A DNA stretch of 64,000 nt from Methanocaldococcus sp. 16A (GTDB taxonomy: Archaea; AGJL01; Methanococci; Methanococcales; Methanocaldococcaceae). Below are positions 1 to 64,000 of the stretch, in pieces. The notes under the pieces were generated by a model that saw only the letters and a program-made list of their open reading frames with translations, ran no database searches and was not told the DNA's origin. The stretch lies in the NCBI GenBank assembly GCA_049860595.1, contig CP187551.1, one strand, 5' to 3'. Both the position numbers and the translations under genes were made by a program. How positions within the stretch are numbered: the stretch's first letter is position 1; the number at the start of each line of letters is the position of its first letter.

Positions 1-1
1 A

Positions 2-289
2 GTTGAATTAAAAGATGTCGCTGATAGAGTAATTATGGGATATGTTCATAAGACGCACAAATTTTTAGATAAAGCATTTGAGTTTTTGAAAAATAAGGGA
101 GTTATACACTATCATGAGACAGTTGCTGAAAAGATTATGTATGAAAGACCTATAGAGAGATTGAAGTTTTATGCCGAAAAAAATGGCTACAAACTTATAG
201 ACTATGAAATTAGAAAAATTAAAAAATATGCCCCAGGCGTTTGGCATGTTGTTGTAGATGCTGAATTTAAATCCTATGCATGTATTTAA
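2..289 (+). CDS. taw2: tRNA wyosine aminocarboxypropyltransferase Taw2/TYW2 (Trm5/Met-10 family), 3' part; 5' end outside window
   Basis: Frame open from base 2. Motifs ADRVIMGY, GVIHYHE and KIKKYAPGVWHVVVD match the Trm5/TYW2 C-terminal domain. Confidence 0.8.
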   Translation, partial: VELKDVADRVIMGYVHKTHKFLDKAFEFLKNKGVIHYHETVAEKIMYERPIERLKFYAEKNGYKLIDYEIRKIKKYAPGVWHVVVDAEFKSYACI

Positions 290-539
290 ATATATCTTCA
301 TGTTGAACAATAACCTTAACTCCTAACTCCTCTCCAGCTTTTTCAAGCTCATTTTTTAGGGTTGTAAAATCTACTTTGGCATTTGATATATCAACAAGCA
401 TAATCATGGCAAATAAATTATCCATAATAGTTTGGCTTATATCCAATATGTTCACATTATTTTCAGCTAAAACCTTTGAAATCCCAGCAACTATTCCAGT
501 TCTATCTTGTCCAATAACTGAAACAACGACTCTACTCAT
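267..539 (-). CDS. ACT-domain protein (UPF0237)
   Basis: 90 aa; ACT signature VSVIGQDRTGIVAGIS...NILDISQT and C-terminal QHEDIFKYMHRI. Confidence 0.9.
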   Translation of the reverse strand: MSRVVVSVIGQDRTGIVAGISKVLAENNVNILDISQTIMDNLFAMIMLVDISNAKVDFTTLKNELEKAGEELGVKVIVQHEDIFKYMHRI

Positions 540-618
540 TTTCTCTCCTCTGTTAAATTTGATTAGTAAGTTATGATTTATACTTAATATATTAGATTTA
601 AAGATTATGGTGGGAATA

Positions 619-1131
619 ATGAGAATATTTATAACTGGAATGCCAGGAGTTGGAAAAACTACATTAGTTTTAAAAATAGCTGAAAAATTAAAAGATTTTG
701 GATATAAAGTTGGAGGATTTATAACAAAAGAAATTAGAAAAGATAGAAAAAGGGTAGGTTTTAAGATAATAACCTTGGATACTAATGAAGATGTTATATT
801 GGCTTATATAGGGAAAGGAAAGATAAAAGTTGGAAAATATTGTGTTTTTGTAGAAAATTTAGACAAAGTTGGTGTTGAAGCAATAAAAAGAGCTTTAGAA
901 GATGCTGATATAATAATTATAGATGAAATAGGCGCTATGGAATTTAAAAGTAAAAAATTTTCTAATGTTGTTAATGAAGTTATTAAAAGTGATAAGCCAT
1001 TATTAGCAACATTACATAGAAACTGGGTAGATAAATTTAAGGATAAAGGAGATATATATACCTTAACTGTTGAAAATAGGGACGAATTGTTTGAAAAAAT
1101 ATTAAATAAAGTGCTGAATGAATTGAAATAA
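619..1131 (+). CDS. Nucleoside triphosphatase, THEP1/NTPase_1 family
   Basis: Walker A GMPGVGKT, GGFIT, Walker B IIIDEIGAME. Start moved to ATG 619 after a GGTGG RBS. Confidence 0.9.
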   Translation: MRIFITGMPGVGKTTLVLKIAEKLKDFGYKVGGFITKEIRKDRKRVGFKIITLDTNEDVILAYIGKGKIKVGKYCVFVENLDKVGVEAIKRALEDADIIIIDEIGAMEFKSKKFSNVVNEVIKSDKPLLATLHRNWVDKFKDKGDIYTLTVENRDELFEKILNKVLNELK

Positions 1132-2292
1132 TTATCTCACTATTCTTAAATAGCTTATAATTCCAACAATAATTGAAAATATTGCTGAAAATTTATACAT
1201 ATTTGCTATCCCCAAAATATCAGCCAAAAATCCAAACGATACTGCACCAATAAACATGCCAATGTTTATACTCGTTGTAAAAATCCCCATAGCTTCTCCT
1301 TTTCTATGTGTTGGAATGTCTTTAACTGCGAGAGATGTTGTTGCAGTGGATGATATTGAGCTACCAACTGCTACAATTATTAAAGAAATTATCATACTCA
1401 AAAAAGTTGTTGAGATTGAAAGCAAATACATTCCAAGAGATATCATAAAAATTCCTATAATTATCATCACATTTCCAAATTTATCATAAAGCTTTCCAAA
1501 ACTTCTTTGAAGCAAAGCCATTAAGATATTTGTTGATGCAATCATAACTCCTACTTGTGATAAAGTTATACCATAGTTAGTTGCATACAATGCCAAATAA
1601 GCAAAAATTCCTGCATTTATCATTACATTAGATGTGTTAATAATAAAAGAAGCCAAAAAATTTCTATTTTTTAAAAATTCAAATGAAAATAAATTGGATA
1701 TATTTTTAGCATCCATCTTTTTTGTATTTTCATTGAAAACAATATCTTCCAACTTCATATAGCTTATAATTGCCGCCAAAATCCCTAAAAATCCACAAAA
1801 GTAAAATGGTGTTTTAATCCCATATATATCTGCAAGAAATCCGCCTATAAAAGGACCTACACCAAAACCTAATGTAATTGCAGAATTAAAGATTCCCATG
1901 TATTCTCCTAATCTTGTTTTTGGAGCTATTGCAGCTATATAAGAACCTGCTACTGGCGTTACAAAGGATGAAAAAATTCCTGTGAAAGTCCTTACAATTA
2001 AAAGACCTAAAACTGTACTAACAAAATTATACATTAAGGTAAAAACTCCATAAAAAAATGTCCCGCAAACAATAAAAAACTTCTTTCCATATATATCAGA
2101 TAAAACTCCAACAGGAATTTGAGCTACTGTTCTCGCTAATGCAAATGAACCAAATATCAAACCAATTTGTAAATTTGTAGCTCCCAATGTTTGGGCATAT
2201 ATCGCCATAATTGGAGCTATAAAACCAACACCAAGCATGGTTGTAAAGGTAGTAATCCAGATAACAAATACATTCTTCTCTAATTTTCCCAT
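1132..2292 (-). CDS. MFS transporter
   Basis: 386 aa, about 12 hydrophobic segments, MFS motif A-like GVLSDIYGKK and GKLYDKFG. Confidence 0.9.
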   Translation of the reverse strand: MGKLEKNVFVIWITTFTTMLGVGFIAPIMAIYAQTLGATNLQIGLIFGSFALARTVAQIPVGVLSDIYGKKFFIVCGTFFYGVFTLMYNFVSTVLGLLIVRTFTGIFSSFVTPVAGSYIAAIAPKTRLGEYMGIFNSAITLGFGVGPFIGGFLADIYGIKTPFYFCGFLGILAAIISYMKLEDIVFNENTKKMDAKNISNLFSFEFLKNRNFLASFIINTSNVMINAGIFAYLALYATNYGITLSQVGVMIASTNILMALLQRSFGKLYDKFGNVMIIIGIFMISLGMYLLSISTTFLSMIISLIIVAVGSSISSTATTSLAVKDIPTHRKGEAMGIFTTSINIGMFIGAVSFGFLADILGIANMYKFSAIFSIIVGIISYLRIVR

Positions 2293-2374
2293 AAAACCAC
2301 CTAAACATCAAAATAAAAAATAATAATTTTAAAATTAATAAAATTAAAATTAAAAAAGGAAAAATAAATTATTT

Positions 2375-4042
2375 TTATTGTTCTTTTATTCTATTTTTTC
2401 TTCTAAATTTATATCCTACAGCTAATACAATGGCAATAACTGCTATTATTCCAAACAATATCCAATAACTTCTTGAATTTGGGTTATTAACTACTATAAC
2501 CTTTAACGGCTCTTGATAGACATAGACGTTGTCATCTCCCTCTTCACTATCTCCTGCACATCTTATTTCAATAGTTATTATATAAGGTTTTGATTTGGCA
2601 GATTTATCTACATCTATAACTATAGCTCCTGTTCCTGTTTGGTTAGGGTAAAGAGTTCCTATAGAATCACTTTTAATCGGATAATCAAAAGGCTGTCCAG
2701 AGTTTCTAATTGCTGAAATCTTAACTCTCTCTGCCTTCTCACTTCCTATATTTTTTATTTTTATATAAACGGTGTTTTCTTTTCCAGCAGTTACATTAAC
2801 TTCTTTTGTTATAATCTCAAATAATGGCTTTGGTTTAACATAGATATCTATTGTTTTTTCAGTTTTGTATTCTTTATCTGAGGGGTCTAAATAGCTAATT
2901 TCAATTGGAAGCTTATAGTGTTTAGCGGAGGCATATTTATCTACATCTACATAGAAAGAAACTGTTTTTGAAACTCCTGGTAATAAGTTGCCAACATCTT
3001 TTATATTACAGTTGCTCCAGCTATCTTTAAATGGATTATTCGCTATTAATTTTAATTTAACATCCTTCGCCTCTGCATGGCCATTGTTAGTTATTGTTAC
3101 ATCAATTCTCACATAGGTTGTTCCTGGCTTTATCTCTTTTGGGTCAGTAACAACATTTGATATTCCCAATAAGATATCTCCTTTTACATAAGCTCCAATA
3201 GATATTTGCTCTGCCCTTTTTGTTCCATCTTCATCTATCCATGTAATCACTGCTGGGATTTGATAACAGCCATCAACTAAATTGCTTGCGGTGTGTAATT
3301 TTAAATTAATTACTCTACTATCATCAGGTTTTAAAGCTCCTAAGTAATACTTTGTTTCTCCAACTGGTGAGATTGGTAGATTAGATATAGGAATAGGGGT
3401 TGGGTAGTAAATAGTTTCTTCTATGTTTTTTGTTGTTCCGTAAGCAGAGATAGTTGTTGATTCAGTTCCGGCATTAATTGAGTTTAAAGAATATCCAATA
3501 TACAGATTAACTTCTTTAGCTGTCCCTGTTCCAGTATTTTTAATTATAATTGGAACTGTTTGAGTTTTTGAAGGAATTAAGCTAAAATTCCCATTAATCT
3601 CAAAACTTGCAATTCCATAAACTGGGAGATAATATGGTTTAGTAAATTCATAGTGATGAGTTATCTCTTCACCATTTTCTTTATCAACCTCATCATAACT
3701 TACTTTTACATCTATTCTATAATCTCTTGAAGGAGCATTCTCATCTACATGTAGTTTGAAATATACAGTATCTGATTCTCCAGGATTTAGATGGCTAATT
3801 GTTGCTCTCCCTTTAATTGGATTTACTTGCTTTAACTCAAATGGATAATGTGGAGATATCTCAACAACTATATTTTTCACTTCATTATCATAATTATTAT
3901 TAGTTATTTTAATCCACAAATCTACATCATCCCCTGGATGAATAATATTTGGCTGATACTGGATTTCATCTACTTGTAAAGCATAAACACTTGAAATAAA
4001 AACTAAAGATAATAAAAATATTTTTATTTTATTGGTTATCAT
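2375..4042 (-). CDS. COG1361-type S-layer-domain protein, accessory to the MMPL/RND exporter
   Basis: N-terminal signal peptide, repeated Ig-like units (IKNTGTGTAKEV, GxLxPG) and a C-terminal TM helix with basic tail. Confidence 0.8.
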   Translation of the reverse strand: MITNKIKIFLLSLVFISSVYALQVDEIQYQPNIIHPGDDVDLWIKITNNNYDNEVKNIVVEISPHYPFELKQVNPIKGRATISHLNPGESDTVYFKLHVDENAPSRDYRIDVKVSYDEVDKENGEEITHHYEFTKPYYLPVYGIASFEINGNFSLIPSKTQTVPIIIKNTGTGTAKEVNLYIGYSLNSINAGTESTTISAYGTTKNIEETIYYPTPIPISNLPISPVGETKYYLGALKPDDSRVINLKLHTASNLVDGCYQIPAVITWIDEDGTKRAEQISIGAYVKGDILLGISNVVTDPKEIKPGTTYVRIDVTITNNGHAEAKDVKLKLIANNPFKDSWSNCNIKDVGNLLPGVSKTVSFYVDVDKYASAKHYKLPIEISYLDPSDKEYKTEKTIDIYVKPKPLFEIITKEVNVTAGKENTVYIKIKNIGSEKAERVKISAIRNSGQPFDYPIKSDSIGTLYPNQTGTGAIVIDVDKSAKSKPYIITIEIRCAGDSEEGDDNVYVYQEPLKVIVVNNPNSRSYWILFGIIAVIAIVLAVGYKFRRKNRIKEQ

Positions 4043-5193
4043 TAGACATCACCTTTTAATCTCTTAATAAATTGCATTATGTATTTTTCTTCAATAACAA
4101 TCAAAGCTGGTAATAATGTAAGAACAACAACCATACAGAATGTTATCCCTAAAGCACAGACCTTTCCTAAGTTTGCCATCATTGGTAATGGAGCTAAAAC
4201 CAAAGCTAAGAAACCAACTACTGTTGTTGCTGTTGTAGCCATAACTGCAGTTCCTGTTTCAACTACAGCTGTTTCTATTGCCTTATCTATTGAAGCTCCT
4301 TTTTTTCTTTCTTCATCATACCTATGCATCAAATGGATACCATAATCAATACCCAACCCTAATATTAGAGAGCCAATTCCAGCCGTTGCCATATCCAACG
4401 GAATATCTAAAAGCCCCATAGCCCCTCCAGTCCATATAACAGCTATAAGCACTGGTAAGAGAGGCATTATTGAAGATAAAGGCTTTCTGAAGTAGATAAT
4501 TAATATTATTAAAATCCCAATTAGACCTACTGTCGTTGTAAATCTCTGGCTTTCTTTCATCAACTCATCCAACAATTTTCTCATTGGAGGAGTTCCTGTT
4601 GCTATAACTTCAACTCCTGGAGGAAAGGGAGTATCTTCAATTCTTTCATTCACATCCTCCATAACTCTCATGAGCTTTTTCTGGTCTCCCCCTGCATCTG
4701 TATAAGCATTAACAATAGTCATTGAATAATCAGAATTGAATATCTTCTTTCTCTCATCTTCTGGAAGCTTAGATAGAATATTTTTAACTGTATCTATGTC
4801 ATTTGGCACAACACCATTATTTTTTTGAATTATAATATCAACAGGAGAATTTACATTAGTTATTCCATCCACATATCGTAAATTGTCTTCCAATTCTTTA
4901 ATTGCCTTCAAAACTCTTGGGTCTCTTATATCAACAACTTTATCACTGCTATCCGAAGGTTTTAGTTTTATACAAATAGTTATGACATCAGTTCCCCCAA
5001 ATTCATCCCTAACTTCATATAAAGTTTTTATTATAGGATTATCTTGAGGAAGCATTTTCTCAAAGGCTGTTTGGGATTTAACATTAGTTGCTGATACCCC
5101 AGCAAATACTGTTATAATTAAGATGATTAGAAGCATTAAGAATGGCTTTTGTTCGGAAAAATGAGCAACTTTTTTTAATATTTCTCTAAGCAT
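4042..5193 (-). CDS. MMPL/RND (HAE3) family half-size transporter
   Basis: GLGIDYGIH motif, TTTVVGFLAL, extracellular loop after TM1. Start placed at ATG 5193. Confidence 0.88.
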   Translation of the reverse strand: MLREILKKVAHFSEQKPFLMLLIILIITVFAGVSATNVKSQTAFEKMLPQDNPIIKTLYEVRDEFGGTDVITICIKLKPSDSSDKVVDIRDPRVLKAIKELEDNLRYVDGITNVNSPVDIIIQKNNGVVPNDIDTVKNILSKLPEDERKKIFNSDYSMTIVNAYTDAGGDQKKLMRVMEDVNERIEDTPFPPGVEVIATGTPPMRKLLDELMKESQRFTTTVGLIGILIILIIYFRKPLSSIMPLLPVLIAVIWTGGAMGLLDIPLDMATAGIGSLILGLGIDYGIHLMHRYDEERKKGASIDKAIETAVVETGTAVMATTATTVVGFLALVLAPLPMMANLGKVCALGITFCMVVVLTLLPALIVIEEKYIMQFIKRLKGDV

Positions 5194-5215
5194 CAATACC
5201 ACCATTATAAAAAAA

Positions 5216-6267
<1,052 letters not shown>

Positions 6268-6286
6268 AATATCACCAGTTTAGAAT

Positions 6287-6304
6287 GTTCAAAAATTTTT
6301 GAAC
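6287..6304. promoter_or_regulatory. Perfect 18-bp palindrome GTTCAAAAATTTTTGAAC, candidate operator of the GbsR-type regulator
   Basis: Lies between a minus-strand TATA-like box (~6331-6338) and the GGTGAT RBS (6271-6276) of the fmdE-gbsR-MMPL operon. Confidence 0.65.
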
Positions 6305-6463
6305 TAATTGAATAAAATGTAATTAATGGAAATATATAGGCTTTACTAAAATCAGTTAAATTAAATATTAAAACCTATAATTAAAAATAATTAAAAAGAT
6401 GAAAAAGTTATTTGTATCCTTATAGCTTTTTATTTATTATAAACAAAAACATAAGGTGATGTT

Positions 6464-6967
6464 ATGGAAGTCATAATTAAAGCAAAAGTAAAACCAACTG
6501 AAGACAAATACAAAGTTAAAAAAGCTATCTTAAATATATTTCCAAGGGCAAAACTAAACTTTATTAAAGAAGATAACGAGTTTGGAAAATGGGAGGGAAA
6601 AACTAAGAATGTAGAGAAGCTAAAGGAGCTTTTAAGAAGTCAAGCAATATTAGATGCTGCAAGAATGGTTTTAGAGAAAGGAATGACAGAAAATTCAACT
6701 AAATTTTATTTAAATAAACAGGCAGCCTATGTAGGAGCTGTGAATTTTGACATAGACACACATGGTGGAATATTTGTTAAGATAATCGCTGATGAAAATG
6801 AAGACATTATGAAGATAATTAAAGACATCGCCCCAAGAACTAAAGGAGGAGTTATAATTAACGAAGATGAATTAGAAAATGAAGAAGAAAAAGAAGAGAC
6901 TGAGGAAGTTAAAGATGAAGATAGCAATTTAAAAATAAAAATAATAGATAATTCAGCCGGTGATTAG
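6464..6967 (+). CDS. UPF0201/DUF54 putative RNA-binding protein
   Basis: VKPTEDKYKVKKAILNIFP, LRSQAILDAAR, LNKQAAYVG, IAPRTKGG; acidic tail. Confidence 0.85.
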   Translation: MEVIIKAKVKPTEDKYKVKKAILNIFPRAKLNFIKEDNEFGKWEGKTKNVEKLKELLRSQAILDAARMVLEKGMTENSTKFYLNKQAAYVGAVNFDIDTHGGIFVKIIADENEDIMKIIKDIAPRTKGGVIINEDELENEEEKEETEEVKDEDSNLKIKIIDNSAGD

Positions 6968-8515
6968 ATGAACAATAATGAAATTATTGGATACACAATA
7001 GGAGAAACAAGGATTGATGAACTAACATTTTTGGCTAAAGAAGCTCCTAAAGTAGGGGATTATGTTAAAATAAATTATGACAACTCTGAGCTATTAGGAA
7101 TGGTTGAAAGCACAATTCAAGGAAACATGGCTTTAGAAGATATTTTAAGTATAGAGCATTTAGAGAAGATTAGAGAATTTGAAGATAATTCCTCTTATTA
7201 TATTTTAGGAAAGATAAAAGTTTTAGGGGATATTAGGGAATTAAATAATAAAAATGGGGCTTTAAAGTTGCCAAGAGTTCCACCAAAGCCAGGAATACCA
7301 ATTTATAGAGCAGATGATAATATATTAAAAAAGGTTTTTGGTAATGGACATTTAAAAATAGGGCATTTAGTTACAAGAGAGGATGTTGAAGTTAAGTTAG
7401 ATGCAAATAAATTATGTTCAAGGCATTTGGCAATATTGGCAATGACTGGGATGGGTAAATCAAATACTGTAGCTGTTTTGTTGAGAGAGCTAAATAAGCT
7501 TAAAGCAACTGTTTTAGTTTTTGATATGCATGGAGAGTATAGAGACATATATTGTGAAAGTGAAAAACTTAGAGTTCATGTTATTGAGCCAAAGATAAAC
7601 ATCTATAGAATAAATGATGATGATTTATGTGATTTGGCTGGCGTAGATGTTCAAGCAACAAAGCAAAGGCCATACATAAGAAAGGCGATTAAAGAAATTA
7701 AAGAGAAATTTAAGGAAAGTGATTTCAGCACAGTTGAAGAATATGTAAATGCAATTATTGGAAAGTTAGAAGAATATAAGGTAGATGACAACTATAAAAA
7801 AGATGAAAGCAGCATACAAACAGCGATATTTAGATTGGAAGATATGTTGCAGTTTAGGAAAAATATTATAACTCTCCACTATAATCCAATAAATGACATT
7901 AGAGAGCATTATATCAACATAATTCCAATGGAAGAATTGGATGAGAACGCTGTAGATATTGTTGTTTCATATATAGCAAAGGCAGTTTTAGATGATAGAA
8001 AAAGGATTATTATAGAGAGAGGAAGAGATTTTGCAAAACCAATATTCATGATTTTTGAAGAAGCTCATTTAATAGCCCCACAAAATAGAAAAACAAGGGC
8101 TAAGTATTATTTAAGCAGAATAGCAAGAGAGGGTAGAAAGTTTGGAGTGGGCTTATGTTTAGTTTCACAAAGACCTAAAACCTTAGATGCTGAAACTTTA
8201 TCACAGTGTTCTAACTTAATAATATCTAAGCTTATTGAGCCAACTGACCAAAAACATGTTCAAATGGCTTCAGAAAATTTGAGTGAAGATTTGGTTAAAC
8301 AATTAACAAGCTTAAACATTGGAGAAGCTATAATATTAGGACCTTGTATAAAAGTACCTGCAATAGTTAAAGTAGATAAATTTGATGGAAAATATGGAGG
8401 AGAAGATTTAAAAATTGTTGAACTTTGGGAAAAAGATTATATAGAATCAATAAATACAAAAAAATCTGATAAAATAGACGATAGTGCATTTGGAGATGAT
8501 GATTTATTTTCTTAA
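6968..8515 (+). CDS. herA: HerA-family ATPase/helicase (HAS barrel + DUF87)
   Basis: HLAILAMTGMGKS (Walker A), FDMHGEY, FEEAH (Walker B), IAREGRKFG, SQRP. Confidence 0.85.
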   Translation: MNNNEIIGYTIGETRIDELTFLAKEAPKVGDYVKINYDNSELLGMVESTIQGNMALEDILSIEHLEKIREFEDNSSYYILGKIKVLGDIRELNNKNGALKLPRVPPKPGIPIYRADDNILKKVFGNGHLKIGHLVTREDVEVKLDANKLCSRHLAILAMTGMGKSNTVAVLLRELNKLKATVLVFDMHGEYRDIYCESEKLRVHVIEPKINIYRINDDDLCDLAGVDVQATKQRPYIRKAIKEIKEKFKESDFSTVEEYVNAIIGKLEEYKVDDNYKKDESSIQTAIFRLEDMLQFRKNIITLHYNPINDIREHYINIIPMEELDENAVDIVVSYIAKAVLDDRKRIIIERGRDFAKPIFMIFEEAHLIAPQNRKTRAKYYLSRIAREGRKFGVGLCLVSQRPKTLDAETLSQCSNLIISKLIEPTDQKHVQMASENLSEDLVKQLTSLNIGEAIILGPCIKVPAIVKVDKFDGKYGGEDLKIVELWEKDYIESINTKKSDKIDDSAFGDDDLFS

Positions 8516-9847
8516 TATTTTCTTTTTCCTATGCTCAATAATAATCTTTCCAATGTAAATTCCAAGTATTGTAACAGACAACATTATCCAAAAATCTAAT
8601 GGAAATCCAAATATTTTAGTGTGATGCAATATCTCCTCCTTCCCAGAAGTTAATAGCAAAACATGAGCTGCTTCCAAAGCATAGACACCAAAAATACCAA
8701 TCTCTAAAACTTCCATTGCCTCTCCAATAGCTACTTGATATTTGGTATTTTCAGCTAATTGATTAGCAATCTTTCTTTCTAAATCTTCAGATATAGTTGT
8801 TAACAACCTTGTTAAGCTTGTTGCCAGGCTACTATTACTTGCTAAAATGTTTTCTATCTCTGCAATTCTATAAATAAGACGTTTTAACTTTCTTTCCGCA
8901 TCAACTTTCTCCAAAATCATTAAATCAAAATCTCCAAAGTTTGGAGGATATGAGGAGTTTAAAAATTCAATAATTTCTTTTAAATATCCACAAGTAATCT
9001 CTATAACTGATAGTTCTCTATCTATCCTACTTAACTCTCCTCTAATTTCAGTTATGTCTTCTAAATCTACACCTGATTCTAAAGTATTACTAATAACTTC
9101 CAACTTTGATGCTATAGTGTTGAGTTTAAAGAATAAATCTCTTGAAACTCCAGTAATACTCCTTATAAATGGATAGTAGTAGATGAACTTTTCAAATTTC
9201 TCTGGGTTTGGATTGGAGATTAAGATTCCAAAGTCTCCAAAGATTATTAAGCCATCATCTACCTCAATTACATTTTTAACTGCTCCAATAACTTGACTAA
9301 TCTCTACCAAAGTTTTTTCATTTATGTCTATTTTTGTTTCTGTTAAAATGGTAACATGCTTATAAACTTTTATTTCTCCATATAATGTCTCTAAGATATA
9401 TCTTTGTGGTGGAGCAATTAAATGAGATATAATTCTTGAAGAATCTAAGATTAAATCAGGGATTATAAATGAGAGGTTGTCTAAGCTTATAAAATCCTCT
9501 TCATTTTCAGCTTTAGTTATTTCAGATGCATAAATACATCTTCCAAGGTAATCAACATATATAAAAACATCCTTCTTCCCTTCTCCTTTCATTTCAGCAG
9601 TGAATTTTACAGAAGTTTCTGGAATAAAATCAATAATATTTACTGTTGTTTGATATTCAGTAGTTTCAAAAATTGCTTTATCCCTTATATCTCTTTTCTT
9701 TGATGCTGTGAAATATTTAATTCTCTTTCTTTGATACTCCTTCAAAGTAATCCTATCTATGAATTCTGTCATGTAGTTTTTACCAAAAGGAATCCACTCA
9801 GTCAAAATTACCTTTGGATTTTTTATTTTCACAGCCCTGTATCCCAT
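8504..9847 (-). CDS. Conserved hypothetical membrane protein (soluble N-domain, long helices, two C-terminal TM segments)
   Basis: 447-aa ORF with two hydrophobic segments near the C-terminus and a basic tail. Confidence 0.7.
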
Positions 9848-10359
9848 AATGATACCTTCATTATGTAGCTTTTTGATTTGTAGCTGATTTTATCAATGTT
9901 TGTAATTTTTATCTCTATGTTTTCTTCTTTTTTTGATTTTATTATTATCCCATCTTCAGTAATTTGAATTTCTTTTAAATATCCATTTTCTAATAATGTA
10001 TTATCAATTATTTCTTTATCTTTTTGGCTAAAATTGTAATCTATCTTTTTTCCAATGCTATATCCAATAATAAATTCATTTAAACCTCTAACTGATAACA
10101 AAATCTCATTTAAATAGTTGTTATCTAAAAGGTAGTTTAAATCGTTTATTGCATCGTAAGAGATATTTATGAATTTTATATTATCTTCCCACATAAACGG
10201 TGTTGGAGCATAGTCATATTCTTTAAAAACATCCAATTTTATAAAATAATATATAAGAGCATATAAAACTGTTTGTTTTATCCACTTCTTATTGTCTCCA
10301 TTTGTTAATAAGTTGATGATGTAGTGTATCTTTTGCCTGTTTTCATTCATTGCTACCAC
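9829..10359 (-). CDS. Hypothetical protein (possible winged helix)
   Basis: 176-aa ORF overlapping both neighbours in one operon. Confidence 0.7.
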
Positions 10360-10874
10360 TCATTAATAACTTCATATATAGGGCCGTTTGGAGTTAAAGT
10401 TGATTTATAAAGCTTTATGTGTTTTGCTTCAAATTCTCCAAAGTCAATATCTTTATATTTCTCAATTCTATCTTTTAATTTTTTCTTATTGTCAATGAAT
10501 TTAACTCTTCCTATTGTTAAATGTGGAACATATTCTCTCTCTTTTTTAAATCCTAAGTTTGATAGTTTTTTATCAATGTTTTTAAAAATCTCTATAAGTT
10601 TCTCATTCTCAGCTCCAATCCAAATAACTCTTATATAGTTAGAGTTTGGGAAAGTTCCAATGTGTTTTAATTTTATTTTTATTGGCTCAATTGATAAATC
10701 CAAATCCAATATTTCTTTTAATTTTTCTTCATCAACTTCTCCCAAAAATTTAACTGTTATATGCAGATTCTCTTTTTCAACTAACTTTATCCCTTTCATT
10801 TTAAAATGCTCCTGAAATTTGGCAATCTCTTCTTTTAAATTTTCTGGAATATCTATAGCTAAAAATAATCTCAT
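10353..10874 (-). CDS. thpR: RNA 2',3'-cyclic phosphodiesterase (2H family, LigT/ThpR)
   Basis: MRLFLAID start, two HxT motifs ([15 protein letters not shown]), LTPNGPIY. Confidence 0.92.
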
Positions 10875-10882
10875 ACTACCCC

Positions 10883-11035
10883 TCAATATCTTATTAATAT
10901 AGGAATTCCATCAACTATATCATAAGCTCTATTGCATTTTTTACATATTAACTTATTTTTGTCCTTATCTAAATATAAATCTCCTCTGCAATAGGGACAT
11001 TGTAATATTTCTATATATTTCTCAATCCAATTCAT
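10883..11035 (-). CDS. Trm112-family small Zn-ribbon protein (50 aa, absent from ORF track)
   Basis: Manual translation: MNWIEKYIEILQCPYCRGDLYLDKDKNKLICKKCNRAYDIVDGIPILIRY*. Two CxxC plus the DGIPIL signature; GTGGGA RBS-like site upstream. Confidence 0.85.
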   Translation of the reverse strand: MNWIEKYIEILQCPYCRGDLYLDKDKNKLICKKCNRAYDIVDGIPILIRY

Positions 11036-11126
11036 GGTATCCCACTATTTCTTTATTAACAAACTTTTAAATTTTATAATAATATTCTTTATCTTAATTC
11101 AAGACATTTTTAATAAAAATTTAACA

Positions 11127-11184
11127 AAAAAGTTTAAATAGTATTAAATACATTAAGTATGATGTTAATAGATTTGAGTAATAA
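11127..11184 (+). promoter_or_regulatory. cbiM promoter (BRE/TATA TTTAAATA at 11133-11140) with candidate NikR-type site GTATGA-N16-TAATAA (11157-11184)
   Basis: Half-sites and spacing resemble the E. coli NikR operator GTATGA-N16-TCATAC. AT-rich context lowers specificity. Confidence 0.4.
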
Positions 11185-11200
11185 TTAAAAGGGTGGTAGA

Positions 11201-11863
11201 ATGCACATACCAGATGGATATTTAGGACCAATAACTTGCGCATTTTTTTATTTAATAATGTTATACTTTTGGTATAGAGGAATAAAAGAATTGAAAAAGT
11301 TACATCCAAAGCAAATACCCTTGTTAGGGATATTAACAGCGTTTTCATTCTTGGTAATGATGTATAATCTTCCTGTTCCAGATGGAACAACTGCCCATAT
11401 GGTTGGTGGGACATTAATAGCCATATTAATGGACAACCCTTGGGTAGCAACAATAGCAATATCTATTGTACTATTTATTCAAGCAATATTCTTTGGTGAT
11501 GGAGGAATAACAGCATTAGGAGCTAATTGTTTTAATATGGGTGTAGTTTTACCATTCGTTGGTTATTACACTTATAAATTCTTAAGAAATAAGGTTGGTG
11601 ATGTTATAGCAAGTGGTATAGGAGCATATGTGGGAATAGTAACAGCAGCAATTGTTGCTGGCTTTGAGTTTGGATTACAACCATTTATCCAGCCAGGTTA
11701 TTGTCCATATCCATTTACAGTATCAGTTCCTGCAATGGCATTTGCTCACTTAACAACAGCTGGTCCTGCAGCTGCGGTTGTAACTGCAGTAGTTGTATGG
11801 TATGTTAAAAAGGCAAGACCTGATTTATTCGAATTAACGAAGAAATCTATGGAGGTGAGCTAA
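11201..11863 (+). CDS. cbiM: Ni/Co ECF transporter substrate component CbiM/NikM
   Basis: N-terminal MHIPDGYL, GTTAH, QAIFFGDGG, LGANCFNM. Confidence 0.92.
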   Translation: MHIPDGYLGPITCAFFYLIMLYFWYRGIKELKKLHPKQIPLLGILTAFSFLVMMYNLPVPDGTTAHMVGGTLIAILMDNPWVATIAISIVLFIQAIFFGDGGITALGANCFNMGVVLPFVGYYTYKFLRNKVGDVIASGIGAYVGIVTAAIVAGFEFGLQPFIQPGYCPYPFTVSVPAMAFAHLTTAGPAAAVVTAVVVWYVKKARPDLFELTKKSMEVS

Positions 11864-11864
11864 T

Positions 11865-12206
11865 TTGATAGATTTTAAAGATCCATTAGTTAAAAAATTT
11901 TTATATGTGATTATTGCCATGATTATATTATGTCCTCTTGGAATTCTATTAGTATGGAACTATGGTGATGCTTGGGGAGAATGGGATGTTCATGAATTGG
12001 CAGAAAAAGTTCATGCTAATATTCAAGGTATGGAAGAACTTTCAGGAATTTGGAGTTATGCAATCCTTCCAGATTATGATGTTCCAGGATGGGATGACCC
12101 AGTTAAAGCGTCAATTGGTTATATAATTTCTGCAATTGTTGGAGTTATCTTATGCTTAGGGGCGTTTTATGGATTAACTAAAATCGTATATGCAAATCGT
12201 ACATAA
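11865..12206 (+). CDS. PDGLE/NikN-type additional ECF component
   Basis: Two TM helices flanking AWGEW...ILPDYDVPG; between cbiM and cbiQ; TTG start after GGAGGTGA. Confidence 0.8.
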   Translation: MIDFKDPLVKKFLYVIIAMIILCPLGILLVWNYGDAWGEWDVHELAEKVHANIQGMEELSGIWSYAILPDYDVPGWDDPVKASIGYIISAIVGVILCLGAFYGLTKIVYANRT

Positions 12207-12246
12207 TTATTTTTAATATTATTTTTTTATTTTTTTAATAAATTAG

Positions 12247-13083
12247 TTGGTGAAGCATGTGAAATTAATAAATAAAACAATTGAGCATGTAATAAAATAT
12301 ATCAGTGAGGCCGTTTTTTCAGAAAAATTTGCAAGAAATAAAGATGGTTTTTTACAAAAATTAGACCCAAGGATGAAAATGATGGGGTTAATTTTGTTAG
12401 TTATAACAACCGTTTCAATTAAGCACATTGAAGTGTTGTTATTTTTATATTTTGTATCTTTAATTTTTTGTTTATTATCAAGAATTCCTTTGATTTATTA
12501 TATAAAAAGAGTTTGGCTATTTATTCCTTTATTTACTGGGATAATAATATTTCCAGTAATATTTTTGACTCCAGGACATCCAATTTATGTAGTTTTAAAA
12601 AAACCTTATGTAGCCATTACCTATGAAGGTGTAAAATATGCATTATTATTTACACTTAGGGTAGCCACTGCAATATCATATACAGTTTTAATTACATTAA
12701 CCACGAGATGGGACGAGATAATGAAGGCACTTAACAGTTTAGGAGTTCCAGATATTGTTATAACTATAATGACGCTCGCATATAGGTATATATTTCTTTT
12801 ATTAAACAATGTTTTAGAAATGATGTATTCAAAAAAATCAAGATTATGTAGAAATTTAAAATTAAAGGAAAGTTGGATTGTGGCTGGTAAAAGTATGGGA
12901 GCTCTTTTTATAAAAACTCAAAGAATGGGAGAAGATATTTATTATTCTATGCTTTCAAGAGGATACTTAAATGAACCAAAGATTTTTACAGATTTTAAAA
13001 TTAAATATTATGACATAATCTTTCTATGTTTTATAATATTAATATCATTTATTTCATTAGGTTATGATAGGTTGATACTATGA
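12247..13083 (+). CDS. cbiQ: ECF transporter T component CbiQ/NikQ
   Basis: LQKLDPRMK, LAYRYIFLL, SMLSRGY. True start may be GTG 12259. Confidence 0.9.
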   Translation: MVKHVKLINKTIEHVIKYISEAVFSEKFARNKDGFLQKLDPRMKMMGLILLVITTVSIKHIEVLLFLYFVSLIFCLLSRIPLIYYIKRVWLFIPLFTGIIIFPVIFLTPGHPIYVVLKKPYVAITYEGVKYALLFTLRVATAISYTVLITLTTRWDEIMKALNSLGVPDIVITIMTLAYRYIFLLLNNVLEMMYSKKSRLCRNLKLKESWIVAGKSMGALFIKTQRMGEDIYYSMLSRGYLNEPKIFTDFKIKYYDIIFLCFIILISFISLGYDRLIL

Positions 13084-13931
13084 AACCATTGTATGAATTA
13101 AAGAATGTATCTTATCACTATCCCGATAAAACAGTAGCTTTGGATAATATTAATATGAAAATTTATGAAGGAGAGGTAGTGGCAATTATAGGACCAAATG
13201 GAGCTGGAAAAACTACGCTTTTAAAAATATTAGATGCCTTAGAATTTCCAAAAAAAGGAGAGGTATATTTTGAAGGAAAAAAATTAGAGGAAAGATTATT
13301 AAATAATAATGAATTTATGAAATATTTCAGAAAAAAGGTTGGATTTATATTTCAAGATCCAGATACTATGTTATTTAGCCCAACTGTTTGGGACGATGTG
13401 GCATTTGCTCCATTGCATCTTTATGATAAAGAGACAGCAATAAAAGTTACGGAAAAAATCATAAATGAAATGAATTTAAATCATATAAAAGATAAGCATC
13501 CCTACAACATTAGCGGTGGAGAAAAAAAGAAGTCATCAATTGCAGCTGTTTTATCAATAACCCCTGATGTCATACTTATGGATGAACCAACATCATATTT
13601 AGACCCAAAAAGTAGAAACTATATAATAGATTTAATAAAAAATTTAAAAAGTAAAAACAAAACTATAGTATTTGTTAGCCACGACCCAAATCTTATAACT
13701 CTCGCGGATAGATGTTATATTTTAAATAAAAAAATTATTGCTGAGGGAACTCCAAAAGAAATATTTAGCAATATAGAAATCTTAGAGAAAAATAATTTGG
13801 ATGTGCCTGAAATAACAAAATTATTTAAACTTCTATTAGAGGATAAAGATTTAAAAAATAAAATTGATACAAATAAATTACCTATAACAGTTGACGAGGC
13901 ATACACTATATTAAAGGATTTATTAAGATAG
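13080..13931 (+). CDS. cbiO: ECF transporter ATPase CbiO/NikO
   Basis: GPNGAGKT, ISGGEKK, ILMDEPT, SHD. Confidence 0.92.
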   Translation: MKPLYELKNVSYHYPDKTVALDNINMKIYEGEVVAIIGPNGAGKTTLLKILDALEFPKKGEVYFEGKKLEERLLNNNEFMKYFRKKVGFIFQDPDTMLFSPTVWDDVAFAPLHLYDKETAIKVTEKIINEMNLNHIKDKHPYNISGGEKKKSSIAAVLSITPDVILMDEPTSYLDPKSRNYIIDLIKNLKSKNKTIVFVSHDPNLITLADRCYILNKKIIAEGTPKEIFSNIEILEKNNLDVPEITKLFKLLLEDKDLKNKIDTNKLPITVDEAYTILKDLLR

Positions 13932-13971
13932 ATATTTTATTTTTTTAATATTTTAACTTTTTGGTGAAAAA

Positions 13972-14406
13972 ATGGATATTTTTGAGAGGTTGAAATCTTT
14001 TGGAATAACTATTGATAGCTTATTAAATGCAGGAATGGCTTTGTATATAGGGAATGATGAAGAAAAGAATAAGGTTAAAGAAAAACTTAAAGAGATATTG
14101 CTTAAAGAGTTAAATAATCCCAATGTCTCAACTTTATTAATTGCAGCAATTTTATTGGATAAAGAAGGGAAAGCTAATAATTTGCCATTCAACTATAAAG
14201 AAGACCCCAATTATGTATATGTTGATGAAGTTATTGGCTTAGCTATAGCAAATGAAATTGCTGGAACAAAGGCAATATTCAACTTTAGATTTTATGATGC
14301 TAAAAAACCAGGGATAATTGGGAAATTGGACAAAGAAGGTTTTATGTTTTTGGATGATGCCATAGCTGGATTGTTAGCTGGCTGTATGAGTAAGGTGTTT
14401 GAATAA
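13972..14406 (+). CDS. cobZ: Alpha-ribazole phosphatase CobZ (PgpA-like)
   Basis: DEVIGLAIANEIAG, FNFRFYDAKKPGI, FLDDAIAGL. Confidence 0.8.
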   Translation: MDIFERLKSFGITIDSLLNAGMALYIGNDEEKNKVKEKLKEILLKELNNPNVSTLLIAAILLDKEGKANNLPFNYKEDPNYVYVDEVIGLAIANEIAGTKAIFNFRFYDAKKPGIIGKLDKEGFMFLDDAIAGLLAGCMSKVFE

Positions 14407-14416
14407 ATAAAAATAA

Positions 14417-15598
14417 TTATTTTGCAGCAGAAACTATTTTAATTATATCATTATGATTTAATTCGTAATCAGCTCCAACTCTAATTTTCTTCTTTGCATC
14501 TATTGCGTAAATAAATTTGTCTCCTAACTCTGTATGCACTTTATAAGCCAATTCCTTTGCAGTAGTACCTTTTTTAACTAAAAAAGCGTCTGGTAATACA
14601 TTACCTTGCTTATCTGAAAATTTATTCTCATCTTCAACTGGATAAACAACAATCATATTTAACAAATCAAAGTATGCTCTATTTATACACTCTTGAACTC
14701 CTGTTCCTCCATATTTCTCTAAAAACTCTTTTATATAATCAAAAGCCCTTCTCATTTGCTCATTCACTTTACTTTCATCAATTATCTCAAAGTCATTTCC
14801 TTTTCTTTTTATAATTCCAGCTTTTTCTGCTCTTTTTAAAGCCAACTCTATTTCTGCAGATGTAGGAATAACAATATAATCTTCAAACTCTTTCTTTAAC
14901 CTTTCAATATTCTTCTCTGCATCTGGATGGTCTGCTTTATTCGCTGCAATAATCATTGGCTTTGATATCTTTCTTAATTTTTTAGCCAAGTTTAGTAAAT
15001 CTTCTTCAGTCCATTTAATTGGGCTTTCATCCATATCTCTAATAGCCATCTTTATATCATCTTCATCTATATTCAACCCACTCAATTGGTCTTTTAAAGC
15101 CTTAACTATATTCTTTTCTTGCTGAGCTCTTCTTGCCAATTTATCCCAATTTTTAGTTAAAATTCCATAAATCCACATATCTATTTCATTTAACAAAAAT
15201 TTAACATCTTCAACCGGGTTATAGTTTTCTGTTGGATTTCCTTCAGCGTCTGTCTTTCCAGAGGCATCTACAACTAAGATAAATGCATCTGCTTGCCTTA
15301 AATCATCTAAGAACTTATTTCCCATTCCCCTACCTTCATGTGCTCCAGGAACTAAACCTGCAACATCTATCACTTCTACTGGAATATATCTTATCCCATC
15401 TATACATTTTGAATTTCTTGGATTACACTTTATATTTAATTCCTTACAAGGGCAAGGGCTTGTTATATATGCTATTCCCTTATTAGGGTTTATTGTTGTA
15501 AATGGATAATTCCCAATCTCAGCAGGCTTTTCAGTTAAAGCATTAAACATTGTTGATTTTCCTACATTTGGCTTTCCTACTAATCCAATCATTGCCAA
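14417..15598 (-). CDS. ychF: YchF/Obg-like ATPase with TGS domain
   Basis: GKPNVGKST, NYPFTTI, DVAGLV, ANKAD and a C-terminal TGS domain. Confidence 0.92.
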   Translation of the reverse strand: MAMIGLVGKPNVGKSTMFNALTEKPAEIGNYPFTTINPNKGIAYITSPCPCKELNIKCNPRNSKCIDGIRYIPVEVIDVAGLVPGAHEGRGMGNKFLDDLRQADAFILVVDASGKTDAEGNPTENYNPVEDVKFLLNEIDMWIYGILTKNWDKLARRAQQEKNIVKALKDQLSGLNIDEDDIKMAIRDMDESPIKWTEEDLLNLAKKLRKISKPMIIAANKADHPDAEKNIERLKKEFEDYIVIPTSAEIELALKRAEKAGIIKRKGNDFEIIDESKVNEQMRRAFDYIKEFLEKYGGTGVQECINRAYFDLLNMIVVYPVEDENKFSDKQGNVLPDAFLVKKGTTAKELAYKVHTELGDKFIYAIDAKKKIRVGADYELNHNDIIKIVSAAK

Positions 15599-15707
15599 GT
15601 TCTCACCGCTTTCTTGTGATTAATAAACAAAATTATTTATATAACAATAGTATGATAAAGTATTTGATATTATTGTTTATACATGTCATGAATTACATGG
15701 TGAAATA

Positions 15708-15959
15708 ATGCCTTCTGAAAAAATTCAAGAAATAATAAATGAATTAGATAATTTGAAAAATAGAGAAGGAAAATACATTGAGTTAATTGCTACAGTTGAA
15801 TATCTCTTAAACTTGGTAGAGCCTTCAAAAAGAGAAAAATTTAAAGAAGCATTGTATGATGCTGAAACTGTTGAAGATGTTTATGAGCTTATAAAAGCAA
15901 TAAAATTACAGCTTGGAATACAAGGTGCAAGAAGGTATTTATTATCTTCTACTGAGTAA
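15708..15959 (+). CDS. Small hypothetical helical protein
   Basis: 83 aa, GGTGA RBS, T-rich tract downstream. Confidence 0.7.
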   Translation: MPSEKIQEIINELDNLKNREGKYIELIATVEYLLNLVEPSKREKFKEALYDAETVEDVYELIKAIKLQLGIQGARRYLLSSTE

Positions 15960-15986
15960 TAATAAATTTATTTTATTATTTTTAAT

Positions 15987-16400
15987 TTAATTTGAGATGG
16001 AGAGTAATATAACTCCAATGATTATAAAAATTACACCAATCATCTGTGATATTGATAATGTCTCTTTTAAAAATAGTATTGATAAAGCTACTGTTATTGC
16101 TGGACCTATTGATGATAATGGAACTACAATACTCGCTTTTCCTTTATATAATGCATAATATAACAATAAAGAGCCAACCACTACCAATACTGCTGATATT
16201 ATCGCATAAGTAAGAATTTTTTGCTCAGTTATAATTATATTTTTATATTTGATTAGTATAAATATACATAATATAATTCCAACTATATTTACCACTATCC
16301 ATTGAAATAAAGGGTTTTTTTCACAAACGATTTTTGCAAAAAATGTCCCAATACCATAAAATACAGCAACTAAGAGACCTAAAATTATAGCAATATCCAT
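15987..16400 (-). CDS. EamA/DMT family transporter (single repeat)
   Basis: Five TM segments; YYALYKGKASIVVPL...LFLKETLS. Confidence 0.85.
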   Translation of the reverse strand: MDIAIILGLLVAVFYGIGTFFAKIVCEKNPLFQWIVVNIVGIILCIFILIKYKNIIITEQKILTYAIISAVLVVVGSLLLYYALYKGKASIVVPLSSIGPAITVALSILFLKETLSISQMIGVIFIIIGVILLSISN

Positions 16401-16464
16401 AATATCCCACAAAAATTATAGTTTTATGATAAATATAATAACAAATAAAATATTATTTAAAAAA

Positions 16465-17316
16465 TTATAGATTCTTAACAAACTCCTTTAAAAATTCTTT
16501 AAATTCTGGACACTTTTCAACACCAATCTCTACATTTGCTTTCAACCATCCAAGAACATCTCCAATATCGTATCTCTTACAGTTAATTTCAACTCCTATA
16601 ATATCTTCCTCTTTTAATAACAAGTTCATAGCATCTGTAATTTGAACTTCTCCCCCTCTTCCTGGTGGAGTTTGTTTAATTTTTTCAAATATTTTTGGAG
16701 AGAGTAAATAAGCCCCTGTTATAATTAAATTTGAAGGAGCTTCTTCTACTTTTGGTTTTTCTACCATATTTTTTATTTTATAAATTCCTTCCTCTATTTC
16801 TTCCCCATCAATTACTCCATACTTATAAACATCTTCCTTAGGAACTCTCTCTAAGGCTATAACTGAACAACCATATTTTTCATGGGCTTTTATTAAATCT
16901 TTTACAATATTTTTAGAGTAAATTGTATCTCCAACCATTGCTATAAAGTATTCTTCTCCAACAAACTTCTCTCCGTATAAAATAGCATCTCCCAACCCTT
17001 TCTGCTCTTTCTGCCTTACATAAAAAATATTTCCTAAATTATCAATTTCTTTAATAATTTTTAAAAGCTCAAATTTTCCAGATTTTTCTAATTTACATTC
17101 TAACTCATAATTCATATCAAAATGATTTTCTATTGCATGCTTTCCCTTTCCTGTTACAAATAAAATATCTCTTATTCCTGCTTCCACCAAATCTTCAACA
17201 ACATACTGGACTATTGGCTTATTAACTACTGGAAGCATCTCTTTTGGTTGTGCCTTAGTTATTGGCAACAATCGGGTTCCAAAACCTGCTACTGGAATCA
17301 CGGCTTTCTTTATCAT
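16465..17316 (-). CDS. galU: UTP--glucose-1-phosphate uridylyltransferase
   Basis: KAVIPVAGFGTRLLPITKAQPKEMLP, VEKP, GEVQITDA. Confidence 0.92.
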   Translation of the reverse strand: MIKKAVIPVAGFGTRLLPITKAQPKEMLPVVNKPIVQYVVEDLVEAGIRDILFVTGKGKHAIENHFDMNYELECKLEKSGKFELLKIIKEIDNLGNIFYVRQKEQKGLGDAILYGEKFVGEEYFIAMVGDTIYSKNIVKDLIKAHEKYGCSVIALERVPKEDVYKYGVIDGEEIEEGIYKIKNMVEKPKVEEAPSNLIITGAYLLSPKIFEKIKQTPPGRGGEVQITDAMNLLLKEEDIIGVEINCKRYDIGDVLGWLKANVEIGVEKCPEFKEFLKEFVKNL

Positions 17317-17408
17317 GTTCTCCCTTTAAGTAAATTTATTTAAAGTAATAGTTATATTTTATTTATTGGGTGTATAAATAACTTTCAAAAAATGTGTAGG
17401 TGGAAGAG

Positions 17409-19196
17409 ATGCTGAATAGGTTGAAATATTATCTCATTATTTTTGTTGTTTTATCTTTATCTATAGCTAATGCCCAAAATCATATAAATCCAGAAGAGTT
17501 AGAGAAAGATGATGAATTTACCTACAACTATTTTAATGATATTCTTAAAGAATTTGCAGATGTTTTGAATGAGATGGTTTTTGATAATCCAGAGTATTTA
17601 AATGATTCAATAGATATTTATAAAAAACTTGAAAAAACACGAGAGGAGATATTAATATATAAGTCAAAAAATATAGAGAGTCCTTCAGAATATATTATTA
17701 ATCCCTTTTATGAATTTTCAAAAGAGCTTATGCATTTATGTGAGTTGAATAAAGAGTTAGAAGATGATTTATCTAAAAATACAACTGACAGTTTGCATAC
17801 TGCAACATTAAAAATTGTTGAAATAGATAAAACGATAAATAATATGGAAACACTGTTAGATGAAATAGATAATATCTCTATATTAAAGAAAGGAAATGAA
17901 ACGTTAAAGTTTAATACCTTAGATGTTAGAAAATATTTGGAATTGTATAAGAAGAGGTTTTCAAAATATGAAAACATAACAATAACAAATCTAACAATAG
18001 ATGTATCAAACAAAAATCCTGTATTATTTGAAAATATAACAATATATGGAATTGGAGAGAATGGATACGTTATAATACATATAGATAATGAAGAAAATAA
18101 AACTTACAATCTAACAGTAAAAAATCATTCATTTCTAATGAAGTATAGCTTTAATAGGACCGGAATCTATAAAATATATGCTACACAAAATGGGAATATG
18201 TCTAATATAGTTTATGTTAATGTGTCAAGGATTCCAAGTTATATAGTTGTAGATAATAACTACACAGCTTATGTTGGTGAGGAAATAAAAATTAATGGAA
18301 AGTTAATAGATTACTATGGAAATCCTATAAAAAATACTACAATCTTTGTAAATAATAAAATTATACATGTAGATGATAATGGAACATTTACTATTGTTGA
18401 GTTTTCTCTAATACCATTATTGAAACACATTAATTTAATATTTAAAGGAAATGAAATTTATAAACCAGCTAATAAAACAGTTAATGTTGAGTTTTTAAAG
18501 TATCCTGTAAAAATAACTATCTATACAGATAAAAACAACATCTCTATTAATGAACCATTAACGATTTATGGTAATGTTGAGGGATTAAAGAGAACTTCTG
18601 ACATTTGTATATTTGTTAATGACAATTTATATAAAATAGTAAAAACTAATGGAACTTTTAAGACGAATATATCCTTTAACTCCTCGGGAGATTATGTAAT
18701 TTATGCGTTTTATAATGGAGATGAGTACCATGAAAGTTGTAAATCAAACATTATAAAAATTCATGTTAAAGAAAATTCTCCTATAGTATTTATTATATTA
18801 GGAATTGTAGCATTGGGATTGATAATTGGTTATCTATATAAAAATAAAGTATCTAAACAGCCTAAGTATGATGAAGAGGAAATAGTTGTTAAAGAGAGTA
18901 TTGTAGAACCTAAAGAAGTAGAAGAAAAAAATGACGAAGAAATACCTAATGATATTAGAGAAGCGTATAAATTTATTTTCAATAAAATTACATCAAGATA
19001 TAATTTGCCAAAAAATCTAACTCCAAGAGAACTTCTCAACATTATAAAAGAGAAAAAACCTGATTTATATGATGATTTGAAGATTATAACTAAAATTCAT
19101 GAAAATTGTGTTTATAGAGGAATTGAAGTTAATTCCAGTTTAAGAGAAGAGTTTTTTAAAAGAATAAATAAAATCTTGAGGGAAATTAATGAATAA
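17409..19196 (+). CDS. Membrane-anchored surface protein with Ig-like repeats and a C-terminal DUF4129-like domain
   Basis: Signal peptide, helical N-domain, beta-rich repeats, TM helix near residue 465, cytoplasmic LTPREL motif; about 20 NxS/T sequons. Confidence 0.7.
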   Translation: MLNRLKYYLIIFVVLSLSIANAQNHINPEELEKDDEFTYNYFNDILKEFADVLNEMVFDNPEYLNDSIDIYKKLEKTREEILIYKSKNIESPSEYIINPFYEFSKELMHLCELNKELEDDLSKNTTDSLHTATLKIVEIDKTINNMETLLDEIDNISILKKGNETLKFNTLDVRKYLELYKKRFSKYENITITNLTIDVSNKNPVLFENITIYGIGENGYVIIHIDNEENKTYNLTVKNHSFLMKYSFNRTGIYKIYATQNGNMSNIVYVNVSRIPSYIVVDNNYTAYVGEEIKINGKLIDYYGNPIKNTTIFVNNKIIHVDDNGTFTIVEFSLIPLLKHINLIFKGNEIYKPANKTVNVEFLKYPVKITIYTDKNNISINEPLTIYGNVEGLKRTSDICIFVNDNLYKIVKTNGTFKTNISFNSSGDYVIYAFYNGDEYHESCKSNIIKIHVKENSPIVFIILGIVALGLIIGYLYKNKVSKQPKYDEEEIVVKESIVEPKEVEEKNDEEIPNDIREAYKFIFNKITSRYNLPKNLTPRELLNIIKEKKPDLYDDLKIITKIHENCVYRGIEVNSSLREEFFKRINKILREINE

Positions 19197-20178
19197 GTAT
19201 TTGAAATATGTGATTCTTGCATGTATTGGAGTGGCGTTGTTATCTTTACCTGTTGGAGTACCTACAATAAAAACTTTTGCTGATTATAGTATATTTAATA
19301 CAAAATGGAACGGATGTTCAAAATTTGCCAAGATGGTTTACGAAAAAGGAAAAATAACTCCTTTAATCTCCCCTTACAACACCTATGATTTTTCAAAAAT
19401 GAATGGTGTTTTGTTTATTATTGGGCCTAATCTTGATTTTTCTAAGTATGAAATTGAAAATATAAAAAAATTTTTAGAAAATGGAAATACAGTTGTTATA
19501 GCGGATGATTTTGGCACAGCAAATGAAATTCTTAAAGGTTTAAATTTATCATTGAGAATATCAAATACTAAGGTTAATGACCTCTTTTATTATAAAAATG
19601 ATAATTTAATAGTAACATGCAAAGTTAAAAATTTCAATGGAAATGTTACATTGAATATTCCAGCATATATTAACGCAAATAATGGTATAATATTAACAAG
19701 TTCCGTTTCTGTTAGCAAAGGTAAACAAAGGGCTTATCCAATAATGGTTGAAACCAACTACTCAAATGGAAAGATTATTATAATCTCAGACCCTGACATT
19801 TTTATAAATGGAATGTATAAATTTAATAGTAAATTTTGGGAAGATTTTTTAAGACATATAAACGCTGGGACTTATTATTTTGATGAGGTTCATCATTCAG
19901 GATTTAGTCCTTATGATATTGGTGTTGTTTATATACACAGTTCAGTCTCAAAAAATGAAATGTTTATAATATTTTTTATTGTAATGGTTTTTGGGTATTT
20001 AAATGAAAGTGGATTTCTTGTTAAGATACTTAATAGATTAGCTAAGGTTTTAAACAGAGGAAATAATTTAGATATTAAAAAAATTGCTGAAGAAAACAAC
20101 ATTAATTATGAAGATTTGAAAGAGTTCCTTGAAATAGTTAGAGAAGGTAGAAAATATGGAAGGAAAAGAGTTTCTTAA
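19189..20178 (+). CDS. DUF4350-domain membrane protein
   Basis: YSIFNTKWNGCS, VIADDFG, ISDPDIFINGM, FDEVH; typical position upstream of MoxR. Confidence 0.75.
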   Translation: MNKYLKYVILACIGVALLSLPVGVPTIKTFADYSIFNTKWNGCSKFAKMVYEKGKITPLISPYNTYDFSKMNGVLFIIGPNLDFSKYEIENIKKFLENGNTVVIADDFGTANEILKGLNLSLRISNTKVNDLFYYKNDNLIVTCKVKNFNGNVTLNIPAYINANNGIILTSSVSVSKGKQRAYPIMVETNYSNGKIIIISDPDIFINGMYKFNSKFWEDFLRHINAGTYYFDEVHHSGFSPYDIGVVYIHSSVSKNEMFIIFFIVMVFGYLNESGFLVKILNRLAKVLNRGNNLDIKKIAEENNINYEDLKEFLEIVREGRKYGRKRVS

Positions 20179-21085
20179 AAAAATAGAAAAAGAAATGGAA
20201 AAATGTATTGTCGGAAAAAAAGAGGTTATAAAACTTTTAACAATAGCTTTATTAGCTAATGGGCATGTCCTATTGGAAGGGAATCCAGGAATTGCGAAAA
20301 CAACAATAGCCAAAAATTTTGCAAAGTTATTTGGCTTAAAATTTTCAAGAATACAACTGACTCCAGATACAATGCCAAGTGACATTATTGGGATAAATTA
20401 TTATAATCAAAAGACTGGAAACTTTGAGATTAAAAAAGGCCCAATATTTGCAAATATTGTGTTGGCAGATGAGATAAATAGAACTCCTCCAAAAACACAA
20501 TCCGCTTTATTGGAGGCTATGCAAGAAAGACAAGTAACTATTGAAGGAAATGTTTTTGAACTTCCTAAGCCATTTATGCTAATAGCAACAAAAAATCCAA
20601 TAGAGCATGAAGGTGTTTATGAACTACCTGAAGCACAGTTAGATAGGTTTATGTTTAAGATTAATTTAGAGTATCCTAAGAAGGATGAAGAAATTGAAAT
20701 GTTAAAAAAGAAACATTTAGGTAATTTTTGGGAAGTAAATTCCGTAATATCGGAGGTTGATTTAAAGTATGCATACATTGGAGTTAAAGATGTTCATGTA
20801 AGTGATGAGATTTTGGAATATATAGTTAATATTGTTAATGCAACAAGGACTGATGATAGATTGCTTTATGGTGCTTCCCCAAGAGCTTCGGAGCATTTAC
20901 TATTTGCCTCAAAGGCCTTAGCTTTTTTAAATGGAAGGAAGTATGTTATTCCAGATGATGTTAAAGAACTTGCATTCTATGTTTTAAATCATAAAATTAG
21001 AGTTAAGGCAGAGTATGAAATGGAAGATATTAATGTAAAAGATGTTATTGAAGATATATTAAAAAACACTGAAGTTCCAAAGTGA
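20156..21085 (+). CDS. moxR: MoxR family AAA+ ATPase
   Basis: GHVLLEGNPGIAKT, RIQLTPD, LADEINRTPPKTQSALLEAM, LPEAQLDRF. Confidence 0.93.
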   Translation: MEGKEFLKKIEKEMEKCIVGKKEVIKLLTIALLANGHVLLEGNPGIAKTTIAKNFAKLFGLKFSRIQLTPDTMPSDIIGINYYNQKTGNFEIKKGPIFANIVLADEINRTPPKTQSALLEAMQERQVTIEGNVFELPKPFMLIATKNPIEHEGVYELPEAQLDRFMFKINLEYPKKDEEIEMLKKKHLGNFWEVNSVISEVDLKYAYIGVKDVHVSDEILEYIVNIVNATRTDDRLLYGASPRASEHLLFASKALAFLNGRKYVIPDDVKELAFYVLNHKIRVKAEYEMEDINVKDVIEDILKNTEVPK

Positions 21086-21090
21086 TTTTT

Positions 21091-22389
21091 ATGAATAAAG
21101 AAGATTTGTTAATTTTTACAAGTATTTTATTATTTGCTCAAGGATATTTATTTGTTAATGTAATTCCCCCACTACTTGGATTGAGTATTATTTTGTTTTT
21201 ATTGGGTTTGAGATATTCATTCAATCCATTAATTAGTTGTGATGTTGAAATATTAAATAAAGAGGTTATTGAAAATGATGAAATAAGGTTTATATTTAAG
21301 ATAAAGAATATGTCAAAAATTCCTTTAAAAATTAGAATTTTTGGAAGTAATGATGATTTTTTTTGGGAGGTTCCAAGTTTGTTGTTAAATTCTGGAGAGT
21401 ATAGAGAGGCTGAGGTTAAATTAAAACCTAAGAAAAAGGGCAGTTTTACAATTAAAGAATTCATCTTAAAAGTTTGTGATGTTTATGAAATATACTCCAA
21501 AGACATCTTTATAAAAAAGGAATTTACTGTAAATGTATATCCATCTATTGATAGTATTAAAAAGGGAGTTATAAGAGATAAAAATATAAAACTTGGTATG
21601 GATGCGTTGACATCACTAAAAATTGGTATGAGAAGTTTAGAGTTTGATTCTTTGAGGGAATATCAAATAGGAGATGACATTAAATATATTGATTGGAAGG
21701 CAACGGCAAAAACAGGGGAGTTGATAGTAAGAGAATTTTTGAGGGAACATTATGGAGATTTATATATCCTTGTGGATGTTAGTAGAGAGTTTCTAAAAGA
21801 GATTACTTCAAAGAAATCAAAGGTTGATTATTTGAGTTTGTTGATATCTCAATTAGCTTATTTCTTCACATCAAAAAATATAAACTTTGAAATAATATTC
21901 TTTGATAATGTTAAAGTTAAAAAGACAATATCTAATCCTAAAATTGAAGTTATAAAAAATTTTATTGAAGAACTTAAACCTTCAAAGGGGATTCCAAGTT
22001 TAAAAATTTCTTTTGAGAATAAAATAAATTTAAAATTTTTAAAGTTCGTATCTCCATTATTAAAGGGTTCTATTAGTGGAATTACATTGGCATCCAATAA
22101 AGTAAAACCAAATAGTTCAGTTATTATTATAACTGATATTGGGTTAAGAGGGAGGGAATTGGTAGGGGTTATTAATAATCTCAAAAAGAAAAATGTTAAA
22201 GTATATGTTTTATCCTTAAATCCAATACTGTTTATTGATGAGGATAGATTGGATGAATATAATATCCCAAAACTTTATAGAAGATATATTGAGAGGGAGG
22301 AGTTGATTAAAAAGATAACATCTCTTTGTCCTATTTTAGATGTAGGTCCTGGAGATTTAGTTGATAATATGTTGGAGGGCATAAAATGA
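21091..22389 (+). CDS. DUF58-domain protein (vWA-like, MoxR partner)
   Basis: EFDSLREYQIGDDIKYIDWKATAK signature; N-terminal TM segments. Confidence 0.88.
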   Translation: MNKEDLLIFTSILLFAQGYLFVNVIPPLLGLSIILFLLGLRYSFNPLISCDVEILNKEVIENDEIRFIFKIKNMSKIPLKIRIFGSNDDFFWEVPSLLLNSGEYREAEVKLKPKKKGSFTIKEFILKVCDVYEIYSKDIFIKKEFTVNVYPSIDSIKKGVIRDKNIKLGMDALTSLKIGMRSLEFDSLREYQIGDDIKYIDWKATAKTGELIVREFLREHYGDLYILVDVSREFLKEITSKKSKVDYLSLLISQLAYFFTSKNINFEIIFFDNVKVKKTISNPKIEVIKNFIEELKPSKGIPSLKISFENKINLKFLKFVSPLLKGSISGITLASNKVKPNSSVIIITDIGLRGRELVGVINNLKKKNVKVYVLSLNPILFIDEDRLDEYNIPKLYRRYIEREELIKKITSLCPILDVGPGDLVDNMLEGIK

Positions 22390-22916
22390 AAATAAACTTA
22401 ACTTCTTTAATTTGTGCAATTGTTGGGGGATTGTTTATTAACTTTTATGCTCCAATTTTTCTTGTATTTGTTTATGTTTTAAAGAATTTTAATAAAAATC
22501 TATCTTTATTTGTTTTTATTTTTTATTTATTATTTATTGGGTTTTTAGTTAGTTTTAAATCCTTATATACAAATTGGGAAGTAATATTTTTTGTAGTAAT
22601 TCCACATCTACTTATTTTAAGAGATATGTTGAAAGAGGTAGAGGATAATCAAAATATTATTGTTGCATTTATGTTGTTGTTGAGTTATTTTTATAAGTAT
22701 TTATTTTTTATTTTAGTTTTATACCTATTATTTAATGCTTTTTATAAAGAATTTGATATAAGGGGAGTTATTATTCCTATAGGGTTTGTTATATTGGGAA
22801 TTTTTATCTTTTGGCAATACATTAATTTGTTGAGTTATGATTATTTAACTCAAGTTATGGTTTTAATTGGAATTGGATTAGTTTCATTCTTTATATTCTT
22901 GTTTAAAAAAGAATGA
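22386..22916 (+). CDS. Hypothetical integral membrane protein
   Basis: Almost entirely hydrophobic 176 aa; ATG overlaps the DUF58 stop; GGAGG RBS. Confidence 0.7.
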   Translation: MKINLTSLICAIVGGLFINFYAPIFLVFVYVLKNFNKNLSLFVFIFYLLFIGFLVSFKSLYTNWEVIFFVVIPHLLILRDMLKEVEDNQNIIVAFMLLLSYFYKYLFFILVLYLLFNAFYKEFDIRGVIIPIGFVILGIFIFWQYINLLSYDYLTQVMVLIGIGLVSFFIFLFKKE

Positions 22917-23039
22917 TTGATTTTAGAGGAAATAATTATTACGCTATTAAAAGACTAAATTATTTATATGACATATATATGACTCATAAATAATAAATTC
23001 ACAAATATTACGAACTATAAATTTTATAAGGTGAAACTA

Positions 23040-24413
23040 ATGAAAACTCTAATCTTAGCGGGAGGTGTCGGGAGTAGATTATTTCCATTGAGTAGAGAAT
23101 ATTATCCAAAACAGTTTATAAAATTTAAAGCATTTAAAAAATCTCTTTTTCAATTAACTTTTGAGAGGGCTTTAAAGGTATCGGATATAGAAGATATTTA
23201 CATAGTAACCAATGACAAGCATAAGTTTCTGGTTTTAGGACAAATAGAAGAATTGGGTTATAATTTTAAAGAAAATAATATATTAGTAGAGCCTATAGGG
23301 AAAAATACATTGCCTGCAATCTATTATGGAGTTAAGGTTATAAAAGAGATAGATGGAGATGATTATGTAGCTGTATTTCCATCAGACCATTTAATTGAGA
23401 ATGAAGAGGAATTTATAAAAGCTGTTAAAGAAGGAGAGAAATTAGCTGATAATTATTTAATAACATTTGGAATAAAGCCAAATAAACCACACACTGGCTA
23501 TGGATATATAAAACCTGGAGAGAAGTTAGATATTGGTTATAAAGTAGATGAATTTAAAGAAAAGCCAGATTTAGAAACTGCTAAAAAATATATTGAGAGA
23601 GGTTATTTATGGAACAGTGGGATGTTTCTATTTAAAACTGATATTTTTGAAGAAGAAGTTAAAAGATATTGCCCTGAAATTTATGAAGCTTTTAAAGAAG
23701 AGGATATTAATGAAATTTATAAAAAAGTCCCTGACATCTCTATAGATTATGGTATCATGGAGAAATCTGATAGAGTAGCAGTTATCCCAATAAATATAAA
23801 ATGGAGTGATTTGGGTAGTTTTGATGCTATATATGATGTTTTTGATAAGGATGATAATGGAAATATTATTTATGGAGAAAATGTTATCTTAAATTCAAAA
23901 AATAATTTAGTATATTCTCATGATGGAAAATTAGTTTCTTTAATTGGTGTAGATAATTTAATTGTTGTTGATACAAAAGACGCTTTATTAATTTGTAATA
24001 AAGGTTATAGTCAGAAGGTTAAGGATATAGTTAAATATTTAAAACTAAAAAATGATGAGAGAGTTTTATTCCACAAAAAAGTTTATAGACCTTGGGGATG
24101 GTATGAGGTTTTGGAGGAGGGGAGATTTTATAAGGTTAAAAAGATAACCGTCTTACCAGGAAAAAAGTTAAGTTATCAACTACACTATCATAGAAGTGAG
24201 CACTGGGTTGTTGTTAAAGGAATGGCTAAAGTAACTATTGAGGGAGAAGAAAAGTTCGTTAGAAGTGGAGAAAGTATTTTTGTTAGAAGTGGTTTAAAGC
24301 ATAGATTAGAAAATCCTGGAAAGATTCCTTTAGAAGTTATTGAAATTCAAGTTGGTGAGTATTTGGGGGAGGATGATATCGTTAGATTCAATGACGATTG
24401 GGGGAGGAAATAA
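23040..24413 (+). CDS. manC: Mannose-1-phosphate guanylyltransferase / mannose-6-phosphate isomerase (bifunctional)
   Basis: LAGGVGSRLFPLSR..PKQF, FKEKP, WNSGMF, WSDLG and a cupin domain RPWG...HYHRSEHW. Confidence 0.93.
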   Translation: MKTLILAGGVGSRLFPLSREYYPKQFIKFKAFKKSLFQLTFERALKVSDIEDIYIVTNDKHKFLVLGQIEELGYNFKENNILVEPIGKNTLPAIYYGVKVIKEIDGDDYVAVFPSDHLIENEEEFIKAVKEGEKLADNYLITFGIKPNKPHTGYGYIKPGEKLDIGYKVDEFKEKPDLETAKKYIERGYLWNSGMFLFKTDIFEEEVKRYCPEIYEAFKEEDINEIYKKVPDISIDYGIMEKSDRVAVIPINIKWSDLGSFDAIYDVFDKDDNGNIIYGENVILNSKNNLVYSHDGKLVSLIGVDNLIVVDTKDALLICNKGYSQKVKDIVKYLKLKNDERVLFHKKVYRPWGWYEVLEEGRFYKVKKITVLPGKKLSYQLHYHRSEHWVVVKGMAKVTIEGEEKFVRSGESIFVRSGLKHRLENPGKIPLEVIEIQVGEYLGEDDIVRFNDDWGRK

Positions 24414-24439
24414 AAAATTTTAATATTTGGTGGAATATA

Positions 24440-25768
24440 ATGTATGTTTCAGTTATTGGTACAGGATATGTAGGACTAATACAAGCGGTAGGATTAGCTG
24501 AGTTAGGGTTCAAAGTAGTAGGGATAGATATAGATGAAACAAAAATTAAAGCATTAAATAAGGGAGAGAGTCCATTATATGAAGAAGGATTAGAAGAGTT
24601 GTTAAAAAAGCATGTAAACAAAAATTTAACATTTACAACATCTTATGAGCCGATTAAAGAATCAGAAGTTATATTTTTATGTGTGGGGACGCCACAAGAT
24701 AAGGATGGAAATGCAGATTTAAGATTTTTATTCTCAGCTGTAGAAAAAATAAAAGAAACAATTGATAAAAATGACTATAAAGTTGTTGTTATAAAATCAA
24801 CGGTCCCTGTTGGAACTAATAGGAAAGTTAAAGAACTTTTAAAAGATTATAATGTTGATATAGTGTCTAATCCCGAATTTTTAAGAGAAGGAAAAGCAGT
24901 ATATTACTTCTTTAATCCAGAGAGAATAGTATTAGGTTTTGAAAATTTAGAGAAAAAAAGTGCAATTGAAATAATGAAAAGAATATATAAATATTTTGAA
25001 GAGAAAGGAGTTCCATTTGTAATAACCAATTGGGAAACATCTGAGTTAATAAAATATGCTTCTAATGCTTTCTTAGCAACAAAAATATCATTTATAAATG
25101 AATTAGCAAAATTAGCTGATAAAGTTAAAGCAGATATAAAAACAATAAGTTATGCTATGGGATTAGATGAAAGGATAGGTAATAAATTCTTAAATGCTGG
25201 AATTGGGTATGGTGGGAGCTGTTTTCCGAAAGATGTTAAAGCTTTGATAAAACAGTTTGAAAAGAATAATATTGATCCTATATTAATTAAAGCTACAGAT
25301 ACAGTTAATGAAAAGCAAATAGAATGGTTCTTTGAAAAAATTAAAAACTATTATAAAAACTTAGATGGAAAGGTTTTTGCTGTCTTAGGATTAGCTTTTA
25401 AGCCAAATACTGATGATTTAAGAGAAAGTAGGGCTATAAAATTAATAGATATGTTGTTGGAAAATGGTGCTATCGTTAAAGGCTTTGATTATGTAAAAAA
25501 AGCAAGAGAAAACGCTATTAACCTGTATAAATTAGATAAGTCAAAAGGCTATTATGGTTATAATTTCTATGTATTTGATAACTTATACGAAACTGTTAAA
25601 GATGTCGATGGGATTGTTATAGCTGTTGAATATAATGAGTTTAATAAAGAAGATTGGGAAAGAATAGCTAACTTAGTTAAAGAAAAGGTTATTTTCGATG
25701 GTAGAAATATCTTAGATCCTGAAAAAATCTTAAAATTGGGTTTTAGATATTTTGGGGTGGGTAGATAA
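24440..25768 (+). CDS. ugd: UDP-glucose/GDP-mannose 6-dehydrogenase family protein
   Basis: GTGYVG, SNPEFLREG, KYASNAFLA, GYGGSCFPKD, AFKPNTDDLRES. Start moved to ATG 24440. Confidence 0.9.
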   Translation: MYVSVIGTGYVGLIQAVGLAELGFKVVGIDIDETKIKALNKGESPLYEEGLEELLKKHVNKNLTFTTSYEPIKESEVIFLCVGTPQDKDGNADLRFLFSAVEKIKETIDKNDYKVVVIKSTVPVGTNRKVKELLKDYNVDIVSNPEFLREGKAVYYFFNPERIVLGFENLEKKSAIEIMKRIYKYFEEKGVPFVITNWETSELIKYASNAFLATKISFINELAKLADKVKADIKTISYAMGLDERIGNKFLNAGIGYGGSCFPKDVKALIKQFEKNNIDPILIKATDTVNEKQIEWFFEKIKNYYKNLDGKVFAVLGLAFKPNTDDLRESRAIKLIDMLLENGAIVKGFDYVKKARENAINLYKLDKSKGYYGYNFYVFDNLYETVKDVDGIVIAVEYNEFNKEDWERIANLVKEKVIFDGRNILDPEKILKLGFRYFGVGR

Positions 25769-25785
25769 AGCTTTGAGAAGGAATA

Positions 25786-26051
25786 ATGAAAATCTTAATT
25801 ACAGGAGGGGAAGGATTTATGGGGTTAAAGTTAGCATTAAAATTGCAAGATAAGGAACATGAAGTTATAGTTATAGACGACTTCTCAAAGAATATATAAA
25901 TAATCCATATCAAGAGTTTTATCAAGAACATACTGAGGCTGATTTAACTAACGCCAAAAAATATTTGGGATATAAACCTAAATGGAATTTTGAAGATGCG
26001 GTTAAAGACTATATTGAATGGTTGAGAGATAATGATTACGTATTGAGATAA
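25786..26051 (+). pseudogene. Internally deleted NAD-dependent epimerase, most similar to ADP-glyceromanno-heptose 6-epimerase GmhD/RfaD
   Basis: N-terminus MKILITGGEGFMG...VIDDFS is joined out of frame at ~25887 to C-terminus EYINNPYQEFYQEHTEADLTNAKKYLGYKPKWNFEDAVKDYIEWL. The middle of the gene is missing. Confidence 0.75.
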
Positions 26052-26079
26052 AGTTAAACAATAAAAAATAGGTGATATA

Positions 26080-27120
26080 ATGAAAAATAAAATTGCTCTT
26101 ATTACAGGAATTACAGGACAAGATGGATATTTTTTAACAAAATTATTATTAGAAAAAGGTTACGAAGTTCATGGTATTGTAAGAAGAAATAGCCAAAATT
26201 CTTTAGGAAACTTAGAATACTTATCAGAGGAAGAAAAAGAACAGATAAATATCCATTGGGGAGATGTTACAGACAATTTATTTATAGATGAAGTTATTAA
26301 AAAAATCCAGCCAGATGAAGTTTATCACTTAGCTGCACAGAGTTTTGTATGGTTTAGTTTTAAAAATCCAAGATTTACTTATGATGTTAATATAGGCGGG
26401 ACATTAAATGTCGTTAATGCTATAAAGGAGTACTCTCCAGATTCAAGGATGTATTTTGCTGCAACATCTGAACTTTATGGTAAAGTTCAGGAGATTCCTC
26501 AAAAAGAGACTACACCTTTCTATCCAAGAAGTCCATATGCTGTCTCCAAATTAGCAGGTTTTTGGACAGTTAAAAATTATAGAGAAAGTTATGGTTTGTT
26601 TATGAGTAATGGTATTCTGTTTAATCACGAAAGTGAAATGAGAGGTCCTGAATTTGTTACAAGAAAAATAAGTTTAGGAGTAGCTAAAATTTATTACGGC
26701 TTGCAGGATTGCATAGAATTAGGTAATTTAAACGCTAAAAGGGATTGGGGTTATGCAAAAGATTATGTTTATGGAATGTGGTTGATATTACAACATAATA
26801 AACCGGATGACTTCGTTCTTGCTACTGGAGAAACACATTCTGTTAGGGAATTTGTTGAAGAAGCTTTTAAAGTTGTAGGTATTGATATTGAATGGGAAGG
26901 AGAGGGAGTTAATGAGATTGGTAAAGATGCTAGGACTGGAAAAGTTTTGGTAAAAGTCAATCCTGAGTTTTTCAGACCTGCGGAAGTTGATATATTAGTG
27001 GGAGATTACTCAAAGGCAAAAAGGGAATTAGGTTGGGAACCAAAAGTTAAATTTAAGGATTTAGTTAAAATAATGGTTGAAAAAGATTTAGAAAGAATAG
27101 AAAATGGAATTATTAAATAA
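26080..27120 (+). CDS. gmd: GDP-mannose 4,6-dehydratase
   Basis: GITGQDG, LAAQS, TSELYG, PRSPYAVSK, FNHES, FVTRKI, GNLNAKRDWG. Confidence 0.95.
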   Translation: MKNKIALITGITGQDGYFLTKLLLEKGYEVHGIVRRNSQNSLGNLEYLSEEEKEQINIHWGDVTDNLFIDEVIKKIQPDEVYHLAAQSFVWFSFKNPRFTYDVNIGGTLNVVNAIKEYSPDSRMYFAATSELYGKVQEIPQKETTPFYPRSPYAVSKLAGFWTVKNYRESYGLFMSNGILFNHESEMRGPEFVTRKISLGVAKIYYGLQDCIELGNLNAKRDWGYAKDYVYGMWLILQHNKPDDFVLATGETHSVREFVEEAFKVVGIDIEWEGEGVNEIGKDARTGKVLVKVNPEFFRPAEVDILVGDYSKAKRELGWEPKVKFKDLVKIMVEKDLERIENGIIK

Positions 27121-27139
27121 TTAATATTTGGGGTTTATT

Positions 27140-27832
27140 ATGGCAAATAAAAAAATTTTAGCAATAATTCCTGCTTACAATGAAGAGAAGTCTATTAAGA
27201 TAGTTATTAAAAATATTAAAGATATTGTTGATGGTATTTTAGTAATTGATGATGGAAGTGAAGACAACACATATAAATATGCAAAAGAGTGTGGAGTTGA
27301 GGTTATAAGGTTTGAGAAGAATAGAGGGAAAGGAGCTGCCATAAGAGAAGGTTATAAGTATTTTATGAATTCTAATTATGATATTTGTGTAATTTATGAT
27401 GCAGATGGGCAATATAGAAAGGAAGATATTCCTAAGGTTTGTGAGCCAATTATTAAAGATGAAGCTGATATTGTTGTAGGTTCAAGATTTTTAGGAAAAT
27501 ATAAAGAAGGAGCTAACGTAAATTATAAATTAAGGATTTTATGTAATAATATATCAACTTTTGTGACTCGATTGATGAGTGGATTACCTACCACAGATGC
27601 GCAAAGTGGTTTAGTGGCAATTAATAAATATGCTGCTAAAGTTTTAGATTTAAAAGCTGATAGGTGGGGAATACATCAAGAAATTATTATAAGAGCTGGA
27701 AAAAAAGGTTTAAGATATAAAGAGGTTCCAATAGTATTTGAGAAGAGATTGCATGGGGTTTCTCGGTTGAAGGTTTTGAAATATCCGTTTATTGCATTTC
27801 CTGTGATGTTGAAAGCATGGATTAGGAGATAA
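27140..27832 (+). CDS. GT2 glycosyltransferase (DPM1-like, polyprenol-phosphate sugar transferase type)
   Basis: IPAYNEE, DDGS, NRGKG, DADGQ, GSRF, TDAQSG. Confidence 0.88.
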   Translation: MANKKILAIIPAYNEEKSIKIVIKNIKDIVDGILVIDDGSEDNTYKYAKECGVEVIRFEKNRGKGAAIREGYKYFMNSNYDICVIYDADGQYRKEDIPKVCEPIIKDEADIVVGSRFLGKYKEGANVNYKLRILCNNISTFVTRLMSGLPTTDAQSGLVAINKYAAKVLDLKADRWGIHQEIIIRAGKKGLRYKEVPIVFEKRLHGVSRLKVLKYPFIAFPVMLKAWIRR

Positions 27833-27844
27833 ATTGGGATATTT

Positions 27845-28909
27845 ATGAAAATACTATACATTTGTGGAAGAGAGCCAACATATACAAGAAATTCAGTAAT
27901 ATTAAATGGGTTAATATTACAAAATATTGATGTTATAAAATGCACAAGTGTTGCGAATACTTATCCAAAAAGATATCTTGAAGTGCTGACTAAATATATA
28001 TCAAAAATAAATGAAAATTATGATGTCATATTTATTGGATTTCTTGGACAGCCGTTGGTTCCAATTATAAAACGACTAACTAACAAACCTATAATTTTTG
28101 ATGCGTTTATTTCTATATACGATACTCTGTGTTATGATAGAAAAAAATTTAACCCAAATTCATTTACAGGGAAACTATTTTATTACATAGATAAAAAATC
28201 ATGTGAGTTTTCAGATATAACATTACTAGATACAAATGCACATATAGATTACTTTGTTGAAACTTTTAGATTAGATAAAAATAAATTTAAAAGAATATTT
28301 GTTGGTGCAGATACAGATCTTTTTTATCCAAGAAATATTAGAAAAGAAAATAAAGATACATTTAATGTTTTTTATTATGGAACATATTTACCTTTACATG
28401 GAATTGAGTATATAATTCATTCAGCAAAAATTTTAGAGAAATACAAAGAGATAAAATTTAAAATTATTGGGAATGGGTTGGAATATCAAAAAATTATGAA
28501 ACTTGCAAAAAGTTTGGATGTGAAAAACATAGAATTTATAGATTGGATTCCCTATACTGAATTACCAATCGAAATAGCCAAAGCAGATATTTGTTTAGGA
28601 GGTCATTTTTCGAATATCGACAAAGCAAAAAGAGTTATCTCTGGAAAAACATTTCAATTTTTAGCCATGAAAAAACCGGTTATTGTTGGGGATAATCCAG
28701 CAAATAGGGAATTGCTTGAAGATAGAAAAAGTGCATTATTTGTAGAGCATTCTAATCCTGAAGATTTAGCTGAAAAAATTTTAGAATTAAAAGATAATGA
28801 AAAATTGAGAGAAAAAATTGCAGAAAATGGATATAAAATTTTTAAAGAGAATTGTACGCCAGAAGTTATTGGAAAGGAATTATTGAAAATTATTGAAAAG
28901 GTTATCTAA
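27845..28909 (+). CDS. GT4 (GT-B) glycosyltransferase
   Basis: YYGTYLPLHGIE, KADICLG, KTFQFLAMKKPVI. Confidence 0.85.
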   Translation: MKILYICGREPTYTRNSVILNGLILQNIDVIKCTSVANTYPKRYLEVLTKYISKINENYDVIFIGFLGQPLVPIIKRLTNKPIIFDAFISIYDTLCYDRKKFNPNSFTGKLFYYIDKKSCEFSDITLLDTNAHIDYFVETFRLDKNKFKRIFVGADTDLFYPRNIRKENKDTFNVFYYGTYLPLHGIEYIIHSAKILEKYKEIKFKIIGNGLEYQKIMKLAKSLDVKNIEFIDWIPYTELPIEIAKADICLGGHFSNIDKAKRVISGKTFQFLAMKKPVIVGDNPANRELLEDRKSALFVEHSNPEDLAEKILELKDNEKLREKIAENGYKIFKENCTPEVIGKELLKIIEKVI

Positions 28910-28919
28910 TGTGGTATGT

Positions 28920-30044
28920 ATGAAGGTAGGAATTGTATCAGATAGATTAAACAGAACATTAACCGGAGTGGGAAATTATGTTTATAATTTAATAAAGGAG
29001 CTATCAAAAATTGATAAAAATATTTATTTAATAAATTATAAAGAAAATAATTTATTTCCAGAATTAAATAAAATTATTATAAAAAATCCTTTTGATATAT
29101 TCCCAAAAAAATATTCTTACTATTTTTGGCATCTATATTTAAATTATTATTTAAACACTGAAAAAATTGATTTGGACATTGTACACAGTCCTGAAAATGT
29201 ATCGTTATTTATTAAATTTAAAAAAACTAAAAAAATTATAACAATCTATGACATCATGGCTTTTTGTTTTCCTGATGTATGTAATTTCATAACTCGTAAT
29301 AGGTATAAAATACTATTACCGAAAACACTAAAAACATCTGATAAAATTATATCAATATCTAACCATACAAAACAAGACTTAATAAAACACTTTAAGATTC
29401 CAGAAGATAAAATAAAAGTTATACATTTAGCAGCAAATGAGGACTACAAACCATTAAAAGAAAATGAAATAAATAAAATTAAACAAAAATATAATTTAAA
29501 TTATCCGTTTATTTTATATGTTGGAGGATTAGCACCAAATAAAAATATTGAAAGATTGATACAAGCATTTTACAAACTCAAAAAGCAAGGGATTAATCAT
29601 AAATTAATACTAACTGGGATAAAAAGGTATAAATACAAATCCATCTTTGAAACCATAGAAAAACTAAACTTACAAAAGGATGTTATATTTACAGGTTATG
29701 TTCCAGATGAGGATTTACCAGGCTTATATAATGCAGCAGATTTATTCGTTTATCCTTCTCTTTATGAAGGGTTTGGATTACCACCATTAGAAGCTATGGC
29801 TTGCGGAACGCCAGTAATAACTTCAAATACTTCATCATTACCAGAAGTCGTTGGAGATGCTGGAATAATGGTCAATCCTTACGATGTCGATGAATTAGCT
29901 AAAGCTATGTATGAAGTTTTAACTAATGACGGATTAAGAGAAGAACTATCTAAAAAAGGATTAGAACGAGCTAAATTATTCAGTTGGAAAAAATGTGCAG
30001 AGGAACATTTAAAAGTTTATGAAGAAGTTTATAATATGAAATAG
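28920..30044 (+). CDS. GT4 glycosyltransferase (MtfB/WbpY-like mannosyl- or rhamnosyltransferase)
   Basis: [24 protein letters not shown]. Start moved to ATG 28920. Confidence 0.9.
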
Positions 30045-31218
30045 GGGGAATTGTATGAAAATAGGTATTATTGCAAATCCAATAGATGATATAAAAACAG
30101 GTATAGGTTCATATACATATAATGTATTATCGGAACTTTTTAAAATAGAATATGAAAAAAATAACGATAATAAATATACTATAATCCATCGTAAAAAATG
30201 CGAACATTTGAATAATATGTTAAATAAATACAATTTTTTAAATGAAATTATAATACCAGTACCTAAAATACCATTTGGACACGAAATTCAAAAGATGATA
30301 ATTACACCTAAAGTATTAAAAAATCATGATTTTGATATAGTCCATGATGTATATCATTTTGGACCTTTTTTATTTTTAAAAAAACCTAAGAGAATTTTAA
30401 CTGTTTATGATTTAACTCCATTACTGTATTCTAAAACTCATAAAAAAAGTAAAGTATTAATGCATAAATATTATTTTCCATTAGTTTTAAAAGTAACAGA
30501 TAAAATAATTGCAATATCACATCACACAAAAAACGATATAATAAAACACTTCAAAATTCCAGAAGATAAAATAAGAGTTATACACTTAGCAGCGAATGAA
30601 AACTACAGACCATTAAAAGAAAATGAAATAAATAAAATTAAACAAAAGTATAATTTAAATGATCCATTTATTTTATATGTTGGAACATTAGAACCAAGAA
30701 AAAACATTCTAAACTTATTGAAAGCATTTTACAAACTCAAAAAACAAGGAATAAAACATAAATTAGTAATAACTGGTAAAAAAGGCTGGAAGTATAGAAA
30801 TATTTTTGAACTTATTGATAAACTAAACCTACAAAAGGAAGTTATATTTACAGGTTATGTTCCAGATGAGGATTTACCAGGTTTATATAACGCAGCAGAT
30901 TTATTCGTTTATCCTTCTCTTTATGAAGGGTTTGGATTACCACCATTAGAAGCTATGGCTTGCGGAACGCCAGTAATAACTTCAAATACTTCATCATTAC
31001 CAGAAGTCGTTGGAGATGCTGGAATAATGGTCAATCCTTACGATGTCGATGAATTAGCTAAAGCTATGTATGAAGTTTTAACTAATGACGGATTAAGAGA
31101 AGAACTATCTAAAAAAGGATTAGAACGAGCTAAATTATTCAGTTGGAAAAAATGTGCAGAGGAACATTTAAAAGTCTATGAAGAAGTTTATAATATGAGA
31201 TGAGGGGAATTGTATGAA
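29682..31218 (+). repeat. Direct repeat of about 378 bp (29682-30059 and 30841-31218, period 1159)
   Basis: Near-identical sequence from GTTATATTTACAGG through the stop codon and GGGGAATTGTATGAA, with only a few substitutions. Confidence 0.9.
30055..31203 (+). CDS. GT4 glycosyltransferase (MtfB/WbpY-like), paralog of the preceding gene
   Basis: [21 protein letters not shown]; C-terminus near-identical to the upstream GT. Confidence 0.9.
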
Positions 31219-33412
31219 GTTTGAAAATCCATTTAAATTACAGAATTGGAAATTTAAAAAATTTTTAATAATCATCTTATTTTTCCAAATATCTTTATTG
31301 GGATTATTCGCATTAAACAAGTTAGGAATGGATACTCCAATTATAAGACCGTTAATTGGATTTATTTATTTATCCTTCGTTCCGGGTTATTTATTGTTAA
31401 GAATCTTAAGATTACATAATTTAAGTAGTATTGAAAGTTTCTTATATGCTCTTGGATTGAGTTTATTTATAGATATGTTCGTTGGATTTTTAATGAATAT
31501 GTTTTATCCAATTTTAGGAATAACAGATAAACCAATTTCAGAAATTCCAATAGTCTTAACAATGGCAGGAGTTGTGTTCTTGTTGTATATTATTGCATAT
31601 CTTAGAGATAAAGATTATGATAATCCCGATTTTATAGATTTAAAAGATATTTTAAATCCACAGGTTTTATTTTTAAGTTTAATTCCATTTATGGCGATAT
31701 TTGGAACCTATTTGGTGAATTATTATCACAATAATATTTTGTTAATGATAATGATTGTTGTTATTGCATTGGTTGCTTTAGTTATTGGATTTACTAATTG
31801 GATTGATGAAAAATATTATCCTTATGCTATTTGGGTTATGGCGATTGCGTTGATTTTTCATGTTAGTTTATTTACAAATTATATACCTGTCCAAGATGTT
31901 TATGGTGAATTTTATATTGCCAATAGTGTTATAGGTAATCATATTTGGAACTATAATCTTTCCTCTAGCTATAATTCCGTCTTAAGTGATACTCTACTAC
32001 CTTCTTTTTTATATTATATTTGTAAAATTAGTCTAAATTGGACATATAAAATAATCTTCCCACTTCTTGCATCTTTTCTACCAATTGGGCTATATTCCAT
32101 ATACTCAAAACATCTAAGTAAAAAATCAGCATTTTTAGCATCTTATCTGTTTATAATTATTCAGCCATTTTATATACTTATCCCATTCCTAACAAAACAA
32201 CTAACTGCTGAAATATTTTTACTACTAATTTTGATGTTATTTTCTTCTAAATTGTATAAATCCAAAAAAATAATATTATTTGTTATTTTTGCCATGTCTT
32301 TAATTGTATCACATTATGGAACATCATATTTAGTTATGTTCATGTTTTTATTTACCGTAGTATTTCTAAAAATATTTGAAGCTATGAAAAAAGAAGAAAT
32401 GAAAAATCAGATTTCTAATGGGATAGTTGCATTCACATTAATTTATGTAGTATTCACTTTGGGATGGTATATTTATATTTCAAACTCAGTATCTTTTGCT
32501 TCATTAGTGGGTATTGGAAAAACAATAGCACATACAATATTTACCGAATTTTTGAATCCCGAGTATTCAAGAGGTGCCTATACTTTAACAAAACAGTTGC
32601 CTTTATTGGGTCAGTTGTTAAAATATATGTATCTAATCATTTCAGGTTTAATATTTGTAGGTTATTTAAAAACATTGTTTGATATATTAAAATCAAAATC
32701 AAACTTTAGCCCAATTTATTTGGCTTTTTCTACATACTGGATAGGTATTCTTGGAGCAGCTGTAGCTGTTCCATTTTTTGCGGTTATGAACCCATACCGA
32801 TTATATCATTTAGCATTTTTTACCTTGGCACCATTTAGTATTGTAGGTACTATTTTTGTATTTAATTTAATTAAAAAAATTAGAATAATAACTATTAATT
32901 ATAATGAGGTATTAAAAATTTTAACAGTATTTTTTGTTATTTTCATGCTTTTAAATACAGAATTTATTAGTGAAATAGTAAAACAACCGCCGTATTCGAG
33001 ATACTTAAGTGAAAATACCATACTGAATCAAAAACAAATTAACATCAATGAAACTGGAAAACTTTACAGTGGTATTATGACAACATATGATGTACTTGGG
33101 GCTAAATGGATTTCAGAACATGGTAAAAAGAATAACTTTATATATTCTGGCTCATGGGCTTTTGGTAATGCTCCATTACATGCGTATGGTGGAATACCAT
33201 TATATAGAGTCAAAGATATAACCCTAACACCCGTAAATGGAAGTTATATATTTTTTATGGAACTGTTAGTAAAATATAAGATTTGGTATTATAATGACCC
33301 ATTAGCTGCTAAATGTTTAATATATTATAATGCAACATCTTACTATAATATTTTAATTAAAAAATACAACAAAATCTACGATAATGGAGGATGTCAAATA
33401 TTATTATCCTAA
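31214..33412 (+). CDS. DUF2206-family polytopic membrane protein (glycosylation-locus associated)
   Basis: 732 aa, many TM segments, FVPGYLLLRIL, VSHYGTSY and C-terminal NKIYDNG. Confidence 0.78.
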   Translation: MKFENPFKLQNWKFKKFLIIILFFQISLLGLFALNKLGMDTPIIRPLIGFIYLSFVPGYLLLRILRLHNLSSIESFLYALGLSLFIDMFVGFLMNMFYPILGITDKPISEIPIVLTMAGVVFLLYIIAYLRDKDYDNPDFIDLKDILNPQVLFLSLIPFMAIFGTYLVNYYHNNILLMIMIVVIALVALVIGFTNWIDEKYYPYAIWVMAIALIFHVSLFTNYIPVQDVYGEFYIANSVIGNHIWNYNLSSSYNSVLSDTLLPSFLYYICKISLNWTYKIIFPLLASFLPIGLYSIYSKHLSKKSAFLASYLFIIIQPFYILIPFLTKQLTAEIFLLLILMLFSSKLYKSKKIILFVIFAMSLIVSHYGTSYLVMFMFLFTVVFLKIFEAMKKEEMKNQISNGIVAFTLIYVVFTLGWYIYISNSVSFASLVGIGKTIAHTIFTEFLNPEYSRGAYTLTKQLPLLGQLLKYMYLIISGLIFVGYLKTLFDILKSKSNFSPIYLAFSTYWIGILGAAVAVPFFAVMNPYRLYHLAFFTLAPFSIVGTIFVFNLIKKIRIITINYNEVLKILTVFFVIFMLLNTEFISEIVKQPPYSRYLSENTILNQKQININETGKLYSGIMTTYDVLGAKWISEHGKKNNFIYSGSWAFGNAPLHAYGGIPLYRVKDITLTPVNGSYIFFMELLVKYKIWYYNDPLAAKCLIYYNATSYYNILIKKYNKIYDNGGCQILLS

Positions 33413-34470
33413 ACTCCTTTTCCATATTTTCCTCGAATTCCATCCCAAATTCCTTTATAGAAATATTTTAATAAATAAGGTTTTTTCTGTAAAAACACAA
33501 AATTAATTAATCTTCGAGAGTGTTTATAGGTTAAAAACCATATTAAAAACAACAAATACTTTACAAGATTATTATGTTTTTTTACATATAAAATTCTATT
33601 TCTATGTCCATAATAAATAGAAGTTGGAGAAAACTCACCGCCTGAGCTTATAGAAACTTTATGCCATAAAATAGATTTAGTAGCACAAACTAATTTATAA
33701 CCTAAATTTTTACATCTAATGGATAAGTCAGTATCTTCATAATAGCAAAAATAATTCTCATCAAAACCATCCAATACTTTTAAAACATTATTTCGAATCA
33801 ACATTGAACATCCTGTAATATAACCGCATTCAACAATATCATTATATTTTTTATAATCTATTTTTTTAAAATAATAATGCCAAACCCTTCCAGTTTTTAA
33901 ATCAACTCCTCCCCCACCTAGTCCCCAAATCACATCACTTCTGCCATTATAATCATAATAATAAATCTTACTTCCAACTATCCCAATCTTTTCATCACTT
34001 TCAGCAACTTTAACCATTTCAATTAAAAAATTCTTATCTACAACAGTATCATTATTTAACAACAAAACATAATCAGGATTTAAAACATTTAATGCAAATT
34101 TAATGCCTATGTTATTACCTCCAGCAAAACCATAGTTATCTTTATTTTTTATTAGAATCATTCTTTTATTTGGTTCTAATGTTTCATATTTTTCTTTATC
34201 TAAAAATTTATTGGTTCTTGCTTCATCTTCCGAAAGTTCAAAAACTTTTATAGGTTTATTTTCTTTAGAATATTTAAAGAACTTTGAATTTACTTCTATT
34301 TTTCCATTACAATATTCTTTTATCTTTTCAATAGATTCATCCTTAGAATCATTATCTACAACTATTACATCATAATTTGGATAATTAATTCTGTAAAGGG
34401 ATTCTAAACATTCTATTGTATCTCTCCAACCATTCCAATTTAAAATTATTATTGATACTCTTGGAAACAT
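33409..34470 (-). CDS. GT2 glycosyltransferase (rhamnosyltransferase-like)
   Basis: IILNWNG, NYGFAGGNN, LLNNDT, GCSML, FDENYFCYYEDTDL. Confidence 0.88.
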   Translation of the reverse strand: MFPRVSIIILNWNGWRDTIECLESLYRINYPNYDVIVVDNDSKDESIEKIKEYCNGKIEVNSKFFKYSKENKPIKVFELSEDEARTNKFLDKEKYETLEPNKRMILIKNKDNYGFAGGNNIGIKFALNVLNPDYVLLLNNDTVVDKNFLIEMVKVAESDEKIGIVGSKIYYYDYNGRSDVIWGLGGGGVDLKTGRVWHYYFKKIDYKKYNDIVECGYITGCSMLIRNNVLKVLDGFDENYFCYYEDTDLSIRCKNLGYKLVCATKSILWHKVSISSGGEFSPTSIYYGHRNRILYVKKHNNLVKYLLFLIWFLTYKHSRRLINFVFLQKKPYLLKYFYKGIWDGIRGKYGKGV

Positions 34471-34812
34471 TTAAATACACCCGAAACTTTTAAATTAATG
34501 TATAGTTCCTTTACATTTATATTTATATTAAGTATATGAGACTATCTATAATTCTCACTTTGCTAAAGACATAAACAGGAGGAGGTAGACAGATTTCAAA
34601 ATTAGATATAGATCTCTAAAAGATTTACAATGAAGCTGATTATGAAAAATGTTTTTTAGATTTATCTCATGTTAACATTTAGGTGTTCTTTACCCAAATA
34701 AATATTAAGCTAATTCCAATATAAGACTTTTGAGGTATGCAAATACTTGTTGAGGAATATATTTGAAAAAACTATGCTTACAATATAGAAAACTTAACTA
34801 ATTGGTGATTAA

Positions 34813-36159
34813 ATGAGAATATTACAAGTTGTTCATGGATTTCCTCCAAAGCAGAGGGCCGGAACAGAAATGTATACTTATTATCTATCAAAAGAATTAG
34901 CTAAAAAACATGAAGTTCATGTTTTTTATCCCACGCGGGATAAAGGTAAAAAATCAATTACAATACATTCCTTTGAAAGAGAAAAATTACACTTACATGA
35001 GTTAGTTATACCTAATGATTTTATATGGAAGATAAAGAGGTTCTGGGATTTGTTATTAATTAAAAATACTTATATAAACAAAAGTGTTGAAGGGATATTC
35101 AGAACCCTTTTGAGAAGGATAAAGCCAGACATAATCCATTTTGAGCATTTAATTGGGTTATCTACCACTTTAATAAATATTGCTAAAGAAGAATTTAACA
35201 TTCCAATTGTCCTTACACTACATGATTATTGGTTTATGTGCCCAAATATTCAATTAATTACATATGAACATATAATCTGTAAAGAGCCAGATCCAAGCAA
35301 ATGTCGTGAGTGTTGGGTTAAAAATCGGGCAAAAGATATTTCCAAAGCATTAGGAGTGTATTATATTCCAAAATCTTTAACAGAAAGACCATTAGAGATA
35401 GTTTTGAAGATATTCAATCATCCAGAAAAATTTGAAAAAAGAAACAAATATCTCAAGTCTTTGCTTTTAAAGGCGGATAAAATTATATCCCCTTCTAAAT
35501 TTTTGAGAGAAACATTCATTAGATATGGAATCTCAGAAGATAAGATAATATACTCTGAAAATGGATATAACTTAGAAGTTTTTAAGGGATTTAAGAAAAA
35601 AAAGAATAGTACTAATAAAATTATTTTTGGGTTTGCTGGAAATGTTATTCCAATTAAAGGGGTTCATGTTTTAGTGGATGCATTTTTAAAAGTGCCAGAA
35701 GAAAAAGCAGAACTGAGAATATATGGATATTACAATCCTAAGTCGGAATATGTGAAAAAAATTTTAACAAAAGCAAAAAGAAAGAAAAACATAAAATTTA
35801 TGGGAAGGTTTGAAGATATAAAAGAGCCATATTCGGGGATTGATGTTCTTATATTTCCCTCTATATGGTACGAAAACTGTCCTTTAGTTTTGGCAGAAGC
35901 ACGAGCTACTAAAACACCAGTTATAGCATCTAACTTAGGAGCAATTCCAGAATTTGTAAAACATGGAAAAACAGGTTTATTATTCGAACCAAATAATCCA
36001 GAAGATTTGTATGAAAAAATTATGCAAATTATTCAAAATCCTAAACTGATAGAAAAGTTTAAAGCAAACATAAAACTACCAAGAAGTATTGAAGAGCAAG
36101 CCAAAGAAATCGAAGAGATATATAAATCACTTATGAGGTGTTATCATGAAAACCGATAA
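34813..36159 (+). CDS. GT4 glycosyltransferase with a Cys-rich insertion
   Basis: HGFPP..AGTE, TLHDYWFMCP, KGVHVL, PSIWYENCPLVLAEA. Confidence 0.88.
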   Translation: MRILQVVHGFPPKQRAGTEMYTYYLSKELAKKHEVHVFYPTRDKGKKSITIHSFEREKLHLHELVIPNDFIWKIKRFWDLLLIKNTYINKSVEGIFRTLLRRIKPDIIHFEHLIGLSTTLINIAKEEFNIPIVLTLHDYWFMCPNIQLITYEHIICKEPDPSKCRECWVKNRAKDISKALGVYYIPKSLTERPLEIVLKIFNHPEKFEKRNKYLKSLLLKADKIISPSKFLRETFIRYGISEDKIIYSENGYNLEVFKGFKKKKNSTNKIIFGFAGNVIPIKGVHVLVDAFLKVPEEKAELRIYGYYNPKSEYVKKILTKAKRKKNIKFMGRFEDIKEPYSGIDVLIFPSIWYENCPLVLAEARATKTPVIASNLGAIPEFVKHGKTGLLFEPNNPEDLYEKIMQIIQNPKLIEKFKANIKLPRSIEEQAKEIEEIYKSLMRCYHENR

Positions 36160-37087
36160 ATTTCAAACTGCTCTTAAGAAATATTTTGATAAATATAAAA
36201 CTCATCCCAGATATGAATTTTGGATTAAAGATCACCTATGGAAAGTAGGCATTCCCAATTCTGAGGTGCTAGATTATATTTATAATATTGTAGAATATAT
36301 TCATAAAAACTACCTATCCTCTTTTAAAAAAAATGAGATTAAAATCTTAGATCTTGGTTGTGGTATGGGTGAGTTTGCAGTATTCTTATCCTTATCAGGC
36401 TATTATGTTGTTGGAGTTGACATGGATAAAGAACAACTAAAAATAGCAAAAATTCTTAAAGAAGAAAATAAAGCTAAAGTTGAGTTTATTAATACTGATG
36501 CAACGAAATTACCATTCAAAGATGAAGAATTCGATATTATTATCTGTTTTGATGTTTTTGAGCATGTAGATGATTTGCAACCCATATGTAACGAAATGTG
36601 GAGGATATTAAAGAACGATGGAGTAATTTTTCTCAGATTTCCAAACAAATTAAAAGGCTATGAAGATCATGTCGGTCTACCTTTACTTCCTTTACTCCCG
36701 GAAAGAATCTTTCAATTTGTTTTTAGAAAAATAATAAAAAGTCGAAAATATTACCAAGAGGGTCTATATGTCTATTATAGAAGATTCTCAGAAGTTTATC
36801 AAGTATTAACGGCTGCAAATTTTCACATTTCTCAGCTACCCGAACATTTAATGTTTCCTCGATTACCTAGAATGTACAAACGATTGATTCGAAATAACGT
36901 TCAATACATACCAATAATCTCACCATATTTTCATTTTTTGCTTACAAAGAAACCTGTTGATAGTTCATTACAAAATCTAGATATAAGGAAAATAAAATTA
37001 TTCGAGTTCATATGGTGGTTCTTCGTTTTGATCATTTCCATTGCTAGTGTTTTTAAAAATACAATATCCAAAAAGAACAGGAGGTAA
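36146..37087 (+). CDS. Class I SAM-dependent methyltransferase
   Basis: ILDLGCGMG, VGVD, DATKLPFKDEEFD, DVFEHV. Confidence 0.88.
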   Translation: MKTDKFQTALKKYFDKYKTHPRYEFWIKDHLWKVGIPNSEVLDYIYNIVEYIHKNYLSSFKKNEIKILDLGCGMGEFAVFLSLSGYYVVGVDMDKEQLKIAKILKEENKAKVEFINTDATKLPFKDEEFDIIICFDVFEHVDDLQPICNEMWRILKNDGVIFLRFPNKLKGYEDHVGLPLLPLLPERIFQFVFRKIIKSRKYYQEGLYVYYRRFSEVYQVLTAANFHISQLPEHLMFPRLPRMYKRLIRNNVQYIPIISPYFHFLLTKKPVDSSLQNLDIRKIKLFEFIWWFFVLIISIASVFKNTISKKNRR

Positions 37088-37091
37088 CAAA

Positions 37092-38681
37092 ATGTCACCA
37101 AAAGTTCTAGTTATTGGTTTAGATGGAGCAACATGGAATCTAATCAAACCTTGGACTGATAAAGGAGAATTACCAACATTTAAAAAACTAATGGAAAATG
37201 GAGTTTGGGGTAATTTGGAATCCACGATTCCGCCTTGGACTATTCCTGCCTGGGAATCCATGAGTACTGGAAAGAATCCAAAAAAACTGGGTTTTGCTAC
37301 ATTTATGGTGAAAGACGGCTACAAATTCGTCCCTCATAACTTCAAGCACAAACGACAAAAAATGATATGGGATATTCTATCTGACTCCAATTATAATGTT
37401 GTTGTAGCTAATTTGCCGAATATTTACGTAGCTCAAAAAATTAATGGATGCATGATTGCTGGATGGCTTTGCTTGGATAAGAATCGTATTACGTATCCTC
37501 CTAATCTAATCAATGAACTAAATGAGCATTGCAATGGATATGAAATTGATATTTTTGATGTTGATTTTGAGAATGGTCGAATAACTGATGGTCCTGGAGA
37601 TAATGAATACTTAAAACGCTGTGAAGAGTTATTAGAAAAACATTTTTTTGCCTTTACATACCTACTGAAGAAATATATGTGGGATTTTGGATTTATTGTG
37701 TTTGTAACCCCTGACAGAATTCAACATAAATACTGGAATAGTAATATTTTACTTGAACATTACAAGAAGATAGATTCAAAATTGAAAGAATTACTTGACA
37801 AAATAAATGATGAAACTATCATTTTTTTAGTTTCAGATCATGGATTCGGATGTGTTAAATACATACTTAACATAAATGAATTCCTTATAAAAGAGGGTTA
37901 TCTAAAATTAAAAAAACCACCAAAACAAATGTTATCTAGGCTATTCACCATTATAAAGGAGAGTACACTGCTGCCTATTGCAAAAGCTCTTGTTAATCGA
38001 CTGCCTCACACTATAGCCAAATACTTGAAGAAAAAAGCATCACCTATAAGCTTTGAAAAAATGGATATAGATTGGAGTTACACAAAAGCCTTTGCATATG
38101 GTGTTTTTGGAGATGTATATCTAAATGTTAAAGGAAGAGAACCAAATGGTATTGTAGATCCTGATGAATATGATAAAGTACGAGAAGAAATTATTGAAAA
38201 GATAAAAAACATAGAATATAAAGGGAAAAAACTAAACATACAAATTTTTAAAAAAGAAGAAGTTTATCCAAATGCTACTTTATGGGATAATCTTCCAGAT
38301 TTAGTAATAGTACCTACTGATGATGGCATACATGCAATAAATCCGAACATTGGAAGCGGTAAGATAATAACAGAATCAAACGGATCTAATGGAGATCACA
38401 GACTTTATGGTATCTTCCTTGCTTATGGCCCAGGAATTAAGAAGGGTTACAAAATAGAAAATGTTAAAGTTTATGATATAGCGCCAACAATCCTCCATAT
38501 CTTCAGCTTACCAATCCCAAATGATATGGACGGAAAAGTGTTAACGAATATATTTGAAAAAGACTCGGAATTTGCAAAGAAAGAGATTAAATATGTGGAT
38601 ACAAGTTATTACGAGAAAAAACAAGAAGATGAAAAACTCAAAAAAGCTATTAAAAACCTAAGGCTCAAAGGAAAAATCTAA
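37092..38681 (+). CDS. AlkP-superfamily protein (phosphodiesterase/NPP-like, COG3379 type)
   Basis: GLDGA, STIPPWTIPAW (Thr nucleophile), DRIQHKYW, SDHG, GDH, DIAPTIL. No signal peptide. ATG 37092 after a GGAGGT RBS. Confidence 0.85.
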   Translation: MSPKVLVIGLDGATWNLIKPWTDKGELPTFKKLMENGVWGNLESTIPPWTIPAWESMSTGKNPKKLGFATFMVKDGYKFVPHNFKHKRQKMIWDILSDSNYNVVVANLPNIYVAQKINGCMIAGWLCLDKNRITYPPNLINELNEHCNGYEIDIFDVDFENGRITDGPGDNEYLKRCEELLEKHFFAFTYLLKKYMWDFGFIVFVTPDRIQHKYWNSNILLEHYKKIDSKLKELLDKINDETIIFLVSDHGFGCVKYILNINEFLIKEGYLKLKKPPKQMLSRLFTIIKESTLLPIAKALVNRLPHTIAKYLKKKASPISFEKMDIDWSYTKAFAYGVFGDVYLNVKGREPNGIVDPDEYDKVREEIIEKIKNIEYKGKKLNIQIFKKEEVYPNATLWDNLPDLVIVPTDDGIHAINPNIGSGKIITESNGSNGDHRLYGIFLAYGPGIKKGYKIENVKVYDIAPTILHIFSLPIPNDMDGKVLTNIFEKDSEFAKKEIKYVDTSYYEKKQEDEKLKKAIKNLRLKGKI

Positions 38682-40087
38682 AACTTCTTGTCAAGTATTG
38701 TTCTCAATTTCTTCCTTTCATCTTCTTTAAGCATTTTATTTAACTTGTCCACGAATATTGATGTAACCTCCTTATCTGTTATTGGATGCTGTTCAAAAGG
38801 GTCTTTCTTGAGGTCAAAGAGCCACTGGACGCCATCATCTGGAGCGTAGAGGAGCTTGTACCTCCCCAGAATTAAGACCTTCTTCTCATACCCATAACCA
38901 GCCGCCTCGGAGAGCAAAGGCCTTTTCTTGTTATTAACCTCAAAAAGATTCTGTCCATCAAAAGTTAAATTATGAGAAACACCCAGCAGATCCAAAATTG
39001 TAGGCATAACATCAACGGAACTAACCCTGTTTTCAGTAAAATCACCTTTTTTCTTAATAGCTCCATCAAATAAAACCGGCACCTCAATAATCTCATTGAA
39101 AACATTATGCCCATGCCCCACACCGTAATAACCTCTAGGATCATAGAAATTATCAGCCTCAAGTTTTGCATGCTCCCAGAACTCCTCGCCATGATCCGAT
39201 GTAATCAAGAGAATTGTAGAATTCAACAAGCCAGAGTCTTCAAGAAATGCATAAAAACTCTCTATAGCGTAATCAACGTATCTAAGTGTATTGTTATAAA
39301 GCAACATTCTATTTCTTCTATATTTCTCAAATTCTTTTCCTTTTTGTTCTTCAGGCCTTCTGAAATCCCACCGCTCAATATTTGGAATATTCCCCACTTG
39401 TCCAAAGTAATTCCTAAACTTTTCTGGCGGTACTATGGGCTCATGAACATCTCCAAGGTGCAGATATACAAAGAAGGAGTTTTTTCTTTTTGATATCCAT
39501 TTTCTCAGGTCATTCAGTAGTTCTTCAGCGAGAGTATCTCCAAGATAGAACTTGGGGACAACCCTACTTTTCAAAGGGTAGCTTGCAACATCAATCGCTG
39601 TTCCAAAGTATATCTCATATCCAAGTGCAAAGAGTATTTCGGGCAGAGTCAGCACACTTTTCTTAATTGGCTTAAATGCTTTAAGAATATCTAAATTTTT
39701 TATCTTGCTGTGAATATAGGCGTTGTGGTTGTGGGGGTAAAGACCTGTTAAAATCGACGCTACTGAAGGATATGTCCATGGTGCAGCTGAAATTGCTCTA
39801 AACTTTGCCTTCAGAGAATCCATGAAGGGCGTTGTTTCTCTTTGATACCCAGTAAATGAGAGGTTGGAATAGCGGAGGCAGTCCACTGTTAGAATAATCA
39901 CATTCAAGTCGGGCTTATTTGAAGTGTCAATATACTCGTCAAAATTTATGTTTTTGATCCTCGAATAGAGATCCTTTTTAGCTTTTCTCCCTTGATACTG
40001 GTTGTAAACTCTAAGTGCAAGCCTTTTTGTGGTATCATTCCGTTTAACAATACTCTTGGCAATAGTGGTTATATACTTAAATACCAT
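38678..40087 (-). CDS. Sulfatase-like AlkP-superfamily hydrolase/transferase lacking the formylglycine motif
   Basis: TVDCLR, APWTYPSVASILTGLYP (Thr where C/S-x-P-x-R is expected), DVHEP, SDHGE, GHGH. Start at ATG 40087 after GGAGGGAG. Confidence 0.82.
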   Translation of the reverse strand: MVFKYITTIAKSIVKRNDTTKRLALRVYNQYQGRKAKKDLYSRIKNINFDEYIDTSNKPDLNVIILTVDCLRYSNLSFTGYQRETTPFMDSLKAKFRAISAAPWTYPSVASILTGLYPHNHNAYIHSKIKNLDILKAFKPIKKSVLTLPEILFALGYEIYFGTAIDVASYPLKSRVVPKFYLGDTLAEELLNDLRKWISKRKNSFFVYLHLGDVHEPIVPPEKFRNYFGQVGNIPNIERWDFRRPEEQKGKEFEKYRRNRMLLYNNTLRYVDYAIESFYAFLEDSGLLNSTILLITSDHGEEFWEHAKLEADNFYDPRGYYGVGHGHNVFNEIIEVPVLFDGAIKKKGDFTENRVSSVDVMPTILDLLGVSHNLTFDGQNLFEVNNKKRPLLSEAAGYGYEKKVLILGRYKLLYAPDDGVQWLFDLKKDPFEQHPITDKEVTSIFVDKLNKMLKEDERKKLRTILDKKF

Positions 40088-40110
40088 AGCACTCCCTCCA
40101 TTTTTCCCTT

Positions 40111-41637
40111 TCAAACAAACTTCCTTAAAATTTTCTTTATTATCTTTAAATCAACCTCCAATTTCTTCTCTATCTCCAAAAACAGCTTAACGTCCTCTTT
40201 ATCAACACTTCTACTAAGCAAAACCAAGAAGAAGTAAACTCCCAAAAACACTGTAAGGACAGGAATTGCATACCATATGCTTGGTACTTTCAGGTGCAAG
40301 CTCTGAATTAGTCCCAATAGAACAAAACTTATTACCAAAGGCTTCACGTAATTCCAGCTGAAGGGATGAATTTTAGTCTCCTTATAGAGCTTTAGCGAGT
40401 TTAGAACATTTCCAACAAAGTAAGATATAGCGGTAGCTATTGCAGCTCCCTCCATACCATAAATCGGAATTAAGAAAGTATTTAGTATAACATTAAAGAC
40501 TGCAGAAACTAGACCTGATACCATAATAAATTTGCTTTTTCCGATCACAAGGAGACTCAGTCCGTTTAATCCTAAGAAAGTGTGAAACATAAAACCCATA
40601 GCCAAGATTTGAAGCGCTTTACATGCTTCCAAATACTTTTCTCCGAAGAAAAATCCAATTGTAGCCTCTGGGAAGAGAAACATTAAAATAAACAAAGGTA
40701 ATGTGACAAAAAATATCCACTTTGTTAATACTTGATAAACCCTACTCATTTCTTTAATTTTTCCCTGAGCATAGAGAGCTGTAGCTAAGGGAGGGTAGAT
40801 GAAACCAGCAGAATATAAAACTATAGGTAAAAGCTTTGCTAATGGAGCTGCAGCATTGTATAATCCAACAGCTTCTGAAGTTTTATAGTATCCAAGCATC
40901 AAAGTATCTGTCCATGTCATTATAAATCCAGCAATTCCTGTAAACATCAGAGGAATCGAAAATCTTATCAATTCTTTTCCTAATTTTAAATTGATAGAAT
41001 CAAGTTTAAACAATCCTCGTCTAAACACATTTATAACTAATGCAAAGAACGTAATAACTTGAGCTATTAAATATGCTACAAAAATGTAATAAAACTCTAC
41101 TTTCATAATAACTCCAATTCCTATAAAAGAAAACCATAGAAGTGGATACAATATATTCTGAAAATAAACTTTTTCCCTAACTCTTCCGAATCCTTGAGAA
41201 ATTGATATAAAAGTACCTGTTAAAGCCAAAAAAGGAAGTGCAAGCGATATTAACTTCAAAGCATAAGTCAATCGTTCTTCATTGAATATCTGAGCAAGAT
41301 AAGCAGACCCAAAAATCAGAAATGCTGTAAAAGCTAAACTTGTTAATAATATAATTATTAAAGCAGTTGATATTAAAGATCCTATTTTTGAAGGTTCTTT
41401 TTCCTTATAAAAAGCAATTTCCCTTGGAAGAGAATTTGGAAATCCAAGCGTAGCAATTATAATAGCTATATTGAGAATTGTCAAGGCTAAGTTATAAACT
41501 CCATATTCAGCAGTAGAAAAATACCTTGCTATAATTACCACGCTTAAAAACCCAAAGAACATTGAAATGATTGTCCCCACAAATACTATTCCAGCTCCTC
41601 TCGCAATTCCATGCAGAACTTTATTAACTTCACTCAA
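40111..41637 (-). CDS. Oligosaccharide flippase (Wzx/MOP superfamily)
   Basis: About 14 TM segments; ARYFSTAEYGVY, WTDTLMLGYY, VGLYNAA, LIPIYGMEGAAIAT. Confidence 0.9.
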   Translation of the reverse strand: MSEVNKVLHGIARGAGIVFVGTIISMFFGFLSVVIIARYFSTAEYGVYNLALTILNIAIIIATLGFPNSLPREIAFYKEKEPSKIGSLISTALIIILLTSLAFTAFLIFGSAYLAQIFNEERLTYALKLISLALPFLALTGTFISISQGFGRVREKVYFQNILYPLLWFSFIGIGVIMKVEFYYIFVAYLIAQVITFFALVINVFRRGLFKLDSINLKLGKELIRFSIPLMFTGIAGFIMTWTDTLMLGYYKTSEAVGLYNAAAPLAKLLPIVLYSAGFIYPPLATALYAQGKIKEMSRVYQVLTKWIFFVTLPLFILMFLFPEATIGFFFGEKYLEACKALQILAMGFMFHTFLGLNGLSLLVIGKSKFIMVSGLVSAVFNVILNTFLIPIYGMEGAAIATAISYFVGNVLNSLKLYKETKIHPFSWNYVKPLVISFVLLGLIQSLHLKVPSIWYAIPVLTVFLGVYFFLVLLSRSVDKEDVKLFLEIEKKLEVDLKIIKKILRKFV

Positions 41638-41701
41638 TATTTCCCAACCTCTTAATAATTTTAACTAAAAATTAAGTATCCAATTTATAAATACTTTATC
41701 C

Positions 41702-42081
41702 GAGTGTGTCTAAAATCGAGTAATATTTATATATTAATATAATAACGAAATAAAAAAATATGGTAGCAAAAAGATGGGATACGAGAATATATGATATAAA
41801 CGAGATATTGGAGGTTTTTGATGACGTTATGGGGAGTATAAAATTACCTAAGGAATTAAAGCCAAGAAAATATTGTATCGAACTACTACTTAAAGTTTCT
41901 GTTATTAAGGAGTTTTTAGGAGTATCGTTAAGAGCTATGGAAATCTTGACAGAGGTGTTTTTTGGAGCTAAAATTGACCATTCAGTAATCTATTACTGGG
42001 AAAAGAAACTAAATAACTATATTATATCGATAGTAAATCAAATTCTTAGGAAACTATGGAGTTTCTATCTTAGACATACTC
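41702..42081 (+). mobile_element. Internally deleted IS (probably IS5/IS4-like DDE), 380 bp, non-autonomous
   Basis: Left TIR GAGTGTGTCTAAAATCGA versus right TIR (reverse complement) GAGTATGTCTAAGATAGA, 15/18 match. TCC flanks both ends (41699-41701, 42082-42084). Confidence 0.8.
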
Positions 42082-42113
42082 TCCGTAAAAAATATATACC
42101 TAATGCAATTTAA
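41760..42113 (+). pseudogene. Truncated transposase, N-terminal HTH only
   Basis: SLRAMEIL...IDHSVIYYWEKKL resembles a transposase N-terminal HTH. The ORF runs through the right TIR and has no DDE domain. Confidence 0.7.
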
Positions 42114-42146
42114 TTAAATATCATTAAATATAATTAAGGTGAAAAG

Positions 42147-42374
42147 ATGTCAGATGAGAGGAAATATACTACTGTTTCAATACCAATCCAACTTTATGAA
42201 AAGATTAAAAAAAGAATTGAAGGTACTGGATTTACATCTGTCTCAGATTATGTAACCTATGTTTTGAGGGAAGTTTTAGCAAGTTTAGAAGAGGAAGAGA
42301 AAGAAGAAGTATTTAGTGAGGAGGAAGAGGAGAAGGTTAAAGAGAGATTAAGAGCATTAGGATATTTAGACTAA
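42147..42374 (+). CDS. CopG/ribbon-helix-helix protein with an acidic linker and RLRALGYLD tail
   Basis: YTTVSIP...GFTSVSDYVTYVLRE RHH pattern; GGTGA RBS. Confidence 0.85.
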   Translation: MSDERKYTTVSIPIQLYEKIKKRIEGTGFTSVSDYVTYVLREVLASLEEEEKEEVFSEEEEEKVKERLRALGYLD

Positions 42375-42437
42375 TAGATTTTTTGCATATTTTTTATTTT
42401 TAATTAAACTTAATTAAATATCATTATGGTGATAATA

Positions 42438-43586
42438 ATGGTCTCAAAGCCACATGGAGGAAAATTAGTTAGAAAATTATTATCTGAGAAAAGTAAAGAG
42501 AGAATTTTAGAAGAAAAAGATGAATATCAAAAAATAAGTATTAGGGAAGGAACTGCAATAGACATTGAAAATATTGCACATGGAATATACTCCCCACTTG
42601 AAGGGTTTTTAAGAGAAGAAGAATTTCAACATGTTTTAGATAATATGAGATTGCCTGATGATTTACCATGGAGCATTCCTATAGTTTTAGATGTAAAAGA
42701 AGAGGATTTAAAATTTGATGTTGGAGATGAAATCCTTTTATATCATGGAGATATTCCAGTTGCAGTTATGAATGTTGATGATATCTACAAATATGATAAG
42801 AAAGAATTTGCTCAAAAAGTCTTTAAAACAACAGATATAGATCATCCTGGAGTAGCAAAAGTTTATAATATGAATGAATATCTTGTTGGTGGAGAGATTA
42901 GACTTTTAAATGAATTGCCTAACCCCTTTGAAAAATACACCTTAAGACCAATAGAAACAAGAGTGTTATTTAAAGAGAGAAAATTTGAAACTATTGTAGC
43001 ATTTCAAACGAGGAATGTTCCTCATTTAGGGCATGAATATTTACAAAAATCTGCATTAACCTTTGTTGATGGATTGTTTATAAACCCAGTTTTAGGAAAG
43101 AAAAAGAAAGGCGATTATAAAGATGAAGTTATTTTGAAAGCATATGAAACATTATTTAAGCACTACTATCCAAAGGATTCAGCAGTTTTGGCAACAGTTA
43201 GATATGAGATGAGATATGCCGGGCCAAGAGAAGCAATACACCACGCAATAATGAGGAAGAATTTTGGATGCACACACTTTATTGTTGGAAGAGACCATGC
43301 AGGGGTTGGAAATTATTACGGTCCTTACGAAGCACAAGAAATATTTAAAAACTTCCCTGATTTGGGAATAACGCCAATGTTCTTTAAAGAATTCTTCTAT
43401 TGTAAGAAATGTAAAGGAATAGTAAATGAAAGAATCTGTCCTCACCCAATGGAAGATAGAGAATATTTCAGTGGAACTAAAATCAGAAATATGATTGTTA
43501 ATGGTGAAATACCTCCAGAATACTTCATGAGAAAAGAGGTTTATGAAACAATAATGAGTTTTGAAAACCCATTTGTGGATGGTTAA
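42438..43586 (+). CDS. sat: Sulfate adenylyltransferase (ATP sulfurylase)
   Basis: PHGGKL, AFQTRNVPHLGHE, YAGPREA, VGRDHAG, SGTKIR. Confidence 0.95.
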   Translation: MVSKPHGGKLVRKLLSEKSKERILEEKDEYQKISIREGTAIDIENIAHGIYSPLEGFLREEEFQHVLDNMRLPDDLPWSIPIVLDVKEEDLKFDVGDEILLYHGDIPVAVMNVDDIYKYDKKEFAQKVFKTTDIDHPGVAKVYNMNEYLVGGEIRLLNELPNPFEKYTLRPIETRVLFKERKFETIVAFQTRNVPHLGHEYLQKSALTFVDGLFINPVLGKKKKGDYKDEVILKAYETLFKHYYPKDSAVLATVRYEMRYAGPREAIHHAIMRKNFGCTHFIVGRDHAGVGNYYGPYEAQEIFKNFPDLGITPMFFKEFFYCKKCKGIVNERICPHPMEDREYFSGTKIRNMIVNGEIPPEYFMRKEVYETIMSFENPFVDG

Positions 43587-43587
43587 T

Positions 43588-44520
43588 ATGCTAATAATTC
43601 ACCATTGGGATACTGATGGAATAACTTCAGCAGCTTTAACAGTTAAAGCTTTAAATTTAGAGGATTTTATAAATGTAATTCCACCAATTGGTGAGTTTAG
43701 ATTTGATGAAAGAATATGGAAAAAAATTGAACAGGCAGAAAAAGTTTATGTTTTGGATTTAAATCTCCCGCAAGAAGTAGAAAATATTAACAAGGAAACA
43801 ATATTCATCGATCATCACATACAAAAAAGGATTGAAAATCCAAATGTTAAGCAAATAAATCCAGTTTTAGAAGGTAAAAATTTTCCATCTGCATCTTTTG
43901 TGGTTTCAGATTATTTCTCATACTGGAACTGTTTATCTGCACTTGGAGCTGTGGGGGATATTGGAGAGAAGGCATTTAACATTTCAAAAGTTAAAAAACT
44001 TCTGAATTTGGAAGAAATTGATAGGGAAGATGCATTAAAATTGGTTCAATTGATTGATTCAAATTATATTGTAATGGAAAGAGATGAGGTTGAAAATGCC
44101 GTGAAAGTTATTTTAAACTTAGAGCCAAAAGAACTTTTAGAGTATGAAAAATGGAATAAGAATCTTGAAAAAATCAATGATGCAATAGAAGATGCAATTT
44201 CAAATATAATAGTTAAAAATGGAATCGCATTTATTAAATTTGAGAGTAAATTTAACATTATCTCAAAAGTTGCAAGGAAAGTCGTTTGGAAAATGGGTTA
44301 TGATGGAGCAGTAGTTGTAAATGAAGATTTTAACGGAAAAGCACAGATATATTTCAGAATTTCATCTAATTTAACTGACAAAATAAAGATGGCTGAACTT
44401 ATCCAAACATTAAAAGACAAAAATTACAACGCTGGTGGGAAGAAGGATGTCTTAGGATGTATTTTGGAAAAAAGTGATGTTGATGATGTTTTGAAAATTA
44501 TTAATACATATTTAAGGTGA
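43588..44520 (+). CDS. DHH-family phosphoesterase, likely PAP phosphatase
   Basis: HHWDTDG, LDL, IDHH, GAVGD, NAGG; located between sat and cysC. Confidence 0.8.
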   Translation: MLIIHHWDTDGITSAALTVKALNLEDFINVIPPIGEFRFDERIWKKIEQAEKVYVLDLNLPQEVENINKETIFIDHHIQKRIENPNVKQINPVLEGKNFPSASFVVSDYFSYWNCLSALGAVGDIGEKAFNISKVKKLLNLEEIDREDALKLVQLIDSNYIVMERDEVENAVKVILNLEPKELLEYEKWNKNLEKINDAIEDAISNIIVKNGIAFIKFESKFNIISKVARKVVWKMGYDGAVVVNEDFNGKAQIYFRISSNLTDKIKMAELIQTLKDKNYNAGGKKDVLGCILEKSDVDDVLKIINTYLR

Positions 44521-44524
44521 TAGA

Positions 44525-45916
44525 ATGGAGAATGTAAAAAAAGCATTTGTTATTGGCTTAGATTCTGCACCTCCAGAACTTTTATTTGATAAGTTATTAG
44601 ATAAATTGCCAAACATAAAAAAACTTTTAGAGAAATCAATATATGGCCCTATGAAAAGTTGTATTCCTGCTATAACCATTCCTGCCTGGATGGTGATGGC
44701 TACTGGTAAAACTCCAGGAGAATTAGGGCTTTATGGATTTAGGCATAGAAAAAAAGGAACTTATAATGATATTTGGATTGCTCACAGTTTGATGGTTAAA
44801 GAAAAAGCAGTATGGGATTATTTAGGGGAAGTAGGGAAAAAATCAATCTTAGTTGGCGTTCCTCCAAGTTATCCTCCAAAGCCTATTAAAGGACATTTGA
44901 TTTCTTGCTTTATAACCCCTGATGCATCAGTTAATTACACTTACCCAAAATCTCTCAAAAGTGAAATAGAAAACCTCGTTGGAGAGTATATATTTGACGT
45001 GGTTTTTAGGAAGGACAATAGAGATGAGGTAAAAGAATTACTTTGGGAGATGACTGAGAAGAGGTTTGAAGTTATAAGATACCTAATTCAAGAAAAAGAT
45101 TGGGACTATTTCCAATTTGTTGAAATTGGTTTGGATAGAGTCCATCATGCATTCTGGAAGTATTTTGATGAAAATCATCATTTATATCCAGGGGATGACA
45201 ATCCCTACAAAAATGTTATTCCGGATTATTACAAACTTCTCGATAAGGAAATTGGAAAAACTTTAAAATTATTAGATTTGGATGAAACCGCTGTTATTAT
45301 CGTTTCAGACCATGGTATAAAGGCGATGAAAGGGGCTTTTGCAATAAACCAGTGGTTGATTGAGGAAGGGTTATTAAAGATTAAAAATCCAGAGATTTTA
45401 GAATCTGGAAAACAGGTGAGATTTGAAGATTTGGATGTGGATTGGAAGAATACAATAGCATGGGCTTGGGGAGGTTATTACGCAAGAATCTTCCTCAATG
45501 TTGAGGGAAGAGAACCAAATGGTATAATAAAACCAGAAGATTACCATAAAGTTAGAGATGAAGTTGCTGAAATTATTAGAAGCATTAGGGGGCCAAATGG
45601 AGAGAGATGGGATACTAAGGTGTTCTATCCAGAGGATATATATCCAGAAACAAATGGAGATAAGCCAGATATGATGGTTTATTTAGACAATTTGTGTTGG
45701 AGGTCTGCTGGAACTTTGGGTTATGATAGCCCATATCTTTTAGAGAATGATACAGGGCCTGATGATGCGGTTCATTCTGAATATGGGGTATTTTCTATTT
45801 ATTTACCAGGAATGGAGGAAAGTAAGCAAATTACCTCAACTATTTATGACTTTGCTCCTACGGTTTTAAAGCTCTTTGGGATAGAAAAAAATCTTAGGGG
45901 GAGAAGTATAGTATGA
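44525..45916 (+). CDS. AlkP-superfamily protein (COG3379 type) within the sat-cysC operon
   Basis: GLDSA, SCIPAITIPAW (Thr nucleophile), DRVHHAFW, SDHG, GPDDAVH, DFAPTVL. No signal peptide. Confidence 0.85.
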   Translation: MENVKKAFVIGLDSAPPELLFDKLLDKLPNIKKLLEKSIYGPMKSCIPAITIPAWMVMATGKTPGELGLYGFRHRKKGTYNDIWIAHSLMVKEKAVWDYLGEVGKKSILVGVPPSYPPKPIKGHLISCFITPDASVNYTYPKSLKSEIENLVGEYIFDVVFRKDNRDEVKELLWEMTEKRFEVIRYLIQEKDWDYFQFVEIGLDRVHHAFWKYFDENHHLYPGDDNPYKNVIPDYYKLLDKEIGKTLKLLDLDETAVIIVSDHGIKAMKGAFAINQWLIEEGLLKIKNPEILESGKQVRFEDLDVDWKNTIAWAWGGYYARIFLNVEGREPNGIIKPEDYHKVRDEVAEIIRSIRGPNGERWDTKVFYPEDIYPETNGDKPDMMVYLDNLCWRSAGTLGYDSPYLLENDTGPDDAVHSEYGVFSIYLPGMEESKQITSTIYDFAPTVLKLFGIEKNLRGRSIV

Positions 45917-46452
45917 AGCAGGAAAAATCTTATATGGGATTTACAATCTGGCTCACAGGTCCTAGTGGTGCTGGAAAAACCACATTAGCTAATGCTTTAA
46001 AGAAAAAACTTAAAGAAATGGGTTACAAAGTTGAGATCTTAGATGGAGATGAAATAAGAAATTCCCTATATCCAAATTTGGGGTTTAGTAAAGAGGCAAG
46101 AGAGATGCATAATAAAGTAGTTATTCACATGGCTAAATTGTTATCAAGAAATGGAGTAATTGCAATAGTCTCTCTAATTTCTCCCTACAAATCTGTTAGG
46201 GAGTATGCGAGAAAAGAGATTGGGAGATTTATGGAGGTTTATGTTTATGCTCCTTTAGAGGAAAGAATTAAAAGAGACCCAAAAGGACTTTATGCTAAGG
46301 CATTGAAAGGAGAAATAAAAGGATTAACTGGCTATGATGGAGTTTATGAAGAGCCAGATAATCCAGAAGTTAAAGTTGACACTTCCAAAATGAGTGTTGA
46401 TGAGGAAGTTGAAATAGTAATCAAAAAGGCAAAGGAATTAAATTATCTTTAA
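45913..46452 (+). CDS. cysC: Adenylyl-sulfate (APS) kinase
   Basis: WLTGPSGAGKTT, LDGDEIR, LGFSKEAR, ISPY, RDPKGLY, YEEP. Confidence 0.95.
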   Translation: MKQEKSYMGFTIWLTGPSGAGKTTLANALKKKLKEMGYKVEILDGDEIRNSLYPNLGFSKEAREMHNKVVIHMAKLLSRNGVIAIVSLISPYKSVREYARKEIGRFMEVYVYAPLEERIKRDPKGLYAKALKGEIKGLTGYDGVYEEPDNPEVKVDTSKMSVDEEVEIVIKKAKELNYL

Positions 46453-46453
46453 A

Positions 46454-47212
46454 GTGAGCCCTATGGAATTCATATTTATAATTCTTGGGTTTGTTGTTGG
46501 GTTTCTTGTGGGTTTAACTGGAATTGGGGGAGGCGTTTTAATGACTCCTTTATTAATATTTTTGGGAGTGGAACCTCTTATAGCAGTTGGGACTGATTTA
46601 CTGTATGCTGCAATAACCAAGATTGTAGGGGCTATTTTACACAATAAAAAAGGGAATATAAATATTAACATTGCTCTAAAATTATTCTTAGGGAGTTTAC
46701 CAGCTATAATAGTTGGTTCTATAGTTTTAAGGTTGGTTGATAGAGTGGAGATAAACAATTTTTTAACAATAATACTTGGTGTAATTTTAATAATCACTTC
46801 TATTATAAATTTGAAAGGACGATTTGTAAAAAAAATATGCTTTAGTTCATCTGTTTTAGTGTTCTTTGGATTTTTAGTAGGTTTGATAGTCCAATTTACA
46901 TCAGTTGGTAGTGGTGTTTTAGTAACTCTTGCATTAACGAATTTCACAAAACTTTTACCAAGATCTGTTGTTGGAACAAGTATTTTCTATGGCCTCTTAT
47001 TAACTTCGCTCAGTACTTTGAGCCATATAAGTTTGGGAAATGTTGATTACAGTTTAGCTTTATCGCTAATACTTGGAACCATTCCTGGAGTTTATGTTGG
47101 GACCTATGTGAATTCTAACATCCCACAGGACAAACTTAGGAAATTTATTAATTTGATAATTTTATTTATGGGAATTTATATTTTAGAATGTAACCTATTA
47201 AAATTTGTTTAA
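46454..47212 (+). CDS. TauE/SafE (TSUP) sulfur-oxyanion transporter
   Basis: GLTGIGGGVLMTP, AVGTDL, TSVGSG, GTIPGVYVG. Confidence 0.88.
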   Translation: MSPMEFIFIILGFVVGFLVGLTGIGGGVLMTPLLIFLGVEPLIAVGTDLLYAAITKIVGAILHNKKGNININIALKLFLGSLPAIIVGSIVLRLVDRVEINNFLTIILGVILIITSIINLKGRFVKKICFSSSVLVFFGFLVGLIVQFTSVGSGVLVTLALTNFTKLLPRSVVGTSIFYGLLLTSLSTLSHISLGNVDYSLALSLILGTIPGVYVGTYVNSNIPQDKLRKFINLIILFMGIYILECNLLKFV

Positions 47213-47326
47213 AGCTTTTAAAAATGGAATTTGGACAATTTGTAGAATTTTAGAGTTTAAAATTAATATTAATTTTAATTTTAGACTTTAAACAGAATAC
47301 TTAAGTATTTCAATAATTCTTAATAA

Positions 47327-48382
47327 TTATAAAATTCTTTTTATAGCATTCCAAATTAAGAAAGATTGAGGCTTTAAACTTCCATCTATTGGATTTAAAA
47401 ACAATATATTTTTTTTAATTAAGAATTCTTTGGTGTCCTCATCAATCAAGTATTCGTCAATTGTGTAGGTATCTTTGAATAAAGAAAGTGCTTTAACAAC
47501 GTTATCATAGGATATATTTTCAAACTTGTTATTTTTTATTTTTATAAGTAATTTCTTTATCTTTGATTTTTCTATGTTTAACATCGTCTCTAAAATTTCT
47601 TTAAGCTTATTATATCTCATTTTATCTATAACTTTTAAAATTAAAATGGGCTTTCCCCCCACATAAGAGTAAATTAACTCTTTCTCTTCGTTAGAGAGAT
47701 TTCTATTTAACAACTCTTTAGCTAAGATATCCATAAACTTAAAAGCAGTCTCTCTATCGAAATCATCCACCAAAATATAATCAGCTCTATCATTGAGCAT
47801 TGCCTCATTATAAACCTTCTCAATAAATAAGCTATCAGAGCTTAAACAGAAAACATGGCATAGATGTTTGTGCTTAGTTAAAGAGATGAAGTAGTTAAAA
47901 AGTTCATATATTAAAAATCCATTAATTTTCATGTCACCAATTTTTTGTAATTCGTCGAGGATAATAACTGGCTGTTTGCCTTGCTTTTTTAACTCTAACA
48001 AAATATTAGTTATATATTTGAAAACATTTTTAGTTGTTTTTTTATTTAACAACTCATTTAACGTATTTTTAGGTACAGGAATGCCACTAACAACAGGAAT
48101 ATCTTTAATTAGCCCTTTAATAATCTCTAATGGTTTTTTATCTCCGCTGTATTCTTCAAACAACACCTCTATAAACTCCTCATATTTTGATAAAAATATC
48201 TCCCTCAAATCAAAATAAAAAACTATATACCTATTTTTATCCAACCTGTTGTTAATTATCTCATTAATTAATGCTGTCTTTCCACTGTTTATAGGGCCAA
48301 ATATAAAGTAAATAAAATTAGGCTCCCCTTCTATAATAGATAAAATTTCTTTTATTTCCTTTTCTCTATCAAAGAATTTCAT
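47327..48382 (-). CDS. Archaeal ATPase (ATPase_2, MJ-type P-loop)
   Basis: [37 protein letters not shown]. Confidence 0.88.
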
Positions 48383-48396
48383 TTTTAACACCCTAA

Positions 48397-49494
48397 TTAA
48401 AGTATTTCTTTTATAGCGTTCCAAACTAAGAAAGACTGAGGTTTTAAACTTCCTTCAATAGGATTCAAAAATAAAATATTTCTTTTAATTAAGAACTCTC
48501 TAATTTTTTTAGGTATTTTTATATCTTCAATTTTATACTCTTTCTTAAATAAACTTAAATTATCAACAACCTTTTTATAGAGTTCTTCATCTTCTTCTTT
48601 AACATCTTCTAAGAAGTATTTTAATTTCTGAATTTCTTCTTTTAACATTAAATCTAAAATTTCTTTTAACTCTTTAAATTTCCTTTCTTCAACAACATAC
48701 TTTATATCCTTTGCTTTTCCACCTACATAAGAATAGATTAATTCTTTATCCTCATTAGTCAAGTTTATATTATTTTCTTTAGCTAAAAAATCCATAAACT
48801 TTAGAGCTTTATCTTTAGAGAAATCATCTACTAAAACATATTTAGCTCTACCCTCCAACATTGCCTCATTATAAACTCTCTCAATAAATAAACTATCTGA
48901 ACTTAAACAAAAAACATAAGCTACATGTAACTCTTTAGTTAATCTAACAAAAAAGTTAAAAAGTTTATAAATTAAAAATCCATTAATCTTCAAATCACCA
49001 ATAACTTGCAATTCGTCTATAATTAAAATAGATTTTTTGCCTTTTTTATTTATTTCAATAAAATACTCTTCTAAGAATTCAAAAATATCCTCTATATTGT
49101 CTTTTTTCAACAATAGTTGTGTTAATAAATTTTTAGGTATTGGTATTCCGCTAACAACTCCTCCTGATAACTTAGATATTATAGTTGATTTTATAACCTC
49201 TGGAAGGTCTTTTACTAAAGACAATAGAGCAGTTTTTATCTTATCAATCAAAGATTCCTCATAAACATTAAATAAAACCTTTAAAAACTTATCATAATCA
49301 TCAATAAACCTTCCCCTAAGATTTATATAAAATACTACATACTTATTTTTATCTAACCTATTGTTAATTATCTCATTAATTAAGGCAGTTTTACCACTAT
49401 TTAATGGACCATAAATAAAATAAATATCATCCGATTCCTTATTTAAAATATGCAATATCTCATCAATTTCTTTTTCTCTATCAAAAAGTTTCAT
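48397..49494 (-). CDS. Archaeal ATPase (ATPase_2, MJ-type), tandem paralog
   Basis: [44 protein letters not shown]. Confidence 0.88.
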
Positions 49495-49531
49495 TAGATT
49501 CACCATTTAATAACCTTCAAAACTTATTTTC

Positions 49532-49627
49532 AATAGGACTTCGCAGTTTATATATTTATTAATGAAAAAAATGATGCCAAAGGCATCAAATATTCCTTCT
49601 AATATTTATTCCTGCGAAAGTCTTATT
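49532..49627. repeat. MJRE-like palindromic miniature element (96 bp)
   Basis: Terminal inverted repeats AATAGGACT-TCGCAG and CTGCGAAAGTCTTATT; internal hairpin GATGCC-AAA-GGCATC. Confidence 0.75.
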
Positions 49628-50497
49628 CAATTCATTTAATGCTTCATCAACATTTTTTAATTTAATATTCAACAATTTTTCAACTTTCTCACTATTTAAA
49701 GATGTATCTTTTGGTCTCTTAGCTTTCCATCCCAATTCAGAACTTTTAATTGGTTTTATTAGGTCTTTGTTATAACCAAAAACCTCAGCAACTTTCAAAG
49801 CAAACTCATACCTACTAACTTTTTCTCCCCCACCGAAGTGCAATAATCCATTAATATCATTTTCATAAATTTTGATAATTCCCTCAACTAACTCATTAAC
49901 ATAAGTAGGAGTGTTCCATTGGTCAATTACTGCTTTTATAACCTCATTATTTTTCAATTTTTCTAAAACCCACATAAAGAAATTAACTTTAATTGGACTT
50001 ATACAGTAAGGAACAGATATTCTAACAATAGATATTGCATCATAATCTAATTCATTTAATAATCTCTCCCCTTCTGCTTTTGTATATCCATAATAATTTA
50101 TGGGATTGATTATATCCTCTTCTGTGTAATTTCCTTTTTCTCCATCAAAAACATAATCGGTAGAGATGTGGCATAAATTACAACCAATTTCTTTACAAAT
50201 CTCTCCAATATATTTAGCTCCTAAGGCATTTATTTTATAAGCTAAATCCCTCTCAATTTCACACAAATCAACATTTGTCATTGCTGCAGTATTTATAACA
50301 AAATCAGGATTTATTTTTCTTATTGTTTCTTTGATTTTATTTTCAATGGTTATGTCAACAAAATATTTTTTTACATCTTTAAAAAATCCTTTATCACTTC
50401 TTGTTATAATATAAATTTCATAATCATCCAATTCCAAATATTTCTTAACTAACTCATAGCCAATCATCCCTAAGCCAATAACGGCTACTTTTTCCAT
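49586..50497 (-). CDS. rfbD: dTDP-4-dehydrorhamnose reductase
   Basis: GLGMIG, AAMTNVD, ISTDYVFDG, YGYTKAEGE, DQWNTPT, AKRP. Confidence 0.92.
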   Translation of the reverse strand: MEKVAVIGLGMIGYELVKKYLELDDYEIYIITRSDKGFFKDVKKYFVDITIENKIKETIRKINPDFVINTAAMTNVDLCEIERDLAYKINALGAKYIGEICKEIGCNLCHISTDYVFDGEKGNYTEEDIINPINYYGYTKAEGERLLNELDYDAISIVRISVPYCISPIKVNFFMWVLEKLKNNEVIKAVIDQWNTPTYVNELVEGIIKIYENDINGLLHFGGGEKVSRYEFALKVAEVFGYNKDLIKPIKSSELGWKAKRPKDTSLNSEKVEKLLNIKLKNVDEALNELNKTFAGINIRRNI

Positions 50498-50501
50498 AAA
50501 A

Positions 50502-51497
50502 TCACCATTTTAACTTCCAAGGTGTTGGATGTAAAACCTTCTCATTAATTAATGGCTTCCACCACCACTCGTTGTTAAGATACCATTCAACTGTCTCTCT
50601 CAACCCCTCTTTAAATTCAAACTTTGGTTTCCAACCAAGTTCTTTTATTTTAGTGGCATCTAAGCTGTATCTTATATCATGCCCTGGTCTGTCCTCAACA
50701 AATTCTATTAAATCATAAGATTTATTCATAATCTTTAATATTTCCTTAACAACATCTATATTCTTTTTCTCTTGATTTGAAGCTATATTATAAATTTCTC
50801 TCTTTTCCCCTTTCTCCAAAACTAACTCTATTCCTCTACAGTGGTCTAAAACATAAAGCCAATCTCTAACATTCTCTCCTTTTCCATATACTGGTATTTT
50901 TAAATCCATTTTAGCCCTAATTATTGTTTTAGGAATCAATTTTTCTGGAAATTGGTAAGGCCCATAATTGTTTGAACATCTTGTTATCTTTGCATTTAAG
51001 TTGTAGGTTCTTGCCCATCCTAAAACAAGCATATCTCCTCCTGCTTTACTTGCAGAGTAAGGAGATGATGGTAGTAATCTATCATTTTCTGTAAAAGATC
51101 CTTCTTCAATATCTCCATAAATCTCATCCGTACTGACCTGAACAAAATTTACTTCTGGATTATACTTCCTAATTGCCTCTAATATTGTATAAACTCCAAT
51201 AATATTACTCTCTATGAATGAATAAGGATTGGATATACTCCTATCCACATGAGTCTCTGCTGCGAAATTTACAACTGCATCAACCCCTTTAATAATCTCC
51301 GAGACTAACTCAAAGTCAGTAATATCTCCTTTAATAAATTTATGTCTATCCTCATCTATTCCCTTCAAATTCTCCAAGTTTGAACCATATCCAAGTTTAT
51401 CCAAATTTATAACTTCCCAATCTTTGTGTTTATCTAAAATATATCTTATAAAATTACTCCCTATAAAACCAGCCCCTCCTGTTACCAATATTCTCAT
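50502..51497 (-). CDS. rfbB: dTDP-glucose 4,6-dehydratase
   Basis: GGAGFIG, AAETHVDRSI, STDEIYG, YSASKA, NNYGPYQFPEKLIP, DRPGHD. Confidence 0.95.
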   Translation of the reverse strand: MRILVTGGAGFIGSNFIRYILDKHKDWEVINLDKLGYGSNLENLKGIDEDRHKFIKGDITDFELVSEIIKGVDAVVNFAAETHVDRSISNPYSFIESNIIGVYTILEAIRKYNPEVNFVQVSTDEIYGDIEEGSFTENDRLLPSSPYSASKAGGDMLVLGWARTYNLNAKITRCSNNYGPYQFPEKLIPKTIIRAKMDLKIPVYGKGENVRDWLYVLDHCRGIELVLEKGEKREIYNIASNQEKKNIDVVKEILKIMNKSYDLIEFVEDRPGHDIRYSLDATKIKELGWKPKFEFKEGLRETVEWYLNNEWWWKPLINEKVLHPTPWKLKW

Positions 51498-51499
51498 TT

Positions 51500-52378
51500 T
51501 TACCCCTCATTTGCTAATCTTTCTAAATATCTTCCATAGTCAGTTTTTAATAATGGTTTAGCAAGCTCCAATAACTGTTCTTTAGTTATCCATCCATTTC
51601 TATATGCAATCTCTTCCAAGCAACCTATCATTAACCCCTGCCTTTTTTCAATTGCTGCAACAAAGTTTGTCGCTTCTAATAAACTTTCATGAGTCCCAGC
51701 ATCAAACCATGCAATTCCTCTTGGTAAAAGCTTAACTTTCAGCTTTCCTTTTTTTAGATATTCATTGTTTATATCAGTTATTTCCAATTCCCCCCTCCAA
51801 GAAGGTTTTACATTTTTAGCTATTTCAATAACCTCATTATCATAGAAATATAATCCAATGACTGCATAGTTTGATGGAGGATTCTTAGGTTTTTCTATTA
51901 TTGATTTTACATTTTTATTTTCATCAAATTCAATAACTCCATATCTCTCTGGGTCATTTACATACTGCCCAAATACAACCCCTCCCCCTTCTTTTTCTAA
52001 CTCTTCTTTTGCTTCAAGTAAAAGTCCAGTTAATCCACTACCATATAAAATATTGTCTCCCAAAATTAGGCAAACATTATCATCTCCTATAAAATCCTCT
52101 CCAATAATAAATGCCTCCGCCAATCCTCTTGGTTCTTTCTGCTCTTTATATTGCAAATTTATTCCAAATTGACTTCCATCTCCTAAGAGTTTTTTAAATC
52201 TTGGTAAATCTTCAGGAGTTGAGATTATCAATATATCTTTAATCTGAGCTAACATCAAAATTGATAATGGATAATATATCATTGGTTTATTGTATATTGG
52301 AATTAGATGTTTATTTCCAGCATAGGTTATTGGATATAACCTTGTTCCTGATCCTCCAGCCAATACAATCCCTTTCAT
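51500..52378 (-). CDS. rfbA: Glucose-1-phosphate thymidylyltransferase
   Basis: [33 protein letters not shown]. Confidence 0.95.
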
Positions 52379-52390
52379 ATTATCACCTTT

Positions 52391-52951
52391 TTATTTTTCA
52401 TAAACAAAGTTAATATCTGCCTCTCTTAATGGAGGATGTTTTTTATCTTTTTCAGACAAAATAGGATTTTTTATTGGCCAATCTATGCCAATATCTTCAT
52501 CATTCCATATTATTCCTCTATCATCCTCTGGTGAATACTCTGCAGTGCATTTATAAATAATCTCCGCTTCATCACTCAAAACACAAAATCCATGTGCAAA
52601 TCCCTTTGGGATATATAGCATTCTTTTATTTTCTTCTGATAAAATAACTCCCACCCACTTTCCATAGGTTGGAGACCCCTTTCTTATATCTACGGCAACA
52701 TCAAATATCTCCCCCCTTATACACCTCACTAATTTACCTTGAGCATTAGGATTTTTTTGATAATGCAAGCCTCTCAAAACACCTTTTTTTGACTTAGAAT
52801 GATTATCTTGAACAAAGATTTCCTTAATCCCAAATTTTGAAAACTCGCTGTATTTGTAAGTTTCCATAAAAAATCCTCTTTCATCTTCAAAGACAACTGG
52901 CTCTATTAAAATAACTTCTGGAATCTCTAATCTTTTGAATTTAAAGGGCAT
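52391..52951 (-). CDS. rfbC: dTDP-4-dehydrorhamnose 3,5-epimerase
   Basis: DERGFF, QDNHS, LRGLHYQ, GFAHGF. Confidence 0.95.
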   Translation of the reverse strand: MPFKFKRLEIPEVILIEPVVFEDERGFFMETYKYSEFSKFGIKEIFVQDNHSKSKKGVLRGLHYQKNPNAQGKLVRCIRGEIFDVAVDIRKGSPTYGKWVGVILSEENKRMLYIPKGFAHGFCVLSDEAEIIYKCTAEYSPEDDRGIIWNDEDIGIDWPIKNPILSEKDKKHPPLREADINFVYEK

Positions 52952-52965
52952 TTTTTCACCATATT

Positions 52966-53952
52966 TTATATCTTTTTAACATTAACATTCAATTTTAAAC
53001 TTTGAATAGTCCCGTTTATTGCTTCTATAATTCTCATTTCAGCAGTGGTGTTGGCATAATCTCCATTGATAGGCTCTGGTAATTTAGGTCTTTCATCCTT
53101 AAACAACAAAAACCAAATTTGCCATTTTCCAGGTTTATTTATTGTGAAGGTATAATTTTTCTCCCATTGAGGAGTCCAATTACCTTCAATATTCACTGGC
53201 TTTGGAGGAAGAGTTACATTAAAATTATCTAATAAATACATATTATATATATGTGTCTTATTTGTATTAAAATCATAACTTAAATTAACCAACCAAACTT
53301 CCACATAGTAGGTAACATTTCTATATTCATGATTCACAATCCCAATAATCACTCTCCCCTCTTCACCAACAAATAACTCTGTTGGATAGTCAGCAGCTTT
53401 TCCATTGGGGCCAAGTATATAAAATTCAGTAAATTTTTCTCCTGGCTTAGGATGTGTTATAATATAGCAAAGGGTAGCTATTGAAGAGATTATTGCAATT
53501 AATAATATTACCGTTAATGCTTTATCTAATTTGCTTGCCTTATCCCACTCAAGTTCTTTTTTAAGTTTTTCAATATCAATTAGTGGAATCCATGGCTCTC
53601 TTGCTTTTGCTCTTCTATATATTGCTAAAATCCCAAATATTAAATTGAAGATAGTTAAACTAACTAATATCGGGATTAATCTTATTCCCCAAGGTGTATA
53701 ATTTAAAATTAAACCAATTAATGGCACAATTGCTATACTCAACCCAAAACTCAAAGCCAACCTTTCAATATTATCCAACTCTTTCTTTTTTGGAAATAGT
53801 GCATTTATAAATACATAACCAGGAAAGAATATAACAAATGCCATTCCCAAACCTTTCCTAACAATACTATCTGGATAATATTCAATAACAAACAACAGCA
53901 ATAATGATAAACCTATAACCACTATTAAATCCCAATACTTCTTTAAATTCAC
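52966..53952 (-). CDS. DUF1616-family membrane protein
   Basis: FFPGY..INALFP, ERLALSFGLSIA, FTEFYILGP.GKAADYP, NHE. Confidence 0.85.
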   Translation of the reverse strand: MNLKKYWDLIVVIGLSLLLLFVIEYYPDSIVRKGLGMAFVIFFPGYVFINALFPKKKELDNIERLALSFGLSIAIVPLIGLILNYTPWGIRLIPILVSLTIFNLIFGILAIYRRAKAREPWIPLIDIEKLKKELEWDKASKLDKALTVILLIAIISSIATLCYIITHPKPGEKFTEFYILGPNGKAADYPTELFVGEEGRVIIGIVNHEYRNVTYYVEVWLVNLSYDFNTNKTHIYNMYLLDNFNVTLPPKPVNIEGNWTPQWEKNYTFTINKPGKWQIWFLLFKDERPKLPEPINGDYANTTAEMRIIEAINGTIQSLKLNVNVKKI

Positions 53953-54030
53953 ATTACCACCAGCTATAATAAGTTATTACTCTAATATAAACACAAATGA
54001 ATTAAAAATTAAAAATTTATTTATAACATT

Positions 54031-54099
54031 CTAAATAAAATTGGGTTCTCTTTCTAAGATTGATAATGTTTTATTAATTTCTCTATTAAAGAATTTCAT
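54031..54099 (-). pseudogene. 5' remnant of a third archaeal ATPase paralog
   Basis: MKFFNREINKTLSILEREPNFI* resembles [24 protein letters not shown], and the upstream context GTG(C/T)TAAAAATGAAATTCTTT is shared. Confidence 0.65.
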
Positions 54100-54230
54100 T
54101 TTTAGCACTAAAAAATTTTGTATGATTTACATAATTGATGGGATACTATATAACTCTATAGTTAAATAATACCATCAACATATGTCTGAGGGGTGATATT
54201 ATAAATAAACATGCCTCTAAAAACATAATT

Positions 54231-54977
54231 TTGGGGATTTCAATTATTGCACTTGGTATATTTCTTATCTATTGGGGAGTAAATTATGAAACTATATCCT
54301 TCATAAATTTAGGTTTTGCAGGGATTTTTATTGGGATTCTTATATTGGCATTTATCCCTTCAAATTTAATAAGTTATGAAACTTATGAGTGCACTATAAA
54401 CCCTTATCTATCTTTTTTTGAAAATTTTATTAACAATCTGCCTTTAGAAGGCAATGCTATATATATCCCCCCTTATGAAAATTTACCAAAAGGTGGAACA
54501 TTTATACCTGCAAATGAAGATTTTGAAATAAACCTTGGAAATTTTGATGAAGAGATAGTTTTCTTAACAAATGTTGGAAGAGGAAAAGAAATGGGTATCT
54601 TAATTTCTCCACCTTTAGGATATAATCTTGTAAAAAAATTTGAAGAATATGCAAATATGGAATTAGATAATATTGAATTAAGTTTGGCAATATCTGCTGC
54701 TTCATCAGTTTTAAAGGCATTGGAATTAATTAATGGCATTGATTTTATAGAAGAAAATGATAAAATAGAATTAATTATAGAGAATGTTAAACCAAAGTAC
54801 TGTTACAATATTGACTGCAAAGTTTGTGAAAAAGTAAGCTGTCCAATATGCTCATCAGTATTATTTGCAATTGCAAAATCCCAAAATCAGTTAATATTAG
54901 TCGATAAATTTGAAAAGAATGAGAATTTTATTAAAATAATTATAAAAAAATTAGGAAAAATAGATGATTTTCTATAA
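54231..54977 (+). CDS. Hypothetical membrane protein (two N-terminal TM segments, C-terminal Cys cluster)
   Basis: 248-aa ORF with CKVCEKVSCPICS. True start may be ATA 54201. Confidence 0.72.
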   Translation: MGISIIALGIFLIYWGVNYETISFINLGFAGIFIGILILAFIPSNLISYETYECTINPYLSFFENFINNLPLEGNAIYIPPYENLPKGGTFIPANEDFEINLGNFDEEIVFLTNVGRGKEMGILISPPLGYNLVKKFEEYANMELDNIELSLAISAASSVLKALELINGIDFIEENDKIELIIENVKPKYCYNIDCKVCEKVSCPICSSVLFAIAKSQNQLILVDKFEKNENFIKIIIKKLGKIDDFL

Positions 54978-54993
54978 TAATTGAGGGGATAAA

Positions 54994-55233
54994 ATGAAAG
55001 TAGATTATATAATAATAGTATTCTTATCATTATGGGCTATTTTAGATGCATTGTTCTCTCCATCTGTAGATATTTTCTTTACAATACTATTAATAGGAAC
55101 TCTTATCTGCTTGGAAATTGGAGATTTCTTTATAAATAGGAGAAGTAAAGAAATCTTAAAATCAATAAGTTATTTGTTAATGGGAGTTTTTGTATTTATT
55201 GTTATAAATAAAATTTACAACATAATTAAATAG
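54994..55233 (+). CDS. Small hypothetical membrane protein (about three TM segments)
   Basis: GAGGGG RBS; hydrophobic 79 aa. Confidence 0.7.
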   Translation: MKVDYIIIVFLSLWAILDALFSPSVDIFFTILLIGTLICLEIGDFFINRRSKEILKSISYLLMGVFVFIVINKIYNIIK

Positions 55234-55604
55234 AGGAAAAATTATAAAACAACATTAGAAATAATGAATAGCTAACATAACGAACATAAAATGCACTAAC
55301 AACATTGATAAAAAGATAAATTAAAATATACTAAAATATACTTTTTTTATATTAGTTCATTATTAATTACATAAATACATAAATATGGATATTTACAATC
55401 TAAAACATAATATACAACCTTTTAATTAGAATTTAAAAATGAAGTATAAATGTCGGACATTATATTATATATTATGCAATGTATTCTACAAAATACAAAA
55501 GATTTAAATATAAGTAAATACAACAGAACATATTAATAGAATATTTTGAGTAGAATGAAGTATATCCAACGATATCGAACATCTAATAATATCGGAGGGA
55601 GATT

Positions 55605-57638
55605 ATGAGAATAGCCTCTATAATAGTATCCATATTAATAATTGTTGGAGTATTGCCTTTAAGCTTTGCCTCAAGTGAAAATGTAGCAATTATAGTGTCA
55701 AAGCCAGCAGATGCTATAGTTGCAGCACCCTATGCTAAGGCTATGGGATATATGCTTATCTACACTCCACCAGATAAGTTGTCAGATGAAGCTAAAAGAG
55801 AACTCGAAAGAAATCATATAACTAAAGTTATAATAGTTGGGGGTCCTGTTGCAGTAAGCAACAATGTAGAAAACCAGCTAAAACTTGATTTGAAATTGAA
55901 TACTGAGAGAATCTGGGGGGAGACAAGAGTTGAAACCTCCCAAAAAGTATTTGAAACCCTAATAAAAGAAAAACCAGAAATGGCAAAAAATCTCGTGATT
56001 GTTGAAGGATTTAACGAGAAGATATCACCAGTAGCTGTAAGCTTTGATGCTCCAGTCCTTTACTATGCTCCAGGTAAAGAGAAAGAAGTTGCAGAAACCT
56101 TAAAATCAGTTAAAGTAGAAAATACTGTAATCCTTGGAACTAAAATTCCAAAAGAAATACAGAAAGTTGCAACATCTGTATCAAAAAATACAATAATTGC
56201 TTATGGTAAAAATGATGAAATTATAAAAACTGCATTATCATATGTTCCTAAATTAAACCCAGAAGTTAAGGACAAGAAAGCTGCAATTGTTTATTCAGAA
56301 AAATCTGTTAATCCTATTATAAATAGTATATTACAGTTTGTTAAAGGGAATATAGGAGCAATTATTCCACTTCCTGAAAAAAATGAAAATGTAATAAAGT
56401 CTATTATAAGTAAGATAACAACCTTTACTTCAACAACTATAGTATCTACTGACACTCCTGAGATAAGTACCATAGTCTCTAACATTGCGTCTAATTTGGG
56501 TATTTCATCAGAAACTATTGCCGAAACTGGAGTTTCTGGAGGGGGAGGGGGCGGTTACTACTATACAACTCCTACTGCTCCAACTACACCACCAACACAA
56601 AAATACACGGTAATATCAATAAATAATGGAGAAAAAGTTATAAAAATTGCTGATATTGGAGATAGCAAAGAAGATGGAAATTATGTTGAAGTTATAGGAG
56701 ATACTCAAATAAAATTACCTGAAATAAAGATAATAACAAATGCTGTTGATAAAGAATATTCAATAAATGGAAATAACGTTTCAATAAAATTCGAAGGTAA
56801 TGCAAATGCACTAAACTTAATCTATCCAATAGAATTTGGAGCTGTAACCTACGGAGATAACGTTAAAGTTAACTTCTATGGTTCAAAGGCACTTGCTAAC
56901 AAAGAAATTACTTTGCATGTGATAACCAACAGACAAGAGTTAAGAGATGCAATGAACGATTTATTAAACGGAAATGCTACAACTTTAATCAATCTGTTGA
57001 ATAACAGTCCAGTTAAAATAACAAAAACAACAGATTCAAATGGAGATGCAACATTCACAGTAGCTCCACAAAACTACGGTGAAAACATAATTGTAATAAC
57101 TGAAGGTAATGGAAACATAGGAAATGATGTTACAATATTAGGTGTTGGGGGATTTGAATATCTCAAGTATAGACTATCATTAGATTTAATTAACATTATG
57201 CCAGAAGATCTTACTAACATGACAACATTAACATTTAATATGTCCTTAAATCAAACTCCATCAAACTCTGTAAGATATGGATTATTGGTAATTACAAAAG
57301 ATGGATACAAAGGTACAATAGAAGTTGTTGGAACTACACCAAATGATAAATACTTCAATGTATCAGTTGTTGGAGATAAGGGTTCAGAAACAATTGTAGA
57401 AAACTCTGATTTAATAGCATTAAATGCTTCTAAAGTAAAGAATATTGCTGATGTAATATTTGGAGATACAACAGCAGGTGCAGAATATTCAGAAATAACA
57501 ACGAATAGCACTATACAAATAAGTGTACCATTAGCAGACATTCCAGCAGGAACAGAATGTTATGCTATTGGAATAGTTTATGATACTAAGGATAAGAAAA
57601 TTGTTGCATTAAACCAAACTGAAATAACAATACAGTAA
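55605..57638 (+). CDS. Secreted surface protein: cell-wall-binding-2-like N-domain, Gly/Thr/Pro linker, methanogen extracellular (TIGR04279-like) domain
   Basis: Signal peptide, IVGGPVAVS...RIWGETRVETS (CWB2-like), linker SGGGGGGYYYTTPTAPTTPPT. Confidence 0.72.
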   Translation: MRIASIIVSILIIVGVLPLSFASSENVAIIVSKPADAIVAAPYAKAMGYMLIYTPPDKLSDEAKRELERNHITKVIIVGGPVAVSNNVENQLKLDLKLNTERIWGETRVETSQKVFETLIKEKPEMAKNLVIVEGFNEKISPVAVSFDAPVLYYAPGKEKEVAETLKSVKVENTVILGTKIPKEIQKVATSVSKNTIIAYGKNDEIIKTALSYVPKLNPEVKDKKAAIVYSEKSVNPIINSILQFVKGNIGAIIPLPEKNENVIKSIISKITTFTSTTIVSTDTPEISTIVSNIASNLGISSETIAETGVSGGGGGGYYYTTPTAPTTPPTQKYTVISINNGEKVIKIADIGDSKEDGNYVEVIGDTQIKLPEIKIITNAVDKEYSINGNNVSIKFEGNANALNLIYPIEFGAVTYGDNVKVNFYGSKALANKEITLHVITNRQELRDAMNDLLNGNATTLINLLNNSPVKITKTTDSNGDATFTVAPQNYGENIIVITEGNGNIGNDVTILGVGGFEYLKYRLSLDLINIMPEDLTNMTTLTFNMSLNQTPSNSVRYGLLVITKDGYKGTIEVVGTTPNDKYFNVSVVGDKGSETIVENSDLIALNASKVKNIADVIFGDTTAGAEYSEITTNSTIQISVPLADIPAGTECYAIGIVYDTKDKKIVALNQTEITIQ

Positions 57639-57683
57639 ATCCTAACCTTACTTTCTTTTAATTTTTTATTTTATTTTTTTTTG
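57639..57683 (+). terminator. Oligo-T archaeal terminator-like tract
   Basis: Several T runs directly after the stop codon. Confidence 0.45.
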
Positions 57684-57727
57684 TTGATTAAAAAATAGTA
57701 TTTTAAGAAATATTATGGTGATGTTTT

Positions 57728-59197
57728 ATGATAAAGAAGTTATTAATTCTATTTTCAATATTCTTAATAATTATTCCTGCTTATGCTGTATCTGACATTG
57801 AAATTACTCCAGAACATCCAAAAGTTGGAGATACTATAACAATAACTGGAAAGGCTAATCCAAATGAAGAGATACCTTGCCAAGCATGGTTTGAGATAAC
57901 TCCAATAATTTCTCCTCCATATTATGGATACATAATGGAAGATGTCGAAATTCCAATTACTCCAAATAACTTTAAAGTTATCGCTGAAAATGTGAATAAC
58001 TTAAATGTCTATGTTAAAATGGGTTTTTGGATAAAAAAAAGTGCTACTGCCAATGATGAAGGAATAGCTGTTGTTTCACAATCAAATGTTCCGCCAGGAA
58101 CTTATGAAATAAGAATTGGAGGAACAATTAAAGACCCTTCAAAACCTGTAAAACTAAAAATCATTGCATCTACAACCATAAAAGCAGATGAGAATGGTAA
58201 TTTTGAATATTCATACAGAGCAAATAACATTCCTGCTGGGACTGTTGTTCATTTGAATATTGGAGGAATTCAGAAGGATATTTTAATTGAATCAGATATT
58301 CCTACCCCTCCCCCAATAGTAACTGATAATAACACAACAAATGAAACCGTTGATAAAGAACCTCCAAAAATAACAATATTATCTCCAACGAAAAGAGAAT
58401 TTAACTACTCAAAAGTAAATTTTGATATAGTTGTTGAAGACGACTCACCTTATTCAGTTGATATTTACTTAAATGGTAATAAAATTAGTTACAATAAGAT
58501 AAATAACCACTACACTGGAACATTAACATTAAATGTTGGTGAAAATACACTTAAAATAATTGCAGTAGATAACTACAGTAACAGAAATGAAAAAATATTA
58601 CACTTAATTTATAAAAAGGCTACAACAAATAATGAAAGCTCTTTAAATGAAAAATTAGAAAGCTCATCAATAAAAGTTACAACAAATGATAATAAAAATC
58701 CTATAAAAGAAGTAAATAACAACAATCAAAACAATAAACCAAAAGAAAACATTGTAGAGGGAACAATAATAAAACATATTGGAGAAAATGCAACTTTGAT
58801 AATCCAACATGGTACAAAAATAACCAAAGATGGAGAAATACAAATTAAAGAAATACATCTCCCAAACATAACATTGGCATATTATATATCTCCAAAAGGT
58901 GCAGAATTTAGTATTCCATTAACATTAAAGGTTAAAATTGGTAATATAAAAAATAAAGAAATAAAAGTTCTCTATTATGATGAAAAATTGAAATCATGGG
59001 TAAATATTCCATACATAGTAGATAAGGAAAACAATATAGTAATAAAAATAAATAAGTCAGGTTACTACGCAATTAAAGAAAAAGAAATTAATGTTAATGA
59101 GGTTAATAAAGAACCAATATATATGCAAATCATTGAACTTATAAAAGCAGTTATAAATATAATAATACATAAAATGTTCAATTTTTTCAATTTTTAA
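57728..59197 (+). CDS. Secreted surface protein with Ig-like domains and an amphipathic C-terminal helix
   Basis: Signal peptide, [20 protein letters not shown] Ig start, Asn/Thr-rich linkers. Confidence 0.72.
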
Positions 59198-59201
59198 GAT
59201 T

Positions 59202-59384
59202 TTGATTTTTTGTGCCAAAAATCTTTTTTTAGTTTGGCTTATTGGGAAAAGGAGGGGCAAATTAAAGGACATTGTTGATTTGCCATTAATAGTTCCATCT
59301 AATGACACAGCAAGGATACAGGAATGCCATTTAACAATTTATCATGTAATTTGTGAAGTAGTTGAAAAAAGGTTATTTATGTAG
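59202..59384 (+). pseudogene. gmhA: 3' remnant of phosphoheptose isomerase GmhA
   Basis: [41 protein letters not shown] is the GmhA C-terminal signature. The 5' part is missing. Confidence 0.82.
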
Positions 59385-59566
59385 TTAAGTTTATTGTATT
59401 TTGCAAAACATTTTTGCGCAATCACATATACGTCCTTTGGGCTTATAAAGTCCTTTATAAACTTTTTGACAAGATAATAATTGCTTTGGTTATAATCTTA
59501 GCAATATATGTTTTTGAAATAATTGTTTAAATAAAAAACCAAATATTTTTTGAAATAATGGAGATC

Positions 59567-59701
59567 ATGATAATTGAAGATAGGAAATCATTAGAAAATA
59601 TAATTAAAGAGTTAAAAAACCAAAATTTAAAGATAGTTTTTACAAATGGATATTTTGATATAATACATAGGGGGCATGTAGAGTATTTAAATAGTGGATA
59701 A
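59567..59701 (+). pseudogene. 5' remnant of heptose-1-phosphate adenylyltransferase (HldE domain II/RfaE2)
   Basis: Manual translation MIIEDRKSLENIIKELKNQNLKIVFTNGYFDIIHRGHVEYLNSG*. The VFTNGxFD..HxGH motif is followed by a stop. Confidence 0.82.
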
Positions 59702-59989
59702 ATATTGAAGCAGATAGATTGAAATATAATAGATAACACTAATTTAAATGAAGAAATGATTTATTTCTTATTATTACAAATTCAAAGAATGACATAACTC
59801 TTAACTACAAAAAAACGTTAAAAAAGAGGAAATGCCTTATTTAAAATTCTTAATTAATAATTAATAATGAAATATTGTCTTATGATGTTATTAATGGTAT
59901 AATTAAGCCAATATCAATAAAAAATGGTATGCCATAAAAAAGCTAATTAAGAGGCATTAATTGAGGCTGAAAGTCTCTAATTTAGTTGG

Positions 59990-60053
59990 TATATTAAATA
60001 AGGAACTTTAACACCATCCAATACAATATATTTATTCCTGCGAAAGTCCTATT
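59990..60053. repeat. Partial MJRE-like element (right end)
   Basis: ATTTATTCCTGCGAAAGTCCTATT matches the right end of the 49532-49627 element. No left TIR found. Confidence 0.6.
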
Positions 60054-60139
60054 TAAGTCTCTTCGTAATAAAGCAAAGCACACTTTATTTAATAATAATT
60101 CAATAATTTATGAACAAATCCTATAAATTTGGTGATGAT

Positions 60140-60385
60140 GTGGGTTATGAAAAAAGAGCAATTAAAGGCATTAGTTGGAATTTTTTGTTGATAATGTTGG
60201 CTGCTCCTATTGGATATGCTGTGAGAATGCTCTACTCTCATGAAATTCCTAAGTTAGAAGTAGTAGGTTTATTTTATGCAGTTTTAGATTTTTATGCCAT
60301 ATTAGGAATATTTAGGGATTTAGGATTAAGTTCAGCTTTGGTAAGATTTATACCAGAGTTTTTACATAAAAATTTAATACCCTAA
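60140..60385 (+). pseudogene. 5' fragment of a second oligosaccharide flippase
   Basis: GTG start after GGTGA; KRAIKGISWN...VGLFYAVLD...RDLGLSSALVRFIPE, stops after about 81 aa. Confidence 0.78.
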
Positions 60386-60413
60386 ATTAAAAGAAAAAGA
60401 CAATGCCTATGAT

Positions 60414-61409
60414 TCACATTTTTGGAATTTTAACTCTCCACTTCATAATAAATAACTTCTCCAAATCATTAAAATCAATTCTTTTTTTAATCTTCTTTTT
60501 TTTCTCTAAGAATTTTTTAAGATCTCTATATGCATCAATTTTTGCTTTAATAATTACTGATTTCCCTCTCAGTAAATTAATTCCTATTTGAGCCAATTCC
60601 GCTAAAATGATTAAATAGAGATGCTTAATTATATATCGATTAGGTAAATTTTTAAATAATGTTAGTGTGTAATTTCTTCCTCCATAATATACCGTAAAGT
60701 CACTTACAACTCCTCCTGTACCCCCTCTATAATGATAAACTATCGCCTTTGGACAATACCATGCTTTCCATCCTGCCCATCGTAATCTAAAAGCTAAATC
60801 AAAATCCTCATAATATGCAAAAAAGTCCTCATCAAAATATTCATCATCTATTTTAATATCCTCTAATGCTTCTCTTCTATATAAACACGCTCCAGCACAA
60901 CATCCAAATATTTCTTCTTCTTTGTTATATTTATCAACAGGTTCATAAGCTCCCCTGTTAAATCCAAGACCATTTTTTGAATATTCTATGCCTGCAGAAT
61001 CTATGAGTTCTGGATATAATCCCCAAATCATCTTTGCTTGGATACTACCTGCATCAGGATGTCTTTCTGCACATTTAATAAGCTCTTCCAAAAAATTAAG
61101 TTCCGCTTTTATATCATTATTTAAACAAACAACGTATTTGCATTCTTTATCTTCAAAAGCTTTTTGGATCCCTATATTTGTTGCTTTTGCAAATCCATAA
61201 TTTTTTGGATTTTTGATGATGATTATTTTTTCTTCTTTCATTTTATCTGCATAATTCTTTTTTATATAATCTACCGAATCATTATTGGGAGAATTATCCA
61301 CAAAAATAATTTTAAAATTTTGGTATGTTTGATTAAATAGTGAATCAAAATAATTCTTTAAAAATTTCACCCCATTATAGTTAGGAGTAACTATGTAGGT
61401 TTCTACCAT
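60414..61409 (-). CDS. GT2 glycosyltransferase
   Basis: PNYNG, VDN, NYGFAKATN, LNND, FDEDFFAYYEDFDL. Confidence 0.88.
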   Translation of the reverse strand: MVETYIVTPNYNGVKFLKNYFDSLFNQTYQNFKIIFVDNSPNNDSVDYIKKNYADKMKEEKIIIIKNPKNYGFAKATNIGIQKAFEDKECKYVVCLNNDIKAELNFLEELIKCAERHPDAGSIQAKMIWGLYPELIDSAGIEYSKNGLGFNRGAYEPVDKYNKEEEIFGCCAGACLYRREALEDIKIDDEYFDEDFFAYYEDFDLAFRLRWAGWKAWYCPKAIVYHYRGGTGGVVSDFTVYYGGRNYTLTLFKNLPNRYIIKHLYLIILAELAQIGINLLRGKSVIIKAKIDAYRDLKKFLEKKKKIKKRIDFNDLEKLFIMKWRVKIPKM

Positions 61410-61418
61410 ATCCACACC

Positions 61419-61810
61419 TCATTTTTGTAATACATGTAGTATTTTGCTATATACTTTATTAACATCTATAGAATTCATGCATTTTTTCTTATAAGGGCAG
61501 GATTTTGGATGTCCTCCCCACAAATCATAACAAGGATTATATCCAATTTGTTTCCATAAATAAATACTTTTTTTATGCAATGGAGCTTTTTCTATAGGAT
61601 TTGTTGGACCAAATATACTAATAATTTTTTCATTTACTGCTGCTGCTAAATGTATTGGACCAGAATCATTACAAATCACAGCATTACATTTTTTTAATTA
61701 AAGAGGTACTTTCTTTTAAAGAAGTTTTTCCTATAGCAGAAATACATTTAACTTCTTTTAAAATTTTATTTTCAATCTCTTTATCTGTTTTCCCCAAATT
61801 AATAAACCTA
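61419..61810 (-). pseudogene. GT9 (heptosyltransferase-like) 3' fragment with a frameshift
   Basis: GKTSLKESTSLIKK / CNAVICNDSGPIHLAAA...IFGPTNP. One extra base in the A7 run (61689-61695), and the N-terminal domain is absent. Confidence 0.78.
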
Positions 61811-61848
61811 GTCTCTTTTAAAGTATGTTTTTGAGTAGTAATATAATT

Positions 61849-62982
61849 TTAACAAGTTTTATAAACTTTTTCAATTTCTTCAACTACTTTATCCCATACA
61901 AACATCTTTTCAACTTTTTTTCTTCCATATTTTCCCATTTCTTCCGCAATATCTTTATTTTCCAACAAAAATTTTATTTTTTCACTTAACTCATAAATGT
62001 TTCTCTCCTCTACCAAAAAACCATTGAGATTATCATCAATAACCTCAACAACTCCTCCAGATTTATACGCAATTACTGGCTTATAGCAGGCATTAGCTTC
62101 CACTAAAACCATGCCAAATCCCTCTCTTGTAGATGGAAGAACCAAAAGTTCTGATTTCTTTATCTCCTTAATTACATCCTTATATTCCTCCAATTTTCCA
62201 AAAAATTTAACATTATTCTCTAATTTTAATTCTTTTACTAAACTTTTTAAGTTATCCTTAGTAATGCCATCACCTATTATTTTTAATTTTACATCTGGAA
62301 TATCTTTAACTATTAATGATACAGCTTTGATTAAATCGTCAACGTGCTTGTGTGGAACTAACCTTCCAACAAAAATTATTGAATTTACATCAACATCCGT
62401 ACATTCCACAGAATCTATTAAATTTAAATCAACACCATTGTGGACAACACATATTTTATCGCTTGAAATGCCATATTCTTTATTTAAAATCTCTTTTATA
62501 ACATTACTAACCGTAATTACCTTTTTAAATGGTAGTTTATATAAAAATCTTTCAATGAAATATGCAATATTTCCATAATATAACCATTGATTTTTGTCTT
62601 TTTTATGGCTTACATCATGGATTGTTCCTATAACATTTTTTTGGATTTTAAAAATATAACACAAAGACGCTGGAATTAATGGAACAAATGCTTGTGCATC
62701 AACAATATCATACCTATTTGTTATTAACCATTTAAATACGGATATAGTAAATTTTAGAAAATCCAATGGAGACCTATATGGCGGATTTTTTATAGTTGGT
62801 CCTAAGTGGTAAACATTTATTCCATCAATATTTTCATAATTGGGAACATTATTAATTTTCATGCATAGAACATCCACACTGTGACCTTTTTTCACCAATC
62901 TTTTCGCTATCTCATAGAGTCTTCTTTCCCCTCCTCCCTGATAATGTGGAACAAAAAAATCTATAATATAACAAATTTTCAT
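61849..62982 (-). CDS. GT4 glycosyltransferase
   Basis: GGGERR, FVGRLVPHK, PSTREGFGMVLVEA. Confidence 0.9.
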   Translation of the reverse strand: MKICYIIDFFVPHYQGGGERRLYEIAKRLVKKGHSVDVLCMKINNVPNYENIDGINVYHLGPTIKNPPYRSPLDFLKFTISVFKWLITNRYDIVDAQAFVPLIPASLCYIFKIQKNVIGTIHDVSHKKDKNQWLYYGNIAYFIERFLYKLPFKKVITVSNVIKEILNKEYGISSDKICVVHNGVDLNLIDSVECTDVDVNSIIFVGRLVPHKHVDDLIKAVSLIVKDIPDVKLKIIGDGITKDNLKSLVKELKLENNVKFFGKLEEYKDVIKEIKKSELLVLPSTREGFGMVLVEANACYKPVIAYKSGGVVEVIDDNLNGFLVEERNIYELSEKIKFLLENKDIAEEMGKYGRKKVEKMFVWDKVVEEIEKVYKTC

Positions 62983-63052
62983 TATTCCACCAATTTATAT
63001 GATTGTATCTTAATTTATTTAATTTTCAATCGTGTTAATGTCATATTTATTT

Positions 63053-64000
63053 TCATACTCCTAAAACATCAAAATATATATTCTCTACTTTTTTAACTAA
63101 CTTCTTCCAGTCGTATTTTTTAGACAATTCTAAGCATTCTTTTTGTTTTTTAGAGTACAAATCTTTATCTTCTAAGAACATTTTAATTTTAGTGGTTAAA
63201 TCATTAACATTTTCAGGTTCAAATAACAACCCGCCTTTTCCATTTTCGGTAATTTCAATAGTTGGTGGAATGGCTGAATTTACATAAGGTGTTTCAGATG
63301 CAACACTCTCTATAGTTACCATTCCAAATCCTTCAACAATACTTGGTAGTGAGAAAATAGTTGAAGACTTAATATGTTTTATAACATCCTCATGTTTCTC
63401 TACAAATCCTAAAAATTCAACATTATCTTCTAAATGCAAACTTTTAACCATTTTTTCCAAGTTTTCTCTTTCTGGACCAGTACCAATAATTTTCAATTTG
63501 ATATCTGGAAAATCAGTTTTAATAATATTTACTGACTTAATCAAATCATCAATTTTTTTATATTTAACCAATCTTCCCACATAACATATGGTATTGTTTT
63601 CCTTATGGACTTTTATTTTTTGATATTCTTCTAAATTAACTCCATTATAAACTATTTCTATATTGTTTCCATCAATACCAGCACTTATTAATTTTTCCTT
63701 TGTGTATCCACTTACTGCAATAAATTTGTCCCATTTTTTTGAGAGAACATACCTCTCTAAAATTTCGCCAAATATTCCAAAAAATCCGATGTTTTTTATC
63801 CAATCCCCACCAAGCCAAACATCATGATATGTAGCTATTCTTGGAATACCTAATTTTTCTGATATCTTATACGCTACGGGATAAGTAATAAAATTATATC
63901 CATCTACGATATCAACATCTAATTTTTTTCCAATTTTTACGGCATCTTTCATAAAACTTAATCTTTCGGTAAAACTTCCACACTGGCTATATTTCCTTTG
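63053..64000 (-). CDS. GT4 glycosyltransferase (5' end outside window)
   Basis: Frame open to the window edge; YVGRLVKYK, PSIVEGFGMVTIES. Confidence 0.88.
   Translation of the reverse strand, partial: QRKYSQCGSFTERLSFMKDAVKIGKKLDVDIVDGYNFITYPVAYKISEKLGIPRIATYHDVWLGGDWIKNIGFFGIFGEILERYVLSKKWDKFIAVSGYTKEKLISAGIDGNNIEIVYNGVNLEEYQKIKVHKENNTICYVGRLVKYKKIDDLIKSVNIIKTDFPDIKLKIIGTGPERENLEKMVKSLHLEDNVEFLGFVEKHEDVIKHIKSSTIFSLPSIVEGFGMVTIESVASETPYVNSAIPPTIEITENGKGGLLFEPENVNDLTTKIKMFLEDKDLYSKKQKECLELSKKYDWKKLVKKVENIYFDVLGV

Follow-up and report, generated by a model that had tools for sequence, protein, structure and literature searches.

A sulfate-activation operon of Methanocaldococcus sp. 16A lies inside a glycosylation island, and the question that it raises is which protein uses the PAPS that its products would make. 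The initial annotation of the window, by which we mean the whole stretch of 64,000 nucleotides that was analysed, proposed that three AlkP-superfamily proteins of the locus (here AlkP-A, AlkP-B and AlkP-C) are PAPS-dependent sulfotransferases. We give an even chance to the reading that the locus is a self-contained glycan-sulfation unit with AlkP-fold sulfotransferases. Comparative genomics speaks for this proposal, and four observations described below speak against it: a Thr nucleophile that is the family default, PF01507 and Fsr-like genes elsewhere in the genome, the fit of much of the evidence to a PPi-ase, and the metagenome neighborhoods of the wider AlkP-B family.

Genes of the locus and motifs of the AlkP proteins

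Pfam searches confirmed the GT4, methyltransferase, AlkP, flippase, sat, DHH, cysC and TauE genes named earlier. The GT4 glycosyltransferase gene (34813-36159, plus strand; PF00534, 116.8 bits, and PF13439) is followed by that of a SAM-dependent methyltransferase (36146-37087, plus strand; PF08241, 91.6 bits), which is probably tail-anchored in the membrane through its single C-terminal hydrophobic segment (residues ~282-300, with a hydropathy peak of 2.26 at residue 285). AlkP-A, a soluble, COG3379-like protein of the NPP type and single copy within the genome, is encoded by an ORF at 37041-38681 with a probable start at 37092 (plus strand; PF01663, 150.5 bits). On the minus strand lie AlkP-B, soluble and with a sulfatase fold (38678-40114; PF00884, 135.9 bits), and a Wzx/MOP-type flippase with 13 hydrophobic segments (40111-41637; PF01943, 119.6 bits), whose gene is divergent from the sulfate-activation operon and whose relatives adjoin the cassette in three other loci (L170, L172, L173).

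The operon is tightly packed and all on the plus strand. Its first gene, a 75-aa ORF at 42147-42374, is a candidate RHH/CopG-like regulator: a counterpart that is 95-99% identical stands 5' of sat in L170-L173, and the RHH part of the NikR model matched it weakly (E 0.0067), as it did two correspondingly placed ORFs of other loci. The Pfam RHH models gave no match to it; in the available text of PMC8268124 the Pyrococcus yayanosii gene at the equivalent position is named copG. ATP sulfurylase, Sat (42426-43586; PF01747, 308.3 bits, with PUA_2; NF003166, 548.5 bits, above the cut-off), is followed by a DHH/DHHA1 phosphoesterase (43561-44520; PF01368 and PF02272), which we infer to be the archaeal PAP phosphatase; its cassette position matches those of the characterised P. 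yayanosii pApase and the Methanothermococcus thermolithotrophicus PAPP, as described in the available text of PMC8268124 and PMC10322725. Then come AlkP-C, a soluble NPP-type protein and candidate non-canonical sulfotransferase (44525-45916; PF01663, 162.6 bits), and the APS kinase CysC (45913-46452; PF01583, 197 bits; TIGR00455, 226 bits, above the cut-off), whose start overlaps the end of the AlkP-C gene by 4 nt. The last gene encodes a TauE/TSUP-family anion permease with 8 hydrophobic segments (46454-47212; PF01925, 159.5 bits), which presumably imports sulfate. A TauE gene comes after cysC in 10-11 of 80 related loci, and in locus L182 a SulP permease 5' of the cassette would take its role.

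The Thr motifs and SDHG read earlier in the three AlkP sequences were found together with others: GLDG, PPWTIPAW and DRIQH in AlkP-A, PWTYPSV in AlkP-B, GLDS, PAITIPAW, GFRHR, DRVHH and His417 in AlkP-C, and SDHG in all three. None of the three contains a 19-residue stretch with a Kyte-Doolittle mean of at least 1.6, and we saw no membrane segment or signal-peptide-like start in any of them, in agreement with the earlier description. The Thr nucleophile had been presented as a special feature, which it is not for AlkP-A and AlkP-C, as PF01663 enzymes normally use Thr as nucleophile. In AlkP-B, Thr114 (in WTYPSV) does occupy the formylglycine position: it aligns with the Cys/Ser that becomes formylglycine in the sulfatases 3ed4 and 6bia and is invariant in 14 of 14 aligned relatives, and the protein has Val where the sulfatase motif C/S-x-P-x-R has Arg.

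In AlkP-C, Thr51 is aligned to the Thr that serves as nucleophile in the Xanthomonas NPP 2gsn and in PhnA 3szy, and the protein has PF01663, the T-x-P motif and the D...H and (S)DHG metal-ligand motifs in common with both; similarity to solved structures is marginal (profile matches with E 0.055 at best, and 0.12). An invariant F-R-H-R adjoins the alignment position of the Asn with which NPP contacts a phosphoryl oxygen. Unlike the known NPP and PhnA enzymes, AlkP-C is predicted to be cytoplasmic and its gene is embedded among PAPS genes. NPP chemistry normally attacks phosphorus, and such an attack on APS or PAPS would free sulfate, an observation that counts against glycan sulfation.

Possible consumers of PAPS

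The window contains no reductases and no P-loop sulfotransferases, as had been noted. The genome (99.98% complete) gave no match to PF00685 or PF13469, and PF03567, PF09037 and PF17784 were unmatched as well, the last three being weak blanks because control genomes were likewise empty; the expectation that no canonical sulfotransferase would be encoded elsewhere was borne out to that extent. By sequence comparison, AlkP-A, AlkP-B and AlkP-C are the only plausible sulfate-transferring enzymes of this genome.

A genome-wide check for PAPS reductase gave a mixed answer. Outside the window are two strong genes of the PAPS-reductase family PF01507 (199 and 187 bits) and a gene for a 629-aa NIR_SIR (Fsr-like) protein, and these could in principle use PAPS. 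The cassette might accordingly feed assimilatory sulfate reduction, from PAPS through the PF01507 homologues to the Fsr-like sulfite reductase, with the AlkP proteins as unrelated phospho-ester enzymes of the island. The M. jannaschii homologues are reported to reduce APS and PAPS (cited in the available text of PMC10322725), and in one Methanococci genome without AlkP-C (G042) a sat-DHH-cysC-TauE cassette is directly followed by an AprAB-like pair. This is the arrangement described, in the same text, for the reductive route of M. thermolithotrophicus, whose operon of ATPS, APSK, DHH-type PAPP and an APS-reductase-like PAPS reductase shares the Sat, CysC and DHH genes with the window; there the reductase is the PAPS consumer and no AlkP gene is present, whereas the window has AlkP-C and no AprAB-like pair. 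Against such a route, the two PF01507 genes are also found in 5 of 5 relatives without sat and cysC, and NCBIfam names them as hypothetical equivalogs only, below the cysH cut-offs. According to the available text of PMC10322725, M. infernus, with ATPS, APSK, PAPP, both reductase homologues and Fsr, cannot grow on sulfate; that text sees the need for a 'non-canonical sulfo-transferase' in those methanogens that have ATPS/APSK/PAPP (Jespersen 2023). Sulfate reduction would also leave unexplained both the strict restriction of the three AlkP families to cysC-positive genomes and the fusions described below, and we consider it very unlikely.

P-loop sulfotransferases would do the job proposed here for the AlkP enzymes, with an unrelated fold, and they occupy the same niche in relatives, beside or inside the sat-DHH-cysC cassette. 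Among genomes without AlkP-C, a PF00685 sulfotransferase lies no more than 2.5 kb from the cassette in G008, G011 and G021 and elsewhere in the genome in G009, while in G051, G061 and G099 a PF00685/PF13469 protein of 183-186 aa sits exactly in the DHH-cysC gap, the slot of AlkP-C. A P-loop sulfotransferase is present in 7 of the 11 cysC-positive genomes without AlkP-C (8 of 11 including G099) and in 17 of the 65 with it (Fisher p = 0.03, or 0.004, kinship uncorrected). The predicted anti-correlation is therefore partial, since the two coexist in 2 Methanococci and 15 Thermococci genomes, and it loses significance when only Thermococci are counted (p = 0.34); the overall tendency is for P-loop sulfotransferases to turn up in genomes that lack AlkP-C.

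AlkP-C as a member of the PAPS cassette

We compared AlkP-C orthologues across 80 loci, which represent no fewer than nine lineage groups (one bacterial, the others archaeal); 58 of the loci have both flanks. sat and/or cysC flank the gene in 52 of the 58: sat 5' and cysC 3' on the same strand in 34, sat only in 8 and cysC only in 10, with neither in 6; in 5 of 5 genomes whose AlkP-C had no such neighbors, sat and cysC were located elsewhere. Nine of the ten cysC-only loci are from Archaeoglobaceae, with DHH-AlkP-C-cysC or AlkP-C-cysC alone and no adjacent sat, and six of the eight in which sat-AlkP-C has no cysC within 700 nt 3' are from Bathyarchaeia. Four bacterial genomes (G001-G004; loci L064 and L073 labelled Aminicenantes, L057 and L062 Eubacteriales, all four in one AlkP-C clade) have AlkP-C with SDR and UDP-glucose dehydrogenase genes and the sat-cysC pair elsewhere. 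Sugar-nucleotide, GT or flippase genes accompany AlkP-C in 44 of the 62 loci with at least 8 ORFs, against a background of 12 of 80 20-kb windows of its own genome. A conserved sat-(DHH)-AlkP-C-cysC cassette, present in many other archaea and some bacteria and usually beside sugar-nucleotide or glycan genes, has AlkP-C among its core genes.

The link extends to whole genomes. Among 121 Thermococci, AlkP-C is present in 61 and cysC in 65, with both in 59, so that AlkP-C occurs in 59 of 65 cysC-positive and 2 of 56 cysC-negative genomes, both exceptions being on short contigs; among 40 Methanococci it occurs in 6 of the 11 genomes with sat and cysC and in 0 of the 29 others. Relatives of AlkP-A (37-80% identity) were found in 16 Thermococci, 16 of 16 cysC-positive, and relatives of AlkP-B in 15, 15 of 15 positive for both cysC and AlkP-C, where the base rate of cysC is 65 of 121. 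These counts, which come from related genomes and co-moving cassettes and represent far fewer independent events than genomes, agree with the predicted co-occurrence, and a genome-level tie of all three AlkP families to PAPS synthesis is supported.

These patterns would also suit a helper. AlkP-C could be a hydrolase serving PAPS synthesis, an AlkP-fold PPi-ase (or nucleotide pyrophosphatase) that removes the PPi of Sat and pulls the unfavorable formation of APS, with AlkP-A, AlkP-B, P-loop enzymes or an unrecognised protein as the actual sulfotransferases. Alkaline phosphatases hydrolyse PPi, and some eukaryotes have APS kinase, ATP sulfurylase and a pyrophosphatase fused. A gene that stands between sat and cysC, is found fused to Sat and is very highly conserved fits this role. 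Where DHH is absent, AlkP-C is directly 3' of sat (27 of 28 junctions have spacings between -14 and 39 nt, and one, by its ORF call, has an overlap of 184 nt), and the eight sat-AlkP-C loci without a nearby cysC point the same way. Our fusion search, whose outcome also counts in favor of glycan sulfation (AlkP-C matches at E <= 1e-30 in protein clusters of at least 812 aa), gave 169 clusters, and among the 120 listed all 120 join Sat domains to PF01663, one of them confirmed, with SDHG in 120, GFRxR in 114 and the Thr kept in each of the 12 most frequent motif variants. Of the cassette genes, AlkP-C evolves most slowly (86% identity to a Thermococcus locus, against 73% for Sat) and is as strongly conserved across domains as Sat and CysC. 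The same function was offered as speculation by Jin 2021 for PYCH_17550, in the available text of PMC8268124.

Several observations are harder to reconcile with a helper. Cassettes without AlkP-C are common (5 of 11 in Methanococci), and the M. thermolithotrophicus arrangement, in the available text of PMC10322725, names no 'alkaline phosphatase' and gives PPi removal to another protein. The genomes that lack AlkP-C tend to be those with a different consumer of PAPS, a pattern not expected of a helper. AlkP-C also remains with DHH-cysC in the absence of sat, stays with sugar genes after sat-cysC has moved, and in one case (L086) is fused to CysC. Finally, PF00685/PF13469 are unmatched in 44 of the 59 Thermococci with AlkP-C and cysC, and in 23 of the 59 AlkP-A and AlkP-B are missing too; these 23 would make PAPS and recycle PAP with no consumer. 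The genome comparisons favor AlkP-C as a PAPS consumer over AlkP-C as a helper, and the PPi-ase, the main rival to the sulfotransferase reading, keeps a minor but appreciable share of our belief.

AlkP-A, AlkP-B and a possible sulfation pathway

Another function is conceivable above all for AlkP-A and AlkP-B. The AlkP proteins could be phosphotransferases or phosphodiesterases that add or trim phospho-substituents of the glycan (e.g. phosphoglycerol or phosphoethanolamine), like soluble cousins of LtaS and EptA, their link to cysC reflecting no more than a common location on a mobile glycan island. Phospho-transfer in the AlkP superfamily typically uses a Thr nucleophile, and AlkP-B, which is 91% identical to a Pyrococcus abyssi protein, is weakly similar to the EptA and LtaS models (E 1e-8 and 2e-7). 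Across 80 metagenome loci (34 at least 10 kb long) with members of the broader AlkP-B family, neither sat nor cysC was found nearby, AlkP-A/AlkP-B pairs adjoin flippases without PAPS genes in L101, L103 and L160, and one genome (G014, 85% complete) has an AlkP-A-like gene without sat or cysC. Set against this are the exclusive occurrence of both families in cysC-positive Thermococci, the lack of the membrane domain that LtaS and EptA possess, and the island itself, which showed no genes for making a donor (CDP-alcohol enzymes, for example). There is also a precedent for sulfation by sulfatase-like proteins, and we consider phospho-transfer unlikely.

That precedent is the pair Agl30 (VNG1056C) and Agl31 (VNG1057C) of Halobacterium salinarum, two AlkP-superfamily proteins that, on genetic evidence, sulfate an archaeal N-glycan while it is lipid-linked (Zaretsky 2025; available text of PMC11980604). 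As there described, their core resembles alkaline phosphatase and their fold, like that of AlkP-B, is sulfatase-like; they are encoded in a glycosylation cluster and belong to an organism which, like ours, has no recognised canonical sulfotransferase. One is soluble and the other membrane-bound; AlkP-A and AlkP-C are instead of the NPP type PF01663, for which we found no described sulfotransferase. The words 'PAPS', 'donor', 'threonine' and 'nucleophile' occur 0 times in that paper, which does not address a link to sat/cysC. Elsewhere, Agl7 is required for DolP-hexose sulfation (PMC3892788). The cassette itself has also been published: Jin 2021 (available text of PMC8268124) describes copG-sat-pApase(DHH)-type I phosphodiesterase/nucleotide pyrophosphatase-APS kinase(-TauE) in P. 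yayanosii and others, identical to our operon in gene content and order, with the DHH enzyme characterised as a pAp phosphatase, PPi degradation by the AlkP gene marked as speculative, and no sulfotransferase or sulfite route found there. The relative assigned to P. yayanosii (P0016) is 83% identical to AlkP-C, and our cassette differs in belonging to a methanogen and in lying within a glycan island with two more AlkP-fold genes. The proposal of a sulfotransferase role for an NPP-type enzyme is one that we did not find in print.

Under the glycan-sulfation reading, TauE would bring sulfate into the cell, and Sat and CysC, whose family assignments are secure, would make APS and then PAPS. AlkP-C, pictured as a cytoplasmic NPP-fold enzyme that binds two metals and has Thr51 in the place of the nucleophile, next to the invariant Arg-His-Arg cluster, would move the sulfuryl group from PAPS (less likely APS) to a sugar hydroxyl, either directly or through a covalent Thr-O-sulfate enzyme. 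The by-product PAP would be cleared by the DHH enzyme, as homologues do in the available text of PMC8268124 and PMC10322725. AlkP-A and AlkP-B, which evolve much faster, may likewise be AlkP-fold transferases that draw on PAPS and modify other positions of this glycan. The neighboring GT4 and GT2 would assemble it on a lipid carrier on the cytoplasmic side of the membrane, the methyltransferase with its probable tail anchor would methylate it and the Wzx-type flippase would export it.

AglB lies far from the island, which counts against this reading and means that the glycan is not necessarily an N-glycan; our literature search turned up no sulfated glycans described from Methanocaldococcus or Thermococcales. 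The conservation of AlkP-C, at least equal to that of Sat, is a further point against it, as glycan sulfotransferases usually diverge fast. With such slow evolution, AlkP-C would probably act on a widely shared acceptor, e.g. a nucleotide sugar or the sugar first attached to the lipid, and not on a glycan terminus peculiar to one strain.

Gene content of the region and its surroundings

Pfam searches of the region at 34813-47212 agreed, gene by gene, with the gene list of the initial annotation. The region opens with a GT4 (34813-36159) and a SAM methyltransferase (36146-37087) that is probably tail-anchored by a C-terminal hydrophobic segment, followed by AlkP-A (PF01663; 37041/37092-38681), the first of three proteins with an alkaline-phosphatase-like (AlkP) core. 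AlkP-B (PF00884; 38678-40114) and a Wzx-type flippase (40111-41637) lie on the minus strand. Divergent from the flippase is a compact operon, as had been described, composed of a 75-aa ORF (42147-42374) upstream of sat, then sat, a DHH/DHHA1 phosphoesterase, AlkP-C (PF01663), cysC and TauE, to which we refer as the cassette. The 75-aa ORF had been read as an RHH gene; it has no Pfam RHH match but does match weakly the RHH part of the NikR model, as do two ORFs at the equivalent position in other loci, and its P. yayanosii equivalent is copG (Jin 2021, PMC8268124). The gene content and order of the cassette are those of the published copG-sat-DHH-NPP-cysC-TauE type, and the identical order was found in loci L008, L009, L015, L027, L052 and L170-L173 of other genomes.

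The window corresponds to C1:96001-160000 of the host genome (1.62 Mb, 99.98% complete, G+C about 29%), and its best protein matches carry the name Methanocaldococcus sp. This genome has its sugar-nucleotide, GT and flippase matches clustered at C1:112-191 kb, and the label of "glycosylation island" is therefore a fair one. Two further GT4 genes, a DUF2206 membrane protein, a GT2 and RmlA/B/D-type genes surround the region, and AglB is distant from the island, at C1:1536174. A 117-aa ORF (41760-42113, +) between the flippase and the RHH-like gene belongs to no Pfam or NCBIfam family and was rejected as a component of the system; the corresponding spacer in L172 is only ~110 nt long and does not contain it, and the ORF is possibly the remnant of an insertion. 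Two tandem PF01637/MJ1010-like archaeal ATPase genes (47327-49506, -) lie between the sulfate operon and the rml genes, and relatives of these genes flank the cassette of L173. In L182 a SulP/STAS sulfate permease (2133-3872) is found directly 5' of a cassette that consists of RHH-sat-DHH-cysC and lacks TauE, which is consistent with TauE importing sulfate in other loci.

Synteny, conservation and fusions of AlkP-C

The analysis of AlkP-C synteny used 80 loci from species-representative genomes, 58 of which had both flanks available. On the same strand, sat upstream and cysC downstream were found in 34 of the 58 loci, sat only in 8, cysC only in 10 and neither in 6; in L025 and L071 the missing cassette gene is slightly further away, and the flank of L010 is marginal. 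Where the neighbours were absent, sat and cysC were present elsewhere in the genome in 5/5 cases. DHH is directly upstream of AlkP-C in 22 of the 65 loci with room for it. Because the two enzymes accompany each other in these loci, and DHH-only cassettes also exist, AlkP-C was rejected as a second PAP phosphatase. The genes are tightly packed, with a sat-AlkP-C gap of -14 to 39 nt at 27/28 junctions and an AlkP-C-cysC overlap that is most often 4 nt.

AlkP-C is also the best-conserved gene of the cassette. Compared with one Thermococcus locus, the identities are 86% for AlkP-C, 83% for cysC, 73% for sat, 64% for DHH and 57% for TauE. Among the 120 matches listed, AlkP-C relatives share 70-95% identity, and those named include Methanocaldococcus, Methanotorris, Pyrococcus, Thermococcus, Archaeoglobus, Geoglobus, Asgard and Korarchaeum sequences. 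In a quick maximum-likelihood tree, a long branch with full support separates 72 AlkP-C-type rows from 15 paralogues, a split that is partly circular because the groups were set by identity to AlkP-C. Among the AlkP-C rows the tips are short and the phyla intermixed, which is the expectation for a mobile cassette. The cassette is present in roughly one half of the Thermococci species sampled, and also in several Methanocaldococcus, in Archaeoglobi, Asgard, Bathyarchaeia and DPANN, and in bacteria (Aminicenantes); by their titles, the bacterial loci L064 and L073 are from Aminicenantes and L057 and L062 from Eubacteriales.

A search for longer proteins with AlkP-C returned 169 clusters (E<=1e-30), and all of the 120 matches listed combine PUA_2, ATP-sulfurylase and PF01663 (P0252 was verified). 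These Sat-AlkP-C fusions, which include Anaerolineae, contain SDHG in 120/120 and GFRxR in 114/120, and the Thr is kept in all 12 commonest motif variants (80 of the 114 fusions with GFRxR). L086 contributes a single AlkP-C-APS-kinase fusion, truncated by the contig end; AlkP-C is thus found physically joined to both activation enzymes.

Jin 2021 (PMC8268124), who described the cluster copG-sat-DHH pApase-"type I phosphodiesterase/nucleotide pyrophosphatase"-APS kinase with an adjoining TauE in P. yayanosii and other archaea and characterised its DHH enzyme, speculates that the AlkP gene of the cluster degrades PPi. The placement of AlkP-C between sat and cysC, the abundance of Sat-AlkP-C fusions and the extreme conservation of the protein would suit a pyrophosphatase that drives the Sat reaction forward; we consider this function, the main rival to a sulfotransferase role, less likely. 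In broken-up cassettes AlkP-C remains with PAPS/PAP genes or sugar genes, not with sat. The Archaeoglobaceae have DHH-AlkP-C-cysC, or just AlkP-C-cysC, with no adjoining sat (the Geoglobus loci retain it), and four bacterial genomes (G001-G004, those of L057, L062, L064 and L073) have AlkP-C-SDR-UGDH-UGDH where their relatives have sat-AlkP-C-cysC-SDR, with sat-cysC on another contig. If AlkP-C were a dedicated PPi-ase of the PAPS pathway, this would be a smaller but still new function, and the missing sulfotransferase would be narrowed to the AlkP-A and AlkP-B families.

The commonest non-cassette neighbours in the 80 AlkP-C loci are SDR epimerase/dehydratases (27 loci), sugar-1-phosphate nucleotidyltransferases (16) and UDP-glucose dehydrogenases (12); Wzx flippases, GT2, GT4, RmlC, DegT and GlmS are less frequent. 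At least one such sugar gene is present in 44 of the 62 loci with at least 8 ORFs, and this is true of all nine lineage groups; as a rough baseline from one genome, sugar genes occur in 12 of 80 20-kb windows of the host genome. Beside the cassette of L019, a Thermococcaceae locus, a dTDP-glucose 4,6-dehydratase-type gene (9289-11808) carries a LAGLIDADG intein, and an 836-aa ORF by the cassette of G019 (L172 1927-4437) matches RmlB over part of its length only. A PF00884 sulfatase-fold gene lies directly 5' of sat-AlkP-C-cysC in the Bathyarchaeota locus L053 (7278-8408) and has cluster mates in L085 and L087, which are Nitrososphaerales and Micrarchaeota loci.

Distribution of AlkP-C and of other PAPS consumers

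We compared the occurrence of the AlkP genes with that of sat, cysC and the canonical PAPS enzymes, the P-loop sulfotransferases (PF00685/PF13469), in two classes. Among 40 Methanococci genomes, for which class-level and phylum-level searches gave an identical set, 11 carry both sat and cysC. AlkP-C was found in 6 of these 11 and in none of the other 29, and the six genomes with P-loop sulfotransferases are also all among the 11. Four of the 11 have AlkP-C only, two have both, four have a P-loop sulfotransferase only and one has neither; this last genome (G042) carries a FAD-flavoprotein and ferredoxin pair of the AprAB type directly after sat-DHH-cysC-TauE. The P-loop sulfotransferase of G008, G011 and G021 is located at most 2.5 kb from the cassette, amid GT genes. 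A second AlkP-fold gene is near all five assembled AlkP-C-positive cassettes (A-like; PF00884 in G019), and a Wzx flippase is near four of the five.

The 121 Thermococci genomes gave a similar pattern, with AlkP-C in 61, cysC in 65 and both in 59; the two exceptions lie on short contigs. The co-occurrence with sulfate activation expected from the initial annotation held for the other two families, since relatives of AlkP-B occur in 15 Thermococci, all with cysC and AlkP-C, and relatives of AlkP-A in 16, all cysC-positive. P-loop sulfotransferases occur in 18 Thermococci, again all cysC-positive. No P-loop sulfotransferase match was obtained in 44 of the 59 Thermococci with AlkP-C and cysC, and in 23 of the 59 AlkP-A, AlkP-B and P-loop sulfotransferases are all missing. 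In many genomes AlkP-C is the sole candidate for the user of PAPS and producer of PAP for the DHH enzyme. A general phosphosugar mutase would not be restricted to cysC-positive genomes, and AlkP-C was rejected as one.

Six cysC-positive Thermococci have no AlkP-C. In G051, G061 and G099 a 183-186-aa protein above the PF00685 cut-off occupies the AlkP-C slot, between DHH and cysC. These short PF00685/PF13469 proteins, encoded between DHH and cysC at L180 9173-9724, L183 3860-4420 (-) and L181 69-620, could be minimal sulfotransferases.

The anti-correlation between AlkP-C and P-loop sulfotransferases that was expected from the initial annotation is partial. With both classes pooled, P-loop sulfotransferases are present in 7/11 cysC-positive genomes without AlkP-C (8/11 if G099 is counted, whose gene came from closer inspection than the AlkP-C-positive genomes received) versus 17/65 with AlkP-C. 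The Fisher test gives p = 0.03, or 0.004 with G099, for genomes that are related to each other, and when only the Thermococci are compared the difference does not reach significance (p = 0.34).

A scan of the 20 ORFs at 28893-52378 found no P-loop sulfotransferase (PF00685, PF13469 and relatives), in agreement with the initial annotation, and the canonical PAPS sulfotransferase families had no match in the host genome either. The search of the whole genome for a PAPS reductase was less clear-cut: PF01507 and Fsr-like genes are present, but NCBIfam does not name the PF01507 pair reductases, and the same pair is found in 5/5 relatives without sat and cysC. For the wider AlkP-B family, sat or cysC adjoined the gene in none of 80 metagenome loci, 34 of them of at least 10 kb and most with relatives only 26-39% identical.

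Predicted role of the three AlkP proteins

AlkP-A, AlkP-B and AlkP-C are each present in one copy in the host genome. In agreement with the initial claim that they lack signal peptides, none has a hydrophobic segment, as expected of soluble proteins. AlkP-A and AlkP-C score 150.5 and 162.6 bits with PF01663 (cut-off 23), and both contain motifs for the predicted metal ligands (D; D..H; DH; H) and the Thr of T-x-P. The AlkP-C residues D13, T51, D204, H208, D262, H263 and H417 are invariant in 10/10 sequences from several phyla, as is the G-F-R-H-R by the active site. T51 aligns weakly with the nucleophile of 2gsn and 3szy; phmmer with AlkP-C against the PDB gave no match at E<=0.01, and the ESM Atlas matches are PF01663 clusters only. 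The initial annotation had presented Thr as a special feature of all three proteins; because Thr is the ordinary nucleophile of the NPP-type family, to which AlkP-A and AlkP-C belong, the argument counts for AlkP-B alone.

AlkP-B has the sulfatase fold (PF00884, 135.9 bits), with T-Y-P-S-V in place of C/S-x-P-x-R when aligned to the sulfatases 3ed4 and 6bia, so that the motif Arg is Val, and Thr at the formylglycine position in 14/14 relatives. A true formylglycine (S1) sulfatase was rejected, the C/S-x-P-x-R motif being absent. LtaS and EptA have an N-terminal multi-span membrane domain and an extracytoplasmic catalytic domain, unlike AlkP-B, which scores only 30-34 bits against their models (cut-offs 561-970).

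Jespersen 2023 (PMC10322725) described four enzymes at work in M. thermolithotrophicus, namely ATPS, APSK, a PAP phosphatase of the DHH type and a PAPS reductase resembling APS reductase. The same study reported that M. infernus has the activation genes yet cannot grow on sulfate, and proposed a possible "non-canonical sulfo-transferase" in other methanogens. Like Jin 2021 (PMC8268124) for Pyrococcus, it raises the question of what purpose sat, cysC and a dedicated PAP phosphatase serve in archaea unable to live on sulfate. Zaretsky 2025 (PMC11980604) found, by deletion and heterologous expression, that the N-glycan of Hbt. salinarum is sulfated by two sulfatase-like proteins of the AlkP superfamily; the paper is silent on donor and nucleophile. 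These proteins, Agl30/Agl31, resemble the AlkP proteins in having an alkaline-phosphatase-like core and a gene in a glycosylation cluster, a criterion taken from that paper.

The consumer place of the cassette is held by three kinds of gene: AlkP-C, P-loop sulfotransferases and an AprAB-like reductase. On the strength of this shared slot, of the genomes in which AlkP-C is the sole candidate and of the Agl30/Agl31 precedent, a sulfotransferase role is the best single explanation for AlkP-C, in which our confidence is evenly balanced. The initial proposal that the AlkP proteins are PAPS-dependent glycan sulfotransferases is thereby partly supported, by synteny, fusions and co-occurrence; the features of AlkP-C that suit a pyrophosphatase, the partial P-loop anti-correlation, the lack of sat or cysC beside the wider AlkP-B family, the PF01507/Fsr-like genes and the fact that the parts of the literature covered gave no report of a sulfated glycan in these organisms speak against it. 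The enzymes would transfer a sulfuryl group from PAPS, through a sulfo-Thr intermediate, to a glycan acceptor. Sulfation would take place at the cytoplasmic face, given that the enzymes are soluble, that a probably tail-anchored methyltransferase and a flippase lie beside them, and that published halobacterial work points the same way. According to Kaminski 2013 (PMC3892788), DolP-hexose sulfation requires Agl7, the HVO_2046 product of Hfx. volcanii. AlkP-A and AlkP-B would be acceptor-specific relatives of AlkP-C. A broader and more tentative proposal, somewhat short of even confidence, is that AlkP-C represents a widespread NPP/AlkP-fold sulfotransferase family that uses PAPS (or APS from fused or neighbouring Sat) through a sulfo-Thr intermediate and is the conserved effector component of a mobile cassette for sulfation, with AlkP-A/AlkP-B-type enzymes as its fast-evolving, acceptor-specific cousins.

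Neither the cassette nor the concept of archaeal sulfotransferases with an AlkP fold is new. No assignment of a sulfotransferase role to the NPP-type gene was found in the literature searched. As far as our searches show, what is new is the proposal of this gene, and of the families of AlkP-A and AlkP-B, as candidate sulfotransferases linked to PAPS, together with the comparative evidence for it. This very common gene offers a concrete, directly testable candidate for the enzyme called for by Jespersen 2023. If confirmed, AlkP-C would be a third structural solution for sulfation, besides the P-loop and arylsulfate sulfotransferases, and would broaden alkaline-phosphatase-superfamily chemistry beyond the hydrolysis of sulfate esters, to sulfuryl transfer driven by PAPS. 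One would then expect sulfated surface glycans in many hyperthermophiles, and sulfated glycans or lipids, unseen so far, in many anaerobic archaea without sulfate assimilation.

Genes resembling AlkP-A and AlkP-B are repeatedly found side by side, and their products may work together. The two genes converge in the window and at three Thermococci loci (G143:C1:837961-840919, G129:C11:688982-691929 and G155:C47:291785-294737), and share a strand in the metagenome contigs L101, L103 and L160. G+C rises to 0.36 at 38000-40000, a stretch that overlaps AlkP-B, between flanks of 0.25-0.31; a Pyrococcus abyssi protein shares 91% identity with AlkP-B, and AlkP-C groups with Thermococcus sequences on the tree. 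These observations suggest that genes passed recently between this methanogen and the Thermococcales. Stop codons break the AlkP-B relatives of three Thermococci genomes (G129:C11:688982-690358, G155:C47:291785-293196 and G142:C99:3195-3755), so that the system seems to be both spreading and decaying.
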